From contig CALXMJ010000293.1 of the NCBI GenBank assembly GCA_944389445.1, forward strand, positions 912-64,911: a DNA stretch of 64,000 bases. Reading direction: 5' to 3'. Source of the stretch: an uncultured Victivallales bacterium (lineage in GTDB: Bacteria; Verrucomicrobiota; Lentisphaeria; Victivallales; UBA1829). The notes under the pieces are model-generated. The model saw only the letters and a list, made by a program, of their open reading frames with translations. It was not told the DNA's origin and ran no database searches. Made by a program: the position numbers and the translations under genes. How positions within the stretch are numbered: the stretch's first letter is position 1; every line of letters begins with the position of its first letter. Shown one piece after another: positions 1 through 64,000 of the stretch.

Positions 1-511
1 CCCTGAAGTGCGTGGTTAACTGGCCGCTGATCAGAACCATTGCCGCGATATTCCGCCGGTTCAGTCCATAGCGAGCCAGATATTCCTGATTCCAGACTGC
101 CATTGCCGCAAGCCAGGCTCCGGCGGACTGCCCGCAAACAATCAGGCGGGAACGGTCATATCTATATTCGCCGGCATGTTCGAAAAGAAAGGCGACTGCA
201 GCGGCAGCGTCTTCAATTTGTCCGGGAGGAAGAGTCTGCGGAGAAAGACGATAGCGGATCTCCGCAACCGCATAGTTTCCACAGTAGGGGGCATCGGGAC
301 AAGTTCGTCCGCCGCTGGTCAGTCCTCCCCCATGGAAAAAGAGGATCAGAGGCGGATTTTTCTCCTTCTTCGGAATACTCAGGTAAAGCGTTTGATAGGG
401 ATTTCCGCTTTCCGTATAGGGAATGGCGCGATACTGTGCAAACAACTCCTGATTCGGAATACCGTAAATATCCCAGGAGCTTCTTTCGGGGGAATTCCAT
501 GCATGATTCAT
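1..511 (-). CDS. alpha/beta-hydrolase fold esterase/lipase (HSL-like), 3' end outside window
   Basis: Not in the ORF track because it runs off the left edge. Minus-strand translation from the ATG at 511-509 gives [24 protein letters not shown]...PPLILFFHGGGLTSG...RLIVCGQSAGAWLAAMAVW. It has an HGGG oxyanion-hole motif and a GxSxG nucleophile elbow (GQSAG). The start overlaps the stop of ORF 508..4521 as ATGA. Confidence 0.8.
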   Translation of the reverse strand, partial: MNHAWNSPERSSWDIYGIPNQELFAQYRAIPYTESGNPYQTLYLSIPKKEKNPPLILFFHGGGLTSGGRTCPDAPYCGNYAVAEIRYRLSPQTLPPGQIEDAAAAVAFLFEHAGEYRYDRSRLIVCGQSAGAWLAAMAVWNQEYLARYGLNRRNIAAMVLISGQLTTHFR

Positions 512-3500
512 TGTTTTTTCTCCTTTTTTTCTTTTCCCAGAAGCATGACCGGATACAGATGTGGATTCATCCAGCAGCTTTCCGGTTCGTTGTTCAGCGA
601 GAGAGAGGACCGGAGCTGTTCTCCGTCATTGTCATTGACCTGAATGGAAAATCCGATTGTTCCGTTTGTTTCGAACTGCATGGGTTCCAGAAGTCTGCGT
701 GGAAATGAGAGTCGGCAGCAGTATCCGTTCGCAAGCCGGATGAATTTACACTGTACACTGGGATCAATCATATCCGGTTTCGGGGCCAGCAGTCCGTTCG
801 CGAGCTGTTGTTCCGGGGCGATGCGACGGTAGACAACGGCTCTGTTTTCGGAAACTGGAATCACGTCATAGTTGTAATCGTTTCCATCGTGACCGCGTGT
901 TTCACGGGAACGGGCATCGCAAAGCGTGTCAAAATAGAGCTGTATAGAGTCATAGTTCCAGCCTCCGGCTACAGTCCGTTTACTGTCATCGGGTGCGGGG
1001 AAAAACTTGTCGTCTGCAACTGTTATGCAGAGGAAAAAGTGTTCGTCGTTCCATGCGGTTTGTATTGCCGCTTCAAGATCTCCCGGGGTACCGAACGGTT
1101 TCAGATGTTTCACCTTGAATCTTCGAGTCCCGTGGGTCGAGTAGTTGTGGATTAATCGGGTTGTCAACGGAATTGCCGGGATTGCCGACCAGGCTGCGGG
1201 GTCGTCATACCGGAAACCGGAGGAGACTTTGCCGCAAAGAAAACCGTTGAATGAGAAGTCCTGTTTGAGGAAATCCTTTCCGGATTTCCAGACGGATGGC
1301 AGACGGAAGCTGGTTATTTTTGTTTCGGTCAGCGGTTCCGGAAGCGGGATCCGGAAATTGCATTTTCCCGCGCCGGGAAGCTCAAGATTCCATTTTTTTC
1401 CCGCAATATCCCATTCGCCGCGGAAGGGACGGTCCAGAAGGTTTGTGACTGTTACTTTCGCGTTTGCTGGATCCTGTACGGCAATGGCAATTCCGAGCGG
1501 CAGGGCGGTTTGTCCGCGGAGACTGCCTTCGGAGAGTGCCTGGCAGAATTTTTCTTCGCTTCCAGGCTTGCCGATCAGGAAAAGCGGCATGGAGGTTATT
1601 GCGAAAGTGCCGGAAGAGGATGCAATCTGGTTGTTGTTGATGTCTCTTGCTGATTCCAGAACGCCGTTGAAGTTGAAAATCGCCTCGGGAGCTTTCTCCC
1701 TTCCGTGATCGACCTCCCGAATGTGCGACCAGAGAGCGGCAACCGGACGTTTTTGCGCATCTTTAAAAACATAGCAGCGGATTTGCGGAGCGAAACGGAC
1801 ATCCCGGAAGAACCCGGCATTTCCGAGAAGTTGTCCGAGCGTGTTGGATACGGTTTGCAGCTGCATCGGCGTAAGATCGGCGTCCAGCATGTTCCAGTGG
1901 GACCAGACATTCAGAGAATGGATGTTTTTCCGGTATTTGAGCGCCACCAGCCAGCTCCGTGCCGTGTAGGCTGCACTGATGTATTCGCCCCAGCCCATGT
2001 CGTAACTGACGGAATAGAGTCTGTAATGATCCGTCGTACAGCCGAAATGAGGATTGAGTCCCCATTCCGGCAGATTGTATGGTGTATAATAGGCTCCTTC
2101 ATTCCAGAGGACGGGGGTGTCGCCATAGCCGTGTTTCTTCATGACCGCCAGAAGTGCCGCGGTATCGGAATCAAGATCCGGGTGTTCCGGCGTTTCCCGG
2201 TAGGGGTGGATTGCCAGCATGTCGAACCGGATCTTCGGATCGACCGTGTTGCAGGCCGTGAGCATATCGTCGATATAGCGGATGCCGCTGACCGGGTTCA
2301 TATTGGTAGGACCTCCGTCCAGTAGAACAGTTTTGCCGGGATCGAACCGTTTTACGCCGCGATAGACTGCATGAAGCAGTTTCGCGAATTCCTTGAATCT
2401 GCGGGTCGGAAGGAGAAGGTCATAGCGTCCCGCGCCGTTTTCTCCCGAAAGGAACCATTTTTCCACCCAGGGACTGGATGCCGCAGCATCGCTGGCGCCT
2501 TCTTCGACAAGACGTTCGATCTCCGGCGTGACCCGGTCCACTTTGTTGAAATCCCGGATATAGGTGCGGTTTCCGACTTTGAACGGATTGGTGTCGCGTC
2601 CCTGAATCCTGATCCGTTCCGCCATGCCGCGGCCGTTATCGGAAACCCTGTATCGCTTAAGGAGTTCGTAATCCTCCTGTTTTTCCGTATAGGAGGTCGA
2701 ACCGATGCCGATTCGCATCATCCGTTCCATGATCTTGTCCCGGTTGAAAACATTCATGCGGATCTGATTGCCGAAGATTTCCTTGTTCCGGTGAGTGTTG
2801 TCTAGAAATTTCATACGGGCGAAGCGGAAATAATCGGCATATCCGGAGCCGTCGGTGAACTTGAAATCCGCCGTCAGGATATAAAGTCCGTTTGCAGTGG
2901 ATTTTTCCAGATCGAGCGGCAGAGCGGCACTCCCTTCCTTTCCGAGGGAGAAGGGAAGGGTACACTTCCAGAACTCTCTGTGGAAGCAGTCCCGGACGGT
3001 AACCGAGACATTTCCCGCCAGACCCGGTCTGCCGTAGAGATGCAGCACAGCATTGACCGGGCTGCCTTCCGCAAGAAAATGGTCGGATGCGGAAGTGCGC
3101 AGCTCCACCGAAAGTTTTGGTTCGATATAGTTTGTGGCGGTGCGGCTTTTCTCCAGTTTGAGTCCGTCAAACCAGATCTTTGCCTGCGGATCGCTTCCGA
3201 TATATTCGGCACCAAAGGTTATGCTGATTCCGTTGTTCGGCTGACGGAAAGTGCAGGAATACCGTTGCCATTTCCCCGGAGTGATCCGGAGCGATTTTAA
3301 AGAGGGAAAAGAGCCCCAGCGTGCCGTTGTTGCAAAAAATTTGACAAGCATGCCCGGTTTTTCCGCCTTTGCATAAAAGCTCAGAGTGTAGAAAGCGTCC
3401 TTGGAAGCGGGAATGGCGAAGGTTGTGAAGGAGCCCGCCCGCCTGTCATTGCGGCGGATTGTCATTTGCAGGGAGCGTTTTCCGAATTTTGCCTCTTTCC

Positions 3501-4521
3501 CGGTAATTTCCAGCGGCAGATTGTTCCGGGCGCAGAAGCGTCCCGTTACTGTATAGTAGCGCAGTCCGGATTCAAATGAGGAGTTCTGAATCAGATTGTT
3601 GTCCGGGCTGTTGAAATCGGGTACGTGCAGAGCATCGTTTTCCAGGAAATGAATCCCTCCATAAGAGCCGCTGTTCTGCCGGGCGGAGGGCGGGAGAACT
3701 TTTCCGAAGTCCAGAGAGAAGGTCAGTTTTTTCTGTTTTTCGGCGAAGAAAAGGCGGAACAGGAAATCCTGTTTTTTGCTGACAAGCGCCTGCAATTTTC
3801 CCGGCAGGAAATCCGATATGCTAAGTTCTGCAAGAGGATCATTCGCGCCGATTGCCGCCGAATCAAACATTCTGTTCAATGTCAGGAACTGCGCCTTTCC
3901 AGGCGGAGGCGAGAGAGTTTCAATTTTGCGATCCTTCTTCCCGGTCATAAGGATTTTTCGCTCTTTGCAGACCATTGTATTGATTGTCATGCTGACATGG
4001 CCCGGCTGGAATCCGAAAGTTTCTCCTTCGGGAAGGTTATATTCCATTTCAAAAATCATCCGGTTTCCTTTTACGGTCAGGACCTGGCGGTAATCCGCAT
4101 ATCCGGCGGTTTCCGACCTTGATACATTGGAATGAATCGGGAATTTCATAGACCATGTATAGCGTTTTTTCTCCGGTTCGGAGAGAAAACGGCGGTCTAT
4201 GACTTTTTTGTCGCTGACGGGAAGCCATCGATTGAATCTGGAATGAAAAAACAGGTAGAAGTTGACCAGTTCCTGTCCGTTGCTCCGGACCCGGAACACG
4301 CCTTCCTCGTTGAACTCCAGTACCTTGCTTCCATAGGCGACTCTGTATTTTTCACAGCGGGGAGCCATCCGGACAGGAGAGACGTTCCGTGGCGCCGATC
4401 CGGCTGCGAACGGAACAGGTTGTGTGTATGGAATTTCAGCCGTCGTTTGCAGGAGCATGGAAAGTAAAAGCAGTACGGTTAATGATGTTTTCATTTTATT
4501 TTTCCTTGTTTGTGGATTCAT
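508..4521 (-). CDS. secreted multidomain glycoside-hydrolase-like protein with CBM9-like C-terminal module (1337 aa)
   Basis: N-terminal Sec-type signal ([23 protein letters not shown]). The central part has TIM-barrel glycosidase-like strings ([17 protein letters not shown]). The C-terminal ~170 aa are CBM9-like ([42 protein letters not shown]). ATGA overlaps at both ends (4518-4521 and 508-511). The GH family cannot be assigned by eye. Confidence 0.75.
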
Positions 4522-5276
4522 CGCGGGGTCCAGTTGTCCGTCATGAAAACGGTGGACCTGTGTGTTCTGACCGAGCCGTCATGATAAAGAAAATTTCCGG
4601 TACCCGCATGATTGAAAGCAGCGGAGTATTTCCGCTGGACTTCGCCTGTCGACGGGCGTGTATAAGCGGGCATGGCAAACCACTCCGGGGTTGACACAAC
4701 ATTGCTGTTGAGCGGATTCTTTTCAATCATGATGATGGTTCCCGAACGGATGGAACCATAGCGTTTCGGTTGACTTTGCACATGGGAATCGGAATCGCTT
4801 TCGAAATGAGAGAGCCGCCAGCCGATGGAATTTTTCTCCCGGGCTCCGGAATCGGTCGGATAATTGTATTTGACCGTGGGCGCGTAGGAAATGCAGATTC
4901 TTGCGGAGGAACAGTCGGTTCCATAGGCATTTTTGTTGACATCGGGGCATTCCATGTATTTTTTCAGTTTGTCCAGTTCCGCTGTTTTTGCCGCTGCATA
5001 GTCTTTGATGACCCCGAGAGCAAACCCCATGACATACTGCCATGAGTTGTTCCTTCCTTCGTGACGGACCGCCCAGAGATAGTCATCGTAATCCCCCGTG
5101 TAATTCATCGCAGCCAGGAACATCTGCCGCATGCTGTTTGTACAGGTGATTTTCCTTGCGACGGAACGGCTTTTCTGCAGAGCCGGAAGCAGCAGGGAAA
5201 TCAGAATCAGAATCACAGCAACAACAATCAGGAGCTCTATAAGAGTGAATTCTTTTTTAAAAAGGTTCCTTTTCAT
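4518..5276 (-). CDS. pseudopilin-like protein, prepilin-type N-terminal helix plus H-X9-DG C-terminus (DUF1559-type)
   Basis: N-terminus [37 protein letters not shown], followed by the CTNSMRQM block. C-terminal [12 protein letters not shown] is an exact H-X9-DG. AGGAG RBS 6 nt upstream of the ATG at 5276. Confidence 0.9.
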
Positions 5277-5284
5277 GACATCTC

Positions 5285-6748
5285 CTATTTTGTATAGAGT
5301 TCAATTCGCCGGATTGTGAACAGTTTCGGGTTCGTATTGGCGCGGAAGAGAACTGATACCGGATTGCGGCCATTCGGCAGACGCATTGTCTTGTCTATCG
5401 GATAGAGTGCTGCCGGATACATCCGGACATTCATGGCATAACGGTCCGGGCGCTCCGGAAGATATTCCGCATTCGTCAGCGGGATCCCGTTCAGGCGCAA
5501 TTCCGCAATATCGCCCGGCTCCATCCCCTCGACAAGAATTTCCAGACGGTCCAGCGGCCGATCCTGATAAATCTCAATCGGGATGATTGCCCCTGCGCCA
5601 TGAGCGACCGTCGCCGGGAGAGGTTTGTCATCGTTCCGGTAGATGTAGTTTTGCGCCCATGGATATTCGCCGCGGCTTTCCGCTGCATACATTTTTGGTT
5701 GCTGAGACATCTTTTCCAGAGAACCTCCTTCCCGGAACATGATGAGTTCTGCGGGATCGTCCGGGGCATTCATGTTGTGCTGACCGAACCAGTTGAAGAG
5801 GCTGACGGAATCCGCTCCCTGATAGTAAAAATTGCAGAAGAATCCGCGGAGATATTCCACACAGGGCGCGTGATAGCCTTCCGCTGTATGATGCGCGTCG
5901 AAGCTCGGGCAGATTCGGATCTTTTCACCGCCCGGGACTCTCCGGAATGCTGCAATGTCCACGGTCCCGCGGCCCCCCGGAATCAGAACGTCAATCAGCC
6001 CTTCGGCGATCCATCGTTCCACTTCCAGGCCGTCCTGATGGTTTCCGGCGATTGTGTCACCGACGCGCACCAGAAGCTCCAGTTTTCTCTCTCGTTTTTT
6101 TCCGACTTCGTCCAGCATTAAACGGACCATGCGTACGAACTCTGTAGCCTGATCCCGCATCTCCCATTCCCGTCCGGGCGGGAGACAAGGCGTATGACGG
6201 GCAAAATCAAGCTGCAGTCCGGAGAGGGGATAGTTTTCCATCAGTTCCCGCAGAATGGACAGCTTATGCATCCGGATGCCGGGATGCGCCAGATTCCAGA
6301 GTCCCTGGGGCCACCAGCAGGGAACGAGCCATTCCGGGTGAGCCTTTTTGAGAGGATTTTCCCGGCGTTTGTCGTCCAGCGCCATTCCGGTGGGGGGACT
6401 CCAGGGATGCGGCAGATCAATTTCGGAAATACGGTGATTCCAGAACGAGGGAATGCCGTAACGGGCGGCAGTTTCAATACAGTGGTCAAGCCAGTCGATG
6501 CCGCGGGCCGCCCATTCCTGCAATTTCGGGTGATCCCGCAGAGGAAGCAGTCTGCTGCGGGTGTATACGCTCCATGCCTCCGATTCCAGCCCCATGTCCC
6601 ATACGATGCTCCCGATCATGCTGCCCGGAATATGCCGGAAACGGTGCGACAGCCACTCGTCGACTGTCAGCTCCGGACGCGTAAGCAAATTGAGCGGCAC
6701 ATTGGCGTCCTCCTGAAGAATCAGTTTATAATTCATATTCATTTTCAT
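5285..6748 (-). CDS. hypothetical cytoplasmic TIM-barrel protein, possibly glycosyl-hydrolase-like 10 (GHL10) family
   Basis: 487-aa ORF with no signal peptide. [11 protein letters not shown] resembles the GHL10 DGIHLDYIRYP-type strand. First gene of the minus-strand operon and divergent from the AraC gene. The product call is weak. Confidence 0.55.
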
Positions 6749-6813
6749 AATTTATTGTTTTTTGATTTTTTTTGATTTTATTATATATTATATACAAAAA
6801 CAGAAAATTCACA

Positions 6814-7728
6814 ATGGCTGAAATCGTAAAAAAAATATCCGAATCAAGAAATATCCGGAATCTCAAATATTGCAGGAGCCTGCCCTTCCAGAGCGAATCG
6901 CTGAAACCTCTTCGCGATTTCGGAATCTTTGAAGGCGGCGTTGCAATGGTGACTGGGACTCCCCCCTTCGTTTGGTATTCTGTAAAACGGGCGGACGGGT
7001 TTACGATTCTCTGGTTTGTCCTGCGCGGGCATATTATCATTGAAAATGAGAAAGGAATGCGCGTGGAAGGAAAGCCGAGTTCCCTCCTGGTACGCTCATC
7101 CACGGAAAATTATAGAATGATTTCCTGTGAAAGGGAGTTTGAACATCTTTACTTCAAACTGAAACAGCCGAATGTTTCCGGCATGACGGTCCGACCCTCT
7201 GTCAATATGGAGGAACTTCGGACCCTGGTGGAGATGCTTTGGACGGAGTACAGCATCCGTCGACGGAATTTCTCCGAGATGTTTTACTATCTTTGCGGGC
7301 TGATCCGAATTCTTGTGGAGCGCAATCTCGCCGGAGAAAATTTTTCCAAGCGGATTGAAAAGCTCTTTCAGCTGCTGGAGGAATCTCCCGGGGAGAAATG
7401 GACCGTTCAGCGTATGGCGAGGGCTATGAACATGTCGCCGTCCCTGCTGTACAAGCTGTGCTGTCAGAACTGCGGTACAGGCCCTTCCAAACTGATTCAG
7501 AAGGTCAAGATGCTTCATGCGTATGGTCTGTTGTGCAATGGCGGGGCGACTCTGGAAGAGATTGCCGCATCGCTGGGATATTCTTCCGCGTTTGCCTTTT
7601 CCAAAGTTTTTACGAAATTTTACGGCAGACGTCCCGGACAGATCCGGCGGGAGCGTAACGATGGCGTTTCTGTCGTGTTACGGGAAAATGACAGTTCATC
7701 CGGGATGGAGGAGCCTCCATCCCGATGA
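6814..7728 (+). CDS. AraC family transcriptional regulator
   Basis: C-terminal double HTH: WTVQRMARAMNMSPSLLYKLCCQNCGTGPSKLIQKVKMLHAYGLL...LEEIAASLGYSSAFAFSKVFTKFYGRRPGQIR. Start moved to the ATG at 6814 (MAEIVKK); the track start at 6772 lies in an AT-rich promoter region. Confidence 0.9.
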   Translation: MAEIVKKISESRNIRNLKYCRSLPFQSESLKPLRDFGIFEGGVAMVTGTPPFVWYSVKRADGFTILWFVLRGHIIIENEKGMRVEGKPSSLLVRSSTENYRMISCEREFEHLYFKLKQPNVSGMTVRPSVNMEELRTLVEMLWTEYSIRRRNFSEMFYYLCGLIRILVERNLAGENFSKRIEKLFQLLEESPGEKWTVQRMARAMNMSPSLLYKLCCQNCGTGPSKLIQKVKMLHAYGLLCNGGATLEEIAASLGYSSAFAFSKVFTKFYGRRPGQIRRERNDGVSVVLRENDSSSGMEEPPSR

Positions 7729-7814
7729 GAACTTTCCTCCATCTCCCGGGATAACTCCCGGAAGAGTGTCTCCGCGACGGTTCGTTCCGGATTCCGCCGC
7801 GGAGAGCCGGGGCC

Positions 7815-8756
7815 TTATTTCTCTCCTGCGGCGCGGATGGATTCGATCAGTTCCGTCATCCGGACTGCATCGGCGGCGGTCAGAGTATTTGCGCTTTTTC
7901 CGAGGACCGCATCGCGGAAATGTTCCAGTTCCTGAATGAAGGCGCTTTTCCCTTCGGACATATCCACTTCCACGACCCGGAATTGATCGGTGTGCATGAC
8001 AATCCTGTCCGGGCGTTCAATACGCATGTAACCATATTCCCCCAGAAGCGTGATGGTGAGATCCCGATAGCAGAAGCAGGTTTTTTCCGCATACATTCCC
8101 TGAAGCTGAGCCGTGACTCCGTCGCCGTAATCGACGATCGCGGCAAATCCATTCTCCTTTTTCCAGCCGAAGCGATGGTCGATTCTGCTGTAAAGAACTT
8201 TCCCGGGACTTCTCCCGGTCAGAAACGTGATGAGATCGAAATCGTGAACCGAGAGCTCATACATTGCCCCCACATCCTTGACCCAGGTCGACTCCGGGCG
8301 CGGATGATACATCTGCTGTTTAGTCGTTACGATGGAAACCAGCTCCCCGATTTCCGGAACCAGTTCTTTCGCCTTCCGGAAAATCGGTTCAAAACGCATT
8401 TTGAATCCGACTCCGAGTTGTTTTCCTTTTTCTTTGGCAAGACGTTCCAGTTCCCGTCCTTCCGCGACATTCATCGTCAGCGGTTTTTCGCAGAATACAT
8501 GGAATCCCCGTTCCAGAAGAGCTTTCACCACCGGATAATGTGCTGCGGGCGGTGTGACAACGCTGACCGCATCAAGGTCTGCCGACAGATCCTGAAGATT
8601 CGTCAGAGCTTCTGCTCCGCAGAGTTCCGCGACGCTTTTTGCCCGTTCCGCATTCAGATCCACCACCGCGGCAACGCTTACTCCGTCGATCGCACTCCAT
8701 GAATTCGCATGTGCCCGGCCGATTCCGCCGCAGCCGACAATTCCGACTTTGAACAT
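7815..8756 (-). CDS. Gfo/Idh/MocA family NAD(P)-dependent oxidoreductase
   Basis: MFKVGIVGCGGIGRAHA Rossmann N-terminus directly after GGAG-A7-ATG. EKPL motif (VFCEKPLTMN). The 50-codon upstream extension in the track (to 8906) is rejected. Confidence 0.9.
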   Translation of the reverse strand: MFKVGIVGCGGIGRAHANSWSAIDGVSVAAVVDLNAERAKSVAELCGAEALTNLQDLSADLDAVSVVTPPAAHYPVVKALLERGFHVFCEKPLTMNVAEGRELERLAKEKGKQLGVGFKMRFEPIFRKAKELVPEIGELVSIVTTKQQMYHPRPESTWVKDVGAMYELSVHDFDLITFLTGRSPGKVLYSRIDHRFGWKKENGFAAIVDYGDGVTAQLQGMYAEKTCFCYRDLTITLLGEYGYMRIERPDRIVMHTDQFRVVEVDMSEGKSAFIQELEHFRDAVLGKSANTLTAADAVRMTELIESIRAAGEK

Positions 8757-10177
8757 TTTTTTTCTCCTTTCTGATTCGGTTCCATATTCAGAACCGTGTA
8801 GTTTCGTTCCCATTCCGCCTTTTCTCCCGGAGCCAGAGTCACTTTCCGGAAGAACTCCGGCGAGATGACCCGTTCCGAACGGAACAGCGCCCGTCCGAGC
8901 TCCCATCCTTCCGATTCACTGATATGCAGAATTGTTTTCCCTTTCGCGACAGCTGTTCCATGCCGGGTGGTTTTCAGCGGAAACGCTTCCGCTTTTTTCC
9001 CGGGAGAAAAAACCGCATCCGGATAGACGATTGTCGCAGGGCTCAGAAAATTGTGTGCGTATTCCCTCGTCGAGAAGGGGTGCTTCCCGGTATTTTTCAG
9101 ACGATAGCGGATGGTCAGGACCGCTTCGGAAAGCGAAATTTCTTTTTCCAGAAAATAGGCAAAGCCCGATGGCGCGCTTCCGGACTGGCGGAAAACCGCT
9201 CTGTCGGCATGGAGTTCCGTTTCCCACGGGAAAAATTGAACGACACGGTAATTTTTCTGATGAAAATAAGAGGACCCTCTTTTCCGGAGAAGTCCCACTC
9301 CGATTTTCAAAAAGAGATTGCCCGGAGAGTCGTAATCCGGAACTTCAATGAACTCTTCCGCCTGTCCCGCGGCATCGTCGTGATTGCGCGGATCGTGTAC
9401 CTCCGGCGGCACATTCGATGTGAATCCCGGAAACGCGGTAATCATTCCGGCCGATTGAAAACGGCATCCCCTGTAAAATCCTTTTTCCGGATCGGGCAGA
9501 GCGATTTCTACTTTCCGCTCTCCGCTGGAAAGTACAGCCCGCGGCCAATCCGGATTCGCCGGATGCGGCGGTATATTCTCCAGAAAACGGACCCCGTGCA
9601 GACGCGTCGTTTCCATGACGGCGCTCCCGTTCTCCGGCAGAACAAGCACCGCCCGGGAAGGCAGGGAACGCATTTCCCACCAGGGAATCCGGATGAGGAA
9701 GGGTTCCTTTGCCGGAATTTCCGCAATGAGCTTGCCGTTCAGGTAAAATCCTGCTCTGCAATCCGCGGTAATCCGGAAAGCGAAACTGTGGCGTTCTTCA
9801 AAATCCGGTTCAAAGTGGAGAATCGTCATCCGTTTCCCCGTTTCGGGGGAGAGCGTTGCCGGGAATCCGAATCCTTTGCTTTGAACGAATTTTTCTTCAA
9901 ACGGGAACGTTTTCCGGTATTTGCCGGGGAGACGGGAAAAATTCCGTTCCGTCAGAATCCATTGAATCGTCTGCGGCGGTTTTCCGGGGAGCGGGATCTC
10001 CTTGCAGAACAGTTCCCTGTCGAAGGAAATATCCCTGCTGCCGTCCAGTCTGAGAATGTAAAAACCGGGTACATGAGGTTTGACCGTTCCGCGGAACGGT
10101 TCCTCTCCTCTGCGCAGCGCATCGAATCCGAACGAGCAGAGACAGAGGAGAAACTGGGCGGCAAGGAGGAATTTCAT
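8678..10177 (-). CDS. hypothetical secreted protein (499 aa)
   Basis: Signal peptide MKFLLAAQFLLCLCSFGFDA. ATGA overlap with the upstream gene at 10174-10177. The last 26 codons overlap the oxidoreductase start. No recognisable family. Confidence 0.65.
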   Translation of the reverse strand: MKFLLAAQFLLCLCSFGFDALRRGEEPFRGTVKPHVPGFYILRLDGSRDISFDRELFCKEIPLPGKPPQTIQWILTERNFSRLPGKYRKTFPFEEKFVQSKGFGFPATLSPETGKRMTILHFEPDFEERHSFAFRITADCRAGFYLNGKLIAEIPAKEPFLIRIPWWEMRSLPSRAVLVLPENGSAVMETTRLHGVRFLENIPPHPANPDWPRAVLSSGERKVEIALPDPEKGFYRGCRFQSAGMITAFPGFTSNVPPEVHDPRNHDDAAGQAEEFIEVPDYDSPGNLFLKIGVGLLRKRGSSYFHQKNYRVVQFFPWETELHADRAVFRQSGSAPSGFAYFLEKEISLSEAVLTIRYRLKNTGKHPFSTREYAHNFLSPATIVYPDAVFSPGKKAEAFPLKTTRHGTAVAKGKTILHISESEGWELGRALFRSERVISPEFFRKVTLAPGEKAEWERNYTVLNMEPNQKGEKKCSKSELSAAAESAGHMRIHGVRSTE

Positions 10178-13100
10178 TTCTTTTTCTTCCGGATTACCGC
10201 AATGCTTTCCTGTGAAACTGTGCGCGGGAAGCCGTTTTTAAGAGAGATGTTTTTCCCATCGGGACCGGTCAGCGATACGACTTCGTATCCTTCCGGAAGA
10301 GTGAGACGGAAATCGCTGACCCCGTGGAAGAAAAAGAGAGCTCCGCCGGTATCGGAGATCCAGCTTGTCCCGAACGGTGTCTCCTGGATGAAGGGCATTC
10401 CTGTCTCCTTCAGCGCGGCGTTGACAGCCGGAAGAAGACGGAGAATCCGTTCGAGCATTTTTATCTCACCCGGAACATATTCGAAATTCAGAACGAGAGC
10501 ATCCAGAGTCACCGGGAAGAAGGTGTCGTACATGCTTGTCCGGAAGAAGTCGATCTCGTAGTTTGAACCGTTCGGCTGGGCCGCATGAAGATAGAAGATT
10601 TCGCCCGGCTTGTAGGTGGGATAACGGTTCTTGAGGAAAATATAGCCATCGACAACCAGCGGATTCATTCCCTCGGTCACGATCGAAGCGCCCCGGTCGT
10701 AGAAGAAGCGGAAAATCTCCATCTGCGGCCAGAAGCCGATTCTGCTTTCCGGGGTGGCGAAATTGACCGTTCCCGATGCGGCTCCCGCCATATCGTACCA
10801 GACGGTTCCGACTCCCGCTCGGATCATTTTGTCCACCATTCCCAGATACCAGTTTTGGAAACCTTTGTTGTCCATGTCCGCAACATGGAAGTGATTGAAA
10901 TACCTGTACAGTTTTCCCGTTTCGTCCTTGAGATACCAGTCGGGATGCTCAATGACGGTCCTGGTTTTTTCCGGAGAGTGACAGCATGGTGTCCACGGAT
11001 ACGCCCTCATTCCGTTGTCTTTCACCAGTTTGTATGAGCTCATGAATTCCGGTGAGTCAAACTGTTCCATGGGACTCGGACAGTAGGGCAGGGAGAAGAA
11101 ATGGAATCCCGCTTTTCCCGCCGCTTTGACGATCTGTTCGATTTCATCGTGAGTGCAGGTGTTCCGATAGGTTGCGGTCGGCATGGCAGCCATCTCGCGG
11201 AATCCCGCCCGGGCGCGGAGATGTTTCCGCTGGAACTGGTACATTGCCATCCATGCGTTTGTCGTTCCTGCGGACGCCGGGCCGAGGGTCTGCCAGAACC
11301 AGGCGGTTTCAAGCGGCGCTTTTTTCCGTCCGAACAGGAATGTAACGTTTCCGCTGACGTCCTGAGCGCCTTTTCCCATCGAGTACTGCACATCAATGGG
11401 GAAGGGAGTTTCCGTAAATTCGGAATAGACGCCTTTTTTTCCTTCCAGCCAGGAGAAGGGCTGTCCGGCGGAAAAGAAGCCCCAGGAACGGGTGTCGATC
11501 GTCTCTGCTCCGGAGATGTCGAATTCCTTGTATCCGCGCGGGGACTGATAACAGGCAAAACGGCGGAGACGCGTTCCATCGACCCCGATCCGGAATTGAA
11601 GTTTCATCGTGGAAACCAGTTCCGGGGCACGTTTCAGAATCATGCGCTGGGCAAAGCCGTGGAAGGGAAGACCGTTCAGATTCAGGCTTCCGCTTTTGAA
11701 TTCCCACTCGAGCGCGGCTCCGCTGGGGCTTTCCCAGGAGAGAACGGCTGTTTTTCCGCCCCGGATTCCGGTCAGTTTCCATTGGAAGTTCGCGTTCCGG
11801 CTTTCCTGATTCATCCCAACTGCTTCGGCGGTCGCGAGGGAATCGACGGCGTTGCTTTTTTTCGGATAGAAGATTTCCGGAGGACGGAGATCGCGCAGGA
11901 CAGGACTCTCCGACCCGGGAAAACGAACTTCGAGCGTTTCGTTCCCAACGGTGATCCGAACCCCGTTCCCGAATATGATTTCTCTGCCTTTCACCGTTGC
12001 GGAGGAGTCGGAATCCTTCAGCGCAAGTACAGGCGGTTTCAAGGCGAGGGATGCCTGTTTCAGGGTGGTCGGCGGATAATCCCGCTGCGGTTCCTGGATG
12101 GTTTTTTCGGGCGAAAGTTTTGCTCCGGAGAGTTCCGCCGTCAGACCGGTCAGCAGAGCCGGTGTGTACGCCCAGTTGAAAAGCTGGCGCGCTGTCTGGT
12201 GACGGCTGTACTGGGCGTTCAGGAACAGGACTTTTCCTTTGCCGTAATTCCGGATGGCGGCATACACGCCAACCGGTTTCCCCTCTTTGTTCAGAATTCT
12301 GGAAAGTACTTTTGCATCGTTTTTTGCGGAGGCTTCCCGGTAATCAAGGAAGATTTCCCACTTTTCCGGCAGAAGGGAGAAGTTCGATCCGGCAGGACGT
12401 TCTGCGAAAAGACCGTTCGAACGGACGGTTTTTCCCGGTACGACAGGCAGCAGGTCTCCGAGTGTTTCCGGCACATGAATGGTGACAAACAGATATCCTC
12501 CGTTTTTGACAAAGACTTTGAGTTTTTCTATCCGTTCCGGCGTGAAGATCCGTTGCTGATTTGCCGCGGGAATCCCGTTGACCGCCACGATCGCATAGGT
12601 ATTGAGACGTTCAAATTCCGGTGTGATGTAATCCAGCGCTTTCGGTTCGACTTTATCGGTGGGCGTCTGTTTGATGCTTGCGCCGCCCTCTCCGGCAAGG
12701 TAAACGCTGTTCAGAACAGTAACATCGGCTCCCGCGTTGATGAGAAAGCGCGCAAAGGCATTGCCCACCCAGGGACGGCCGCCGCTGAGCGCCAGCATTT
12801 TCACTCCCCCTGCTTTGGATTTCGGACGCGGAAAGATACCTTCCAGTTTCCGCTCCAGTGCGCGGCGGTCCACTGCTTTCGGCGGATTGCCGGGTTGATA
12901 CGCGGAATCATCGGTCAGAACGATCCGGTCGATCCGGGAATAGTGTGAGTTAGCCTTGAGAAGAATGGAATTCTCACCTTTTTTCACATCGACCATGTCA
13001 GATGCTTTTTCCCAGCGCCAGCCGGGTTTTTCCCCTGATTTGAGTTTGGCATCGCCGAATGTCCCGACATTTTCCCCGTTGATCGAAATCTGTATTTTCC

Positions 13101-13350
13101 GGAAATTGCCCCCATGAGTCATGCTGCGGACCCAGAGGAACAGTTTCTGCTCTTTCGGCGAGGAGAATCTCTCCGATGCCTGCGCCCCGATTTTCGATCC
13201 GATCAGAAACGCTCCGCCGAATGTATCGCCATTCTGAACTTTCCACGCTCCGCGATCCGATATTTGTTCCGCTTCCAGTGCAATTTCCGCAGCGGAAAGA
13301 GTGAATACTCCCAATGCCGCACATAGAAAACCTGCCCGATGCCAATTCAT
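10174..13350 (-). CDS. secreted multidomain protein (1058 aa) with N-terminal beta-sandwich sugar-binding-like module and possible GATase1/ThuA-like middle domain
   Basis: Signal [22 protein letters not shown]. Residues ~22-160 (ALEAEQISDRGAWKV...LWVRS...ISINGE...WRWEKA...IVLTDD) are homologous to the N-terminus of the FAD oxidoreductase at 38020..39954. ATGA overlaps at both ends. Confidence 0.7.
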   Translation of the reverse strand: MNWHRAGFLCAALGVFTLSAAEIALEAEQISDRGAWKVQNGDTFGGAFLIGSKIGAQASERFSSPKEQKLFLWVRSMTHGGNFRKIQISINGENVGTFGDAKLKSGEKPGWRWEKASDMVDVKKGENSILLKANSHYSRIDRIVLTDDSAYQPGNPPKAVDRRALERKLEGIFPRPKSKAGGVKMLALSGGRPWVGNAFARFLINAGADVTVLNSVYLAGEGGASIKQTPTDKVEPKALDYITPEFERLNTYAIVAVNGIPAANQQRIFTPERIEKLKVFVKNGGYLFVTIHVPETLGDLLPVVPGKTVRSNGLFAERPAGSNFSLLPEKWEIFLDYREASAKNDAKVLSRILNKEGKPVGVYAAIRNYGKGKVLFLNAQYSRHQTARQLFNWAYTPALLTGLTAELSGAKLSPEKTIQEPQRDYPPTTLKQASLALKPPVLALKDSDSSATVKGREIIFGNGVRITVGNETLEVRFPGSESPVLRDLRPPEIFYPKKSNAVDSLATAEAVGMNQESRNANFQWKLTGIRGGKTAVLSWESPSGAALEWEFKSGSLNLNGLPFHGFAQRMILKRAPELVSTMKLQFRIGVDGTRLRRFACYQSPRGYKEFDISGAETIDTRSWGFFSAGQPFSWLEGKKGVYSEFTETPFPIDVQYSMGKGAQDVSGNVTFLFGRKKAPLETAWFWQTLGPASAGTTNAWMAMYQFQRKHLRARAGFREMAAMPTATYRNTCTHDEIEQIVKAAGKAGFHFFSLPYCPSPMEQFDSPEFMSSYKLVKDNGMRAYPWTPCCHSPEKTRTVIEHPDWYLKDETGKLYRYFNHFHVADMDNKGFQNWYLGMVDKMIRAGVGTVWYDMAGAASGTVNFATPESRIGFWPQMEIFRFFYDRGASIVTEGMNPLVVDGYIFLKNRYPTYKPGEIFYLHAAQPNGSNYEIDFFRTSMYDTFFPVTLDALVLNFEYVPGEIKMLERILRLLPAVNAALKETGMPFIQETPFGTSWISDTGGALFFFHGVSDFRLTLPEGYEVVSLTGPDGKNISLKNGFPRTVSQESIAVIRKKKK

Positions 13351-14375
13351 CTTAAGACTCCTTCTGCCGGTTCAACCAGCATTTTTCTGATTTGTTGAAT
13401 TTCCCTGTTGGAAACACCGCATTCCCGAAGAAAACAGACAGCCTTGCCGGATTCGGTTTTCGCATGGAATGAGTTCCATTTCTCCTGAAACGCTTCCCAT
13501 TTCATTCGGCTCCGTTCCTCGAATATGGCGAACGAGGTGATTTCGTAATCCCGGATCCGATCCGTTTTCGAGACGCCGAGAAGAGTTTCCAGAAGATAGA
13601 CAACCGTTCCGGTCCTGTCGGCGCCGCCCCAGCAGTGTAGATAGACCGGGTAAATCCTCGGATCCGCCAGAAAAGAAAACAGCCGTCCGCAACACCTCAT
13701 CTGATCCTTTGTCAGGATCTCCTCATACGACAGAAGCGGGAACGCAAATCGCCGGATTCCAGCCTTTTCCAGCGGAGAGCGGTATCCCTCCGGATTTTTA
13801 CGGAGATCCAGTTCCGTTTTGATATGAAGAAAATCCTTCAGGACGCGGATGCCCTCAGGACCGGTATTCATGTGATCGTCCAGTTCCGAACCGCGGAATA
13901 TCATATCCTGCCGGATGCGTCCGCCGCGAAGCGTTTTCCAGCCGCCGAGATCCCGGATGTTCGACAGTCCCGCGGCGGCAATCCAGCGGGGCGGCTGCGG
14001 AGAGGTGGAAAAAGTCGAGATCCCCGAAATCCCGTTTGCAGACCGAACCCGCCAGTAATAGGTCCTGCCCGGATTCAGATTCTGAATGGGGGCCGAGAGC
14101 CCCTCTTTCATCGGCCGGGAAATAAATTCGGAGAAATCCCTCGTCTTCGAAAGTTCCAGAGTGCCGGAAGATGCATTTCCCGGTATTCCGGCTCTGATCC
14201 GCAGCGGAAGCGGCGTGGAGAGATCCTGAATCCCCCGTTTCAAATCCTTCCAGTCTGCTTCTTTCTTCCGGAGCTTCAGGAATGCTTTGTGTTCTGGGCG
14301 CAGAAGTTCCACAAAAGTATTTGAAGATTCAATAATGGTTTCTTCCGGACAATTCACGGCCGCTCTCCTGGTCAC
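13347..14375 (-). CDS. protein-tyrosine-phosphatase-like CX5R phosphatase (Y_phosphatase3-like) with Fn3-like N-terminal region
   Basis: [10 protein letters not shown] is the HCX5R(S/T) P-loop, and NIRDLGGW is a family hallmark. [13 protein letters not shown] is an Fn3-like strand. No signal peptide. GTG start overlapping the upstream stop (GTGA at 14372-14375). Confidence 0.8.
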
Positions 14376-15181
14376 TCCTTCACTCCGAACCAGAGTTTTT
14401 TATGCCGGACTCCGTATCCCCCTCCGCCTGCCGATGCGACACGTTCGTTTCTCATCTCCGCATGTCCGTCTCCATGTCCCGCGCCCCATGTCCAGCCGGG
14501 ATGAACAGGAGATGTATGATCTTCCGAGCTGTTCTGCGAGTTGTTCTGGACTGAGATGTCGGCAAACAGAATCGTTTTGGCGGGAGATGTGCCATCCTGA
14601 CTGAGAGTTTTCAATTTTTTCGGAGGGACCGTTGTTCCTCCGAACAGACGGTCCAGATTCGGATGAGTGCTGTCTTCCGCTGTGAACTGATTGAGCTGGC
14701 ACCAGCGCATCTGTTCGTTGGTCCGATTCCTTTCAAAGTAGGTGCGCTTTCCGGGACACGACCAGATGTTGTTGAAATCATTTTTATAAGGATTTTTCGT
14801 GTAGGATCCGCGCAGATAAGCCTTGTCCAGAACCAGAATGATTCCTCGGTTTTTCGCGTCCCAGTTCGCAACGTCGTTGCCGACATACGGATGGGATTCC
14901 ATGGTGTAGTTGCAGAATGGCATCCATTCGTCTCCATCGGTGAAGTATTGCTGCATCGCCGTTCCGATCTGCTTCCAGTTGCTGAGACAAGTAACCGAGA
15001 ATGCCTTTTCCCGCGCCGAATTCAGCGCGGGAAGAAGTATCGCAGCAAGAATTGCAATTATAGCAATAACGACTAGAAGCTCTATCATTGTAAAAATGCA
15101 AGTATCTGTTTTTTCCCTTCCGGGTGGAGAGAATTTTTCCGGAAGCTTCCGGCTCCTGCTGATTTTTGTGACAGTATCCAT
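14372..15181 (-). CDS. pseudopilin-like protein, prepilin-type N-terminal helix (DUF1559-type)
   Basis: [31 protein letters not shown], then CLSNWKQIG. The C-terminal [14 protein letters not shown] is only an approximate H-X9/10-DG. Start placed at the ATG at 15181 (GGAGAG RBS 6 nt upstream). The track start at 15229 would overlap the isomerase stop by 11 nt. Confidence 0.85.
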
Positions 15182-15218
15182 TGCCTGCTCTCCATTTGCA
15201 AATGCGATTTTGTTCAGA

Positions 15219-16064
15219 TTAAAGTACATGATCCCTGGCGTATTCCAGATTATGTTTCATGCCGACTTCCGGTTCGGGGAGTTCTTTGGGGTACCAGTAC
15301 TTTTCATATTCATCACTGATGTATCCCGTGTAGCCGATGCGTTTGAGTTCGGCGAGGACCTCTTCCCAGGCAACCGTTCCTTCTCCCATCAGGCAGGAAG
15401 TTTTCTTGACCGGCAGACGGTTTTCAAGTTTCCAGTCCTTGATGTGAACGTGGAAGATGTAGCGTGCCGCACGCCGGACCGCCTCCGCCCCGAACTCGAC
15501 TCCGGCAAGTTCCACCCAGGCATAATCGAAGAGAATTCCCACGTTGTGCATGTTGACATCTTCCACCAGGCGGACAACATCCCGGATGCTCATGGTCAGC
15601 GAGCCGATATGAGTCTCAATGCAGATCCGCACGCCGAATTTTGCCGCGTATTCCGCCGTTTCCCGGATTCCTGTGACCGTACGGGTCCATACGTCGTTGA
15701 ACCAGACGCCCGGCTGGCTGTTCGGTTCCACTCCGCCATAAACTCGGACCATGGGACAGTCGAGAATCGAGGCAATTTCAATGACTCTTTTCAACTTAGC
15801 TATCACATCTTCCCGTTTTTCCAAATCGATAAAATTCTGATAATACGAGGTAAGGCAGGAGAATTCCATATCCGCATTCTTTGCTTCCCGATGGATGGCT
15901 TCGGCTTCCTCGTCCGTCAGGGTTTCGCTGTTGATCTGACCGTCCGGTGCGACACGGACCTCGATCCCGTCGTAGCCAATCGTCTTGAAGAGTTTGATGA
16001 CCTCGTGAATGTCGCGCCCGGGAGCGCCCATCGTGTGACCCGAAAATTTGATTCGGCTGTTCAT
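15219..16064 (-). CDS. sugar phosphate isomerase/epimerase (xylose-isomerase-like TIM barrel)
   Basis: Typical family strings: [27 protein letters not shown]. Start placed at the ATG at 16064 (MNSRIKF) with an AAGGA RBS. Confidence 0.85.
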
Positions 16065-16105
16065 GATTTTTCCTTTCCATATTGGATTATTCTGAGGGAA
16101 ATTTC

Positions 16106-17113
16106 TCACATGACCATGGAATTTCCCGAAATGGTTTCGGAAAGAACCTGTCGGCTTTGCGGGTGTTCACCGTTTTTCAGCTCCAGGCAAATCCGGATGG
16201 CTTCACGCGTCATCTCTTCAAGATGGGAATCCGTTGTCGTCAGTTCTTTTGCCAGAAGCGGTTCGATCATACTGTGACGGTCGTATGCGGCAATTCCTAC
16301 TTCCGAAGGAACCACGATCCCGTGCCGCAGCGCCTGCGCAAGAAGTTCCGCCGCCGGTTGATACTGACTCAGAAAACAGGCGGTGCGCCTGCCATGCAGT
16401 GTCGTCCATAAATATTCCGCATCCGGCGACAGAATCGAACGGGGCAGTTCCATTCGGACGATCTGTTCGCTTCCTGCGGCGGATTTCAACCCTTCCAGAT
16501 AACCTATCGTACGCATGCGTTCCAGACGGGACATTTCCGGATGTGTGACTACCAGATACCGGTCATAGTAATTCCGCGCGGCAACCTTTGACGCCAGACG
16601 GAATGCTGCATCCTCATCATCCCCGTAAACACAGGGAAAGCCGTTTACATTCCGGTTCAGAAATACAACATTATGGAATTTCTCATGATTCCTGATGCAG
16701 TAGGATTCGCTGTCCTCATTCGAACCCATCACCAGAACGGCATCGAATTTTTTACACTTCGATCCGCGCAGAACCTTGCGGAATTCCACGTTGCGGTACA
16801 TTTCATAAGAAATTTTCAGCTTATGGGTCCGGCACATTTCTTCCACCGCCGCGCTGACCCGCACCATAAAATCCGAAAACTGCGCATGCAGCCACGGCGT
16901 AAGCAAAAGGATGGACGCAATATCGTTTTTCTTCTCCGAAAGCAGGACCGCCGCCTGATCCACTGTGTAATTCAGCCGCTTTACCGTATCCAGAACTTTG
17001 GCAGCTGTTTTTGCCGAAATCCCGAAGGTGGACTGGCGGTTGTTCAGGACATAAGAGACCGTTGCTTTGGAAACCCCGCTCTCCCGGGCAACATCATCCA
17101 TCGTAATTTTCAT
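16106..17113 (-). CDS. LacI family transcriptional regulator
   Basis: N-terminal HTH MKITMDDVARESGVSKATVSYVLNN plus a periplasmic-binding-protein-like core. The alternative GTG start at 17140 cannot be excluded. Confidence 0.9.
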   Translation of the reverse strand: MKITMDDVARESGVSKATVSYVLNNRQSTFGISAKTAAKVLDTVKRLNYTVDQAAVLLSEKKNDIASILLLTPWLHAQFSDFMVRVSAAVEEMCRTHKLKISYEMYRNVEFRKVLRGSKCKKFDAVLVMGSNEDSESYCIRNHEKFHNVVFLNRNVNGFPCVYGDDEDAAFRLASKVAARNYYDRYLVVTHPEMSRLERMRTIGYLEGLKSAAGSEQIVRMELPRSILSPDAEYLWTTLHGRRTACFLSQYQPAAELLAQALRHGIVVPSEVGIAAYDRHSMIEPLLAKELTTTDSHLEEMTREAIRICLELKNGEHPQSRQVLSETISGNSMVM

Positions 17114-17160
17114 TGCTGCTTTTTCTCTTTTTTTGTTCACGTTAACCGGTTCTTGTTTAA

Positions 17161-17189
17161 ATTATAATCGATTTTCTCTCATTTGTCAA
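17161..17189 (-). promoter_or_regulatory. sigma70-type promoter TTGACA-N17-TATAAT for the LacI-led operon, with CG-centred near-palindrome in the spacer
   Basis: The minus strand reads TTGACAaatgagagaaaatcgatTATAAT, with perfect -35 and -10 hexamers and a 17-nt spacer. AATCGATT (17167-17174) abuts the -10 and could be a LacI-type operator half-site pair. Confidence 0.6.
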
Positions 17190-17769
17190 TAGGGGAAGTC
17201 AAAAAAAATATTATTTTTGCCGACAAAGATTTCAAAGGTCATTGCCTCAGACAGGAGGATAACGGTCCGCATGGAAGAAGAAAAGAGTTGTGTGGAATAT
17301 AACATCTTTATTGTAAATATCTTGTGAATCCTTTTCCGAATGCCCGCATCTGCCCGGAGCCCAAAACGGGGAGAAGCAAAGGAACTCCCCCGCGTGTTCT
17401 GCTCTTTCTGAGAAAACCGCCTTTCGTTTTTTCGGAACTTCCTGATTGCTTCCAGGGAGGGAGGAGGGATTGAGGTTCGCTCATTGTTCCTTGTCTGAAG
17501 ATTGTCCCATTGTAAAAATCCGGAAGGTGTTATGAAAAGAATCCTTGACCGCCGCTCAATTTTGATTATGATGCAGAATTTTGATTTGTATTCAGAATTT
17601 TCTTATGCTATTTTACTTCGCAGGAGAGGATCGGATGCGATGCCGCATCTGTTTTTCTGTCCATGATTCCGCTAGAGAAGATGCCAGCTGTTTTTTCGAT
17701 AAAACAGAAGCATTGATTTCTTCTCCGAGGAGAGATCGTTTCAATGTTCGAAAAACAAGGATTTTTCCC

Positions 17770-19548
17770 ATGAAATTCAGATTTTTCTTTCTCTTGATTT
17801 CCTACGCTGTTTTTTCCGGATTTTTTCTTGTCTCCGCGATTGCCGCGGATGCTTCGGGAGACCGTTTTGCATGGCTGGACATCAGCAGGATTTCAGATCG
17901 GTCCGATCTTGAAGCGGTCACTCTCGGGAAGGAATGGCAATTCGTACCGGGAAAACCCGGAAGCTCCTGGATGACTGCTTTTCAGAAGGGAATTCCATTT
18001 TCTTTAAACGGGTCGCTTGTCAATCTTGACACCTTGTCCAGTCAAAAATTCCCGCGGGGATCCGAGGCCGTGCTCTACAACCATTTTCATTCGGAACGTG
18101 ATGGAATCGCCCAGCTTGGAATCGGGTGCGACTGGTGGTTCGAAGTGTATTCCAACGGCGTTTTCTGTACTTCCACCATGAAATCCGGGAATGGTACCAA
18201 TGATTATTTACCGGGAAACAATCCTTTTTTTCTACCGGTCAGGAAAGGGGAAAATCTGCTGGCAGTCCGTGTTCGGCGCGGTTTAGAGAGCTGGAAGTTT
18301 GCCTGCGGAACCGTTCCATTTGTCATTCCGGAGCTGCCGCTGCTGCGCTATGGTCCATGGCTCGGAAATCCGGATACGGGAAAAATGAGTATCCGTTTCG
18401 TCACCTGCGGTGATATCGGGGCGGGCGTGGAGTTTCGCAAGCGGGGCGGAAGGGACTGGCAGATTTGCTGGGATCATTTTCATGGACAGATTCTCCGCCG
18501 GCCGTTTCATCGGCTCCATCTTTCCGGGCTGGAAGAAGGGGCCGAGTATGAATATCGGATTGTCATGCTTGATCCGCAGGCGCCGGAGAAACGTGTCTAT
18601 GCGAAAAACGGGAAAATCCATACTTTCCGGGTTCCGGACCGGCAGCGGAACGATTTCAGTTTCTTTTTCACCGCCGATCTGCAGTTTCCTTTTGCGCGTC
18701 AGAAACAGCTGCTGGGACTTCTGCTGAAAGCTGCGGATGCGTCTGATTGCGATTTCTATGTCCTGGGTGGTGATATCGGCAATGAGTTTTCCTCCGAAAA
18801 TCTTTTCCGCGGAGTGCTGACTCAGATTTCGCAGTTCAGCGGTGGCGATCGCCCGATTGTCATGCTGCGGGGAAACCATGAACTCCGTGGGAAAGAAGCG
18901 GATCGTTATCTTTATTATTTCGGAAATGAGGATGGCGTTTCGTATGGGATTTTCCGCTTCGGGGATACGGCATTTCTCCTTCTGGATTGCTGGGAGGATA
19001 AACCTGCAGAGAGTCCGGGAGCCATTTATGTAAAATACAATCTGGACACATTTTTCCTGGACAGGGAAAAAGAGTTTCTGAAAAAGGCCCTTGCCTCGGA
19101 AAAATGGACGACCGCGTCCCGCCGGATTGTGCTGGCGCACGGCGCACCTTACTCCACCTTTGATGCCTGCAGGTGGATGCCGTTCAATCTTCAGAAGCTC
19201 ACCGATCCTTATTTTGCAGGAAAGAATCCGAAATCCCGCCTGAACCTCTGGCTTGCCGGACATGCCCACCGTTATACCCGCAGCATTCCCGGCACGAATC
19301 TCCTCGCTGCCCCGCCCAATCCCCGGAAACCACACAAGGGCGGCAGAGAATATCTATATCCGGTTCTGACTGTGGCCGGGCCGGGCGGTCATACGTCCAT
19401 GCCGGTCTCCGCATTCCGCGTTGATGCCCGGGCGGGAAAACTGATCGTCAGCGCCTTCAGCCCCGATGGGAAATGTTTTGAAAAAATCGAAATCAGCAGT
19501 GACGGACGTATTGCCGAACTCATTTCTCTTCCCCATCATGAATTCTGA
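17770..19548 (+). CDS. secreted metallophosphoesterase, purple-acid-phosphatase-like
   Basis: Signal MKFRFFFLLISYAVFSGFFLVSAIAA. PAP-type Fn3 region (MSIRFVT...GAEYEYRIV). Calcineurin-like motifs: GGDIGNE, RGNHE, GHAHRY. Start moved from 17581 to the ATG at 17770. Confidence 0.85.
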   Translation: MKFRFFFLLISYAVFSGFFLVSAIAADASGDRFAWLDISRISDRSDLEAVTLGKEWQFVPGKPGSSWMTAFQKGIPFSLNGSLVNLDTLSSQKFPRGSEAVLYNHFHSERDGIAQLGIGCDWWFEVYSNGVFCTSTMKSGNGTNDYLPGNNPFFLPVRKGENLLAVRVRRGLESWKFACGTVPFVIPELPLLRYGPWLGNPDTGKMSIRFVTCGDIGAGVEFRKRGGRDWQICWDHFHGQILRRPFHRLHLSGLEEGAEYEYRIVMLDPQAPEKRVYAKNGKIHTFRVPDRQRNDFSFFFTADLQFPFARQKQLLGLLLKAADASDCDFYVLGGDIGNEFSSENLFRGVLTQISQFSGGDRPIVMLRGNHELRGKEADRYLYYFGNEDGVSYGIFRFGDTAFLLLDCWEDKPAESPGAIYVKYNLDTFFLDREKEFLKKALASEKWTTASRRIVLAHGAPYSTFDACRWMPFNLQKLTDPYFAGKNPKSRLNLWLAGHAHRYTRSIPGTNLLAAPPNPRKPHKGGREYLYPVLTVAGPGGHTSMPVSAFRVDARAGKLIVSAFSPDGKCFEKIEISSDGRIAELISLPHHEF

Positions 19549-19596
19549 AACGCTTCTCAATCCGCGGAGTTTTCAAAAAGGTGAATCAATAAAGTG

Positions 19597-19752
19597 ATGA
19601 GCGTGATGCTCTCTCTTGCCGGATTCCGCCGAAAAATCGACTTTGGCAACATCTGCAACGAGCTCTCCGTTTCCGATACAACTGTGCAGGTGCGCCTGAA
19701 TCGGAACGCTCTCGGAATGCGGGAGTTCTTTTTTCAGATTTCCCCGCGCTGA
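19597..19752 (+). pseudogene. 51-codon ORF resembling the C-terminal HTH (region 4-like) of a sigma factor/LuxR-type protein; probable remnant
   Basis: MSVMLSLAGFRRKIDFGNICNELSVSDTTVQVRLNRNALGMREFF fits the pattern I..EL.(V/I)S..TV..RL.R....LRE. In-frame stops lie immediately upstream, and its 3' end overlaps the convergent AraC stop. It is below the track length cut-off. Confidence 0.3.
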
Positions 19753-20615
19753 CACCGATTCCTGTATTCGACTGGAGTAAACCCGGTTTGCTTCTTGAAA
19801 TCCCGCGAAAAATAATGCGCATCCGAATAGCCGCACTCATATGCAACCGTCTTGATGAGAGTATCATAATTGCGGAGCAGAAGTTTTGCATAGCTGATCC
19901 GGCGTTCCGTAATGTACTGAAGCGGTGTCGTATTCAGGTGCCGGGCAAAAAGATGGAAAAGAGTGCGTTCACTGATTCTTCCTCCTTTTGCCAGATCCTC
20001 AATGCTGAAGGGATGGAGGAGAGATTTTTCCAGCAGTTCCAGCACGACTGCAAGTTTCTCCGGAATTTCACGCCGCAGACGGATTTGCTGAAGTTCCAGA
20101 AGAATTTCATAGGCGGTGGAAAAGATCGTGTTGTTCAGTCCGGCGTCCTGCTTTGCGCAGAGGGTTCCCACCTTTTGAAAGAGAGCGTCCACACGTTCCG
20201 GATTGCTCAGACGGACTACGCAGGTCCTCTGGTCAAGACCAAGTGCGGAGAGAATAAAATAGAGCATGGGACCATCCATGATGATGGTTCGTTTGAATGC
20301 ATAGTCGCTGATGCATTCGAAGCGGACGTCCCGTTCCTTGTGAACGATGAAAACATCCCATGGATGACAATGAAAAGTTTTTTCATTCTGTGTGAGAAGG
20401 AACTCTCCGCTGACCAGCAGCTCAAGAGAAAATGTTCTGGAGTTCGGACGATGTCGCCAGAATCCCCGGTTGTTTTCATCATCCCCGGCAAAAGTCACAT
20501 AGAAGGGGCATGTCCGATCAACATCCCGCAGCAGAACGCGGGAAAAATGGTGGCGCGGATAAGTTCCGACATTGCACCCGTTCAGGATTTCTCCATCAAT
20601 GATTCGCGAAATCAT
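19734..20615 (-). CDS. AraC family transcriptional regulator (cupin + HTH)
   Basis: C-terminal FSIEDLAKGGRISERTLFHLFARHLNTTPLQYITERRISYAKLLL...IKTVAYECGYSDAHYFSRDFKKQTGFTPVEYR. Start placed at the ATG at 20615 (MISRIIDG) after an AAGGAAGGAG RBS. Confidence 0.9.
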   Translation of the reverse strand: MISRIIDGEILNGCNVGTYPRHHFSRVLLRDVDRTCPFYVTFAGDDENNRGFWRHRPNSRTFSLELLVSGEFLLTQNEKTFHCHPWDVFIVHKERDVRFECISDYAFKRTIIMDGPMLYFILSALGLDQRTCVVRLSNPERVDALFQKVGTLCAKQDAGLNNTIFSTAYEILLELQQIRLRREIPEKLAVVLELLEKSLLHPFSIEDLAKGGRISERTLFHLFARHLNTTPLQYITERRISYAKLLLRNYDTLIKTVAYECGYSDAHYFSRDFKKQTGFTPVEYRNRCQRGEI

Positions 20616-20993
20616 GCTCCTTCCTTTCCTTCCTGTTTGCCCTGGAAATGTGTCTTTTTGCAGAATTTTCCCGTATCCGGTTCCGTATCCTGTCATCGTT
20701 CCGGCCGGAATACAGGGAAAATAATATAGCATCCGTTTTCCCTGTTTAAAGTTTTCCAAACTTTCTTTTCCTCTGTCGCAAGGGAATCCCGGACACTGCT
20801 GCCGGGGACTTTTTACGGGAATTCATCATTCATTCGATGTCGCTTTCTTTCCAGATCGCGGAAGCGTTTTCGGCTCTCCGGAGAACCGCTCGGGAAAATC
20901 CTCTTCTCCTGCGGATTCCCGCGACTTTTCCGCCGTTTGCGCGAAAAAGACTCTGTTTTGCAGGATTATCCACTTAAAACCTTTTTTTTCCTA

Positions 20994-21022
20994 TTGACAG
21001 AAAGAATGTTTTCGATCATAAT
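20994..21022 (+). promoter_or_regulatory. sigma70-type promoter TTGACA-N17-CATAAT upstream of the pseudopilin-GH5 operon
   Basis: TTGACAgaaagaatgttttcgatCATAAT, ~80 nt upstream of the ATG at 21105. Confidence 0.5.
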
Positions 21023-21104
21023 TATAGAGAAAAGAAGACGATTCCTTAATTTTACGGAATATCGGAAAACTGGAACATGGAAAAGCGGAAAGGATTCAAT
21101 CTCA

Positions 21105-21830
21105 ATGAAAACTTCTTCGAAGCTGACTGTTTTATCCACCTGGAACGGGAGATATGAATTTACAATGATAGAGCTTCTGGTTGTTGTTGCCGTGATTGCC
21201 ATTCTGGCTGCGCTGCTTCTTCCTGCTTTGCAGAAAGCACAACTTGCAGCATCCAGAACGCAGTGCATGAGCAATTTGAAACAGCTCGGGATGCTCGGGA
21301 CTCAATATCAGCATGATTTCAATGAATATCCCATGCCTCCGGTAAACAAGCATATAGGAGGGGATATTGAACTTTACAAGGACAGTTATCACTGGGATTT
21401 TTATTTTCAGACATATTATCTGAAAGACCGGTCGGGACGGTTTATTTTCAAGTGTCCGGGGGACAGCCGCCGGCCGACCAATTCCAATGCAGTTCTCCGC
21501 AGTTATGCCGCTCCCCGGGGATGGATTTACTGCAACGATGCTTTGATCCGTGTCAGTGAAGTGAAAACACCTTCCAAAGCGCTTTATCTGGGAGAAACAG
21601 ACAAAAACAATGCCGGTTTTCAAAACGCTGTTGTCGGACATTCCGGAAGCGATGCGGAAGTGGTCCTGAACAATGTGCAATGGCTCGGCAACAACCATGC
21701 GGACCCGAAACGAGGCATCGCAGCTGCTCTGGACGGGCATGCGGCAGCTTCTACCATCAATCTGACATGCGGAGGATTCAACACCTCCAGAGAGAATTTC
21801 AAACAACGAGTCATAAACTGGAGTTTCTGA
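21105..21830 (+). CDS. pseudopilin-like protein, prepilin-type N-terminal helix (DUF1559-type)
   Basis: [46 protein letters not shown], then CMSNLKQLG. The C-terminal [16 protein letters not shown] is an approximate H-X-DG motif. Confidence 0.85.
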
Positions 21831-21861
21831 CTGGAAAAACAACTGGAGGAACCGGGAAAAC

Positions 21862-22440
21862 ATGAACAGGATAATTTTTGCTCTTATGCTTTGCGGCATG
21901 GCTGTTTCATCTGTCGGAATCGAGGTGAAACTGAACTCCTTTGGCGCGCCGCGAACCGGGAAAAAAATGATTGTTTCGGAGCACAGCGGAATTGCTGTCC
22001 GGGTTCGCGCACCGGCGGAAGAGGATATTTCCGGGATAACCGTCCGGCCGGAAAAGGATGGCCTTGTGGTCGATGCGTCGAAGCTGAATCCGGAGAAGAA
22101 TGGTCAGGTCCTCTTCGGAGTCGTGACATCGAAAGAGACGGTCAAATCCGGAACGGGGCAGCGGATTCCCGGCGAACCCTTTACTCGCCTCGAAGTGGAG
22201 TTTTCGGCAGCTCCGGATGTCAGGTTTGCTCTCCTTTTTGAGGGGCAATCCGTTGATGGAAACGGCAGAAAGAAACACTGCTGGGGGGCGCGGAAATTAA
22301 CGACCGCCGGGAAAAGAGAGATTGTCCAGTTCGATAAAGTATTTCCGGAAAATTCCTCCATTACCCGTCTCCGGTTTGATCTTCCCGGCGGATCGGTTTT
22401 CAAGTTCCACCGCGCAGCGTTTCTCCGGATGGAAAAATAA
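21862..22440 (+). CDS. small secreted hypothetical protein (192 aa), beta-sandwich/CBM-like
   Basis: Signal MNRIIFALMLCGMAVSSVG. Lies between the pseudopilin and GH5 genes with 31- and 15-nt gaps. No recognisable family. Confidence 0.6.
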   Translation: MNRIIFALMLCGMAVSSVGIEVKLNSFGAPRTGKKMIVSEHSGIAVRVRAPAEEDISGITVRPEKDGLVVDASKLNPEKNGQVLFGVVTSKETVKSGTGQRIPGEPFTRLEVEFSAAPDVRFALLFEGQSVDGNGRKKHCWGARKLTTAGKREIVQFDKVFPENSSITRLRFDLPGGSVFKFHRAAFLRMEK

Positions 22441-22455
22441 AAAGGAGGTGACTGC

Positions 22456-23994
22456 ATGACAATTCGATTCTTTCTGTTTTTCGTTGTTCTGTTCACACTG
22501 GTTCCGTTGTCCGGCGCGTACAAACAGGGAAAAATTCTGCTGGACTGCCGATTTGCTCCGAAGGAGGTTTCCGCGGATGATCTTCGTCCCGGTTCCGTGA
22601 TGTGGGAGCCGGACAGCGGGAAGGAGGGCGGTCCCGCTCTTCATCTCAAATCGACCACTCCGGCGGGAACCCGGAATTATCCCATTCTTCTGGATCCGGA
22701 AGTGTACAGGGGGAAGCGTGTGATTCTGGAAGTCCGCGTGAAGGGGCTCAATCTGGAGCGCGGGGAGAAAAGTCATTTCGCGCCGAACTTCATGTTCTGC
22801 ATCCGGCGGAAAAATATCCGGAAAATCCGCTGGGCAAAAGTGGCGTCCGAACTGGGAAGCTACGACTGGAAGTCGTTTTACTGTGTGGAGCAGATCCCTC
22901 GTGATCTTGAATCCATCTGCATTGTTCTTGTCCTTCAGGAATGCACCGGAGAGGCATGGATCGACCGTGTTGTCGTCAGCGAGGCGCTTGAGGTTCCCGA
23001 CAGCGATGAAAAGCCGTTCAATGCGGAAGCCGCAAAAATCCGGCGAGGTCCCTATGCCGATCCGGCAAATGACAATCGTAACGGCAGCCGAGGTTTCATG
23101 AGCGGACGCGACATGAGCGAAAGTGCCGTTCAGACCCTGAAACTCTGGGGCGCAAATCTGGTCCGCTATCAGATGAGTCCCGGGAAAAAAACAGATGTTT
23201 CCACTCCGGAAGCATATCTTGCATGGCTTGAGAAGAAGATGCGGGAGGCGGAATCCGTTCGCGAACGCTGTTTCCGCAACGGCATTCAGCTGGTGCTTGA
23301 TCTTCACCGGGCGCCCGGAGGAACAAAAAGCAAACATGCCTCCAATATGCTTGCGGAAAACACCCGCTTTGATGTACTGGAGGAGGCATGGAATCGCCTT
23401 TCAAAGTTTTTCCGCGGCAAACCGGGGATCTATGCCTACGATCTGCTGAATGAACCCTCCGTTCGGAACACCGTCTGGCGGGAAGAGGTGAAACGCCTGA
23501 TTGCGATTATCCGGAAAAATGATCCGGAGACTCCGATCGTTGTCCAGTCCGTCGATCACTTTTACACGGAAGACTCCAATATCTTTTACGGTCCGCATTT
23601 CTATTCTCCGCATGATCTGACGCATGAGGGCGTCGGCCGCTTTACGCGCTGGAAATATCCGGGGTACATCAACGGCGTTTACTGGGACAAGGAACAGCTC
23701 CGTCTTGCTTTGAAACCGGTCATTGATTTTCAGCAGAAGTTCAAGGCAAAGATTTTTATCGGCGAATTCAGCTGCATTGCCTGGGCGCGGGGGGCGGATC
23801 AGTGGGTCCGGGATACGGTGGAGCTTTTTGACGAGTACGGGTTCGATTACACCTATCACGCTTTCCGGGAATGGCCGCCGTGGAGCCTGGAACATGAGGC
23901 CGAAAGTGTCGGAAAGGTAAAACCTTCTGCCGACAATGGACGGAAACGGGCGATTCTCAACTCGCTGAAACGCAATGGAAGAATACGGCAATAA
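22456..23994 (+). CDS. secreted glycoside hydrolase family 5 enzyme with N-terminal CBM-like module
   Basis: AAAGGAGG RBS and signal MTIRFFLFFVVLFTLVPLSGA. GH5 acid/base motif YAYDLLNEP and nucleophile motif IFIGEFSC. The N-terminal ~170 aa are CBM4/9/22-like. Confidence 0.85.
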   Translation: MTIRFFLFFVVLFTLVPLSGAYKQGKILLDCRFAPKEVSADDLRPGSVMWEPDSGKEGGPALHLKSTTPAGTRNYPILLDPEVYRGKRVILEVRVKGLNLERGEKSHFAPNFMFCIRRKNIRKIRWAKVASELGSYDWKSFYCVEQIPRDLESICIVLVLQECTGEAWIDRVVVSEALEVPDSDEKPFNAEAAKIRRGPYADPANDNRNGSRGFMSGRDMSESAVQTLKLWGANLVRYQMSPGKKTDVSTPEAYLAWLEKKMREAESVRERCFRNGIQLVLDLHRAPGGTKSKHASNMLAENTRFDVLEEAWNRLSKFFRGKPGIYAYDLLNEPSVRNTVWREEVKRLIAIIRKNDPETPIVVQSVDHFYTEDSNIFYGPHFYSPHDLTHEGVGRFTRWKYPGYINGVYWDKEQLRLALKPVIDFQQKFKAKIFIGEFSCIAWARGADQWVRDTVELFDEYGFDYTYHAFREWPPWSLEHEAESVGKVKPSADNGRKRAILNSLKRNGRIRQ

Positions 23995-24244
23995 CGGGTA
24001 TGGTGTCCGTTCGGCGAATGAGTTCGAAGGCGGGGGGATGGTTGCAGAAGAGAGGTGCCGTCATCACGCACCGATGGTATGGATGGTGCATGAGGGCCTT
24101 TGAGACTCGTTTTCCCGTCCGCGGACTCTACTGCGTTTTCAAGGAAGATTTTTGATTCCTTTTTGCAGACCGGATGATTCCGGGAGATTCGGAATCGGAA
24201 AGCCCCTCTGCGGAGAAAACACAGGATTTCCCTATCTTTGGAAG

Positions 24245-24430
24245 TCACATCTTTTTCCACCGGTTCTTTCCGGAGGAGTTTTTTATCAGACGGAGCGCTT
24301 TTCCCGCCAGCGTTTCGTATTTCTGAATGATCCCTGTCATCGAAAGATCACAGGCGAGATCTATCCGGTCCCCCCCTGTCAGGGAGATGTCCTCCGGCAC
24401 GCGCACCACGACCTGTTTCAGAAAATGAAG
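24245..24430 (-). pseudogene. C-terminal remnant of a LacI/GntR-PBP-type regulator
   Basis: The minus-strand frame reads ...HLFKQVVVRVPEDISLTGGDRIDLACDLSMTGIIQKYETLAGKALRLIKNSS...KKM-stop. This matches the conserved (G)xRVPEDIS(V/L)xGFDD...LTT(V/I)xQ tail of sugar-binding repressors. There is no start codon and an in-frame TGA at 24500-24502, so the N-terminal ~270 aa are missing. Confidence 0.5.
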
Positions 24431-24521
24431 AGCTTTGATTTGTGAAGAGGACGTGCATCTGTATTCTTTAAATACAATGCATCCTGAGAAAAAAAATTCT
24501 CATTTTTTTTAATCTCCCCTC

Positions 24522-24573
24522 TTGACACTTATGTAATACACCATTTAGAATTATGTAATATAGCATGTAACAC
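24522..24573 (+). promoter_or_regulatory. promoter TTGACA-N18-TAGAAT with three TGTAA(T/C)A(C/T)A GntR-type operator motifs
   Basis: TTGACA at 24522-24527 and TAGAAT at 24546-24551. Perfect palindrome TGTAATACA at 24532-24540 inside the spacer, TGTAATATA at 24554-24562 and TGTAACAC at 24566-24573. The 10-nt direct repeat TTATGTAATA occurs at 24529 and 24551. The motifs fit the GntR-family GT-N-AC core. Confidence 0.5.
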
Positions 24574-24587
24574 GGAAAGGATGATTC

Positions 24588-25697
24588 ATGTTTACTCCGG
24601 TTTATCATGAGCTGGTTCCCCGCTTGAAGCAGTATATGGAAGAACAGAAGAGTGGAAAGCTGCCCGGTGTGCGGAGTCTGGCAAAACAGTTCGGAGTCAA
24701 TCCGGCGACGGTATCCAAAGCGATGAAAATTCTGGAAGAAAAAGGGCTGATCTCCATCCTGAAAGGGCAGGGCGCCTTCATCTGTCGGAAAATACAGACG
24801 GAAAAGCATCATTCCATCGGGATCGTCAATCTGATTCCAAACAGCTACACGGAGGAAGAGGAACTGGAACGGCTTCGGAAGCCGTTCAATTATTCGCCGC
24901 ATACGCAGGAACAGATTCGTCAGCTGGTGGACCGGGAATGTGCCGCGGAAGGATTTCATGCGATCTCCCTGACCTGCAACATTGCCGCGGTCAGGGACAA
25001 TCTGGCTTTTTTTGAAAAAATGCCGACCGACGGCTTCCTTTTCATTTACTCCTCCCTGAACTCTGAAATTGCCGATTTTCTGAAAAAGAAACACATTCCT
25101 TTCGTTGCTGCGAATGCCTGTTTCGGTATTCCGGAGGTTAACTTTGTGGATGTCAACACGATGCAGGCGGTGAATGATTTTCTTTTCCGTCTCCGGGAGG
25201 CGGGCGTCCGGAAAGTCACCTTTTTCGGTCGGCCGGGCAAGTACGGATACAGCGAGCGTCTCCGGAGAATCTTCATGAAACATCTGGGGAGCGAGTTCCG
25301 TGATTTTTATTTTATTGATGGAGCTCATTCGCCGCTTTTTTTCAACACGGAGTGTCTTGAGGAGTATTCGGAACAGGCTTTTAATCTCATGATGCAGGAC
25401 GGTATTGCGCCGGAAGTGATCCTCTGTATTCCGGAATGCATTGAGTCGATGAAGCAGGCTGTGCGGAAACATGGACTGAGAACTCCGGAGGATGTCGCAT
25501 TCGCCACGATCTCCATTGATCCGGACATTCATGACATTACGGTGCTCAAAGGCGATGAATCGGAGATTCTCCGGAGGGCGGTCCGGCGTCTTCTGCACAT
25601 TATTCTTCATGACGATGACTCTGTGATTCAGCAATGGATTCCCATGGATATCGTATGGGCCGCGCTTCCGAACAGCAAGGAACTGGTGGTCCAATGA
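24588..25697 (+). CDS. GntR-type winged-helix regulator fused to a sugar-binding (PBP/LacI-like) domain
   Basis: N-terminal LPGVRSLAKQFGVNPATVSKAMKILEEKGLISILKGQGAFI. C-terminal PBP-like core ending in GLRTPEDVAFATIS. Confidence 0.85.
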   Translation: MFTPVYHELVPRLKQYMEEQKSGKLPGVRSLAKQFGVNPATVSKAMKILEEKGLISILKGQGAFICRKIQTEKHHSIGIVNLIPNSYTEEEELERLRKPFNYSPHTQEQIRQLVDRECAAEGFHAISLTCNIAAVRDNLAFFEKMPTDGFLFIYSSLNSEIADFLKKKHIPFVAANACFGIPEVNFVDVNTMQAVNDFLFRLREAGVRKVTFFGRPGKYGYSERLRRIFMKHLGSEFRDFYFIDGAHSPLFFNTECLEEYSEQAFNLMMQDGIAPEVILCIPECIESMKQAVRKHGLRTPEDVAFATISIDPDIHDITVLKGDESEILRRAVRRLLHIILHDDDSVIQQWIPMDIVWAALPNSKELVVQ

Positions 25698-27313
25698 AAT
25701 ACTCCGTTTCTGTTTTTTTCTGTCTGCTGATTTGTCTTGCCGGGGCAACATTGCGCGGAGCCTCCATCCGCCATTCGGGAACGATGGGACAGAGCAATCC
25801 GGAAAAACCTCTGAACTTCATCGGCGTCACCGGACTTGTCTCCGCCAATGGAAAATATTATTTCTGGAACGCGCCGGATCTCTGTTCCTTCACCACGCCG
25901 GACAACATCAGGCCCGCCGTCTATCTTGGCGGACACTGCCGCCAGCTGTTCGGCGATGGGAAAACGCTCTGGCTGAAAAACACAAAAGGGGAAGTCTACA
26001 AGCTGGAATGTTCCGGGCGGAAAGAGTCGCTACGGCGAATCCTGTCCCTGAAGGAGGTTGCGGCCCCCTTTGCCGCGTTTCCCGCCGGAGGGAAACCGGC
26101 CGGATGGGGAAAACGTGTGAAACTCGTCAGGCTTCTGAAGAACAAGGTCATCGGATATGATGCGGATGGGAACAGTTCCGGAACCGTGCTCGAATTGCCT
26201 GCCAATGAAATTTACAACTCCATTGCCTTTCTGTCCGGAAGCGGGGATTTGCTGGTTTCCCTTCCGTATCCGAAATGCCGGATTTTCCGGTTCAAATCCG
26301 ACGGCACCAGATTCCCCTGGGATTATTCCCAGCATCTGAATGAAATGTTTATGGCTGACGGAAAAACATTCGGTGCCGATACCCGGCTGCTGGAGATCCC
26401 CGAACAATTCCAGCCGGGAATCACAAAGCCCCGGACAAACCGGGATGACATGCACATCTCCGGTGTGGCGGCGGCTCCCGATGGCGGATATTATCTCGGG
26501 ACCACGCAGGGGATTCTTCATTATCCGGGGAATCCGGCGGCATCGCCCGTCCGCTTCGGGGGATTTCCGGGCGGATGCGCTCTGGCGGTCAATGACGACG
26601 GACTCGTTCTCGCCCTGACCGATGTCAACAGAAATCTGATCTACTGTCTGAAAATCGACGATGAACCCTCGACGCCCCTTCTCAGTTCTGCGGATCAGAC
26701 TTCGACCGCTCTCTGGAATTCCAGCCGTTTCCGGAAGGGGACCGCTCTGGCGGTTTCCGCCTCGGCAGGAGATTTCCTGATTCTCAACCGGAATGGCAGC
26801 CGGACGGAGCTCTGGACCTTTCGTCCCCGCAATCACCGGACTGCCCGTCCCGTCTGGACGAAACGGGATGTGAAGCAACCGGGCGCCTCCGCTGTCTGTT
26901 CCACGGAACACCGGATTTATCTGCTTGCAAACGGGAACGTGTTCCGTCTGGAGCCCGATGGCGAATCGCTTTTCTTTTCTGAATTCCCGGTGAAACATTT
27001 CGCCGTTTCGGAGAATGGCATGGTGCTCTGCGGGGAATCCGGTCTGCTCTTCCTGAAGCCGGACGGAGACGGCTCCTACCGCAAGGGCTGGAAAATCAAA
27101 TGCGGAAAGGTACGGGGAATCGCTGTCAGCGAGAACGGCGTTCTTCTGTCCGCTCCCGGAAGACTTGTGCTGTTCGATTGTGCCAGAGGAAGGAAAAAGG
27201 CGGAACGGGTCCTAAAAGGATATCCCGGCGGAGCCGTCGCCATGAAAGACTGCTGGATCTTTGCCGCGGACCCGAAGAAAAAATCCATTGAACGATATAA
27301 AATAGAGGAGTGA
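25694..27313 (+). CDS. secreted hypothetical protein (539 aa), possibly beta-propeller
   Basis: The ATG at 25694 overlaps the regulator stop (ATGA). Signal MKYSVSVFFCLLICLAGATLRGA. No recognisable catalytic motif. Confidence 0.65.
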   Translation: MKYSVSVFFCLLICLAGATLRGASIRHSGTMGQSNPEKPLNFIGVTGLVSANGKYYFWNAPDLCSFTTPDNIRPAVYLGGHCRQLFGDGKTLWLKNTKGEVYKLECSGRKESLRRILSLKEVAAPFAAFPAGGKPAGWGKRVKLVRLLKNKVIGYDADGNSSGTVLELPANEIYNSIAFLSGSGDLLVSLPYPKCRIFRFKSDGTRFPWDYSQHLNEMFMADGKTFGADTRLLEIPEQFQPGITKPRTNRDDMHISGVAAAPDGGYYLGTTQGILHYPGNPAASPVRFGGFPGGCALAVNDDGLVLALTDVNRNLIYCLKIDDEPSTPLLSSADQTSTALWNSSRFRKGTALAVSASAGDFLILNRNGSRTELWTFRPRNHRTARPVWTKRDVKQPGASAVCSTEHRIYLLANGNVFRLEPDGESLFFSEFPVKHFAVSENGMVLCGESGLLFLKPDGDGSYRKGWKIKCGKVRGIAVSENGVLLSAPGRLVLFDCARGRKKAERVLKGYPGGAVAMKDCWIFAADPKKKSIERYKIEE

Positions 27314-27315
27314 TT

Positions 27316-30282
27316 ATGAATCCGACCTTGAAATGGAAGCAGCAGCTGCTCTTCCTCTTTCTTTTCGCGGCCTGCATTGTTCCAGGTGCCCGGGCTGCGA
27401 CCCTGACCGCGGAATGCAGCTCAACCCACGGACTGTATGTTCCCGGAGAGGAGATCAAACTCACATTCACGGCTAAAGGGCTTGGAAAGAAAGAACAGTC
27501 TCTGGAAGTCCGGATCACGGATGAATATGACCGGGAACTTTCCCGCAAAACCTATCCGGTCAAACCGGATGCGAAAGGCGAATGGCGGACGACAATCCGC
27601 GCGGACCAGAACCGTTTCGGTTTTTTCCGGGTCTATCCGAAACTCTCCGACGGCACAACCATTCCAGCTGTTCTGAGCCGTCCGAAAGGCTGTCTTACCT
27701 ATGCGGTCGTGGTCGATCCCGCAAAACGGAAGCAGCTGCCCCGGCAGGAAACATTCTTCGGACTCTGCGGAAACTCCCAGGACCGGCAGTATCCCGCCTG
27801 GCTCGGAACTTCCTGGTGTCTTGACGGGCACAACATGATCGGCGGGCGCATCTGGTGGAAGCTGGAACCGAACCGTTCCGGGGAAGCCATGGAACGATTG
27901 AAAAAAGGGGAACGGATCGAAGTGAAAAACGAGGATATCGTTTTCCGGACGCCCGGCGGAAGTGTCCGCTGGAAACCCTACGGTCTTTTCGATCTGAGCT
28001 ACGAACCGCAGTGGATGAGAAACGAAACCATGCATAAATTCGACCGGAGCGTGATGGGAACCCGTCCGTTTGTGAATGGTCCTCTGACCCCCGCGGGCGA
28101 GAAGGAATTCATACGTCTCTGTGAAACCGTGGCAAAGCTGCGTGCGCCGATCACTCCGAAAGGAGAGCGGAATCAGTACGAGTTCGGCTGGGAGCCGCAT
28201 TATCCGTGGAACTGGCAGGGAACCACCGACGATCTGATCCGCAGATACAGAATCGGTGCCGCTGCCGTCAGGAAATACGATCCGAACGCGTTTGTTCTGG
28301 GGCCGAACGGAGCCGGACTTACCCCTGAATATCTCTCCTGGTACAAGGAACTTTTCGACAAAGGACTCGGGAAAATCATCGACGGCGTCACTATCCATCC
28401 CTATCCGAAAGGCTATCCGCCGGAAAGCAAGAATATGGCGGGGCTGCTCCGGACCCTGAAGCAGATCATCCGTGAGGGCGCGGGAAAGGATCTGCCGGTT
28501 TTCGGTACGGAACTCGGATTCATGTTCCCCGGCGATTCGGAAGGAGACCTGAAACAGATGCGTGGATTCCTCCGGTCCAATCTGATCCTCCTCGGCGAAG
28601 GAGTCCGGGCAAATTACAATTTCACTATGACGAATATCGGAGTGGAGGTCAACTACAGTCTGGTTCACAATCTGGTGCCATCCTCTCCGTGGGGAACACC
28701 GCGTTCCACTCCGCGGACCGTGATTCCGGCGCTCTCGGCGCTGACCTGGCTGCTGGAAGGATACCGGAGCGCCGGACCTGTCGACGGACTCGGGGAAAAC
28801 GGAGTCGGCTACGCCTATGAACGCGGAGATAAAGTCGTTCTCGCTGTCTGGGTCCGCACGGGAAAACCGGTCAGGGCGGAACTTGCGGTCGGCAGGGACT
28901 CCATTCAAATCGCGGACCACATGGGCAACATCCGTTCCGTCCGCACCCGCAACGGGAACGTGACAGTGACCCTGACGGAGGATCCTCAGTATCTGCTGAA
29001 CGTATCTCCTGAAGTGTGGGGCAGCCGGGCATTCCAGTATATCGTTCCGGATCCCGATCCGCATGGAACGATCGGCGGAACCCTGAGACTGAGCGGAACG
29101 GTTCACGCTCCGGATCAGCCGCTGAAAGCGACACTGCAAGTTGCCGCCGGAGAGGGATTCCGTTCGAAGGAGCAGCCCGTTGAGATCCCCGCTGGAAGAA
29201 AGAAACGGTATGAGATTCTTCTGCCGGTTCCGATGGAGCTTGTCCCGGGGGAACGGACGGTTCGTCTGACTCTGCGTTCCAACGGCAAAGTCCTGAAATC
29301 GGTCTACCGGAAAATTGAACTTCGCCCGCCGCTGCTCCTGAAGGAGATTCAGCCTGCGATCCGCGATGGAAAATACGCATTGAAAATGAATCTGGAAAAC
29401 CTTTCGGGGAGCGTGTCCGCCGGAAGTGTAACCGTCCGGCTGGAGGGTATCCCGGAAACCGGACTGGAGAAGGCGTTTCGTCTGGAAGGCTCCGGACGCG
29501 AAAGCCTTGTCTTTGTCTGGGATTCGCCTGCCTGGAACCCTCTGAAAGCCTCGGTGGCGGATATCACAGTCCGCAGAAGCGACGGATACCTGAACCGGGT
29601 TCGCAAACGGATCAGCATGATGAAGGTTCCCCGTTCCCGCGACCTGAAAATCGGAGCCGGGGACGCGCAATGGAAGACGATTCCGGAATATAAACTCTCC
29701 GGAAGGCAGTACGCAGTCGCACAGGAGGAACGCTATCGCGGAAAGCAGGATCTTTCCGCAACGGTTGCGGCGGCATGGAACGGACAGCATCTTCTCTTCC
29801 GTTTCCGGGTCGGGGACGATGTTTTTCTCCAGCCCTACACGGGAATCCGCACCTGGGAGGCGGATTGTCTGCAGATCGCGTTTGCCAATCCGGAGACGGA
29901 AGACTCGGCAAACCGTCTGGCGCTGGCGCACACGCGTAAACTTGTCGAATACGATTTCGCCCGGACCAGACAGGGAGATGAAATCTACCGGACCGTCTCC
30001 TTCGACAACGCGATTTTCCCGGCAGGCCTCGTAAAAGATTCTGATTTCCAGCTGAAAACAACACAAAATAAACGTGCGGACGGCATTATCGAAACGGTCT
30101 ATGAAATCGCGATTCCCTGGAAAACGCTCGCCGCAAAACCGGAACCCGGCGCCCGGATCGGATGGGCATTCACCGTCAATGACAGAGACAACGAAAAAGC
30201 GGAGTCTTCCGAATGCGTCAGGCTGGGGGCTTTCGATCTCAAAAAAACAGAATGGTTCGGTACTCTGATTCTTGCAGAATAA
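27316..30282 (+). CDS. secreted multidomain glycoside-hydrolase-like protein with CBM9-like C-terminal module (988 aa)
   Basis: GAGGAG RBS 5 nt before the ATG at 27316 (the track start at 27310 is a GTG overlapping the upstream stop). Signal MNPTLKWKQQLLFLFLFAACIVPGARA. Contains VTIHPYPKG and GTELGF strings. The C-terminus (AAWNGQHLLFRFRVGDDVF, WEADCLQIAF, IGWAFTVNDRDNE) is paralogous to the C-terminus of ORF 508..4521. Confidence 0.75.
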   Translation: MNPTLKWKQQLLFLFLFAACIVPGARAATLTAECSSTHGLYVPGEEIKLTFTAKGLGKKEQSLEVRITDEYDRELSRKTYPVKPDAKGEWRTTIRADQNRFGFFRVYPKLSDGTTIPAVLSRPKGCLTYAVVVDPAKRKQLPRQETFFGLCGNSQDRQYPAWLGTSWCLDGHNMIGGRIWWKLEPNRSGEAMERLKKGERIEVKNEDIVFRTPGGSVRWKPYGLFDLSYEPQWMRNETMHKFDRSVMGTRPFVNGPLTPAGEKEFIRLCETVAKLRAPITPKGERNQYEFGWEPHYPWNWQGTTDDLIRRYRIGAAAVRKYDPNAFVLGPNGAGLTPEYLSWYKELFDKGLGKIIDGVTIHPYPKGYPPESKNMAGLLRTLKQIIREGAGKDLPVFGTELGFMFPGDSEGDLKQMRGFLRSNLILLGEGVRANYNFTMTNIGVEVNYSLVHNLVPSSPWGTPRSTPRTVIPALSALTWLLEGYRSAGPVDGLGENGVGYAYERGDKVVLAVWVRTGKPVRAELAVGRDSIQIADHMGNIRSVRTRNGNVTVTLTEDPQYLLNVSPEVWGSRAFQYIVPDPDPHGTIGGTLRLSGTVHAPDQPLKATLQVAAGEGFRSKEQPVEIPAGRKKRYEILLPVPMELVPGERTVRLTLRSNGKVLKSVYRKIELRPPLLLKEIQPAIRDGKYALKMNLENLSGSVSAGSVTVRLEGIPETGLEKAFRLEGSGRESLVFVWDSPAWNPLKASVADITVRRSDGYLNRVRKRISMMKVPRSRDLKIGAGDAQWKTIPEYKLSGRQYAVAQEERYRGKQDLSATVAAAWNGQHLLFRFRVGDDVFLQPYTGIRTWEADCLQIAFANPETEDSANRLALAHTRKLVEYDFARTRQGDEIYRTVSFDNAIFPAGLVKDSDFQLKTTQNKRADGIIETVYEIAIPWKTLAAKPEPGARIGWAFTVNDRDNEKAESSECVRLGAFDLKKTEWFGTLILAE

Positions 30283-30306
30283 ATGATAAGGAAAGGGAAA
30301 ATCATC

Positions 30307-31038
30307 ATGAAAAAAACACATTTTACACTGATAGAGCTCCTGATCGTAATTGCCATCATTGCGATCCTTGCCGGACTTCTCCTGCCAGCACTGACCTCTG
30401 CAAGGAACAAGGCGATTCAGACAAAATGTTCCGGAAACATGAAACAGCTTGGTATCGCTTATCAGCAGTATACAATGGACAACGATGACATCCTCTGTGT
30501 TTACACTTACACGACCTCCTCCGGATACAACATGCGCGGATTTCAGGATGTCGAGGGCGTGAACTGGCCGTGGATCATGCGCGACTATCTGGATATCAAA
30601 GGCGCGGAAGGCAGCAATCCTCCCGGAACCGCCTACTCCAAGCTGCCGAAGCGGAACCGGAACGGATTCCTGAAATGTCCCGGCAACCGGAATCAGCTTT
30701 TCCTGTTCGGTAATTTTCACTACAGCATGATGCAGAACTGCGTCGGTGGACGGGGAGCGGATTCCCCGAATAAAATCACTCAGTTCAAAAATGTCTCAAA
30801 ACGGATTTTCTTCGGAGAAGGATATGACAACTCTCATCCGGAATACGGCGGACTTTCCGGACTGGGCAACTGCAACGATTTCCAATATGCATGGCACTTG
30901 CACAATCAGGCGATCAACACAATTTACGGAGACGGCCATGTCGGACTCTTCAAGCGTACTGATTTCCTGCTGGAATACAATCTCTACGGTTCCGGCGGAT
31001 GGTATAAAAGCCCGGTCATCGGAACCGTCTGGAAATAA
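30307..31038 (+). CDS. pseudopilin-like protein, prepilin-type N-terminal helix plus H-X9-DG C-terminus (DUF1559-type)
   Basis: [36 protein letters not shown], then [21 protein letters not shown] is an exact H-X9-DG. Confidence 0.9.
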
Positions 31039-31053
31039 TCGGATGGCTGTATG

Positions 31054-31099
31054 AGTGAAAAGGGCATTTTTCAAAGATGTCCCTTTTCACTCTTTTCTC
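31054..31099 (+). terminator. Rho-independent terminator after the pseudopilin gene
   Basis: Perfect 11-bp stem AGTGAAAAGGG/CCCTTTTCACT (31054-31064 and 31081-31091) followed by CTTTTCTC. Confidence 0.7.
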
Positions 31100-31200
31100 G
31101 ATGTCACGTTGACAGTCCGCCGATCGCAGAAGAGAGCGGTTTTCCCGTTTTTCTGTTTCTGTCAGAAGCTGCCGCGACTCATCGAACCGGCAACTGAAAA

Positions 31201-34200
31201 TTATTCGGCATCCTGAAATGTGATTTTATAGTGGGATATACGGTTTCCATTTTCCCAGAGAGTTCGGAAAGAACTGCCAGCGAACGGAACCTTGGCGAGG
31301 GATTCCCCGTTCTGCCCGCAAGCCTCCACTTCGCGGATTTTACGTCCGAAAGTGATTTCCGCCGGAGTTTCCATGGAGCGGTTCCGGAAAAAGGTCGCAT
31401 ATACAACCGGAGATTCCGCAAGAGGTGTTTCGCTTTTGAGCGCAATGTTAACCGTATGCCCGCTGAGAAGCGAGACAAACTCTTTCCCATGGAACCTGAC
31501 ATGAAGATCTCTGCTTCCCAGAAACAGATAGCTAAGAGATGCGGTCTCCTGCAAATCCGCCGATCCGTTCATAACCGCAAAAAACAGAGATGACGAATCC
31601 GGTAATTTACCGAAAAAGCTCCATGCGTCGCCGGATCCCGACAGACGGAACGGTTTCGGCATTTTCAATTTTCCGTTTTCCATATTGCCGATGAAGGAGG
31701 AAAACGTTTTCGTTTCCGCCCGGAAGGTTGTCTTCTGTGTATCAATTTCAAGATGTTTTCCTGTATCGCGCCAGACTTTGCCGAATTCAGCAAACGAAAC
31801 CGGGAGATTTGCTCCCGTTTTCTGAAGCGTCTCGTAAAACGTTTTCAGTTCCGTTTCCCGGTCCAGAAAACCTTCTGCCAGGAATTTTTGTCCGCGGAAC
31901 CAGGTTTGCTCCGGATATCCGGAGCGGTTCTGCCGGGAATGGGGACGAATCGCAAAGAAATGTCGGGCGCGGGAGTAATCGCCGGCCGGCAATGAAGGTT
32001 CGTTGATGACCAGATCCGCATTTCCTGTATAGACATCCCGGAAAGTCCTTACGGAGGAATCCGTGTAAAGAAACGGGACAAAGTCGTTCAGCGTCATTTT
32101 GTTGTAACCCCGGAACGGAGCCGCGTAGCAGACATTATCCATCGGGGATCCGATCTCGAGCTTGAATTCCGGTTTCCGCAGATCCGGTGCCCGCACCGCG
32201 ATCGCGGATGCCAGATTCGCAAAATGACTGTACAAATGCGCTTCCTGACGTAAATTGATACCGGAAACTTTTTCAAACCGGTCATCCGGATAAAAATGGT
32301 CCGGCAAGTTCAAATTGCTGTATCCGAGATAGAAATTGAACAGATAGGCCTTCCCCATGGCCTTCTGGACGCTTGCCGTGATCAGATTGCCCCACCAGCA
32401 GTTTTCATAAATCAGATTTGCTCCGTATTCCCGGGAAATCACCGGTTTCCCCGGTGTCGCTGCATAGACGGTCGGAGCCAGCCAGGAAAGGGAACGAAGA
32501 AATCCGTATCCGCTCCGGTTCCAGTAGCCTGTGCCGCCGGAGACGGCATCCAGAATTTCATTCGCAGCAGCGCGCTGCGAATAATGCAGTTCGCAGTCGG
32601 GACCGTTTGACGTAATGATTCCTTTGAATCCGAGAGAACGTGCAAAGGTGTACATTTCCTTCAGGTAATCCCGATAGAGTTGATACATGAATTCCAGTCC
32701 GTCGGAAACCATTGGATTGTTGCGTTTTTCCTTGCCGAACGATGCCTTTGAAACACGGAGATCGTCCAGTTTCACTTTGAAATCGGAAGAGTCATGTCCC
32801 CATTTCCGGACGTCCCAGGTAGGCGGGAAGTCCACATTTTCCAGAGTTTCCTCTCCGGTTCCGGAATACAGGCACCCGGCAAGCGAAGCTATATTCCAGC
32901 TTTTCTTCAACGCTTCTGTATTTTTGTATTTTTTCTTCAGGAATGCTGTCCAGAGATTATGAAGAATCGTTTTTGCCTCAGGAGGAAATTTTCGCCAGTC
33001 GGATGGATTGTTCATCTGAAAAGAAGCGACAAAAGTACGCTCGTTTTCAATTTCATAGATCAGCAGAGTCGGATCTTTTGCGGGCGGCAGATTGTTCCGG
33101 TACGGGTTTGGTGTTTCCAGGATCATCCGGACGATCTCTTTCTGCCGCCGGATCGCCTCCGGATGAAAAAAGCCAATGCAGGCATGACTGTTCTGACCGC
33201 CGAGCAGGTCGCTGAAGAAATGGTTGTCCCGCCAGAGAGTGAGAGACAAATAGATTCCATTCCGGTGGCAGGCGGCAATCAGTTTCTGCAGATTTGTTAG
33301 AAACTCCGGTGAAAATTTCAGCGGTCTGGCGGAGAGAAGCGGCATCCAGCGGTTGTTCTGATTCGTCGCCCATGTGCGCGGAAGGGTCGTAATCATATAA
33401 CGGACCGAAGAATATCCCATTGTTTTGAGACGTTGCAGAAAGCGGTCCAGTGCGTCATTGCCGAGCCGGTTTTCCTGTACGAGATCATAGAGCATGCTGT
33501 AATTCATATTGCATCCCCAGATCTGCGGAACGACGGTTCCATCTTCAAAACGGAATCCGGTTCCGGAGGGCAGGAGAGCTCCGTGTTTGTCGATATTGAC
33601 TGTTTGCGTAAGAGAAGAAAGATCCGGGAACGAGAATTGTTCATTCATGAAACGGTTCATCGGATCATTGGATTCATTTTTCTTCGTGACGAGGTCGCGC
33701 ATTCCGTACACGAAAAAGCCTTCTTTTTTCAAAGCGTTCAATTCGTCGGCAAGTCCCGGAAGGACCGGAAGAAAGCGGTCTTCCGCCAGATACAGTTTCG
33801 AAAGCGCGAATTTTTTACGGTTTTTCCGGGGCGTGCGTGGAAACAGCCGGAGAGTATGAGTCCCTTTTCCCAGATGGATGCACTCGCCCCCGCTCCAATA
33901 ATAGGTGGAGGGTTCAAAAGCGTTTCCGCCGAGTTTGATGATTTCTCCATCGTCAAATTGTATGAAAATGTGATTCCAGAAATTTTCCGGCTCGCGGGAA
34001 TAGATATACAGCCGGAATGTCTTTGGAGACTTCAAGTCAAAGGAGTAACGCCACTCCGGAGAGTCCGCGTCGATAGTTTCTCCGGAGTTGTAGAAGGAAT
34101 CTTCATCGGGGACGGTCCGAGTCTGTTTGAGGATCGCATTTTCCGGGTAGACAAAGAGTCCTTTTCCCCAGTCATCGGAACGGAAATCTGCTTTTTCCTT

Positions 34201-35706
34201 TCCGGCAAACAGGCGAAACGCTTGTCTGGGAGAGAGAATTTTTCCGTTTGCCTCTGTTCCGATTCGCAGGAGGAGCGATTCCGTCTTTCCGTTGGTCCGT
34301 ACGAAAATCAGCGGAGAGAATTCCCGTGTGAATTTCACGATGCAGTGATCCAGTTTTTCTCTTTTTTCATTCAGGACTTCCAGTCGTTTCCAGTATTTTC
34401 TTTCCTGGAAAAAAAGGTCAGCTGGAAATTTTGCTTTTGCCATCTCCAGTTTCAGATATTCAAGAGGCAGAACGGTCAGAGCTGCTTTGCGGCCAAGTGG
34501 AATTTTCCAGTTCAGTCCGGAGCGATCTTCCTCTTTGCGCACCAGTCCCGCCGTTGCGGCGACCAGTCCCCAAACGACGTTCTTTTCACCTGTTCTGATT
34601 GAAACGGATCGTACCATGTCGGCTTTTCCCCATTTCAGAACGGTGGAATAGAGTCCGATTTCTCCATTATCTGCACCGGCTTTCCATGCAATTTCCGCCT
34701 CGGGAATCGGTTTCGGATTCCACCAGTCCCGGGTTTGTTTTCCTGCAATGAGAGGGAATCTCATCTGCGTTCCGTTTGCAAAAAGGACTTCCACCGTTGC
34801 GGCAACGGCACCTGTTTTCCCCCATGCGCAGGCATTCAGAAGTGCAAGAGAGTTGCAACGCCGGTTGACGGGAAGAACGATCCGGTCCGTACCAAACGGC
34901 GAATGCACGCTCCGGAATATCACACAGGAACGTCCGCCGTTCTTTTCCGGGTCCAAAATCCGGAACGGCCAGGTGCAGAAAACTTTCACACCGGGAGAGA
35001 GTGCCCGGAGATCGTTCTTCGGCCCCTGGTCTGTCCACCCGCCTCTGCCGTCGCCCGCGGTTTCGTCAGCAAATCCCATGTTTGCGGAGGAGGCAAGGGT
35101 GAGCGGATAGAACTGATTGCTCTCCTTTGCAGAGGGAACCCTGCCTGCGGATCGGTAATCAAAACTCACAGTGACAGGTTCCTTTGCTTTGACCGGACAG
35201 CTGAATGCGACAGGTCCGTCATGCCAGGCGAGCGCACAGGCGTTGCCGGATCGGGCAAGAGCCGGGTTGAAAATGATTCGTCCGGGAAACTGTTTTTCTC
35301 TGGGCGTAAAGGAAAAACCTTTTTCTCCCGATTCGAAATCCCCGTTTGGAATCATCTTTCCGTTGATCCGGATATTGTCATAATAAACCCCTTCCGGTTT
35401 CAGACGTGTCGTCTTTCCTCCCTGGATCATCGGCCCGAGAAGCGAGATCCGGAGTCTGCCGCTGTTTTCCGGCGTAAAGGAAAGCGTTCCCTCTTTCCAT
35501 TCTTCCGAGACGGGAAAGAGGGCTGTCATATACTGTTCTGCATGTTCCGGCTTCAGCCAGGAACCATTCCCGATCCGAACCCCGGACTGCTTTTTGAAAT
35601 TCAGTTTTACGGCGGGTACTCCACTGATGTCAATCCGTGCCGGATTCTGTGCCGAAGCGGAAAAACCGATCAGAAAAACAGAAATGGCAAATAAGATTTT
35701 CTGCAT
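31201..35706 (-). CDS. giant secreted glycoside-hydrolase-like protein (1501 aa), clan GH-A-like TIM-barrel core
   Basis: Signal MQKILFAISVFLIGFSASAQNP. The central region has NGIYLSLTLW and LLIYEIENERTF (an NE acid/base-type motif), flanked by several beta-sandwich-like regions. Family not assignable by eye. Confidence 0.75.
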   Translation of the reverse strand: MQKILFAISVFLIGFSASAQNPARIDISGVPAVKLNFKKQSGVRIGNGSWLKPEHAEQYMTALFPVSEEWKEGTLSFTPENSGRLRISLLGPMIQGGKTTRLKPEGVYYDNIRINGKMIPNGDFESGEKGFSFTPREKQFPGRIIFNPALARSGNACALAWHDGPVAFSCPVKAKEPVTVSFDYRSAGRVPSAKESNQFYPLTLASSANMGFADETAGDGRGGWTDQGPKNDLRALSPGVKVFCTWPFRILDPEKNGGRSCVIFRSVHSPFGTDRIVLPVNRRCNSLALLNACAWGKTGAVAATVEVLFANGTQMRFPLIAGKQTRDWWNPKPIPEAEIAWKAGADNGEIGLYSTVLKWGKADMVRSVSIRTGEKNVVWGLVAATAGLVRKEEDRSGLNWKIPLGRKAALTVLPLEYLKLEMAKAKFPADLFFQERKYWKRLEVLNEKREKLDHCIVKFTREFSPLIFVRTNGKTESLLLRIGTEANGKILSPRQAFRLFAGKEKADFRSDDWGKGLFVYPENAILKQTRTVPDEDSFYNSGETIDADSPEWRYSFDLKSPKTFRLYIYSREPENFWNHIFIQFDDGEIIKLGGNAFEPSTYYWSGGECIHLGKGTHTLRLFPRTPRKNRKKFALSKLYLAEDRFLPVLPGLADELNALKKEGFFVYGMRDLVTKKNESNDPMNRFMNEQFSFPDLSSLTQTVNIDKHGALLPSGTGFRFEDGTVVPQIWGCNMNYSMLYDLVQENRLGNDALDRFLQRLKTMGYSSVRYMITTLPRTWATNQNNRWMPLLSARPLKFSPEFLTNLQKLIAACHRNGIYLSLTLWRDNHFFSDLLGGQNSHACIGFFHPEAIRRQKEIVRMILETPNPYRNNLPPAKDPTLLIYEIENERTFVASFQMNNPSDWRKFPPEAKTILHNLWTAFLKKKYKNTEALKKSWNIASLAGCLYSGTGEETLENVDFPPTWDVRKWGHDSSDFKVKLDDLRVSKASFGKEKRNNPMVSDGLEFMYQLYRDYLKEMYTFARSLGFKGIITSNGPDCELHYSQRAAANEILDAVSGGTGYWNRSGYGFLRSLSWLAPTVYAATPGKPVISREYGANLIYENCWWGNLITASVQKAMGKAYLFNFYLGYSNLNLPDHFYPDDRFEKVSGINLRQEAHLYSHFANLASAIAVRAPDLRKPEFKLEIGSPMDNVCYAAPFRGYNKMTLNDFVPFLYTDSSVRTFRDVYTGNADLVINEPSLPAGDYSRARHFFAIRPHSRQNRSGYPEQTWFRGQKFLAEGFLDRETELKTFYETLQKTGANLPVSFAEFGKVWRDTGKHLEIDTQKTTFRAETKTFSSFIGNMENGKLKMPKPFRLSGSGDAWSFFGKLPDSSSLFFAVMNGSADLQETASLSYLFLGSRDLHVRFHGKEFVSLLSGHTVNIALKSETPLAESPVVYATFFRNRSMETPAEITFGRKIREVEACGQNGESLAKVPFAGSSFRTLWENGNRISHYKITFQDAE

Positions 35707-35851
35707 GTTTTATCCTTTTCACAATGGTTTATATTTGATTCCCGAGTGAGGAAAAACAGAACTGCACTTTACCGGTCGGAATGTCCTTCCGGTCTTGACG
35801 GCGAAAAAAGCGGGTCATGCAGGATTCGGAATTTCCGCATCCGGATTCTGC

Positions 35852-36595
35852 TTATTCATAAAGATTCCATGGATTCGTCTCATTCCAGTTGGTCCGTCCA
35901 AACGTTTTTGCTGCCGGTTTGTAATAAATCTGTTCGGGGATAATTCCGTCGACAGACCCGGTGTGGCCGTCAATAAAAAGCAGGTTGGCTCGTTTCAGAT
36001 GACGCGGATCAAGCACGGATTCCTCCGTTGGCCTGGAATAGAGGAGCGGATTCGGACGGAGATCTGTGGGACTGACTTTCTTCACAGAATCCCCTGCATA
36101 AATTTTTGTCGAAGGACTCTTGATCCGAGCCGCCTGCAGCATTCCCTTCGTTCCGATGTACGCATAGGAAATCATGGAAATTCCATACCCTATTTTTGCC
36201 CATGACCCATTCGGAGCCCCGTCATTTCCGTTCGGAAGCCCTTTGTTCCGGTTATAATAGCTCATCAAATCCGCTGTTGCCGGGAGATCCGGGCAGGTGA
36301 TCTGCTTCATGCTCAAATAGCGGTTCGTAAAGACAAAATAATTCCAGTAGAAAGCCTTCTGATAACCGAGGGGCGTTGTAAAATAACAGGGCATGAGCCG
36401 ATCTGCAAAATCCAGCTGATAGAAGGACGCTACATGTCCCAGCTGTTTCAGATTGCCGGTACAGTTTACGGCTCTGGCGCGCATACGGGCATTGTTCAGC
36501 GCCGGAAGCAGAAGAGATGCAAGTATTGCGATGATCGCGATCACAACAAGGAGCTCTATTAATGTAAAATTTTTTCCCCTGAATCGGCATTTCAT
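35852..36595 (-). CDS. pseudopilin-like protein, prepilin-type N-terminal helix plus H-X9-DG C-terminus (DUF1559-type)
   Basis: [40 protein letters not shown], then [21 protein letters not shown] is an exact H-X9-DG. Start placed at the ATG at 36595 (GGAGAA RBS); the track start at 36625 is a TTG. Confidence 0.9.
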
Positions 36596-36634
36596 AGTTG
36601 TCTTTCTCCATATTCTGTTTTTCAAAAGTTTTAT

Positions 36635-37660
36635 TTAGATAACTGCTCCATCCGGACAACAGACAAGTTCCGCAGGAACGGAAACATCCCCGACACTCGT
36701 TTCTCCGTTCATTTTCCGTTTCAGAAGAGCGATCGCTTCCCGTACTTCTTTTTTCCGGTTGGCACGGATGAAATATCCAGTCCAGTCATGGGCTGTATCG
36801 GGGAGAATATGATAGAGCCATAGAATTCTCCGTGCCCGATCCTCTCCGTACAATTCTGTTACGACACCCCGGAAAAGATCCAGCATATCGGGATGGAGCA
36901 GAATCCAGTCCGGACATTGCCCGGCAAAGAGTTGCCGCAGCAGTTCCGCAGTGACGGTGTTTTCGGAAAGCTCTTCTGTTCCGGGAAAGCGGGTTAATCC
37001 GGTTCGTTTATTCAAACTCATGGACAGGTATCCCTCCGGGGATGAAATATTCCACACGGAAATATTCCGGTCGCGTCCTGTAATCCGGAACAGTTTTTCG
37101 ATGCAGGCATCCAGATCGGAAACGACATTGGTCACTCCGTCACAGTAAACTCCCAGATTGACCAGCGGAAGAAGTTCGTTTGCTGTCTGCAGTACAAAAC
37201 TGGGCGTTCCGAACGTCAGAAGCGCATCCAGATAGTTGTAGCGGATCGTTGTCTGGACATCTTCCGGAGTAAGCATTGTAGCAGTCACATTCCGTACATT
37301 CCAGTCGGTATGATAAAGTTCGCTGAAAAAACAGGCCAGCTCTCCCTGAATCGCTCTGGAATAGAAAAACTGATTGCAGTTCTGGATCATCAATCCCACC
37401 AGCGTGGCCTGCTCATGCAGAAAGAATGTTTTTTTCGGATTGATAAATGTTCCGCTCCCTTTCCGGGTGACCAGGACTCCTTCTGCCGTCAGCTGTTCCA
37501 GGGCGATCCGTACCGAAGAACGCGCAATTCCGAATTCCCGGGCAAGCTCATTCGAAGATGGAATCCGGACCGCCTGATTGCCAGTCCGGAACCGGATCGA
37601 CATTACCCGGTGCCATATTTTCTGCACATCCGAAATTGTCTGCATGGAGCGTTGCCGCAT
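36635..37660 (-). CDS. GntR-type winged-helix regulator with sugar-binding-like effector domain
   Basis: IPSSNELAREFGIARSSVRIALEQLTAEGVLVTRKGSGTFI. AAGGAG RBS before the ATG at 37660. Confidence 0.85.
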   Translation of the reverse strand: MRQRSMQTISDVQKIWHRVMSIRFRTGNQAVRIPSSNELAREFGIARSSVRIALEQLTAEGVLVTRKGSGTFINPKKTFFLHEQATLVGLMIQNCNQFFYSRAIQGELACFFSELYHTDWNVRNVTATMLTPEDVQTTIRYNYLDALLTFGTPSFVLQTANELLPLVNLGVYCDGVTNVVSDLDACIEKLFRITGRDRNISVWNISSPEGYLSMSLNKRTGLTRFPGTEELSENTVTAELLRQLFAGQCPDWILLHPDMLDLFRGVVTELYGEDRARRILWLYHILPDTAHDWTGYFIRANRKKEVREAIALLKRKMNGETSVGDVSVPAELVCCPDGAVI

Positions 37661-37701
37661 AAAAACTCCTTATTTCCGCCAAGTACTAGCCAACTTTTAT
37701 C

Positions 37702-37730
37702 ATTATAACACAAAACCGAAAAAAAGTCAA
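37702..37730 (-). promoter_or_regulatory. sigma70-type promoter TTGACT-N17-TATAAT (with TGT extended -10) for the GntR-pseudopilin-giant operon
   Basis: The minus strand reads TTGACTttttttcggttttgtgtTATAAT. The predicted leader to the ATG at 37660 is ~35 nt. Confidence 0.6.
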
Positions 37731-38019
37731 GATGGTGACTCGACAAAAATCTTTTTTTTTCGAGATGCGGATTGAAAAAAACGATGTCGCTCGTTCTTTA
37801 TTTAAACGGAATTTTACATTTTGTCAGCTTCCGTGAAGTGCCTTGCGACCTTATTTACTTCATGAGGAAATCTTCATGAGGGAGAAGAGCGGCCAGCCGG
37901 ATTTTGCTCCCGGTTTTCTCTCTGGAACGGAACAATGTATTTCTGTACAGGAAAGCAGATCGGAAAGAACTGCTTTCCTGATTTATGTTTTTTCGACGGA
38001 AAAGATTTTCCCGTTTTCT

Positions 38020-39954
38020 CTAAACTTCCCGATCGAATGCCGGATCGTGCTTTTTGTGCTGAATTTTCAGGGATTTGATTCGTTTCAGCAGTTTGTCGTC
38101 GATCCGGTCCGGAGCTCCGTTCGGATTCAGATGGATGAATCCGATTTCGCTGAAGTGGTAACATTCCTGATTGTCCGCCGGCCAGCCGAAATAATAAGGG
38201 ATGGGAACGCCCTTTTCCATCATGGTTTTCAGTTTGCTGAAATAGGTTTTGCTGATATCGCGGGGGAATGCGTTTTCCTCCCGGCAGATGCTTGCCGCCA
38301 TGCCGATGACTTCTCCGAGAATTCCCAGAGTCCGCATGACCCGGACACATGAGAATGCGACATGCGATGTGCTGATATGGCGTCCGCCGAGGAAAAGATT
38401 TTTCACGTCGCGCGCATACAGACAGCGATACGGGACCTGAAAAGTCCGTCCGACTCCGCGATGGTACGCGCAGGAACGGAACGGTTCTCCGAAGAGTTCC
38501 TCGTTTTCCGGGTCCGGATAATGCAGATCAATGCTCCAGGTTCCGCCGCCGGTGCCGTCTTCCGGACGGTCCGTCCGTTCGATGTCATGCTGGGTCATGA
38601 TGTAGTCGCCCACTACACGGTAGCTTTCCCGTTTGCCGCCGATCGCGGAGACCCAGACCAGCTCTTTGTTCGCCCATTCTTCCCGGCGTGCGGAATGATT
38701 CTTCAGATATGACCAGTTGGCAAAGATTGTCATATGCCCGTAATCGCGGATGTATTCCGCATCGTCCGCCTGGTCGCGGTACTGTCCCGACTCCCACTCC
38801 CAGTAGCCGCTGTCCAGATAGTAGACGCGTTTTTCGTCGAAAGGGATTCCCCAGTCGATATCGGGGAAGGGGGATGGATGTTCCGTTTTCCGGGATTTCC
38901 AGAGGACGGAATGTCCCATCACCTGATGCTTTTCCTCTTCCGGCGCAAGAGATTCGTTGAATTTTGCGCGTCCCTCTGTTCCGTACATGACCTCCGCTCC
39001 CGCCATGCGTGCAATGACGGCGTCGCCGGTACAGTCGGCGAAGAGTGTTCCGTGGAAGCGGGTTTCCCTGCCGGTCATCGTATTCCGGGAGATGACCGCC
39101 GTGATTCGCGACGGGTCAGACGCCGCCTTTTCAATTCCGATCACAGACTCGTTCAGAAGAACTTTGCAGCGGTCTTCCGAATGGAGCTTGAAGACATGTT
39201 CCTTGCGATAGTCTTCATACTCTTCGGCGGGTGCGATATAGGGTCCGCCGATGATAGGTCCGAATTCATCAAGTGTTCTGCCGAGATTCGGATAGCACTC
39301 TGTATGGGCGAGTCCGCCGAGAACCACGCGGATCTCCGAACTGTTGCAGCCTCCGAGAACCGGCCGGTCCTGAAGAAGAAGCACTTTTGAGCCTGTCCGG
39401 GTTGCGGCAAGAGCGGTGCAGATTCCGGCAACTCCGCCGCCGGCAACGATCAGATCATAATGAGCGGGGTCATCCTGACAGACAATTCCGCTTTTTTCCC
39501 TCCGGAAAACCTCCAGCTCCTTTCCTTCGCCGGGAGGAATTTCTTCCGGATCGGTTGTCAGGTAGAGGGCGTCGCAGCGGCCGTTGAATCCGCTCAGATC
39601 ATGGAGGGCGATGTTCACGTCTCCGGCCTTTAAATCGGCGGAGCCTGCTTTCTGCCATGCCCATCTGCTGCCGTTTGTGCCCAGAATCCGCGGCAGGGGT
39701 TCGCCGTTGATTTTCACCTGGAAGATGCCCGCCGGAGTTCCGCGTTTCCAGACGGCAGTCCAGTCGCGGGTTCGCACCCAGACGATCCATTTTCCCGTTT
39801 CCGGAATCGAGCAGACCGTCTCCGCGTCCTTTACAGGAACGCCCATTCCGTGAGCCATCACATACGAGGACCCCATTTGGAGTATGGACCGGGTATCGAC
39901 CACCCATCCGCCCAGAGAGCGGAAGGATTCCGCCTCAAGAAAAACAGACGCCAT
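38020..39954 (-). CDS. FAD-dependent oxidoreductase (FAD_oxidored-type) with N-terminal beta-sandwich module
   Basis: YDLIVAGGGVAGICTALAATRTGSKVLLLQDRPVLGG dinucleotide-binding motif. N-terminal 145 aa: VFLEAESFRSLGGWVV...WVRTRDW...VKINGE...WAWQKA...LYLTTD. No signal peptide. Confidence 0.85.
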   Translation of the reverse strand: MASVFLEAESFRSLGGWVVDTRSILQMGSSYVMAHGMGVPVKDAETVCSIPETGKWIVWVRTRDWTAVWKRGTPAGIFQVKINGEPLPRILGTNGSRWAWQKAGSADLKAGDVNIALHDLSGFNGRCDALYLTTDPEEIPPGEGKELEVFRREKSGIVCQDDPAHYDLIVAGGGVAGICTALAATRTGSKVLLLQDRPVLGGCNSSEIRVVLGGLAHTECYPNLGRTLDEFGPIIGGPYIAPAEEYEDYRKEHVFKLHSEDRCKVLLNESVIGIEKAASDPSRITAVISRNTMTGRETRFHGTLFADCTGDAVIARMAGAEVMYGTEGRAKFNESLAPEEEKHQVMGHSVLWKSRKTEHPSPFPDIDWGIPFDEKRVYYLDSGYWEWESGQYRDQADDAEYIRDYGHMTIFANWSYLKNHSARREEWANKELVWVSAIGGKRESYRVVGDYIMTQHDIERTDRPEDGTGGGTWSIDLHYPDPENEELFGEPFRSCAYHRGVGRTFQVPYRCLYARDVKNLFLGGRHISTSHVAFSCVRVMRTLGILGEVIGMAASICREENAFPRDISKTYFSKLKTMMEKGVPIPYYFGWPADNQECYHFSEIGFIHLNPNGAPDRIDDKLLKRIKSLKIQHKKHDPAFDREV

Positions 39955-39978
39955 TTTTACACCTTTCCTGTTGGATTG

Positions 39979-40746
39979 TTATGAAAACTTCCGGGAAATT
40001 TTAGCCGCGCTTTCCCGGACCATTTCCCCGCAGCGGAGCAGAGTTCGGGAGTCGAGGCGCGATGCCGGTCCGCTGATCCAGATTGCAGCGACCGGATAAC
40101 CCGTGTGATTTATGATAGGTGCGCCCGCACAGCGGATCTCTTCCAGCTCTTCGCCCCGGTCCAGAGAATAACCGTTTTTGCGGATCGTGTTCAGTTCGGT
40201 TTCAAATGAATTGCGGTCCGTGATGGTCTGTCCGGTGAATCTGGTGAACCGGATCCCGTCCACCAGGCGTTTCCGTTCTTCTTCGGGAAGATATGCCAGA
40301 ATCGCTTTCGCAGGAGCCGCCGTGTGCAGAGGAAAATGGTGACCGATCCGCACTGAAACCTTGACCGCCTGCGAGGAGACGGCTTCTTCAATGACGATCC
40401 CTTCGTTTCCGTACAGAACGGCAAGAAGAACCGTTTCTCCGCTCCGGTCGCGCAGTTCCCTCATCGGTCCGATGGATTTTTCCGCAATGCCGTGCTCATC
40501 GACGGTCTTATAAGCGAGAGTGAGAAGTTTTCGTCCCAGCCGGTAACGGTCCCCCTCCTCGCGGACGATATAACCGAGTTCCGAAAGCGTCACAAGCATC
40601 CGATAGAGGCTGGCCGGAGGCAATTCCAGCGGAGACATCTCCGGCATCGTCAGTCCGTTTGGAGAGGCAGAGAGCAGTTCAAGGATCCGGATTCCCCGTT
40701 CCAATGCCGGAACCATGTACTTGTTCTTTTCGGAATCCCGTTTCAT
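39979..40746 (-). CDS. IclR family transcriptional regulator
   Basis: VPALERGIRILELLSASPNGLTMPEMS HTH plus an IclR effector domain. Confidence 0.9.
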   Translation of the reverse strand: MKRDSEKNKYMVPALERGIRILELLSASPNGLTMPEMSPLELPPASLYRMLVTLSELGYIVREEGDRYRLGRKLLTLAYKTVDEHGIAEKSIGPMRELRDRSGETVLLAVLYGNEGIVIEEAVSSQAVKVSVRIGHHFPLHTAAPAKAILAYLPEEERKRLVDGIRFTRFTGQTITDRNSFETELNTIRKNGYSLDRGEELEEIRCAGAPIINHTGYPVAAIWISGPASRLDSRTLLRCGEMVRESAAKISRKFS

Positions 40747-40800
40747 GAATTCATCCTTTCGTTTCTTTCATTTTCTATAAGATATCATATATAAAATACT

Positions 40801-40828
40801 ATTTCAAGAATGAAATATATTTTTTCAT
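40801..40828. promoter_or_regulatory. overlapping inverted repeats with GAAAT/ATTTC half-sites, candidate IclR operator
   Basis: ATTTCA-agaa-TGAAAT at 40801-40816 and ATGAAA-N7-TTTCAT at 40810-40828, in the divergent IclR/sialidase-like intergenic region. The half-sites resemble the E. coli IclR box TGGAAAT-N-ATTTCCA. Confidence 0.35.
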
Positions 40829-40987
40829 GAAAATACGAAAGAAAAACTCCTCCTTTCCGTATTCCCTGTTTTGACAATGCTGATTCCGGATGTAATGTAC
40901 TGCGCCGAATGGAATGATTTGTTCAAGGTAAAATCCACTGCATCTGTTTTCCTTTTGGCGGATGCATAATTCAGGAGAGACTGAAAG

Positions 40988-42484
40988 ATGTGTGCAGAGA
41001 ATTCGTTTCTGCCTCCCGGGGCAGTCGGGTTGATTCCGGACGAAATGTCGATTGCATCGGGCTTGCCGGAAAAAAACGTTGCTGGAGTTGATTCCGTTCA
41101 ATATCCGGCGTGGTCTTTTTCCGGGGAAACGACAGGGGAATCTGTTGTCGGGACCGTTGCCGCTTTGCCCGGCGGATGCCGGGGGGTAAAGGTGGAAATC
41201 GTTATCGCTACGGACTTGAAATGCGGTTCGGAGCGGGAAGCGGTCTTCCGGGTTTATCTCTCGCAGAGGACCGGGAAAGCGGAACTTGCGCAGGAGGAAA
41301 CAAATGGAATGCCGGTCCGGGTTCCGCTTGCCGCAAACGGAGAGAGCACTCGGACGATTGGACTGGAATCGTATTATGCAGCCGATGCGGAACTTCCGCT
41401 GAAAATTCGGATCGAACGTTGTTCCGGGGATCCCGCCGATACCTTTGCCGGACCGGTTTATCTGCTTTCTGTTCGGGTTCTGCCGGTTGAAACCGCGGAT
41501 AAAACGTATGTCGTCCAGGATACGCCGGGATACAACTCCTGGCCGATGATTCAGGCAATCGGTGAAACGCTGGTTTGTGTTTACAGCCGGGGAAAAGGAC
41601 ACGATATCGGGGAAGGGTGCCGCGGAGTCTATGCAAGGACTTCTTCCGATGGGGGAAAATCATGGACTCCGGAAACGGTCGTTTCGAATCAGCCGGACTA
41701 TGGTGAGGTCACCATCGGAAAGGGACTGGATGGCGATGGCGCGATGCTTCTCTGGGTCCGTTGCTGCGGCCCCGTGTGGCATCACGATCTCTATCGTTCC
41801 ACGGATGGCGTAAACTTTTCCCGGATCGCAACTCCGGCACTGGATCCGATGCCCATGCAGATTACGGATATTTTTCCTATTCCTGAGGTCGGGCTCATGG
41901 CTCTCTGGTTTGCGGGAAATTACAGGGATGATGAATTGAATTCCTGGGGAACGCTGGTCAGCTGCGACAACGGCGCAACGTGGAAGCAGAATGTCATCGA
42001 ATCGAAATTGCCGAAATCGGAATGGCCTACGGAGCCCTCTGCGGTTTATCTCGGGAATGGCAGAATTCTTGTCATCGCGAGAACCGAGTGTCCCGAGGAA
42101 TCCACTGTCAGGGCTCAATTCCAGCTTGAATCCGCTGATTTCGGAAAAACATGGACCCGGTCACGCACCAATATCGGAGATGTCAATCTGTCCACTCCCT
42201 CTTTGATGCTTGATCCGGAAACGGGATTCCTTTCCAACTATTATTATCATCGCGGAACAGGCGTTCTCAAGAGACGTGTCACGACTCCGGAGCGGATTTG
42301 GGGAAATCCGCTCGCATGGCCTGATCCGGAACCGGTCGCCCTTGCGAGCGCGGTCTTCCTCGATGCCGGAAATGTTAACGTGACGGCTGTTCATTCCATG
42401 CATTTTGCCGCCTATTATTCCGGAAAGGCCCCCGATACCGCTGTCGTTGTATCTGCCATTCCCGCTCCGACTGCGTTGAAGTAA
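40988..42484 (+). CDS. BNR/Asp-box repeat sialidase-like (GH33-like) beta-propeller protein, no signal peptide
   Basis: Four Asp-boxes: SSDGGKSW, STDGVNFS, SCDNGATW, SADFGKTW. AGGAGAG RBS before the ATG at 40988. The N-terminal ~170 aa form an extra domain. Confidence 0.8.
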   Translation: MCAENSFLPPGAVGLIPDEMSIASGLPEKNVAGVDSVQYPAWSFSGETTGESVVGTVAALPGGCRGVKVEIVIATDLKCGSEREAVFRVYLSQRTGKAELAQEETNGMPVRVPLAANGESTRTIGLESYYAADAELPLKIRIERCSGDPADTFAGPVYLLSVRVLPVETADKTYVVQDTPGYNSWPMIQAIGETLVCVYSRGKGHDIGEGCRGVYARTSSDGGKSWTPETVVSNQPDYGEVTIGKGLDGDGAMLLWVRCCGPVWHHDLYRSTDGVNFSRIATPALDPMPMQITDIFPIPEVGLMALWFAGNYRDDELNSWGTLVSCDNGATWKQNVIESKLPKSEWPTEPSAVYLGNGRILVIARTECPEESTVRAQFQLESADFGKTWTRSRTNIGDVNLSTPSLMLDPETGFLSNYYYHRGTGVLKRRVTTPERIWGNPLAWPDPEPVALASAVFLDAGNVNVTAVHSMHFAAYYSGKAPDTAVVVSAIPAPTALK

Positions 42485-42504
42485 GCAGAATTCGGGAATG
42501 GAAA

Positions 42505-42547
42505 ACCCCGACGGCGTGTTCCTTTTCGTCATCGGGGTGTTTTTTTA
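42505..42547 (+). terminator. Rho-independent terminator after the sialidase-like gene
   Basis: ACCCCGA...TCGGGGT stem followed by GTTTTTTTAT. Confidence 0.6.
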
Positions 42548-42686
42548 TGTTTTGAGTTGTTGTTCGGGGGAGGCGAGTTCCGCGTCCGGCGGCCGGCTTG
42601 TTCAGCTGGACCGAAGCAGGTCACGGACCTGCACCGAGCCTGCGGTTCCTGCCTTGCCCCTGCGGGCGGCTATTGGCGCTTCGCGA

Positions 42687-43448
42687 TTATTCCAAGTATT
42701 CTCGGAAGAGTTTTGCCGCGAGATCCAGTTCGCGTTCCGGATTTTTTGTCAGGAATTCCATGCCGATGTATCCGTGATACTTGTCGTCGGGAACGGCTTT
42801 GAAGAATGCTTTATAGTCGATGGCGCCATTCTTTGAGGGGAAAGCGCGTCCTTCCAGTCCGGCGACATGGAAATGGGCGATATATGGAAGTTTGTCTTCC
42901 AGGTTTTTCATGGGATCGCAGCCGCTTTTGCGCATGTGATAGATGTCGTACAGGATTTTGAAATCAGGACTGTTCAGCTGACGCGCCAGTTCGAATCCGA
43001 ATTGTTCGGAATCCGCCTGATAATCCTTGTGATCCTCTCCGTTCAGCATTTCGAAGAGGAGTTTGACTCCGGAGCCTTGCATTTTTTCCAGAAGGGCACC
43101 GAATGCTTCCAGACAGTTTCCGAATCCTTCCTCGTAACTCATTCCGCAGGCGTTGCCGCTGAAAACGATGATGTAGGGAATACGGTTTCGGATCGCCTGT
43201 TCGGTCAAGGAGAGGATTTCCGAGGTGAGTGTTTCGCGGTTTTCCTTGCGGTTGAATCCGTCTGTCATTCCCGGACCGGAAATGTTGACGATTTCGAGTC
43301 CGGCATTCAAGGCGTCGCTCTGACGTTCCGGCGCAACCATTTCGGCACCGTCGTATCCCATTTTTCTGAGGTTCCGGTAGAAGGATGCGGGATCGTTTCC
43401 CGCCGGAAAGAAGCACCAGTCCGGTGCGCTCAGTTTCAACTGTTTCAT
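42687..43448 (-). CDS. sugar phosphate isomerase/epimerase (hydroxypyruvate-isomerase-like TIM barrel)
   Basis: MKQLKLSAPDWCFF...GYDGAEMV...LLFEMLN...HFHVAG. The ATG at 43448 overlaps the upstream stop (TGATG). The 59-codon track extension is rejected. Confidence 0.85.
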   Translation of the reverse strand: MKQLKLSAPDWCFFPAGNDPASFYRNLRKMGYDGAEMVAPERQSDALNAGLEIVNISGPGMTDGFNRKENRETLTSEILSLTEQAIRNRIPYIIVFSGNACGMSYEEGFGNCLEAFGALLEKMQGSGVKLLFEMLNGEDHKDYQADSEQFGFELARQLNSPDFKILYDIYHMRKSGCDPMKNLEDKLPYIAHFHVAGLEGRAFPSKNGAIDYKAFFKAVPDDKYHGYIGMEFLTKNPERELDLAAKLFREYLE

Positions 43449-44446
43449 CAGAAGTTCTCCCAGTTTACGATCATTCCCATGATTTGATTGCGCTCTTCGC
43501 AGCAGATTCGATAAATTTCTTCCGGATGATCCGGCCGGAAGCGATGGGTTACCATGCCGTCCACAACGATTCGCCGATCCAGACACATCTGGAAGAAAAG
43601 CGGAGCGATGATATCCTCGTTCCATTCCGGGGTATCCTGCGGATCATGTGCGCCGACAATCGTCAGTCCACGGGTGATGACTTCGCCGCAGAGACGCTGT
43701 TCCTCCGGTGTTCCCGTATCGGTCATCAGCACGAGCTTGCCGAACTTCCCGACCGCCTTCAGTGCACTTTGGAATACGGACGCAGAGCCGGTTGATTCGA
43801 CCACAACATCGGGCAGCCGGCCTCCGCACAGATCGGTCAGTTCCGCATAGACTTCCTCCCCGACCGGTTTTGCGATCGTGATGAAATTCCCCGCATTCCG
43901 GAAGAAGCGAAGGCGGTCCGCAACCGGATCAATCACAATGACTTTCGCCGTTCCGGAGGCATACGCCCAGCGGGCGGAGAACTGTCCGATCAATCCAGCG
44001 CCGACAACTGCGACGGAATCTCCGAGCTTGTATTTGGCAACATGCGCTCCCATTGCCGTGATTTTGGCAAACGCAAACCAGAGGGAGTTTTCAAAGGAGA
44101 TTCCTTCCGGAATCCGATGGCATTGATGCACTGGAACAATGGAAAGTGTGGCATGGGATCCGCGCGTAATCACCCGGTCTCCGACCTTTACTTTCGTCAC
44201 CCCGGGACCAATCGCTTCCACATAGCCCGCGGCGGAATATCCGGGAATGAACGGATATTTCACCCAGTTGTCCCAATGATTTCCCGCCGTAAACGCGCGG
44301 CGGAACACGATCCCCTCCGTTCCAGGACTGATCATACTCATCACGGTCCTTACGGCGACCTCGTTCTCCCCGGGGACTCCCGGTTCGAAGGTCTGCAATT
44401 CCACCGCGTTTTTCCCTGTGAACGCGAATCTTTTTTCTTTCGCCAT
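43448..44446 (-). CDS. medium-chain dehydrogenase/reductase (sorbitol/threonine-dehydrogenase-like); zinc-ligand positions not conserved
   Basis: GroES-like N-terminus and Rossmann motif VAVVGAGLIGQF. The usual C...GHE zinc ligands read SMISPGTE and PGYSAAG. AGGAGG RBS. Confidence 0.8.
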   Translation of the reverse strand: MAKEKRFAFTGKNAVELQTFEPGVPGENEVAVRTVMSMISPGTEGIVFRRAFTAGNHWDNWVKYPFIPGYSAAGYVEAIGPGVTKVKVGDRVITRGSHATLSIVPVHQCHRIPEGISFENSLWFAFAKITAMGAHVAKYKLGDSVAVVGAGLIGQFSARWAYASGTAKVIVIDPVADRLRFFRNAGNFITIAKPVGEEVYAELTDLCGGRLPDVVVESTGSASVFQSALKAVGKFGKLVLMTDTGTPEEQRLCGEVITRGLTIVGAHDPQDTPEWNEDIIAPLFFQMCLDRRIVVDGMVTHRFRPDHPEEIYRICCEERNQIMGMIVNWENF

Positions 44447-44625
44447 GCGGCGCCTCCTTTTTTGGGATTACGTTTAATAATTTGTTATACTCGAATGAAA
44501 GGAGTGAGTGCAAATTCCATTTTTCATTCGGCGTTTCTCTGATTTTCTTTCTGAAACTTAGTGATAATATATTGCAATAATCACTTCAGTCAATATAGTA
44601 TGACATACCAATAATTCCTGAAGAT

Positions 44626-45462
44626 ATGGATAAAATGACTATGATGCAATTCAGACTGTATTACGAGCCCGAAATAGAACCGGCGGGACAATTCCGGATT
44701 CATTCGCTGGGACTTCATGAACGGATGCCGCCGCAGCTTCTCCGTTTTACGACGGAAGGTTCCCGGATTCTTCTGATGTTTTTTCATACCAGGGCATTTT
44801 TCAATTCCGGAGAGAAAGACGAATGCGAGTGCGGAAAACAGTTTATCATCTGGTCGCCGGAACGTGTCCGCATGTACGGGAATCCCGGAGAAGCGTGGGA
44901 TCATTCCTGGATGGTGGCGGAAGGGCCTGCGCTGGAGCGTGCTCTTGCGGTGCACCGTCTTTCTCTGAATCATCCGGTGGATGCCAATGCGGAGGCGGTT
45001 TTTGAGCATTATCTCTCCTGTCTGCTGGACGAACTCGGCTCCCAGCAGAAGCAGGATGAGTATGTACTGGAGCATCTGACGGATCTTTTCCTTTACGAAC
45101 TCGGGCGTTTGATCCGGACTTCCGGGCGACGGATTCCGGAACCGGTTGCGCAGGCGGAGGAGTTTATGTGGAAGAATCTGAACAGACCGCTGGATCTTGC
45201 GGAGATCGCCGCATCTGTTTCGCTGTCTGTTTCCCGTTTTACGGCTCTGTTCCGGGAGTATCATGGGGAGTCGCCGATGCGCTATCTTACCGGAAAGCGG
45301 ATGACTCTCGCGGCGGAAATGCTGAAGTATCACAATACCTCGTGCAAGCAGATCGCGGCGGCGACCGGATATTCCGATCAGCTTCATTTTTCACGCCGTT
45401 TCCGTCAGTTCTGGGGAGTCTCCCCGACGGAATACCGGGAGTCCTCCGGAAACGTGAAATAA
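44626..45462 (+). CDS. AraC family transcriptional regulator
   Basis: LDLAEIAASVSLSVSRFTALFREYHGESPMRYLTGKRMTLAAEML...IAAATGYSDQLHFSRRFRQFWGVSPTEYR. Confidence 0.9.
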   Translation: MDKMTMMQFRLYYEPEIEPAGQFRIHSLGLHERMPPQLLRFTTEGSRILLMFFHTRAFFNSGEKDECECGKQFIIWSPERVRMYGNPGEAWDHSWMVAEGPALERALAVHRLSLNHPVDANAEAVFEHYLSCLLDELGSQQKQDEYVLEHLTDLFLYELGRLIRTSGRRIPEPVAQAEEFMWKNLNRPLDLAEIAASVSLSVSRFTALFREYHGESPMRYLTGKRMTLAAEMLKYHNTSCKQIAAATGYSDQLHFSRRFRQFWGVSPTEYRESSGNVK

Positions 45463-45518
45463 CGGATTTCCGCGAAACAGGGGGATGGCGCCTTTGCCGT
45501 CGAAGTGCGGGAAATGGT

Positions 45519-47123
45519 TCAGTCAATATGGAAGCGGACTGTGAATACGGTTCCCTTGCCGGGTGTGCTCTTCAGTTCAATCGTTCCGCCGTGCGCTTTT
45601 ACGATGGAATGGACAAGAGCCAGGCCGAGTCCGTTGCCGGGGAGCGATCGGCTGGAGTCGCTGCGGAAAAAGCGTTCGAATACATGCGGCTGATCCTCCG
45701 GAAGAATTCCGCAGCCGGTATCGGCGACAATGATTTCGGCAAAGGCGTCCTTTTTCCGGAATCGGAGTTCGATTGTTCCGTGCGGGGGAGTGAATTTCAA
45801 GGCATTTTCCAGAAGATTCGCCGTCATGCGCTGGATTTTCAGCTTGTCTCCGTGGAAGATTGCTGAATCTTCTCCGGCAAGGAAACGGAAGTTGATTTCT
45901 TTTTCTTCCGCGAGAGGGAGCAGAAGTTCGTGTGCTTCGCGCAGGAGCGGGACCAGATCGAAGGTATCGTGCTTCAGGGTGTCGGGAGCCGAGTAAAGAC
46001 GTGAAATCTCAAGCATGGTGTTGATCATGTCGATCATGCGGGAACATTCTTCGGCGACAATGCAGCAGGTGTCGCGATAGGATTGTTCGGGTTTTCGTGC
46101 GCTCAGCGCGACTTCGACCGTTCCGGCAACCCGGGTCAGCGGGGTCCGCAGATCGTGGGCGATGTTGTCCGTGACCATGACAAGTTCGGCCATCAGTTTT
46201 TCCGTATTGGAATTCATCTGATTGAACATTCGCACCAGTTCCTCGACTTCCAGCCCTTCTCTGCCGACCGCCACGCGATGGCTGAAATTCCCCGCAAGGA
46301 TATGATGCGTTGCATCTGTGACACGTTCAATTCCAGCCAGAAGCCGGCGGGAAATGAACCAGCCGCAGAAGGCGGAAACTGCGAGAATCGCGGCAAACAC
46401 GGTCCAGAAAATCCAGGAGTAATCCTCCAGTTTCGACTCAAAAGGACGCAAATTCACCCCGATTTCCAGCACATCCCCGGAAAAAAAACAGATACGCAGA
46501 AAGCGGAATCCTTTCCAGGTCAGGAACTGAGCTCCGACTTTTGCAGGAAATTCCGCCTGGAAGCGCGAATCGGCATTCTCCAGCCCCGGAGGAATTTCTG
46601 TTTGAAGAAAGGTGGTTCCGTCGGGATTCAGAAAACGGAAATAGAGGTTGTCCTTGCCTGCCCGATAGATTTTCCGGTCGATCGTCTGGAAGATTTCCCT
46701 GCGGTTCCGGCTGGGCAGCAGCCGCCGACGCTGAAGCGCCCGTTCAGGAAAATACCTGATTTCATACAGCTGGTTTCCGCAGACCGTTACCATGAAATAC
46801 TGGTCCATGTTTTTCCCGGGACGGAACAGCATCAGGATCCGGTCGTCGGGATAAACCGCATTTATGCGTTCGCGCGCCTTTACGGGAAGGCTCTCTTCCG
46901 GAACCCGTCTCCCCACAGAGGAGGAGCGTCCCCAGAAATATTCGTAAACGACATCGTCCGCCATGGTGTTCAGCACGCCGTCGGCAATGGCAAGCATGTT
47001 CGTGTACATGAAGTAATAGACGATCAGGAATCCGGTTGCCGCAAAAAAGACTAAGAGCGCGGAAAACATCAGCGCCGCCTTGAATTTGAGTGTGCGGAAC
47101 AGAGGAAACTTATTCGAGAACAT
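45519..47123 (-). CDS. sensor histidine kinase (two TM, HAMP, HisKA, HATPase_c)
   Basis: H-box IAHDLRTPLT, N-box LENALKFTPPHG, G-boxes VADTGCGI and GNGLGLALV. The start overlaps the response-regulator stop by 14 nt. Confidence 0.9.
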   Translation of the reverse strand: MFSNKFPLFRTLKFKAALMFSALLVFFAATGFLIVYYFMYTNMLAIADGVLNTMADDVVYEYFWGRSSSVGRRVPEESLPVKARERINAVYPDDRILMLFRPGKNMDQYFMVTVCGNQLYEIRYFPERALQRRRLLPSRNRREIFQTIDRKIYRAGKDNLYFRFLNPDGTTFLQTEIPPGLENADSRFQAEFPAKVGAQFLTWKGFRFLRICFFSGDVLEIGVNLRPFESKLEDYSWIFWTVFAAILAVSAFCGWFISRRLLAGIERVTDATHHILAGNFSHRVAVGREGLEVEELVRMFNQMNSNTEKLMAELVMVTDNIAHDLRTPLTRVAGTVEVALSARKPEQSYRDTCCIVAEECSRMIDMINTMLEISRLYSAPDTLKHDTFDLVPLLREAHELLLPLAEEKEINFRFLAGEDSAIFHGDKLKIQRMTANLLENALKFTPPHGTIELRFRKKDAFAEIIVADTGCGILPEDQPHVFERFFRSDSSRSLPGNGLGLALVHSIVKAHGGTIELKSTPGKGTVFTVRFHID

Positions 47124-47778
47124 ATCCGACTCCGCGGATGGTGTGGATCAGTTCCCGTTCGAATGGTTTGTCGATCTTGTCGCGCAGACGGTACATCCGG
47201 GCCTCCACGATATTGCTCTGCGGGTCGAAATTGTATTCCCATACATGTTCCATGATCATGGTTTTGGAAACCACGCGTCCGGTGTTGCGCATCAGGTATT
47301 CCAGCAGGGCGAATTCGCGGGGCTGAAGGTCAATCCGGATGCCTGCGCGAGTCACTTTCCGGCTGAGAAGATCTATGGAGAGATCCGCCACCGTGAGCAC
47401 GGTCGGCTCTGAAAACGGCGCACTGCGGCGCAGCTGCGCCTGAATCCGTGCAAGAAGTTCCGTGAAGGAAAAAGGTTTGACCAGATAATCGTCTCCGCCT
47501 GCGCGCAGGCCGTGCACTTTGTCGTCCACGGAGCCTCGGGCGCTCAGTACGATCACGGGAATGCCGATCCGTGCCGCACGCATTTCCTCAATCACGGAAA
47601 TACCGTCCCGTTTCGGAAGCATGATATCTATCACGGCAAGATCGAATTGCTCGGTCTTCGCCTTGAATAGTCCTTCCTCTCCATCAGACGCATGACAGAT
47701 GGAAAATCCAGCCTGCTGAAGCCCCTGAAGAATGAAATCCGCCGTCAATTTGTCATCTTCCACCAACAGAATTCTCAT
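47110..47778 (-). CDS. OmpR/PhoB-type response regulator
   Basis: MRILLVEDD, LAVIDIMLP receiver aspartate, C-terminal winged helix ...LIHTIRGVGYVLE. The alternative ATG at 47793 adds 5 codons. Confidence 0.9.
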   Translation of the reverse strand: MRILLVEDDKLTADFILQGLQQAGFSICHASDGEEGLFKAKTEQFDLAVIDIMLPKRDGISVIEEMRAARIGIPVIVLSARGSVDDKVHGLRAGGDDYLVKPFSFTELLARIQAQLRRSAPFSEPTVLTVADLSIDLLSRKVTRAGIRIDLQPREFALLEYLMRNTGRVVSKTMIMEHVWEYNFDPQSNIVEARMYRLRDKIDKPFERELIHTIRGVGYVLE

Positions 47779-47840
47779 TGCACAAAACCTCATTGCGACA
47801 GTTAAGATATCATAATTATTCTAAAATTCAAACTTCAAAG

Positions 47841-47905
47841 CCGGAAACTTTGTTTCCGGAGTATAAAAAAACGGAGAGAGCGGGGAGCTTTTGCTGATTC
47901 CTCTC
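47841..47905 (-). terminator. terminator region downstream of clpA (two hairpins, T7 run)
   Basis: The minus strand reads AGAGAG...CTCTCTCCGTTTTTTT, then CCGGAAAC-aaa-GTTTCCGG (47841-47859). Confidence 0.5.
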
Positions 47906-47911
47906 TTGCGG

Positions 47912-50113
47912 TCAGCGAATCAGGAGACCTGAGGCATCGGCGGAAATTTTCACGGTGCCGCCGTTCTTCAGCTTGCCGAAGAGAATGTCATCGACGATTT
48001 TTGCCGTGATGGCATCGCGGATAAGGCGTTCCATCGGTCGTGCTCCGAGCTTTTCATTGAACCCGTTTTCGGCGAGCCAGTCGGTGGCTTTTTCATCCAC
48101 GGACAGTTTGACTTTTTTCTCGCGGAGAGCATCGCCGGCTTCCCGGAGGAATTTGCCGACAATCAGGCGGATCGACTCGCGGGAGAGCGGGTTGAAATGC
48201 ACGATTCCGTCGAGACGGTTCCGGAATTCGGGCGAAAAGTGTTTTTTTACCGCCGTATCGACACGGGAGGAGGTATCCGACGCGGGTGCGAATCCGATCG
48301 CATGTTCCGAGAGGGATTTTGCTCCGACATTCGAAGTCATGATGACGATTACATTGCGGAAATCCGCTTTGCGCCCGGAATTGTCCGTCATGGCGCCGTA
48401 GTCCATGATCTGGAGCATCAGGTCATAAATTTTCGCATGCGCCTTTTCCATTTCATCGAGGAGCAGGACGCAGTGGGGTTTGCGGAGAATCTGCTCCGTG
48501 AGCAGTCCTCCCTGCTCGAATCCGACGTATCCCGGCGAGGATCCGATCAGTTTTGAGATCGCATACTCTTCGGCGTATTCGCTCATGTCGAAACGAACCA
48601 GTTCGATTCCGAGCGACTCCGCCAGGCGCCGTGCAAGTTCGGTTTTCCCGACACCCGTCGGTCCCGCAAAAAGGAAAGAGCCCACCGGCTTGTTCCGGTT
48701 GCCGAGTCCGGCTCTGGAAATCTTGATCGCCTGGACGACCGCCCGGATGGCGTGGTCCTGTCCGATGACCGTGCGGCGGAGCGCTTCTTCCAGCGCCTTG
48801 AGCCGGGATGCGTCGTCGCCGGAAACCTGAGTCGGCGGCAGGCCGAACATTTCCACGGCCAGGGACTCCACGTAGTCCGATGTGATCCTTTTCTGAGGGG
48901 AGGGCAGCATGGAATTCGCCGCGCCGGCCTCATCCATCAGATCAATTGCCTTGTCGGGCATGAAGCGGTCGAAAATATGGCGGGACGCAAGTTCCACCGC
49001 CCGGTTCAGCGCTTTTTTCTCGTATTTGACGCCGTAATGTTTTTCATAGACGGGTGCGATTCCCTCCAGGATCTTCAGCGTGTCTTCCGGAGAGGGTTCC
49101 GGCACGTCGATTTTCAGGAAGCGGCGCGAAAACGCCTTGTCTTTCAGAATGTGATTGCGATACTCCTCATGCGTGGTTGCACCGATGCAGCGCAGGGAGC
49201 CGTTGTTCAGGGAAGGTTTGAGAATATTCGAAGCATCCAGCGATCCGGCACCGACCGATCCGGCGCCGATCACGGTATGGATTTCGTCGATGAACAGAAC
49301 GGCGTCCGGGATCTGCGAAAGCTCCTTGACGAGCTGTTTCAGACGTTCTTCGAATTGTCCGCGGAACTTTGTTCCGGCGGTCAGCGCCCCCATATCAAGG
49401 GCGAAAATTTTCATATTGCGGAATTTCGGAGGCACTTTTTTCTTCGCGATCCGGACGGCGAGTCCCTCCACGATCGCAGTTTTTCCGACACCCGGTTCTC
49501 CCGCCAGAAGCGGATTGTTCTTTTTCCGCCGGGAAAGCGTGCGCAGAATCGAATGGAGTTCCTTTTCGCGCCCTACAATGAAGTCGATTTTTCCCTCTTT
49601 CGCCATGCGATTGAGATCGACCGCATAAAGTTCCAGTGCGGAATTCTTTGCGAAATCCGGTTCATCCTCTCCCTCCTTCAGTTCCGGATGCGTGACATCC
49701 GTCACATAGTCGATCACTCCCTCATAGTAGATGTCCTGCTCGTGGAGCAAATAGACCGCGTACGACTGCTCTTCGGAAAACAGCGCCACCATGATATCAG
49801 AAATCTCAAGACAATCCCTGCCGGAGGAGAGCACCTGCTGTTCCGCATGGGAAAAAATCCGCATCACGGAAAGCGAGAAGGAGACTTCATCGACTTCCGT
49901 TTTTTCGACTCGTTCCTCGAAAAAGCGATTCAGTTCCCGGCGAATGTATTCCATATCGGCTCCGAGCACACGGAGCATCTCCGACATCGCAGGCACGCCG
50001 CAGAGATACAGAAGCACATGCTCCGGCAGCATGTATTCATGCGACATCTCTTTGGCAAGAGTCCGGAGCCCCTGCAGAAAATCGGCACATTCTCTGGAAA
50101 TGTTCATACTCAT
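47912..50113 (-). CDS. clpA: ATP-dependent Clp protease ATP-binding subunit ClpA
   Basis: Clp_N repeats. Two AAA+ modules with Walker A motifs GEPGVGKTAIVEGLA and FAGPTGVGKTELAR. Immediately downstream of clpS. Confidence 0.95.
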   Translation of the reverse strand: MSMNISRECADFLQGLRTLAKEMSHEYMLPEHVLLYLCGVPAMSEMLRVLGADMEYIRRELNRFFEERVEKTEVDEVSFSLSVMRIFSHAEQQVLSSGRDCLEISDIMVALFSEEQSYAVYLLHEQDIYYEGVIDYVTDVTHPELKEGEDEPDFAKNSALELYAVDLNRMAKEGKIDFIVGREKELHSILRTLSRRKKNNPLLAGEPGVGKTAIVEGLAVRIAKKKVPPKFRNMKIFALDMGALTAGTKFRGQFEERLKQLVKELSQIPDAVLFIDEIHTVIGAGSVGAGSLDASNILKPSLNNGSLRCIGATTHEEYRNHILKDKAFSRRFLKIDVPEPSPEDTLKILEGIAPVYEKHYGVKYEKKALNRAVELASRHIFDRFMPDKAIDLMDEAGAANSMLPSPQKRITSDYVESLAVEMFGLPPTQVSGDDASRLKALEEALRRTVIGQDHAIRAVVQAIKISRAGLGNRNKPVGSFLFAGPTGVGKTELARRLAESLGIELVRFDMSEYAEEYAISKLIGSSPGYVGFEQGGLLTEQILRKPHCVLLLDEMEKAHAKIYDLMLQIMDYGAMTDNSGRKADFRNVIVIMTSNVGAKSLSEHAIGFAPASDTSSRVDTAVKKHFSPEFRNRLDGIVHFNPLSRESIRLIVGKFLREAGDALREKKVKLSVDEKATDWLAENGFNEKLGARPMERLIRDAITAKIVDDILFGKLKNGGTVKISADASGLLIR

Positions 50114-50115
50114 GT

Positions 50116-50424
50116 TCAGTCTTCTTCCATGGTGCAGCGGAGCGGGTATCCGGCGTCGCCCGCCAGTTTGCTTACCTGCGCCACTTTTGTTTCCGCGATC
50201 TCATAGGTATATATTCCGCAAACGGCAGAGCCGTTGTTGTGCACGCTCAGCATGATGCTCTCCGCATCCCCCGGGCTCTTGTGAAAGACGTTTTTCAGAA
50301 CTGCCACCACAAAATCCATCGGCGTATAGTCATCATTTAAAAGAATCACCTTGAACATCGGGGGTTCCGCAAAAGAGACCATTGATTCGGAATCGTCTTC
50401 GTAGCGTTCCCTGGTTGCACCCAT
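50116..50424 (-). CDS. clpS: ATP-dependent Clp protease adaptor ClpS
   Basis: FKVILLNDDYTPMDFVVAVLKNVFHKS matches the ClpS core. Start moved to the ATG at 50424 (GGGAGA RBS). The 21 upstream track codons translate a duplicated terminator hairpin. Confidence 0.9.
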   Translation of the reverse strand: MGATRERYEDDSESMVSFAEPPMFKVILLNDDYTPMDFVVAVLKNVFHKSPGDAESIMLSVHNNGSAVCGIYTYEIAETKVAQVSKLAGDAGYPLRCTMEED

Positions 50425-50437
50425 CACACCATCTCCC

Positions 50438-50533
50438 GGTAAAATTAAGGACCGGAACCATTTCCGGTCCGGCTCTACTAATATCACGGGAAGGGCTCTT
50501 TTACAACGCGATTCGGAAAAATATCACTTGAAT
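50438..50533 (-). repeat. copy 1 of ~90-bp intergenic module (stop-codon context + spacer + hairpin + T-rich run)
   Basis: Aligns with 52690-52783 at roughly 80% identity. One block, ATATCACGGG, is identical 10/10, and the neighbouring blocks match 9/10. Hairpin GGACCGGAA-atgg-TTCCGGTCC followed by TTAATTTT on the minus strand (50441-50470). Confidence 0.8.
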
Positions 50534-50568
50534 TTCTTCCGGAATTTCCCGGCAGAGCGCTTCCGGAC

Positions 50569-52656
50569 TCAGCGGAAGCGTACTTCTGCTGCCGCGGCAG
50601 TCGTTCTGGAATCCGATCCGATTTCGATCCGCCAGCTTCCCGGCTGAAGACATTGCGATCCGTCCTCGAAGGTCAGAAGGAAGGAGTCCGGTTCCACCGC
50701 CAGCTCGACTTTCTGCGACTCCCCGGGCTGCAGAGCGATCCGTTTCACCGCCGCAAGCTGTTTCAACGGAGTCCGGGTCGGCGGACGGATTGCCGAAACA
50801 TAAAGCTGAACCACCGTTTCGCCTGCGCGTGTCCCGGTATTTCGGACAAGGAACTCCGCAGTTACTCCTTTCCCGACAGGGAGCTCTGCCGGAACGGCAA
50901 GTCCGCAATATTCAAACGACGTATAACTCAAGCCGAATCCGAAGGGATGCAGAACGTCTCCGTCGAAGAAGCGGTAGGTACGCCCCTGCATTGCATAGTC
51001 CTCAAACGGCGGCAGATCGTCCGCACTCCGGTAGAACGTTACGGGAAGATGCCCGGAAGGATTGACCTTTCCCGAAAGCACGTTTCCCAATGCCGTTCCG
51101 CCTTCCGCACCGGGATAGAAACATTGAATGACAGCATCTGCCAGTTCTTCGGGAAGCGCCAGCGCACTGCCGGAAACAGAAATCAGAATCACAGGTTTGC
51201 CGAGTGCGGCAATCTTTCCCAGCAGAAGTTTCTGAAGTCCGGGCAGTTCCAGATCGGTCTTGTCTCCGGCAAATTCGGAATTGAACGCGTCTCCGGCTTC
51301 GCCTTCGATCTGCGGATTCAGCCCCAGGCAGAGAATGGAGAGCTCCGCCCGTTCGGCGGCGCCGACCGCTTCGGCGATCCGGTCCTGTTCCTCGGCACAT
51401 CCCTCGGTTTTCGGTGAAACCGGCTCGCATCCGCGCGCATAGATCACACGGCATGTTCCGGGAGCTTCCGCCAGAATTCCTTCCAGAAGCGTCACGGTGC
51501 GGGTCGGCGTTCCGAAATAATTTCCCATGAGAACTTCCCGTGAGTCCGCATTCGGGCCGATCACCGCAACGGATTTGAGCTTGGAAAAGTCCAGCGGCAG
51601 AATTCCGTTCGCATTTTTGAGAAGGATAACGCTTCTGCGCGCCGCCTCCAGCGCCAGCGCCCGGTGTTCATCGCATTCGATGACGTCGCAGGACGGAGCT
51701 TCCGCTGGCGGATCGAAAAAGCCCAGACGGAACTTGAGGCGCAGCTGATTCCTGATCGCGCGGTCAAGTTCCGATTCCGGAATCAATCCCCGTTTCCATG
51801 CCTCCCGAACGCCCTCTTCCCAGTCGGTAATCACATCCACTCCGTTTTTGAGTTCTTCCGCGACTGCGGAAGGATAATCGGAGAAGCGTTTGTGTTCCCG
51901 CACCAGAGCTTCTCCCGCTCCGGCATCCGTGACGACGGCGCCGATGAATCCCCATTCCTTCCGCAGAATTCCATTCAGGAGTCCGGCATTCACGCTGCAC
52001 GGAGTCCCGTTCAGCGCATTGTAGGCGCTCATCACCGACTGCGCTCCCGCCTTGATGCAGGCATGAAACGCCGGCAGATAGGTCTCCCGGAGATCCTTTT
52101 CTGTGACACGGGAATTGAATTTCAGACGGTTCTTTTCCGGTCCGGAATGAGCTGCAAAATGTTTCGGAGCCGTCGCAGCTTTCAGATGATCCGGATCAGA
52201 CCCCTGAACTCCGCGCACGAAAGCCGCACCCATCCGTCCGGTGAGATACGGGCATTCCCCGTAGGTTTCCTGTCCTCTGCCCCAGCGTGGATCACGGAAG
52301 ATGTTCACGTTCGGCGACCAGTAGGTCAACCCCTTGTAGGTGCCGAAATCTCCGTGTTTGACGGAATCGGCATGGCGTGCGCGCCCCTCCAGGGCAATGA
52401 CCTCTCCCATCTTCCCGACCAGTTCGGGGGAAAAGGTCGCCGCCATGGCGATTGCCTGCGGGAAAACGGTTGCCGTACCGCTGCGCGCCAGTCCATGCAG
52501 TGCCTCGTTCCACCAGACATAGGGAGGAATGCCGAGTCGCGGCACGCCTTCATTGCGGTAATTGAGAAAACCGAGTTTTTCATCCACGGTCAATTCCGCC
52601 AGCAGGGCGTCGATTCGCTCTTCCAGCGGAACTTCCGGATTTCTGAATTTTTCCAT
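50569..52656 (-). CDS. glycoside hydrolase family 3 beta-glucosidase/beta-xylosidase, cytoplasmic
   Basis: N-terminal EERIDALLAELTVDEKLGFL and the GH3 nucleophile region WGFIGAVVTDAG. C-terminal Fn3-like domain. No signal peptide. AAGGAG RBS. Confidence 0.9.
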   Translation of the reverse strand: MEKFRNPEVPLEERIDALLAELTVDEKLGFLNYRNEGVPRLGIPPYVWWNEALHGLARSGTATVFPQAIAMAATFSPELVGKMGEVIALEGRARHADSVKHGDFGTYKGLTYWSPNVNIFRDPRWGRGQETYGECPYLTGRMGAAFVRGVQGSDPDHLKAATAPKHFAAHSGPEKNRLKFNSRVTEKDLRETYLPAFHACIKAGAQSVMSAYNALNGTPCSVNAGLLNGILRKEWGFIGAVVTDAGAGEALVREHKRFSDYPSAVAEELKNGVDVITDWEEGVREAWKRGLIPESELDRAIRNQLRLKFRLGFFDPPAEAPSCDVIECDEHRALALEAARRSVILLKNANGILPLDFSKLKSVAVIGPNADSREVLMGNYFGTPTRTVTLLEGILAEAPGTCRVIYARGCEPVSPKTEGCAEEQDRIAEAVGAAERAELSILCLGLNPQIEGEAGDAFNSEFAGDKTDLELPGLQKLLLGKIAALGKPVILISVSGSALALPEELADAVIQCFYPGAEGGTALGNVLSGKVNPSGHLPVTFYRSADDLPPFEDYAMQGRTYRFFDGDVLHPFGFGLSYTSFEYCGLAVPAELPVGKGVTAEFLVRNTGTRAGETVVQLYVSAIRPPTRTPLKQLAAVKRIALQPGESQKVELAVEPDSFLLTFEDGSQCLQPGSWRIEIGSDSRTTAAAAEVRFR

Positions 52657-52689
52657 ATTCCATCCTGCTCCTTATTCCGGACTTTATCA

Positions 52690-52783
52690 GCAAAAAAAGA
52701 GCCGGCACCGTTTCCGGCCCGGCTCTACCAATATCACGGGAAAGGCTTTTTTACAACAGAAAAACGGAAAAGATCACTTGAAA
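52690..52783 (-). repeat. copy 2 of ~90-bp intergenic module; contains the Rho-independent terminator of the NDK-like gene
   Basis: The minus strand reads AGAGCCGGGCCG-GAAA-CGGTGCCGGCTCT followed by TTTTTTT (52691-52726). The module starts within the last codons and the TGA of the NDK-like ORF. Confidence 0.8.
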
Positions 52784-53961
52784 TTTTTCAGGTAATCCTG
52801 AATGATCGCCGCCATGTTGTTGCGTTCGATCTTGATGACTTTCGATTCACGCTCGTAACTTTCCGGGGAATCGGAAGCATGAGCGGTATTGACCATGACA
52901 TCCTGACCGAATTCGCGGCGAATGGTGCCATCCGGAGCTTTGGTCGGATCGGTGGGGCCGAGAACCGTGCGGATTTTGGAAATGGCGTCGGACCCTTCGT
53001 AGATCAGGATCATGCACTTCACTTTGCCGGGAGCGTTCAGTTCCTCGGGAGGGCAGCTGTCGGGACGGACACCGGACATGAACTCGACGATCCGGTTGAA
53101 CTGATCGTCCGCAAATGCAAGCCCGACGGATTTTTCCAGCATGGCGTCGCATTCGTCTCCCATCACGATCTTGTACTGGTTTTCCAGGAGTTCCTTTGCC
53201 TTCTTTCCGATCACCGGTGCAAGTTTTTTGCGGAGCGCCTGCTTGACCGGTCCGTAGAATTCGAGCGCTTCGGCAACGGACATCTGATAGATTTTGCATC
53301 CGACGATCCGCAGACAGGTACGGCTGAACATGTCGATGATGTTGCCGGGTTTCATGCTCGGACGGCGCCAGTTGTCCGGCTTGATGATGACAAGCGTTCT
53401 CTCTCTGCCGTGTTCGTCCTCGTTGCGGACGATGTTGTCCACGATGTTGTCCTCATGCTCAATGAAGTCGGCGATGATTTTCAGGCGCTCAAGACATCCT
53501 TCCAGGTGGGGCGGAGTAAAGACCGCCGGTTCAAAGTAGAGCAGGGAGCCGTCGCGGTTGAAGACCAGATTGCAGTAGGTGTCGCGGATCGTATCGCCGT
53601 AAATATTTTCATGGCGGTTCTTGCTGCTGGGAAGCTGTCCGACTACATGATAAAGTTTTTCACAGGCGTTCTCTCCGCGGAAGAGCAGAAGCATCAGCCG
53701 TTCGCGTCGGCCGTCGTTCAGCGGAGAAAAATTATCCAGGACGTAATCGGAAAGGATTTTTGCCGCGAATTCGTCACGCGATCCTACACGCCGTTTCAAT
53801 GAATCCGCATACGCCTCGGCGAATGCCTTGTCCGGTGTAATCATTCTCGCTGCGACGAGCTCCAGATCCGTTCTCGACAACAGTCTCGCGATAATTCCCC
53901 CGGTACGCGATTTCTTCAACGAATACGGTGTGATCAGCACATAGGAAAGTTCCACTGCCAT
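52774..53961 (-). CDS. tandem nucleoside-diphosphate-kinase-like protein (degenerate N-terminal NDK fold + C-terminal NDK domain with insertion)
   Basis: The second half has RTLVIIKPD, IVEFMSG, GTIRREFG and NTAHASDSPES, which keeps the NDK catalytic His context N-x-x-H-x-SDS. The first half (SYVLITPYS...GDTIRDTY) lacks that His. Start placed at the ATG at 53961 (MAVELSY). Confidence 0.7.
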   Translation of the reverse strand: MAVELSYVLITPYSLKKSRTGGIIARLLSRTDLELVAARMITPDKAFAEAYADSLKRRVGSRDEFAAKILSDYVLDNFSPLNDGRRERLMLLLFRGENACEKLYHVVGQLPSSKNRHENIYGDTIRDTYCNLVFNRDGSLLYFEPAVFTPPHLEGCLERLKIIADFIEHEDNIVDNIVRNEDEHGRERTLVIIKPDNWRRPSMKPGNIIDMFSRTCLRIVGCKIYQMSVAEALEFYGPVKQALRKKLAPVIGKKAKELLENQYKIVMGDECDAMLEKSVGLAFADDQFNRIVEFMSGVRPDSCPPEELNAPGKVKCMILIYEGSDAISKIRTVLGPTDPTKAPDGTIRREFGQDVMVNTAHASDSPESYERESKVIKIERNNMAAIIQDYLKNFK

Positions 53962-54116
53962 GATTTTCTTTGCTCCCTCTTTCTTCTGTTTGCCCGTTCT
54001 CCTTTGCCTGCCGGTCCGTTTTTCAATTCGGAAAACAGCAGATAAATAAAATACCACCGATTTCTAATTTTATCAATCGCTTTCCATTTTTTTCCAACTA
54101 TATTTTTCAAGATTTC

Positions 54117-54145
54117 TTGACGGCCGGGCAATTTTGTGCTATACT
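54117..54145 (+). promoter_or_regulatory. sigma70-type promoter TTGACG-N17-TATACT with TG extended -10
   Basis: TTGACGgccgggcaattttgtgcTATACT, 46 nt upstream of the ATG at 54191. Confidence 0.6.
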
Positions 54146-54178
54146 TTCCTTAATTCAAGAGTTCTGCAATTAAGGAAA
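54145..54178 (+). promoter_or_regulatory. perfect 11-bp inverted repeat spanning the predicted transcription start and the SD-like AAGGAAA
   Basis: TTTCCTTAATT (54145-54155), 12 nt, AATTAAGGAAA (54168-54178). It could be an operator or a 5'-UTR hairpin. Confidence 0.4.
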
Positions 54179-54190
54179 CGGCGTGATACT

Positions 54191-55138
54191 ATGAGCGGTA
54201 AAAATATTCTTGTCACCGGCGGAAGCGGTTTTCTCGGCTCCCATCTCTGCGAGCGGCTTCTGAAGGACGGAAACGATGTCATCTGTGTTGACAATCTTTT
54301 CACAGGAAACAAGCGGAATATTTATCATCTGATGGACAACCGTCATTTTGAGTTTATCCGCCATGATATCACCTTTCCCCTCTATCTGGAAGTCGATGAG
54401 ATTTACAATCTGGCATGTCCCGCGTCTCCGGTCCACTATCAGAAGGATCCCGTTCAGACGGTTAAAACCTGTGTGCATGGAGCGATCAACATGCTCGGCC
54501 TTGCCAAACGGGTCAATGCGAAAATTCTTCAGGCGTCGACTTCCGAGGTTTATGGGGATCCCTATGTCCATCCCCAGGTCGAAGAATACTGGGGCAATGT
54601 GAATCCCATCGGGGAACGTGCCTGCTATGACGAGGGAAAACGTGCCGCGGAAACACTCTTTTCCTCCTATTACAGACAATGCCGTCTCCGCATAAAAATA
54701 GTACGCATTTTCAATACATACGGTCCTAATATGCATCCGAACGACGGACGGGTCGTCAGCAACTTCATTGTGCAGGCTCTCAGAGGGGAAGACATAACAA
54801 TCTACGGCGACGGCACCCAGACCCGCAGCTTTTGCTACTGCACGGATTTGATTGATGCCATGGTCCGCATGATGGCCTCTCCAGACCATGTTACCGGACC
54901 GGTCAATATCGGCAACCCCGGTGAATTCACCATGCTCCAGCTTGCTGAACTTGTCAGGAAAATAACAAATTCCAGTTCGAAAATTGTCTTCCGTCCCCTT
55001 CCGGCGGATGATCCGAAGCAGCGCCGTCCCGACATCTCCAAAGCAAAGGAACTCCTTCACTGGCAGCCGACCACACAGCTCGAAGAAGGACTGAAGTACA
55101 CAATCGATTATTTTGACCGTCTGCTCCGGGAAGCATAA
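54191..55138 (+). CDS. UDP-glucuronate decarboxylase (UDP-xylose synthase)
   Basis: [44 protein letters not shown], catalytic YDEGKR (YxxxK), and high overall resemblance to UXS/ArnA-C-type SDRs. Start moved from 54134. Confidence 0.9.
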
Positions 55139-55161
55139 AGATCAACGATCCGCGTATCCCG

Positions 55162-55866
55162 TCAATTGGTCCGGCGGATCGGTACCAGCCGTCCGTTGTT
55201 CTTATAGTAACGGGCGCCCCGCGGACCCAGATAAATTTTTTCTTTCTCCGTGGTGGTTCCGGATGAGGATTCCGGATTCTGGATGTAGGAACGCATCGGT
55301 CCCTGCGTCGGCCTCAGCTGGAGGGACCCGGAAAAATTGCCTTCCTGCACCTTCTTCTGGAATTCCAGGTATGCTTCCGCTTTCTGGCTGTCCGTGGAAG
55401 CCCGATCCATCTCCCGGACGAATTCCTCGCAAAGAGCGGAAAACCGTTTCGCTTCCGCCGATGGGTTCCGGGTAATGTGAAATACGGTCAGCCAGCGGCG
55501 GACTCCATCCATCTGCTGTTCCGCCATCCGGGCGATTGCGGCAGCATTGCCGTTTGTTTCCGGCGATGCGGGGGCTTTCTCCTTTGTTTTCTCCTTCGAC
55601 GGCTTCTTCGCCTGTTTTTTCTTTTCCTCCAGCAGTTTGAGAATTCTTGTGCGGCGGCTTTCACTCAGGCGGTTCATCAGGTCATCCGGGATCTCTTCCA
55701 GCGGAATTATTTCGACTCCGGAAGGCAGAATGATTTCCAATCCGTCAATCTCCGCTTTGCCGATTCCGGCATTTCTGTACTCTTTGCCGCTCTTCGTGGT
55801 GAAGTCGAACGCTGATGCGGATAGGAATGTCGTCAGCATCAAAAAAAGAAACACGGCTTTTTTCAT
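55162..55866 (-). CDS. secreted hypothetical protein with Lys-rich linker
   Basis: Signal MKKAVFLFLMLTTFLSASA. Linker KKKQAKKPSKEKTKEKAP. C-terminal GPRGARYYKNNG motif, which resembles the GPRGG-x-YY basic adaptor-type tail. Confidence 0.6.
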   Translation of the reverse strand: MKKAVFLFLMLTTFLSASAFDFTTKSGKEYRNAGIGKAEIDGLEIILPSGVEIIPLEEIPDDLMNRLSESRRTRILKLLEEKKKQAKKPSKEKTKEKAPASPETNGNAAAIARMAEQQMDGVRRWLTVFHITRNPSAEAKRFSALCEEFVREMDRASTDSQKAEAYLEFQKKVQEGNFSGSLQLRPTQGPMRSYIQNPESSSGTTTEKEKIYLGPRGARYYKNNGRLVPIRRTN

Positions 55867-56054
55867 AGGATTCTCCGTTTTTTCTCTCTCATTTGAAAAT
55901 ATAACATGAAAGAGAAGAAAAACAATCTTTGTTTCTCAGGACTTGCCGTTTCCGGCCGGCAACGGCAATCCGGACGCCGGAAACGAAAAAAGAACCATTG
56001 CCTTTTCCCGTTTCCGGATGTAAATTACGAAGATTGATTCAGGAGAAGAAAAGA

Positions 56055-58919
56055 ATGAATGGCGATATTGTAATACGAGGTGCGTCCGAGCACAATCTGA
56101 AGAATATCAATGTCAAAATTCCGCGGAACACGCTGACGGTGATTACCGGCTTGAGCGGATCGGGAAAATCCTCTCTTGCGTTTGATACGCTTTATGCGGA
56201 AGGGCAGCGGCGGTATGTGGAAAGTTTATCCGCTTATGCGCGGCAGTTTTTAGACCGGATGCAGAAGCCGAAGGTGGAACATATTGAGGGCCTTTCCCCG
56301 GCGATTGCGATTGAACAGCGTTCCGCAGGGTCGAATCCGCGGTCCACGGTTGCCACGGTGACGGAAATTTACGACTATCTCCGTCTGCTGTATGCGCATA
56401 CGGGGATCCCGCATTGTCCGAAATGCGGCCGCGAGCTTGCGGCGCAGTCGGCGCAGGCAATCTGCGAGAAGCTGCTTGCGCTGCCGGGCGGACAGAAAAT
56501 GATGATTCTCGCTCCCTATGTCACGGGGCGGAAGGGGGAACACCGGGATGTCCTTGATAAAATCCGCCGCGACGGCTTTATCCGGGCGCGAATCGACGGT
56601 GTTGTTACGGAACTTTCCGATGATATGAAGCCGCTTGGCAAAAATCTCCGTCATGAGATTGATGCTGTTGTAGATCGTCTTGTCACGGGTTCGCTGGAGC
56701 GTTCGCGTCTGAACGATTCCGTGGAGACCGCTCTTTCCTGCGGCGGCGGAGAGCTGATCGTCATGCTGGAAACCCTTTCCGGCGACGGCAAGCGGATCTG
56801 GACCGAGGAACGCATCAGCGAAAAGCTCGCCTGTGTGGACTGCGGCATCAGTTTCGGCAAAATGGAGCCGCGCAATTTCTCGTTCAACAGTCCTTACGGC
56901 GCCTGTCCGCACTGCAACGGACTCGGCACCATGCTTATGATGGATCCGGCTCTTGCAGTCAACGAATCTCTTTCCATCCGCAAGGGAGCGATTCCGGGCT
57001 GGCGGCGCGGACCGCGCCATCTGATCATGTTTTACAACCATCTTCTGAAGTGCATTGCCGCGCATGTGAACATGCCGGATATGACGACGGTTCCCTTCGG
57101 GAAGCTTCCGGAACATGTCCGTAAACTTCTTCTCTACGGCAGCGGCGATGAACCCATCGACTTCAGCTACTACATGCGCGGCAAGCGCTACAACATGGTC
57201 AAACCGTTTGAAGGGATTCTGGCAAACATGCAGAGACGGCAGGCGGAATCCGAAAGCGATGCCGTCCGGGAGCGTCTGAAGGAATACATGACTCAGCGGG
57301 AATGTCCGGTCTGTCACGGGGCCCGTCTCAAGCCGGAGAGTCTTGCCGTAACGGTCGGCGGACTCGGAATCAACCAGTTCAACGCGCTTTCCGTGGAGAA
57401 CGCTCTGGCGTTCATCCGGAACCTGAAGCTGGATGCGGAGCGCAGCGCGATTGCTCGCGACATTGTCAAGGAAATTCAGTCCCGCCTGACCTTTCTGGTC
57501 GATGTGGGGCTGCCCTATCTGACTCTGAACCGCGAGAGCGGGACGCTTTCCGGCGGAGAAGCGCAGCGGATCCGTCTGGCGACTCAGCTCGGCTGCGGGC
57601 TGGTCGGAGTGCTCTACATTCTCGACGAACCCAGCATCGGACTCCATCAGCGGGACAATGACAAGCTTCTTGCGACCCTGAAACGGCTGCGCAATCTCGG
57701 CAATACGGTCATTGTTGTAGAGCATGACATGGATACGATCCGTGCGGCGGACTGTGTGCTCGATCTCGGTCCGCGTGCCGGGGTCCATGGAGGTGAACTG
57801 GTCGCGATCGGTTCGCCGGAGGAGGTCGCGAAAAACCGGGAATCGCTTACCGGCAAGTATCTCTGCGGCGATCGGAAGATCCAGATCCCGGCGGAACGGA
57901 AAAAAGGTACCGGGGAAATCCTTCGCCTGGAAGGTGTTACACATCACAATCTGAAAAATATCACCGTGGATTTTCCTCTTGGCACCTTCCTCTGCGTGAC
58001 AGGAGTCTCCGGATCCGGGAAGAGCAGTCTGGTCAACGGGGTGCTGCGCGCCGTGCTCGAACAGCATTTCAAGATGGCGGATGCCGGTGTTCCCGGCCCC
58101 TACAAAGCGGTCAGGGGGCTGGAATATATTGACAAGGCAATTGTGATCGACCAGAGTCCCATCGGGCGCACCCCGCGTTCGAATCCCGCGACCTACACGG
58201 AAGCGTTCGGCACGATCCGCAATCTGTTCGCCTCTCTGCCCGATTCCAAGGTGCGCGGGTTTGGTCCCGGGCGCTTCAGCTTCAATGTCAAGGGCGGCCG
58301 CTGCGAAGAGTGCCAGGGCGATGGCATCAAGAAGATCGAAATGCAGTTCCTGCCGGATGTTTACGTCACCTGTTCCGCCTGTCACGGTCAGCGTTTCAAC
58401 AAGGAAACACTGAGTGTCCAGTACAAGAAGCGCAGTATTGCCGATGTTCTGGAAATGACGGTCGATGAAGCCGTTGATTTCTTTTCCGCGATTCCCGCGC
58501 TCCACCGCAAGCTCAAGACGCTTCAGGAGGTCGGACTCGGCTACATTACGCTCGGTCAGCCTGCGACCACGCTTTCCGGAGGCGAGGCTCAGCGCGTAAA
58601 GCTCGCCACGGAACTCGCAAAAACGCCGCGCGGACATACCGTCTACATTCTTGACGAGCCGACTACGGGTCTTCATCTGGAGGACATCAGGCAACTGCTG
58701 GATGTGCTGATGCGTCTGCGCGACAAGGGCAGTACAATCATCGTGATCGAACACAATCTCGACGTCATCAAGATGGCGGATTACATTATTGACATCGGTC
58801 CTGAAGGCGGCGATGCCGGCGGAAGGATCATTGCCAGAGGCACACCGGAGGAGATCATAAAGGTCAAGGCCTCTCATACGGGGCGCTATCTGAAGGAGAT
58901 ACTGGAAAAGGATCTCTGA
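56055..58919 (+). CDS. uvrA: excinuclease ABC subunit A
   Basis: [55 protein letters not shown], zinc-finger cysteines, second ABC module [11 protein letters not shown]. Start moved from 55929. Confidence 0.97.
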
Positions 58920-58960
58920 TTCCGGAACGGAGAGTTTCCGCCTCTGACGGAAAATATAAA

Positions 58961-58998
58961 AGGCAGACAGACGGTGAATTCGCCTGTCTGCCTTTTTG
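58961..58998. terminator. bidirectional Rho-independent terminator between uvrA and the ABC permease gene
   Basis: Perfect 10-bp stem AGGCAGACAG/CTGTCTGCCT, flanked by ATAAAA upstream and TTTTT downstream. Confidence 0.75.
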
Positions 58999-59026
58999 CC
59001 GAGCGCTTCGGCAGTTCCGGCGCCGG

Positions 59027-59869
59027 TCAGCCTTTGACGCCTCCGAGCATGATGCCTTTGACCAGCTGTTTCTGCATGAAGATGAACAGAATGATCATCG
59101 GGATCACGCTCATGGCGACTGCCGCCATAAGAAGGTTTGTCTGCTGGCCCTGGGAGGAGTCGAACGCCATCATGCCGATCGGCAGAGTATAGCGTTCGGG
59201 AGTTTTCATCATGACCAGCGGCCAGAACATGCTGTTGTAGTTGCCGATGAATGTAAAGATCGTCAGGGTGACGAGAGCGGGACGCGAGAGGGGAAGGATT
59301 ACGGTCCAGTAAAGCTGCCACTTGCTTGCGCCGTCGATTTCCGCGGCTTCGTCGAGGGAGTGGGGGATGTTCATCATGAACTGACGCATCAGAAAGGTTC
59401 CGAAGGCGGAGAAAGCCGCGGGCAGAATCAGTCCGGCGTAGGTGTCGACGAGTCCGAGATAGATCATGTTCTGATAGTTCGGGATCATCATGACCAGTCC
59501 GGGGAGCATCATGGTTGCGAGATACATGAGGAATACGGTATCGCGTCCCTTCCATTTCAGGCGAGCGAAGCTGAACGCGGCAAGACTGCTGGTGAAAACC
59601 TGAAGGAAGGTCACCCAGAATGCGACAAAAATACTGTTCCAGTACCATCTGCCGAACATGATTCCTTTCATAGTGAAGACTTCTTTGTAGTTGCTCCACT
59701 GGAAGACTTGCGGGAGCCAGGAGTCCAGTCCGATTTCATCAAGGCGCTTCAAGCTGGCGAGGATCATCCAGGTGAAGGGCAGAACAAGGGAGGTCGCCAC
59801 CAGCGCGAGAACGACATGGAGAACGACAAGTCTCACACCTCTGTTGAACATGGTAAGTTCTTTTGCCAT
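59027..59869 (-). CDS. carbohydrate ABC transporter permease (MalG-like)
   Basis: EAA loop LDEAAEIDGASKWQLYWTVILPLSRPAL and six hydrophobic segments. Start placed at the ATG at 59869 (MAKELTMF). Confidence 0.9.
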   Translation of the reverse strand: MAKELTMFNRGVRLVVLHVVLALVATSLVLPFTWMILASLKRLDEIGLDSWLPQVFQWSNYKEVFTMKGIMFGRWYWNSIFVAFWVTFLQVFTSSLAAFSFARLKWKGRDTVFLMYLATMMLPGLVMMIPNYQNMIYLGLVDTYAGLILPAAFSAFGTFLMRQFMMNIPHSLDEAAEIDGASKWQLYWTVILPLSRPALVTLTIFTFIGNYNSMFWPLVMMKTPERYTLPIGMMAFDSSQGQQTNLLMAAVAMSVIPMIILFIFMQKQLVKGIMLGGVKG

Positions 59870-59885
59870 TTTATATCCTTTCTTC

Positions 59886-61376
59886 TCAGTCGTTGGTGTA
59901 TTTGTTTCCGAATTTCCAGTTGAAGATCGTGACGCACAGCACCATTGCAAAGAGGGTCCAGGCGACCGCCGAGGCGTAACCGAGACGCCCCGTTCCGAAA
60001 CCTTCCGTATAGATATAATACGCAAGAGTCGTAGTCGATCCGGCCGGTCCGCCCTTCGTCATGACTCGCGCCATTTCGAATCCGCCTTGAAGTCCGCCCA
60101 TGATCGACATGACGAGAATGAAGAACGTCACGTTGGAGAGCTGCGGCCAGGTCACGTTCCAGAAACGCTGAACCGGTGTTGCTCCGTCGATGTCGGCGGC
60201 CTCGTAGAGCTCCTGCGAGATTCCGGAGAGGCCGGCCAGATAGAGAAGCATGTTGTTGGAGCCGATCGCGCCCCAGAAGCCCATGATCATGATCGACGGT
60301 TTCGCCCAGTAGTAGTCGGCGAGCCATTTCGGCGCGACGAATCCGTCCGCCGAAGTCGCTTCGGCAGGCATGGCGAGAACAACGTTGGTCATGCCGAGCA
60401 GAATGAACAGCCCGATCATGATGATGCCGTCGATGATGATGGCATCCGCCATCCCGTAGTCGGACACGCATTTATAGTCTCTGCCGAAGAAGAACATCGC
60501 GATGAGGGCGATTACGCCTGCCGCCGCGAAGAAGAAACCGAAAGCTCCGCCCCAGCCGAGTCCGCTCCAGAGCTGTGCGCAGAGAAGCGGGATTATCAGC
60601 AGTACCGCGCCGATGATCACGCTGGCCGTTCCGCATTCTCCATAGTACCAGCGATGGCAGCGGCGGAACATTGCGATGGCGTAGGCGAGTCCCATCAGGA
60701 CCAGCAGAACACCGGCAATTCCGGCGGCCGCTTTGGGCGAAAGACGGGCTGCAATCGGCGTGAGCCAGTCGAGGATCGGCTGGAGAATGTTGTTGATCGG
60801 GCCATTCTCGGGACTGTAGAGTTTTTTCCAGAGAATGTAGGTCGCCACGCCGGAGGTGAAGCTCGGAAAATAGAACAGCGTGCGGTAGACGGTTTGCCCG
60901 CCGACGGATCCCCCGACGATTACCGCACCCGCGATGCCGCAGACGAGAAGCGTCATTGCCGTCGACGCCATGCCGACCAGGACCAGCATCATGCAGCAGA
61001 CCGTCATGACGATGGTGAGAATGATGATTCCGTACAGTTTTCTGGAGCCCGCCTTGAAGTCATGGTTCAGCAGCATTGCCGCCGCGAGGCTTCCGGCGAC
61101 GCCGAACGGAATGCCGATCATCAGGAACAGCGTGTTCCCGAGATAGGTGAAGAAATCGGGATCGGTGAAGAGTTTGACAAAGTTCCCGAAGCCGACGGAC
61201 TTGACCGTCGCTGTCTGGAACATATTGTGCATTTCGAGATTCCAGTCGGTGAACGCCATGAAGAGCGAGATCACCAGCGGGACCGCCGTAAACACAAGGA
61301 AGCCGAGAATGTTGGGCAGAAGGAACAGCATTCCCACCGAGGCTTGTTTGAGATCGTTTTTTTTCAGATTCAGCAT
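59886..61376 (-). CDS. carbohydrate ABC transporter permease (MalF-like, enlarged, ~497 aa)
   Basis: EAA loop LYEAADIDGATPVQRFWNVTWPQL. A ~200-aa extra hydrophobic insertion lies between the first TM pair and the conserved core. Start placed at the ATG at 61376, 2 nt after the SBP stop. Confidence 0.85.
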   Translation of the reverse strand: MLNLKKNDLKQASVGMLFLLPNILGFLVFTAVPLVISLFMAFTDWNLEMHNMFQTATVKSVGFGNFVKLFTDPDFFTYLGNTLFLMIGIPFGVAGSLAAAMLLNHDFKAGSRKLYGIIILTIVMTVCCMMLVLVGMASTAMTLLVCGIAGAVIVGGSVGGQTVYRTLFYFPSFTSGVATYILWKKLYSPENGPINNILQPILDWLTPIAARLSPKAAAGIAGVLLVLMGLAYAIAMFRRCHRWYYGECGTASVIIGAVLLIIPLLCAQLWSGLGWGGAFGFFFAAAGVIALIAMFFFGRDYKCVSDYGMADAIIIDGIIMIGLFILLGMTNVVLAMPAEATSADGFVAPKWLADYYWAKPSIMIMGFWGAIGSNNMLLYLAGLSGISQELYEAADIDGATPVQRFWNVTWPQLSNVTFFILVMSIMGGLQGGFEMARVMTKGGPAGSTTTLAYYIYTEGFGTGRLGYASAVAWTLFAMVLCVTIFNWKFGNKYTND

Positions 61377-61378
61377 CG

Positions 61379-62902
61379 TTATTTCTTCCTTTCCGGTTCG
61401 GCAAGCATATCTTTGGATTTGTAGTATTTCAGATAATAGGGATTTTTGATCCATTCCGCCGGAATTTTTGTGCCGTCGGCCTTGTACTGATCAATTTTTT
61501 TCTGAATGGCGGTATCTTCCGCATACTGTCTGGCCAGTTTCGGATTTTCGCGGATCGTCTGCTGAATGGCCATATTGATGCGGTCTTCCGCCTCTTTGAC
61601 AGCTTCCTCAGCGGTGGCGCGGTCGTTGAGGTATTTGTCGAGGGCGTAGACATACCAGTCGCGGCCGGTGGAGGAATAGTAAGGGGTCTGCGGAATCGGG
61701 AGAGCCAGCTCCATCGCCCATTTCAATTCGTTGGCATGGACATTTCCTTCGTTGGGATATTCCGGCGGTTTGAGGTATTCCGGATTGTTTATCGCGAATT
61801 TCGGATTCGGCGGAAGACCGTCGACGCCGCGGATGATGTGATCGTTGTAATCCTTGCTGGCAAGAAATTCAAAGAAGTATTTTGTCATGTTCGGATCTTT
61901 TGTCGCCGCATACATCGAAGTGATTCGAGCGGAACCGATCATATTCCGGAACTTTCCGGACTGCGGATATTGAACGCAGTACAGCGGAATCTGTTCTTCT
62001 TTCGGCAGTTCGCGGAAACGTATGAGTGCGTAACGTCCGGTAACGACTATGGCGTAAGTGCCCTGAATGAAGTGTGTGAAGGTGGCTCCGCCATATCCGC
62101 CGGTTTCTACATTTTCGGAAGCCACGTCGGCAGCTGTCGGAAGAATTTTATCGGTATAGGTCCATTTGTAGAGCAGTTTCATCGGTGCGATGTAGCGGGG
62201 ATCATTGACGGTGGATTTCGTCAGAGTTTCATTGAAAACGTCCATTCCCTGGCTTCTTGCGTTGATGAGGTTGAACATGGAACCAAAGCCGGAAGCCGCT
62301 GAGCAGAAGAAAACCTTTTTGTCCGGATTGCCTGCATTAGCCTTTTTGACGAATTCCTTTCCAATCCGTTCGAATTCCTCCAGGGTGATCTCTTCCTTAG
62401 GGAGTTTCACCCCATATTTTTCGAATGTTTTTTTATTGATCCAGAAGTTGGTTACCGCCACGTTGCAGGGATATCCCGCCTGCTTCCCGTCATAAGAGGA
62501 AAGAAGTCCGGCGATGCCGGGATAGGTGGTGTCGAGTCCGAAATGTCCTTCTTTTGCGTACGGGGTGAGATCCTTGATGATTCCCATTGCATAGAATACC
62601 GGGACGATGGAGAAATCAAGGAGGTCGCCGCCGACTCCGGAGACCGCCTGAATCAGCGTGCTCTGATTGCTTGCCGTATCGAGTTTGACAGCGAATGCCG
62701 GCAGACCGGGCGTCTTCTGAAGTTCCGGATGAGTCTTTTCCAGCCATCGGGAGAACATTTCAATCTGTTCGTACCGCTGGGGGTTCGGATCGCTGTTCCA
62801 GTAGATGAGCGGGTATCCCGTCTGTTGTTCCGGTTCCGACAAATAGGTGTAGATTGATGCTGCCACCAGTATTGCCAGAATTCCAAAAAAAAGTTTGTTC
62901 AT
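61379..62902 (-). CDS. ABC transporter extracellular sugar-binding protein (507 aa)
   Basis: N-terminal anchor/signal MNKLFFGILAILVAASIY and an AGGAGG RBS. Family-1 SBP-like composition, and first gene of the SBP-permease-permease operon. Confidence 0.8.
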   Translation of the reverse strand: MNKLFFGILAILVAASIYTYLSEPEQQTGYPLIYWNSDPNPQRYEQIEMFSRWLEKTHPELQKTPGLPAFAVKLDTASNQSTLIQAVSGVGGDLLDFSIVPVFYAMGIIKDLTPYAKEGHFGLDTTYPGIAGLLSSYDGKQAGYPCNVAVTNFWINKKTFEKYGVKLPKEEITLEEFERIGKEFVKKANAGNPDKKVFFCSAASGFGSMFNLINARSQGMDVFNETLTKSTVNDPRYIAPMKLLYKWTYTDKILPTAADVASENVETGGYGGATFTHFIQGTYAIVVTGRYALIRFRELPKEEQIPLYCVQYPQSGKFRNMIGSARITSMYAATKDPNMTKYFFEFLASKDYNDHIIRGVDGLPPNPKFAINNPEYLKPPEYPNEGNVHANELKWAMELALPIPQTPYYSSTGRDWYVYALDKYLNDRATAEEAVKEAEDRINMAIQQTIRENPKLARQYAEDTAIQKKIDQYKADGTKIPAEWIKNPYYLKYYKSKDMLAEPERKK

Positions 62903-63459
62903 CCGTGCAAATCCTCCTTCTTTCTTTTATTCATTTTTTGATTCTGTCAACATTCAAACGTCGGGAGCAAACAGGAAAAAAATCCGGAAGATACGGTTCA
63001 TGCAAAACCGTCTGCACGGCTGGTATTGCAATTGCCCCATCCGTTTTCTATATGGTTTTTTCTATCTGCAAATTATTCAGCCTATAATATAACCGCAGAA
63101 AAGAAAAATCCCAGTCCCCGATTGAAAATAATCCGTAAAAACAGGAGCCGCCGGAATGACAAGACCGGTTTTTTTCATTTCTGTCATTCCATTGCCGGGA
63201 ATAACTCTTCCGCCAGGAAGAGTGCGCTTTGCTTTTTCCTCATTTTCCGCGGGTGCGGACTCCCGGGATGGATACGGCTGGATTCTTTTCGACTCGAATT
63301 GCCGCAAGAACGGAATTCGACAGCCCTGCATCGGGAAATCCGTGGGAAAACAGGCGCGGATTGAAGCGATGTTCCATTTTTTTGATTTTTCATTTGCAGA
63401 ATTGTCATTTCCGTGGTAAATTTCCATCTCAGGAAAACATCCAACCCAGGAGATGAACC

Positions 63460-64000
63460 ATGCGCGTATTTTTAACCGGAGGAGCGGGATACATCGGCAG
63501 CGCCTGCGCTGAATATCTGCTCGACAGAGGCTACGAGGTCACCGTATTCGACGACCTCATCACAGGACACATCGAAGCCGTTGATCCGAGAGCCAAATTC
63601 ATCAAGGCCAATCTCAGCGACCGCGAAAATCTCATCAAGGTCGTCAAAGAAGGCAAATACGATGCCATCATGCACTTTGCGGCATTCTCTCTCGTCGGAG
63701 AATCCATGAAAAATCCGAGCAAGTATTTCAACAACAATCTTGCCAACGCGATCAATCTTGCCGACGCCGCCGTGGAAGGGGAAGTCAAAACCTTTGTCTT
63801 CTCCAGCACCGCCGCGACATTCGGCGAACCCGAAGAAGTTCCCATCAAAGAAGATGCCCCCCAGCATCCGATCAATCCCTACGGCGAATCCAAACTCGGC
63901 TTTGAAAAAGTCCTGAACTGGTACAGCCGGATCTATGGACTGAAATACGCCGCACTCCGCTACTTCAATGCAGCCGGAGCCACCGGAAAATACGGAGAGG
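63460..64000 (+). CDS. galE: UDP-glucose 4-epimerase, 3' end outside window
   Basis: Not in the track because it runs off the right edge. AGGAG RBS, MRVFLTGGAGYIGSACAEYLLDRGYEVTVFDDL, catalytic YGESKL (YxxxK), LRYFNAAGA. Confidence 0.9.
   Translation, partial: MRVFLTGGAGYIGSACAEYLLDRGYEVTVFDDLITGHIEAVDPRAKFIKANLSDRENLIKVVKEGKYDAIMHFAAFSLVGESMKNPSKYFNNNLANAINLADAAVEGEVKTFVFSSTAATFGEPEEVPIKEDAPQHPINPYGESKLGFEKVLNWYSRIYGLKYAALRYFNAAGATGKYGE

Follow-up and report, generated by a model that had tools for sequence, protein, structure and literature searches.

We propose that seven genes on the minus strand of the analyzed stretch of DNA (64 kb, hereafter the window), which comes from a gut bacterium of the Victivallales (Lentisphaerota), form a LacI-repressed, sigma-70-driven glycan-utilization operon, whose exported enzyme would release a product hydrolytically outside the cell and whose cytoplasmic TIM-barrel and Gfo/Idh/MocA enzymes would then act on that product. 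We give this reading a probability of about one half. All seven minus-strand open reading frames (ORFs) listed in a first-pass annotation of this DNA were found at the positions and with the families claimed for them (ORF check and profile search). The features of the operon, in the order of transcription, are:

17161..17189, minus strand: sigma-70-type promoter TTGACA-N17-TATAAT
17133..17147, minus strand: LacI-type operator GGTTAACGTGAACAA, just downstream of the -10 box and conserved upstream of lacI
16106..17113, minus strand: LacI-family repressor of about 335 aa, MKITMDDVA... (PF00356 and PF13377, Peripla_BP_3)
15219..16064, minus strand: cytoplasmic xylose-isomerase-like TIM-barrel enzyme, 281 aa (AP_endonuc_2, PF01261, E = 4e-42)
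14372..15181, minus strand: DUF1559-type pseudopilin, probable start M17 (the longest ORF starts at 15229)
13347..14375, minus strand: accessory cytoplasmic phosphatase, FN3-like plus CX5R Y_phosphatase3 with P-loop (PF13350, 100.6 bits, E = 2e-28)
10174..13350, minus strand: secreted 1058-aa putative alpha-glycosidase, abbreviated GH below (AlphaFold2, Foldseek, and profile search)
8678..10177, minus strand: exported protein of 499 aa whose C-terminal part has a galactose-mutarotase fold, at about aa 210-465 (AlphaFold2 and Foldseek)
8678-8761, minus strand: non-conserved read-through tail of the 499-aa protein (last 27 codons)
7815..8756, minus strand: cytoplasmic Gfo/Idh/MocA NAD-dependent sugar dehydrogenase, 313 aa (N- and C-terminal family domains; PF01408, PF02894, and PF22725)

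The consensus promoter that the first-pass annotation placed ahead of the seven genes is borne out. It matches the consensus at 12/12 positions, occurs in exact form once in the 64-kb window and in 0/100 shuffles, and is kept upstream of lacI in 10 orthologous loci, which are all those whose upstream regions were read. The operator core, GTT(A/C)ACGTGAAC, is palindromic over 12 bp around a central CG and has a single copy within the window; we predict that LacI binds there. The operator region is kept in every upstream sequence read, with the exact core in L002, L006, L007, L009, L012, L013, L020, L035, and L038 and variants with one mismatch in L015, L016, and L017. Phylogenetic footprinting over about 12 loci thereby indicates that promoter and operator are both conserved. 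The longest ORF of lacI would start at GTG 17140, within the operator. Because the conserved operator covers this codon, we place the start at ATG 17113; the orthologues begin at an equivalent MK(T/I)T.

Four of the six junctions between the genes overlap as had been described (GTGA at 14372-14375, ATGA at 13347-13350 and at 10174-10177, and 79 nt at 8678-8756), and the other two are gaps: 41 nt between lacI and the TIM-barrel gene, and 37 nt between the TIM-barrel and pseudopilin genes if M17, which homology supports, is taken as the pseudopilin start. Starts are preceded by Shine-Dalgarno-like GGAG elements. The 79-nt overlap is present but does not represent conserved coupling, since relatives keep a stop directly before the Gfo ATG, in the form GGAGAATAA(A)AA(C)ATG. 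A T-to-A change in the window makes an A8 run at the junction of the genes for the 499-aa protein and Gfo; a 99%-identical strain (P0018) has A7 there and a tail in a different frame. The overlap is a lineage-specific and unconserved loss of a stop codon in a variable poly-A tract.

At least 12 loci of Lentisphaeria (L002, L006-L009, L011, L013, L015-L017, L020, L038, and L041) repeat the gene order LacI-TIM-(pseudopilin)-GH-Gfo. All of them have the same promoter and operator, over a range of GH identity from 26% to 89%. This synteny upholds the earlier proposal that a secreted enzyme and a pseudopilin are coupled to the cytoplasmic Gfo/TIM pair. Lentisphaeria also combine the pair with different secreted enzymes. 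At L033, it brackets a GH2/GH42-like protein of 1088 aa; at L009, L011, and L014, the gene after Gfo encodes a secreted protein of 939 aa with DUF4962 and Hepar_II_III_C domains, which is heparinase II/III-like (polysaccharide-lyase-like). Such varied partners fit a broad-specificity glycoside-cleaving pair as well as a pair that acts on monosaccharides.

Of the 45 genome loci found with the TIM-barrel gene, about 17 have the Gfo gene directly next to it, and in about 12 further ones the two belong to one cluster with other genes between them; these loci come from several phyla. Adjacent pairs without any GH occur in Clostridia, Limnochordia, Spirochaetia, a Gemmatimonadetes-labelled MAG, and some Lentisphaeria (L014, L018, L019, L024, L026, L028, L036, L039, L043, L044, and L049). 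The TIM barrel is 78% identical to its L002 orthologue and 65-81% identical over Lentisphaeria and Clostridia, with the putative metal or catalytic residues E150, D180, H207, and E252 invariant. The Gfo protein, 67% identical to its L002 orthologue, has an EKP motif and a catalytic His in ELSVHDFD. Neither protein carries a Sec or Tat signal. These comparisons argue that the two genes are an ancient adjacent pair that is highly conserved across Lentisphaeria (65-80% identity). Where GH identity is only 39%, that of the core enzymes is 67-78%, as one would predict for a pair that works on a shared downstream product.

The first-pass annotation had called the 1058-aa and 499-aa proteins secreted giants. 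Both have N-terminal signal-like hydrophobic segments, judged from sequence; only the 1058-aa protein is large. The HMM and structure searches that it suggested for the two gave glycosidase-fold and galactose-mutarotase-fold matches, respectively. The 1058-aa protein (AlphaFold2 model, mean pLDDT 83) consists of a signal peptide (1-20), a CBM35-like beta-sandwich (22-150), a GATase1-like domain (180-410, PF07090), and a catalytic part made of a beta-supersandwich (425-690), a (beta/alpha)8 barrel (700-985), and a C-terminal beta-sandwich. In Foldseek, the model best matches alpha-galactosidases of GH36, GalN-ase, and GH31 (E = 1e-15 to 1e-10), and the profile search of the PDB matched GH114, GH36, GH31, CBM35, and 2gk3. 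Identity to solved glycosidases is only about 10%, and no Pfam GH model was matched; distant relatives match GHL6, Melibiase, GH66, and GHL10. In the profile alignment, D853 (VWYDM) falls at a barrel-strand end and pairs with the Asp found at this place in GH114; the GH36 and GH31 matches cover that region as well. D853 and E893 are invariant in the barrel and are conserved in distant relatives too. The family is small: a word-indexed database held only 17 homologues, and 1.84 billion representative proteins included 68 relatives with E <= 1e-30; for about 30 of these, the match spans at least about 80% of the length of the profile. We assign the catalytic module to the GH36/GH31/GH114 fold, as a small new branch near GHL6. 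It is a putative retaining alpha-glycosidase with D853 as the likely nucleophile, although a function as a lyase, transglycosylase, or binding protein is also conceivable.

The mutarotase-fold domain of the 499-aa protein is modeled with pLDDT 80-98 (AlphaFold2), matches aldose 1-epimerases such as 3nre, 3dcd, and 1snz in Foldseek, and has conserved H375, N376, and E441. The pseudopilin has a prepilin motif with Glu at +5, a short DUF1559 N-terminal match, and a weak GspG match; its N_methyl/DUF1559-type Pfam matches fall below cutoff, TIGR02532 scores 20.9 against a cutoff of 16.3, and identity to the L002 pseudopilin is 32%. Because all five pseudopilin genes of the window neighbor a regulator and a large secreted protein, we regard this pairing as a habit of the lineage; our literature search found no published description of it. 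The phosphatase had been read as a hint of a phosphorylated glycan. We find no support for that reading, since the protein is cytoplasmic (no signal peptide), has more than 890 homologues in unrelated contexts, and is missing from most operon versions: L002 and L016 have orthologues, the L006 assembly shows a frameshift in the gene, and L007 and most others lack it.

From this arrangement, we infer a direction of flow, a type of substrate, and a chemistry. An old module of a TIM barrel and a short Gfo/Idh/MocA protein would be controlled by LacI, bound to the operator at the transcription start. In Lentisphaeria, the two core genes would have been separated by the insertion of genes for an exported harvesting apparatus, here those for the putative alpha-glycosidase, its DUF1559-type pseudopilin partner, the mutarotase-fold protein, and the optional PTP-type phosphatase. 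The glycosidase would act hydrolytically on an extracellular polymer or glycoconjugate and free a sugar or a small glycoside, with a sugar-binding or anomerizing role for the mutarotase-fold protein. The product may enter through a transporter encoded elsewhere: no transporter gene was found in the operon of the window, and some relatives encode an SSF symporter in theirs. Once imported, it would lift repression by LacI, and Gfo would oxidize (or reduce) it at a secondary hydroxyl, after which the TIM-barrel enzyme may isomerize, epimerize, or dehydrate the keto-sugar toward central metabolism.

The same pair could instead do the cleaving, as the first-pass annotation had proposed and as happens in the DgpA/DgpBC, LgdA/LgdB, and AL/BT clusters. 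The polymer would then only be trimmed outside, and an imported oligosaccharide or glycoside would be cleaved non-hydrolytically in the cytoplasm, with oxidation at C3 by Gfo, 1,2-elimination (and hydration) by the TIM barrel, and re-reduction of the 3-keto sugar by Gfo-NADH; a single dehydrogenase, LgdA or DgpA, does the oxidation as well as the final reduction. We consider this unlikely, if still credible. The two folds are the right ones and are closely linked across many phyla, and the Gfo profile has DgpA-type enzymes among its better PDB matches (94 bits). The broad specificity of the known pathway would explain one pair with different secreted enzymes, and the two TIM and two Gfo genes of the Clostridia locus L026 resemble the Gram-positive four-gene cluster (10.1101/2024.03.25.586180). 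The levoglucosan pathway, which combines oxidation, elimination, hydration, and reduction, provides a precedent (PMC7676230). However, in the curated-model search no enzyme of the operon reaches the cutoff of any functionally defined family, and the Gfo scores are 39 bits for the model of the glycoside 3-dehydrogenase BT_2158 (cutoff 750), 20 for disaccharide 3-dehydrogenase (cutoff 650), and 55 for levoglucosan dehydrogenase (cutoff 650). For Gfo, profile searches rank IolG and an enzyme that we take to be GnnA-like above DgpA; they place the TIM barrel nearer to Art22, MJ1311, AsbF, UlaE, IolI, and ketose 3-epimerases than to YcjR, DgpB/C, and the chains 8qrz/8qvc, presumably AL/BT-type lyases. 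Moreover, the window has neither DUF1080 nor a second TIM-barrel hydratase or oxidoreductase, the operon lacks a transporter, and it already has a glycosidase-fold enzyme.

Two other substrates for the pair seem improbable, the second slightly more so. TIM and Gfo may be a non-orthologous KduI/KduD-like pair for 4-deoxy-hexosulose-uronate or a related keto-sugar acid, with the GH36-fold enzyme stripping alpha-linked residues from the same uronic-acid-containing polymer. The lyase-like proteins after Gfo at L009, L011, and L014 and a GH28 gene beside the L001 homologue would agree with this, as would the CBM35 matches 2w3j, 2vzp, 2w87, and 2w46, which we assume to be the uronic-acid-binding group; but these matches are weak, with E values between 1e-3 and 0.09, the 1058-aa family has Arg at the position of the ligand-binding Asn, the operon has no lyase, KdgK, or KdgA, and curated-model and profile searches found no sequence link to KduI, KduD, or uronate pathways. 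Alternatively, Gfo would be an inositol dehydrogenase and TIM an inosose isomerase or dehydratase (IolG with IolI/IolE), and the alpha-galactosidase-fold enzyme and the PTP-type phosphatase would free inositol from galactosyl-cyclitols and inositol phosphates, respectively. IolG is the top curated and PDB match of Gfo (TIGR04380, E = 5e-39; 4hkt, 115 bits), IolO and IolE are among the top NCBIfam matches of the TIM barrel (IolI reaches 53.5 bits in the PDB), and the phosphatase has a secondary match to Y_phosphatase2 (PF03162, E = 3.5e-8), part of a group of PTP-like families that includes the Siw14-type and plant PFA-DSP-type inositol-pyrophosphate phosphatases. Yet the scores lie far under the equivalog cutoffs (IolG 134/355, IolE 47/290, and IolO 61/300 bits), there are no further iol genes in the operon or its relatives, most versions do without the phosphatase, and a secreted enzyme of 1058 aa that carries a CBM points to a polymer rather than small galactosyl-cyclitols. 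Very improbable, finally, is that these are chance neighbors in a module-packed genome and that the pair has an unrelated housekeeping role. GH homologues at L001, L004, and L005 do lie in other contexts without TIM or Gfo, and TIM-Gfo stands alone in many genomes; against chance, the secreted genes sit between TIM and Gfo under one promoter and operator in at least 12 loci, with GH identity down to 26-39%, and stop and start codons overlap.

Compared with known systems, the catalytic part of the 1058-aa protein has the same three-domain build as GH36/GH27/GH31 (clan GH-D), GH114, and GHL6/GHL10/GHL15, and shares the aligned strand-end Asp with GH114; it differs from these families in its extra CBM35-like and GATase1-like domains and its lack of a Pfam GH match. 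As in DgpA/DgpB-C (C-glycosides), LgdA/LgdB1/B2/C (levoglucosan), and the broad-specificity cluster AL1-4/BT2156-2160, a Gfo/Idh/MocA protein is paired with an AP_endonuc_2 TIM barrel in a carbohydrate-utilization cluster. Unlike these 3-keto systems, the window has one oxidoreductase, one TIM barrel, no DUF1080, and an added hydrolase-fold enzyme, and neither protein reaches their curated models or ranks them nearest. Both are also cytoplasmic, whereas three of the four AL enzymes have signal peptides and a predicted periplasmic location, and AL4 is cytosolic (10.1101/2024.03.25.586180). The pair resembles IolG with IolI/IolE in that IolG is the best-scoring characterized Gfo relative and IolI, IolE, and IolO are among the TIM relatives; unlike in iol systems, the scores are far below equivalog thresholds, the rest of the pathway is absent, and a secreted glycosidase is linked. 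The pseudopilin shares the prepilin helix with Glu5 with the DUF1559/'H-X9-DG' prepilin-like proteins of Planctomycetota and Verrucomicrobiota and with GspG, and, unlike this type II secretion major pseudopilin, lies outside any gsp operon, as one of five copies in the 64-kb window. The regulator, an HTH plus periplasmic-binding-protein-like repressor encoded by the first gene of its operon, with a palindromic operator that has a central CG and overlaps the transcription start, is similar to those of lac, gal, fru/Cra, and Bacillus subtilis kdg; unlike theirs, its predicted regulon mixes cytoplasmic enzymes with exported proteins and a pseudopilin.

All seven minus-strand reading frames claimed by the first-pass annotation are present in the window, in the order lacI, TIM, pseudopilin, phosphatase, 1058-aa secreted protein, 499-aa secreted protein, and Gfo. 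The family assignments also held: the regulator exceeds cutoff for both LacI domains (PF00356, 48 bits; PF13377, 47 bits), the xylose-isomerase-like TIM protein matches PF01261 (E = 4e-42), and the 313-aa Gfo belongs to the Gfo/Idh/MocA oxidoreductases. The proposed consensus promoter (TTGACA-N17-TATAAT, 17189..17161) is a 12/12 match and the only exact occurrence in the 64-kb window, with none found in 100 shuffles, and the same promoter lies upstream of lacI in 10 orthologous loci whose upstream regions we compared. Directly after the -10 box, these regions share a conserved element with the palindrome GTT(A/C)ACGTGAAC as its core; its central CG, seen also in the window palindrome, is shared with LacI-family operators. 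The core is exact in nine loci (genome regions with homologues of operon genes, numbered with L) and has one-mismatch variants in L015, L016, and L017, and the window holds a single copy of the palindrome.

Window 17133-17147 (-): predicted LacI operator, full sequence GGTTAACGTGAACAA, palindrome next to the -10 box
L002 3984-3995: exact operator core
L006 6208-6219: exact operator core
L007 7177-7188: exact operator core
L009 8924-8935: exact operator core
L012 437-448: exact operator core
L013 8884-8895: exact operator core
L020 1429-1440: exact operator core
L035 964-975: exact operator core
L038 8884-8895: exact operator core

With an HTH_LacI domain, a sugar-binding domain, and a palindromic putative operator at the promoter, the regulator has the predicted make-up of a LacI-family repressor/operator unit. 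The longest reading frame of lacI would begin at GTG 17140, but we rejected this start because it falls within the putative operator; judged by the orthologues, which use the same position, the true start is ATG 17113 (MKITMDDVA). The putative operator represents a small regulon signature that can be used to find more targets of the repressor. The immediate upstream neighbor of the promoter region is a divergent gene for a 655-aa calcineurin-like metallophosphoesterase (17581-19548, +).

Most operon starts are preceded by GGAG-type ribosome-binding sites. The TIM gene starts at ATG 16064, where the alignment with its L002 orthologue begins, and for the pseudopilin, M17 (15181) is the probable start, as in the called genes of L006 and L007. 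Given these revised starts, the lacI-TIM and TIM-pseudopilin junctions are gaps of 41 nt and 37 nt rather than overlaps. The annotated GTGA, ATGA, and ATGA overlaps are literally in the sequence. The 79-nt overlap between the 499-aa gene and Gfo is likewise present, but its reading as a designed coupling device was rejected in favor of a lineage-specific accident. In L006 and L007, the junction reads ...GGAGAATAAAACATG and ...GGAGAATAAAAATG, and the 499-aa gene terminates 2-5 nt ahead of the Gfo start codon. The window has GGAGAAAAAAAATG instead: a T-to-A change abolished the stop, and the protein gained 27 residues that are not conserved. In P0018, a 99%-identical protein from a different sample, the tract is one A shorter, and the sequence continues in another frame for 62 residues.

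Window 8757-8764: poly-A tract at the 499-aa/Gfo junction, A8 in the window versus A7 in P0018

This difference in A-count and frame indicates that the tract is a variable homopolymer and the tail a read-through. The 499-aa gene has lost its ancestral TAA stop, and the resulting tail, which overlaps the Gfo start, varies by strain in both frame and length.

The arrangement of the operon recurs in other genomes. All seven genes are found in unchanged order in L006 (89% identity in the 1058-aa protein), and six of seven, with the phosphatase missing, in L007 (79%). In L002 (39%), the order is LacI-TIM-667aa-phosphatase-pseudopilin-1058-aa homologue-SSF symporter-Gfo-GH42; no homologues of the SSF, GH42, or 667-aa genes were found in the 64-kb window. 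Identities between the window and L002 are 78% for TIM, 67% for Gfo, 39% for the 1058-aa protein, 36% for the phosphatase, and 32% for the pseudopilin, and by these values the predicted cytoplasmic enzymes are conserved far better than the exported ones. Searching GTDB species genomes with the TIM protein yielded 45 loci, labeled Lentisphaeria, Oscillospiraceae and other Clostridia, Limnochordia, Spirochaetia, Gemmatimonadetes, and Planctomycetaceae. Gfo is adjacent to TIM in about 17 of the 45 and in the same cluster with genes between them in about 12 more, and a homologue of the 1058-aa protein is encoded either within the pair or next to it in L008, L009, L011, L013, L015-L017, L020, L038, and L041. 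In L033, the order is LacI-Gfo-1088aa (GH2_N/GH42-like)-pseudopilin-TIM. Across the Lentisphaeria loci, this comparative evidence bears out the suggestion that the secreted enzyme and pseudopilin are coupled to Gfo and TIM as a functional unit. In three loci, Gfo is followed by a gene for a secreted 939-aa protein.

L009 15685-18507: DUF4962 + heparinase II/III-like gene (939 aa)
L011 6345-9164: DUF4962 + heparinase II/III-like gene (939 aa)
L014 11813-14632: DUF4962 + heparinase II/III-like gene (939 aa)

These polysaccharide-lyase-like neighbors hint that the TIM-Gfo pair may serve uronic-acid polymers. In Clostridia, Limnochordia, and Spirochaetia, the surroundings of the pair were inspected for transporters and glycosidases indicative of a substrate; they contained only a LacI or GntR regulator and one ABC solute-binding protein, and these contexts are therefore not diagnostic. 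The simplest reading is that LacI-TIM-Gfo, which stands alone in Clostridia and some Lentisphaeria, is the ancestral unit, into which Lentisphaeria inserted secreted enzymes and the pseudopilin. One Clostridia locus (L026, 1083-6271) has the order TIM-Gfo-AraC-TIM2-Gfo2, the only two-plus-two arrangement among the loci seen. A cluster of Termitidicoccus mucosus (CP109796.1; L057, 4430-13859) has the same functional theme (GH1-Gfo-mutarotase-like-SSF-2-hydroxyacid dehydrogenase-TIM barrel-GHL6). We rejected it as a second, independent instance of the operon. With Gfo and TIM proteins that are paralogues only about 23% identical to those of the operon, the cluster is an analogy and not an orthologue.

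The 1058-aa protein begins with a signal-like segment and belongs to a small family. A word-indexed search of 5.8 billion proteins gave 17 homologues, the sole source-named one from Victivallaceae, and profile searching exhaustively through 1.84 billion representative proteins recovered 68 relatives (E <= 1e-30), of which about 30 cover ~80% or more of the profile. An AlphaFold2 model built on the alignment from the latter search (mean pLDDT 83, pTM 0.75) resolves the following parts, from N to C terminus.

N terminus: signal peptide
Residues 22-150: beta-sandwich
Residues 180-410: alpha/beta domain
Residues 425-690: beta-supersandwich
Residues 700-985: (beta/alpha)8 barrel
C terminus: beta-sandwich

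Foldseek against PDB matched the model to GH36 alpha-galactosidases, a Flavonifractor GalN-ase, and GH31 (E = 1e-15 to 1e-10, ~10% identity), and among the top 30, GH36 and GalN-ase chains rank first and GH31 chains next (probability 1.0, E down to 7.5e-16). On the model, the predicted beta-supersandwich, (beta/alpha)8 barrel, and C-terminal beta-sandwich are those of the GH36/clan GH-D fold. No Pfam GH model, Melibiase (PF02065) and GHL6 (PF14871) included, matched the protein at E <= 0.01, and GH36 chains were reached only at E ~0.05 by PDB phmmer and at E = 1.5e-3 to 2.5e-3 by the family profile; judged by PF02065 and the GH36 N- and C-terminal domains, the protein would not be classed as GH36. 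The family profile also matched CBM35 modules (2w3j, 2vzp, and 2w87) at residues 46-146, the GATase1-like protein 2gk3 at 246-405, and the barrels of GH114, GH36, GHL15, and GH31 at 792-855. The invariant VWYD853, whose D853 follows the strand at 849-852, is aligned with ...VFMD of GH114, where the Asp likewise stands at the end of a strand. Both D853, a candidate nucleophile, and E893, a candidate acid/base, are invariant in the family and near-invariant in 20 more distant relatives retrieved by the family profile, among which 13 match GHL6 (best E = 8e-10), 4 Melibiase, 4 GH66, and 2 GHL10. From the fold, the profile matches, the invariant residues, and the Pfam matches of distant relatives, we infer that the protein is probably a secreted, CBM-bearing, retaining alpha-glycosidase from a new lineage, close to GHL6, within the alpha-galactosidase superfamily; its fold is established by the model, and its activity and substrate are predictions. 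The CBM35-like domain also occurs as three tandem stand-alone genes of ~170 aa (L005, 8249-9851), upstream of a 908-aa homologue that has no such domain, and in L027, L030, and L040 similar stand-alone copies separate TIM from Gfo.

For the 499-aa protein, an N-terminal signal-like segment was likewise found, no Pfam match or PDB sequence match was obtained, and the fold was resolved only by structure prediction. Its C-terminal ~260 residues are common to proteins of ~300 aa, whose source-named members come from Planctomycetota (Fimbriiglobus), Verrucomicrobiota (Termitidicoccus), and Bacteroidota (Marinifilum). This domain, modeled at pLDDT 80-98, matches the fold of aldose-1-epimerases/galactose mutarotases (3nre, 3dcd, 3mwx, and 1snz; E = 2e-7 to 1e-5), although the Aldose 1-epimerase model PF01263 gave no match. 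Conservation is complete for H375 and almost complete for N376 and E441. On the model, this is an exported mutarotase-fold protein, either an enzyme or a sugar binder. The 667-aa protein that takes its place in L002 (5945-7948) was tested as a homologue and rejected. That protein, without a Pfam or PDB sequence match or an obvious signal peptide, is frequent in Lentisphaeria versions of the operon (also L008, L010, L016, L020, L022, L029, and L041; 39-91% mutual identity).

The pseudopilin proved to be what the first-pass annotation called it, with a prepilin motif and a TIGR02532 score above cutoff (20.9 versus 16.3), and its scores fall just under the Pfam cutoffs for N_methyl (18.0 versus 21.2) and DUF1559 (19.5 versus 23.3). 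Its N terminus has the predicted prepilin features of a cleavage/methylation motif, Glu at +5, and a hydrophobic helix. Five DUF1559-type pseudopilin genes lie in the window, and all of them adjoin both a regulator, which is of AraC, LacI, or GntR type, and a gene for either a CAZyme or a large secreted protein.

4518-5276 (-): DUF1559-type pseudopilin; partner 1337-aa protein with CBM9
14372-15181 (-): DUF1559-type pseudopilin; partner 1058-aa protein
20937-21830 (+): DUF1559-type pseudopilin; partner GH5 protein of 512 aa
30283-31038 (+): DUF1559-type pseudopilin; partner 990-aa protein with CBM9
35852-36625 (-): DUF1559-type pseudopilin; partner 1501-aa protein without a Pfam match

As counted in the 64-kb window, the pairing of pseudopilin, regulator, and secreted protein is a repeated module and a genome-wide habit. 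In the literature on Victivallales, Lentisphaerae, and DUF1559, we found neither this operon type nor a pseudopilin-CAZyme pairing described.

The phosphatase is of the CX5R type by its intact Cys-X5-Arg P-loop and its Y_phosphatase3 score (PF13350, 100.6 bits versus a cutoff of 22.2), which places it by sequence in the predicted PTP-like, PtpB-type family. It is intact in the window, L002, and L016; in the L006 assembly it has a frameshift within the P-loop, with an intact 80%-identical protein (P0065) existing elsewhere, and it is missing from L007 and most other operon versions. More than 890 homologues (~325-345 aa) were found, the source-named ones in Clostridia/Ruminococcaceae MAGs; in Lentisphaeria they occur in L002, L005, and L016. 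Neighbors of the homologues (PHP_C, dUTPase, and threonyl-tRNA synthetase) showed no carbohydrate link. The phosphatase had been taken as a hint of a phosphorylated glycan, a reading that finds no support: the protein has no signal peptide in its sequence, its homologues sit in non-carbohydrate contexts, and most operon versions do not contain it. Phosphorylated glycans outside the cell are beyond its reach, and its gene is an accessory one, a passenger of the operon. Homologues that combine FN3-like and Y_phosphatase3 domains stand beside a PHP or PHP_C protein on two Clostridia/Ruminococcaceae contigs and one Victivallaceae contig, a partnership that may be conserved and unrelated to the operon.

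L053 5278-7032: FN3-like + Y_phosphatase3 homologue beside a PHP or PHP_C protein
L055 1613-3340: FN3-like + Y_phosphatase3 homologue beside a PHP or PHP_C protein
L005 3023-5103: FN3-like + Y_phosphatase3 homologue beside a PHP or PHP_C protein

Because the Glu-Asp-His-Glu positions of TIM and the EKP and His motifs of Gfo are intact, both enzymes look active. Gfo is about equidistant from several sugar and cyclitol dehydrogenases, scoring far under the NCBIfam cutoffs for IolG (134 bits; cutoff 355), UDP-GlcNAc 3-dehydrogenase (129; 450), LevoglcsnDh (55; 650), the BT_2158_fam glycoside 3-dehydrogenase (39; 750), and BT_2159_fam (20; 650). With these scores, and with IolG (115 bits) and 7bvj (108) outranking DgpA2 (94) in the profile search of PDB, Gfo does not appear to belong to the glycoside/levoglucosan 3-dehydrogenase families. 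The TIM profile ranked Art22 (94 bits) first in PDB, before MJ1311 (77), 3tva and AsbF (73), UlaE (57), IolI (53.5), ketose 3-epimerases (~52), IolE (48), the 3-keto-glucoside 4-epimerase YcjR (45), DgpB/C (~40), and 8qrz/8qvc (27-40), which we take to be AL/BT-type lyases. Its NCBIfam scores for IolE (47 bits; cutoff 290) and IolO (61; 300) are also low, and no iol genes besides relatives of IolG, IolE, and IolO were found in the window operon or related operons. By equivalog scores, neither enzyme would thus be assigned to myo-inositol catabolism (IolG, IolE, IolI, and IolO), and we regard a cyclitol route as improbable.

We propose that the GH36-fold enzyme would hydrolyze its substrate outside the cell and that the released sugar would then be oxidized and isomerized in the cytoplasm by Gfo and TIM, a reading to which we give roughly an even chance (about 0.5). 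The mechanism of the first-pass annotation, oxidative, non-hydrolytic cleavage of glycosides through 3-keto intermediates by cytoplasmic Gfo and TIM, seems unlikely to us, although a conserved Gfo/TIM pair that serves different secreted enzymes fits a broad-specificity cleavage, and L026, with its two-plus-two arrangement, resembles the Gram-positive 3-keto glycoside-cleavage cluster of 10.1101/2024.03.25.586180. Against it, Gfo falls below the curated family cutoffs, and the operon encodes no hydratase and no transporter. Known 3-keto clusters comprise two oxidoreductases, a TIM-barrel lyase, and a DUF1080 lyase/hydratase, and most of the Bacteroidota enzymes are predicted to be periplasmic (10.1101/2024.03.25.586180); the levoglucosan route requires four enzymes (PMC7676230). 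In contrast, the window operon has a single oxidoreductase and a single TIM barrel, both cytoplasmic, and its seven genes include no DUF1080 protein or further TIM barrel that would serve as hydratase and no second oxidoreductase.

A KduI/KduD-like role of Gfo and TIM on keto-uronates would suit the lyase-like neighbors and the CBM35 matches, but we consider it a slim prospect. That the operon genes have no functional coupling at all is, in our judgment, very improbable. Beyond extracellular hydrolysis followed by cytoplasmic oxidation and isomerization, a wider reading, which we offer as doubtful speculation, is a polysaccharide-utilization locus of Lentisphaeria's own. The DUF1559 pseudopilin, as a component of type II secretion or of a pilus-like fiber, would export or display a dedicated giant enzyme, here the founder of a new alpha-glycosidase family, and in the universally conserved LacI-TIM-Gfo bracket, the two enzymes would form a minimal cytoplasmic pair of broad specificity for redox-assisted 3-keto (non-Koshland) glycoside cleavage, completing the breakdown of any oligosaccharide that the secreted enzyme supplies.

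Victivallales and other Lentisphaerota are common glycan degraders of animal guts. To our knowledge, their glycan degradation is almost unstudied. Their genomes are full of modules of a regulator, a pseudopilin, and a giant secreted protein, and the operon, with a defined promoter, a putative operator, and a dehydrogenase/TIM pair conserved across phyla, is a tractable example and gives experiments a good entry to how Lentisphaerota use glycans. Its 1058-aa protein, a confidently modeled but unclassified member of the alpha-galactosidase superfamily, is a candidate seed of a new CAZy family. If Gfo and TIM form a two-enzyme 3-keto pathway, non-hydrolytic chemistry would reach a new phylum and the cytoplasm; if they act on free sugar, the operon would be of an ordinary catabolic kind, with its glycosidase family as the new part.

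By sequence criteria, the operon would fall outside the characterized 3-keto systems, the iol pathway, and GH36, and we found no paper that describes its glycosidase family, operator, bracket architecture, or TIM-Gfo pair. It works like a LacI-repressed catabolic operon or polysaccharide-utilization locus, and on present evidence it is not categorically new; its new elements are the glycosidase family, the conserved putative operator, the bracketing of a secreted enzyme and pseudopilin by TIM and Gfo, and the cross-phylum TIM-Gfo pair itself.

Follow-up and report, generated by a model that had tools for sequence, protein, structure and literature searches.

Insertion of a GH3 gene with duplication of a candidate terminator/promoter module upstream of clpS-clpA in a Victivallales bacterium

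A GH3 glycoside hydrolase gene in the window (the whole 64-kb stretch of DNA that was analysed) lies between two diverged direct copies of one segment, each carrying a predicted intrinsic terminator preceded by a promoter-like footprint. We consider it likely that a short intergenic module was gained next to clpS-clpA, that GH3 was later inserted beside this module with duplication of about 105 bp, and that both copies have since been kept as constrained terminator/promoter elements. The locus is a clean case of ordinary genome change, with no new kind of element or mechanism.

Every gene of the locus lies on the minus strand, in the order long nucleoside-diphosphate-kinase-like (NDK) gene, copy 2 of the repeat, GH3, copy 1, and clpS-clpA (Table 1). 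The Pfam matches agree with the gene content (NDK-like, GH3, clpS-clpA) that the first-pass annotation had given. The host is a Victivallales (Lentisphaerota) gut bacterium. NDK orthologues from sister species are 97-99% identical, and the NDK gene has a candidate promoter of its own, TTGATA-N17-TAT(T/C)TT, which is conserved in the clade. The GH3 ribosome binding site (RBS) is AAGGAG (52673-52668). The start codon of clpS, the ATG at 50424, was chosen through comparison with called orthologues.

Table 1. Features of the NDK/GH3/clpS locus, in window coordinates.
Feature	Position	Strand	Description
clpA	47912..50113	-	733 aa; Pfam AAA_2, AAA, ClpB_D2-small
clpS	50116..50424	-	102 aa; Pfam ClpS, E = 3.8e-35; SD GGGAGA 50437-50432
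Copy-1 hairpin, candidate GH3 terminator	50441..50470	-	GGACCGGAA-ATGG-TTCCGGTCC (50470-50449); T tail TTAATTTT (50448-50441)
Copy 1 of duplicated unit	50442..50542	-	decayed NDK-tail relic GAAGAAATTCAAGTGA (50539-50524), then module
Promoter-like footprint, copy 1	50478..50506	-	TTGTAA 50506-50501, 17-nt spacer, TG 50486-50485, TATTAG 50483-50478
GH3 glycoside hydrolase gene	50569..52656	-	695 aa; Pfam Glyco_hydro_3, Glyco_hydro_3_C, Fn3-like
Copy 2 of duplicated unit	52692..52792	-	NDK tail with stop, then intergenic module
Candidate intrinsic terminator of NDK	52692..52726	-	12-pair hairpin, GAAA loop (52726-52698); T7 run (52698-52692)
Promoter-like footprint, copy 2	52728..52756	-	TTGTAA 52756-52751, 17-nt spacer, TG 52736-52735, TATTGG 52733-52728
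NDK-like gene (long)	52774..53961	-	395 aa; Pfam NDK, E = 7.9e-31, two stretches

A direct repeat of about 90 bp and 80% identity around GH3 had been noticed by eye, and formal pairwise alignment bore it out. Without gaps, the two copies share 78% identity over 101 nt; the gapped local alignment has 86 of 107 columns identical (80%) and a score of 102. The first-pass annotation had named a shuffled-sequence test as one that might refute the repeat. Against 1000 dinucleotide-preserving shuffles (mean score 16.8, standard deviation 2.4, maximum 29), the observed score corresponds to z = 35. A 22-nt core, searched with up to three mismatches, matched two sites across the window, copy 1 and copy 2, with zero matches expected by chance.

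Related loci were found with and without the GH3 gene. The filled sites (L001, L002, L003, and L114) contain GH3 with both copies, or with whichever copy the contig reaches; three sister species have this GH3 flanked by the pair. The empty sites, in which NDK is followed by a single module and clpS and GH3 is absent, belong to two independent outgroup lineages (L004/L145 and L143/L144); a search for such NDK-like/clpS junctions had been proposed as a check in the first-pass annotation. The single module of these empty sites is bordered on the left by sequence like that to the left of copy 2 and on the right by sequence (TTTTACCGGGAGATG...ATGGG) like that to the right of copy 1.

Copy 2 has the anatomy first described for it. 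It starts within the last NDK codons (..KNFK-TGA; stop at 52776-52774), so that the duplicated unit opens, on its 5' side, with the terminal 16-22 nt of NDK and the stop codon, and it ends with the 12-bp stem, GAAA loop, and T7 run. The hairpin has a predicted energy of -21.8 kcal/mol and is conserved in all orthologues; copy 2 shares 86-93% identity with its orthologues in L001/L002 and L003. In copy 1, the relic of the NDK end has no open reading frame attached. Its match to the NDK 3' end has a z of 4-5 in the window and 9-10 in L003. A longer relic of about 55 nt, hinted at by MAFFT in L003, was rejected, as shuffle-tested local alignment backs 16-22 nt only.

The mutated stop relic, the remodelled hairpin, and the degraded T-run initially reported for copy 1 are all present, but the hairpin had been placed 25 nt upstream of the clpS RBS. 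It ends about 12 nt before the Shine-Dalgarno (SD) sequence and about 25 nt before the ATG, inside the clpS 5' leader; the T tail stops about 4 nt short of the SD. The copy-1 hairpin has an energy of -17.8 kcal/mol, and because its T tail is interrupted, it shows the uninterrupted U-run of an intrinsic terminator only in part. In L002, the copy-1 stem is preserved through a double, compensatory change (GGACAGG/CCTGTCC). The TTGTAA-N17-TATT(A/G)G string pointed out earlier was located in both copies, at 50506-50478 and 52756-52728 on the minus strand, which is the coding strand here.

In an identity matrix, the copies cluster by orthology across species, copy 1 with copy 1 and copy 2 with copy 2; the duplication is therefore older than the species splits, the copies were not homogenised, and concerted evolution between them was ruled out. 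Four-fold degenerate sites are only 54-70% identical among these species; the module orthologues are 70-93% identical. Changes per site amounted to 0.17 in the -35 hexamer, 0.44 in the TGn plus -10 hexamer, and 0.20 in TAGAG, compared to 1.21 for spacer positions and 1.14 for those beyond the stop codon. The footprint TTG(T/G)AA-N16/17-TGnTATTnn is thus nearly invariant, and its spacer evolves at about the pace of the unconstrained stretch past the stop codon. The length of the spacer is 17 nt in seven of the eight distinct copies and 16 nt in the other, a constancy that carries little weight, as few indels are expected at such divergence. All eight copies form hairpins of -16.7 to -21.8 kcal/mol followed by a T-rich tail; the T run is unbroken (5-8 T) in six and interrupted in the other two, window copy 1 (TTAATTTT) and L143 (TTATTTTTTT). 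Decay has affected the relic of NDK coding sequence and the spacers outside the motifs. These substitution patterns show two copies that have followed separate courses from before the species divided, each under purifying selection, which explains why they are still about 80% alike.

The best reading of the conserved blocks is that the module combines a compact intrinsic terminator and, embedded in it, a promoter of the extended -10 class. What it shares with sigma-70-type promoters of this class (TGnTATAAT, weak -35) is TTG(T/G)AA, the 16-17 nt spacer, TGn, and TATTnn, with the hexamers conserved and the spacer varying freely, and the NDK promoter of the clade is similar in style. The window copies read TTGTAA-N17-TGA-TATTAG and TTGTAA-N17-TGA-TATTGG. 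The module differs from such promoters at position -7 of the -10 hexamer, where a T is normally critical: every copy has the A at -11, but the T at -7 occurs only in L143 (TATTTT) and is missing in seven of the eight distinct copies. The window hexamers TATTAG and TATTGG were not flagged by a consensus scan. A literature search on Lentisphaerota promoters returned nothing relevant.

The module resembles a Rho-independent terminator in its GC-rich stem of 9-12 pairs, tetraloop, and T-run, located 50-75 nt past a stop codon. It is unlike one in that the hairpin directly follows a promoter-like footprint and lies about 4-20 nt from the RBS of the next gene, a position that also places it within the leader of the downstream gene. 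If transcription starts about 7 nt past the hexamer, the hairpin and U-run would be at the 5' extremity of the transcript, which they might terminate.

The suggestion in the first-pass annotation of a combined terminator/promoter gains support from the blockwise conservation. Only about 20 nt lie between the copy-2 T-run and the GH3 RBS and, with the 4 nt in front of the clpS SD, this leaves no space for an additional promoter. The copy-2 footprint would accordingly be the only possible position for a GH3 promoter, bar read-through from NDK. The copy-1 footprint is a candidate promoter for clpS-clpA; it is conserved in L002, L003, L004, and L143, and is similar to the NDK promoter.

Read-through could also account for all downstream expression. 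The module would then be a leaky terminator only, with GH3 and clpS-clpA transcribed from the NDK promoter, and the conservation upstream of the hairpin would either aid termination or reflect slow decay. The gap between NDK and clpS is about 4-17 nt in deeper relatives, implying co-transcription, and the weakened T tail TTAATTTT of window copy 1 is consistent with tuned read-through. However, the spacers between the blocks have diverged near-neutrally, so there was sufficient time for decay, and no requirement of intrinsic terminators for particular bases 20-50 nt ahead of the hairpin is known. We regard an explanation through read-through alone as unlikely.

It is quite unlikely, in our judgement, that the conserved blocks act as RNA and not as a promoter, either as a small RNA processed from the 3'-UTR of the NDK (now also the GH3) mRNA with the seed GUGAUAUURGUAGAG, or as a leader that binds a protein or RNA and thereby regulates clpS-clpA. 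A stretch of 15 nearly invariant nt adjoins the 5' side of the Rho-independent terminator, which is the usual layout of 3'-UTR small RNAs, and the -10-like hexamer in the window is poor. The conservation, however, is split into blocks of 6 nt and 9 nt with a fast-evolving spacer of fixed length between them, which fits TTGnnn and TGnTAnnn, and neither GH3 nor clpS has an alternative place for a promoter. The terminator hairpin was the only conserved structure, as RNAalifold on the eight copies found no conserved alternative pairing. An Rfam search over 49500-54500 with a permissive E-value returned chance matches only (mir-56, L31 leader, and snoRNA; E = 3-7), far under the gathering scores. 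The same two results led us to reject a riboswitch or attenuator, and with it the attenuator proposed in the first-pass annotation. The terminator with an embedded promoter remains our preferred reading of the module.

The phylogenetic distribution gives the direction of change at the locus. In the deeper relatives (L005-L007, L082, and L146), the gap of about 4-17 nt between the NDK stop and the clpS start contains neither the module nor GH3. In a single-gene neighbor-joining tree, of ClpA, the GH3 carriers form one clade within the clade of module carriers, and both clades have 100% bootstrap support. Because empty, filled, and deeper ancestral states are all sampled, the order of events is firm; on this tree, the comparison shows the GH3 insert to be derived relative to the empty state. 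Empty sites, flanks, and ClpA tree all fit the earlier proposal of an ancestral NDK-terminator-clpS-clpA order into which GH3 was inserted with duplication of the junction.

The reverse history is very improbable. Here, GH3 with two modules would be the older state, and the empty sites would result from deletion of GH3 by homologous recombination between the repeats. Direct repeats of about 100 bp can drive such deletions, whose product would be the single module observed, and the L004 module is copy-1-like at a few diagnostic positions (TATTAG and GAAGAA) with an intact NDK as its left flank. This history needs one insertion and two independent deletions where one insertion would do; L004 and L143 branch separately and fall outside the fully supported GH3 clade, and GH3 is absent from the site in deeper outgroups. 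The copy-1-like states of L004 and L143 fit just as well if they are ancestral and copy 2 changed later.

GH3 orthologues with 74-79% identity were found in four unrelated contexts. Nucleotide homology between these and the GH3 gene of the locus runs from 15 nt before the ATG to about 30 nt before the stop; together with the empty sites, these limits indicate that GH3 arrived as a promoterless open reading frame with its own RBS. No donor sequence for the insert was found, the orthologues elsewhere sharing no flank beyond 15 nt upstream of the ATG, and the junctions of the insert are too diverged for a reading of microhomology. From the GH3 stop to the NDK relic there are 30-45 nt with no assigned origin. 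In the four other contexts, we found neither flanking repeats around GH3 (z below 1.5) nor the module, which rules out a general hairpin-targeted mobility of GH3.

These results can be arranged into the following history. In the deep ancestor, the long NDK probably adjoined clpS-clpA in one operon. The module, about 85 nt long, was by its distribution gained between NDK and clpS before the five sampled lineages diverged; it consists of the extended -10, sigma-70-type promoter footprint and, directly after it, the GC-rich hairpin and T-run. The distribution of the promoterless GH3 with its RBS likewise shows that it was inserted directly past the T-run later, in the lineage from which the window species and two or three sister species descend. 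The segment of about 105 bp comprising the last 16-22 nt of NDK, the stop codon, and the whole module was duplicated, and the duplicate is found beyond the insert. At present, copy 2 would end the NDK transcript and hold the only spot for a GH3 promoter, and copy 1 would terminate GH3 and retain the promoter and leader of clpS-clpA.

The duplication may have come about through a single crossover of a circle with the homologous segment or through a replication template switch at the hairpin; the two routes are equally good candidates. As in Campbell-type (single-crossover) integration, the insert lies between two direct copies of a segment that is single at the empty site, and the repeated DNA, some 100 bp in length, is ordinary sequence of the chromosome and not the end of an element. 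Such insertion-duplications are seen in suicide-vector integrants and in some natural integrations. The locus differs in that no vector, integrase, or circular donor is evident and the insert is about one open reading frame with its RBS; the repeats are also old (about 80% identical), maintained by selection, and unresolved by recombination.

The locus was also compared to mobile elements. An nhmmer profile built from seven copies found only the junction copies in the window and in 1.05 Mb of related loci (83 loci), of which only about 120 kb is DNA from this clade itself. A 19-nt core pattern, run against metagenome and viral contigs, gave 45 matches in the former and 8 in the latter; only L114, a fragment of the same NDK/GH3/clpS locus, contained the full module. 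The other matches, which extended no further than the seeded core or its close surroundings and shared no flanking genes, were taken as chance. BLASTN found no match to the module in plasmid and phage collections. The duplicated unit, which runs from NDK coding sequence to the T-run, has no terminal inverted repeats, and neither a transposase nor an integron integrase is among the called genes of L001, L143, and L145. An integron cassette was rejected on the absence of the integrase from these genes and on its core sites: attC has RYYYAAC ... GTTRRRY, and the candidate GTTGTAA does not fit GTTRRRY.

Transposon target-site duplications likewise leave direct repeats around an insert, but are typically 2-15 bp long compared to about 105 bp here. 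The repeat is short, intergenic, and hairpin-bearing as are REP and MITE elements; in contrast to these, it takes in part of a host coding sequence, lacks inverted-repeat ends and a transposase, and is undispersed in the sequence searched. The small mobile intergenic element considered in the first-pass annotation found no backing in these searches. It is extremely improbable that a dispersed REP-, MITE-, or terminator-cassette-like element landed independently on either side of GH3: the module is compact, intergenic, and hairpin-bearing and, with no source traced, appeared de novo at the NDK/clpS junction before five lineages diverged, but the 16-22 nt of NDK coding relic in copy 1 mark a chromosomal segment that was copied and not a discrete element, and the searches above recovered no copy outside this locus.

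A bolder version of the insertion account, which we think decidedly unlikely, treats the cassette of about 85 nt as a landing pad, whose hairpin triggers a template switch or recombination so that a bare open reading frame is inserted and the cassette is regenerated on both sides. If this were true, an incoming gene would have both insulation and expression from the outset, with no loss of the promoter that serves the operon downstream; if it were general, it would provide a transposase-free path to single-gene gain at terminators.

On the best reading of the locus, duplication of the module would have supplied GH3 with a terminator and let clpS-clpA retain a promoter upstream. The locus illustrates how a promoterless acquired gene can gain expression and insulation while the essential neighbour clpS-clpA is left undisturbed. 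The paralogous copies also serve as an internal control: they indicate that about 25 of about 85 intergenic positions are constrained, in Lentisphaerota, for which promoter and terminator rules are little charted.

The long nucleoside-diphosphate-kinase-like gene (NDK), the glycoside hydrolase gene (GH3), clpS and clpA follow one another on the minus strand, and beyond clpA lie an OmpR-type response regulator and then a histidine kinase on the same strand. GH3 sits between two direct-repeat copies, copy 1 on its clpS side and copy 2 on its NDK side. This repeat, proposed in the first-pass annotation, was borne out by pairwise alignment: the copies are 78% identical without gaps, and a gapped local alignment gave 86 identical columns of 107, with a score of 102. 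It also proved significant against shuffled sequence; 1,000 dinucleotide-preserving shuffles scored 16.8 +/- 2.4 and never above 29 (z = 35). A 22-nt core, with three mismatches tolerated, occurs at just two sites across the window, which are copy 1 and copy 2. The 5' end of copy 2 consists of the final NDK codons (..KNFK-TGA). The equivalent in copy 1 is GAAGAAATTCAAGTGA, a decayed version with no ORF attached, which starts 29 nt past the GH3 stop and whose TGA ends 45 nt past it. Upstream of clpS its frame is open across the entire copy-1 hairpin, as far as a GTG; judged by its orthologues, clpS truly starts at the ATG at 50424 (102 aa). The repeat finder also reported a 45-nt direct repeat, 71% identical, inside uvrA; it probably stems from the homology of the two ABC ATPase halves of UvrA, rather than being a mobile repeat.

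Features of the locus, in window coordinates
Feature	Position	Strand	Remarks
clpA	47912-50113	minus	
clpS	50116-50424	minus	
clpS, mechanical ORF	50116-50487	minus	123 aa, from GTG at 50487
Copy 1, ungapped alignment	50442-50542		
GH3	50569-52656	minus	
Copy 2, ungapped alignment	52692-52792		
NDK-like gene, long	52774-53961	minus	
NDK promoter	~54048-54076	minus	
uvrA	55929-58919	plus	Pfam UvrA_inter, UvrA_DNA-bind, ABC_tran
uvrA repeat, first arm	56078-56122		
uvrA repeat, second arm	57932-57976		

Judged by its NDK protein, the window belongs to gut Victivallales (Lentisphaerota). That protein is an unusual 395-aa form, matched by Pfam NDK in two separate stretches; the form is kept at 51-99% identity in Lentisphaerota, as well as in MAGs labelled Spirochaetia, Kiritimatiellota and Planctomycetota (loci L002-L081). 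Between species with only 55-95% identity in the neighbouring proteins, NDK identity is 97-99%.

We compared 80 loci, one genome per species, together with contigs from exact-protein look-ups, all typed by tblastn. These sort into four arrangements. The window-like order NDK-GH3-clpS-clpA is found in L001, L002, L003 and the metagenome fragment L114, and every junction that these contigs reach holds the intergenic module (both copies in L001-L003, copy 1 in L114). In L004/L145 and L143/L144, NDK is followed by one module of ~85 nt and then clpS, and GH3 is absent. In L005-L007, L082 and L146 (NDK identity 87-89%), the NDK stop lies ~4-17 nt from the clpS start and the module is absent. In more distant genomes NDK does not adjoin clpS. 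In a further locus, L083 (NDK 88% identical), the gene after NDK is not clpS but an unannotated ORF of 149 aa whose N-terminus is hydrophobic; the 88% group has thus lost the NDK-clpS linkage on at least one occasion.

The single module of the empty sites has the intact NDK 3' end as its left flank, like copy 2, and TTTTACCGGGAGATG..ATGGG as its right flank, like copy 1, a pattern diagnostic of insertion with duplication of the segment. In a neighbour-joining ClpA tree (500 bootstraps), the window, L002 and L003 group together with 100% bootstrap, as do these three plus L004 and L143, to the exclusion of the outgroups that lack the module; L004 and L143 each form a lineage of their own. As read from these sequences, a single gain of the module followed by a single GH3 insertion explains the distribution. 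If GH3 were instead ancestral, and the empty sites arose through its deletion by recombination between the repeats, two extra events would be needed. The empty sites and the ClpA tree therefore support the earlier proposal that NDK-terminator-clpS-clpA is the ancestral order, into which GH3 was inserted with duplication of the junction.

The duplicated unit, ~105 bp long, opens with the last 16-22 nt of NDK coding sequence and closes with the terminator T-run; the match of the NDK relic is significant both in the window (z = 4-5) and in L003 (z = 9-10). With coding sequence of the host inside it, the unit is a piece of chromosome that was copied rather than a discrete element. The alternative of a mobile intergenic element, also raised in the first-pass annotation, loses its support on this ground and because no additional copies were found. 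A profile of seven copies found no further instance in the window and 1.05 Mb of related loci. Metagenome and viral contigs, scanned for the core pattern, returned the same locus only, and plasmid and phage collections gave no module match; the power of this search is limited, since the clade contributes only ~120 kb of the searched DNA. A REP or MITE element was judged very unlikely (no dispersal in the DNA searched, ends in coding sequence), and a target-site duplication (repeat far too long, no transposase nearby) and an integron cassette (no integrase in the called neighbourhoods, no attC core) were rejected. The event belongs to a known kind, the insertion-duplication, and here involved an ordinary intergenic terminator/promoter region. 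Two routes would yield the observed product: a single crossover integrating a circle with the homologous segment, and template switching at the hairpin during replication.

GH3 orthologues with 74-79% identity were found in four unrelated neighbourhoods, so the gene has evidently relocated repeatedly. At these loci (L137-L142), which hold the closest orthologues outside the clade, GH3 lies beside a methyltransferase, within a GH127/GH123/GH172 cluster, beside a GDSL lipase, or within a GH92/GH130 cluster that has fragments of IS66 and of an integrase downstream. Nucleotide homology to the window extends from 15 nt before the ATG to ~30 nt before the stop, and with homology confined to that stretch the incoming DNA was essentially the ORF and its RBS. 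Neither flanking repeats nor the module were found at the other GH3 sites. Upstream of GH3, L137 and L138 have ~85 nt in common that include a TTGACA box; the window GH3 lacks this region.

Across species, copy 1 is 0.70-0.90 identical to copy 1 and copy 2 is 0.86-0.93 identical to copy 2, against 0.60-0.82 between copy 1 and copy 2. The copies cluster by orthology; the duplication is thus older than the species splits, and no homogenisation has occurred. Four-fold degenerate sites in the flanking genes are only 54-70% identical from one of these species to another, so an unconstrained 100-nt repeat of such age should be barely recognisable now. Conservation of the module is blockwise. The TTG(T/G)AA block has 0.17 changes per site, the TGnTATTnn block 0.44 (almost all at the final two bases) and the TAGAG that follows it 0.20, against 1.21 in the 13-14 nt between the conserved blocks and 1.14 in the stretch past the stop codon. 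Seven copies have 17 nt between the two hexamers; the eighth has 16 nt.

All eight copies form hairpins (-16.7 to -21.8 kcal/mol), each with a T-rich tail behind it; the tails of window copy 1 and of L143 are interrupted. In copy 1 of L002 the stem is kept through a double change (GGACAGG/CCTGTCC vs GGACCGG/CCGGTCC). Together the hairpin and T-run would form an intrinsic terminator; that of copy 2 would serve NDK and that of copy 1 GH3. RNAalifold recovered this hairpin as the only conserved structure in the module and Rfam gave no match; a riboswitch or attenuator was ruled out on these grounds, and the module as an attenuator, as first suggested, was not supported.

Judged by sequence, the pair of conserved blocks resembles an extended -10 promoter of sigma-70 type. 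The window hexamers, TATTAG and TATTGG, are without the T at -7 and were not called by a consensus scan. The NDK promoter of the clade, TTGATA-N17-TAT(T/C)TT, is of the same style and is conserved even in outgroups. Some 90 nt separate it from the NDK ATG, and a 5'-UTR hairpin (CTGCTG...CCGGCAG), its inner stem apparently with compensatory substitutions between species, comes directly after it; a promoter with an immediate stem-loop thus occurs at a second place in the locus. In the module, a start ~7 nt downstream of the -10-like hexamer would place the hairpin at the transcript 5' end, where transcription might be attenuated. Alternatively, the hairpin might stabilise the mRNA, as 5' stem-loops are known to do.

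The copy-2 T-run ends only ~20 nt before the GH3 RBS and the copy-1 tail only ~4 nt before the clpS SD, so GH3 and clpS-clpA could be transcribed only from within the module or by read-through. Through duplication of the cassette, the incoming promoterless GH3 would have gained a terminator and possibly a promoter, and the original promoter and leader would have been left to clpS-clpA. The case is mildly instructive on the promoter and terminator rules of Lentisphaerota.
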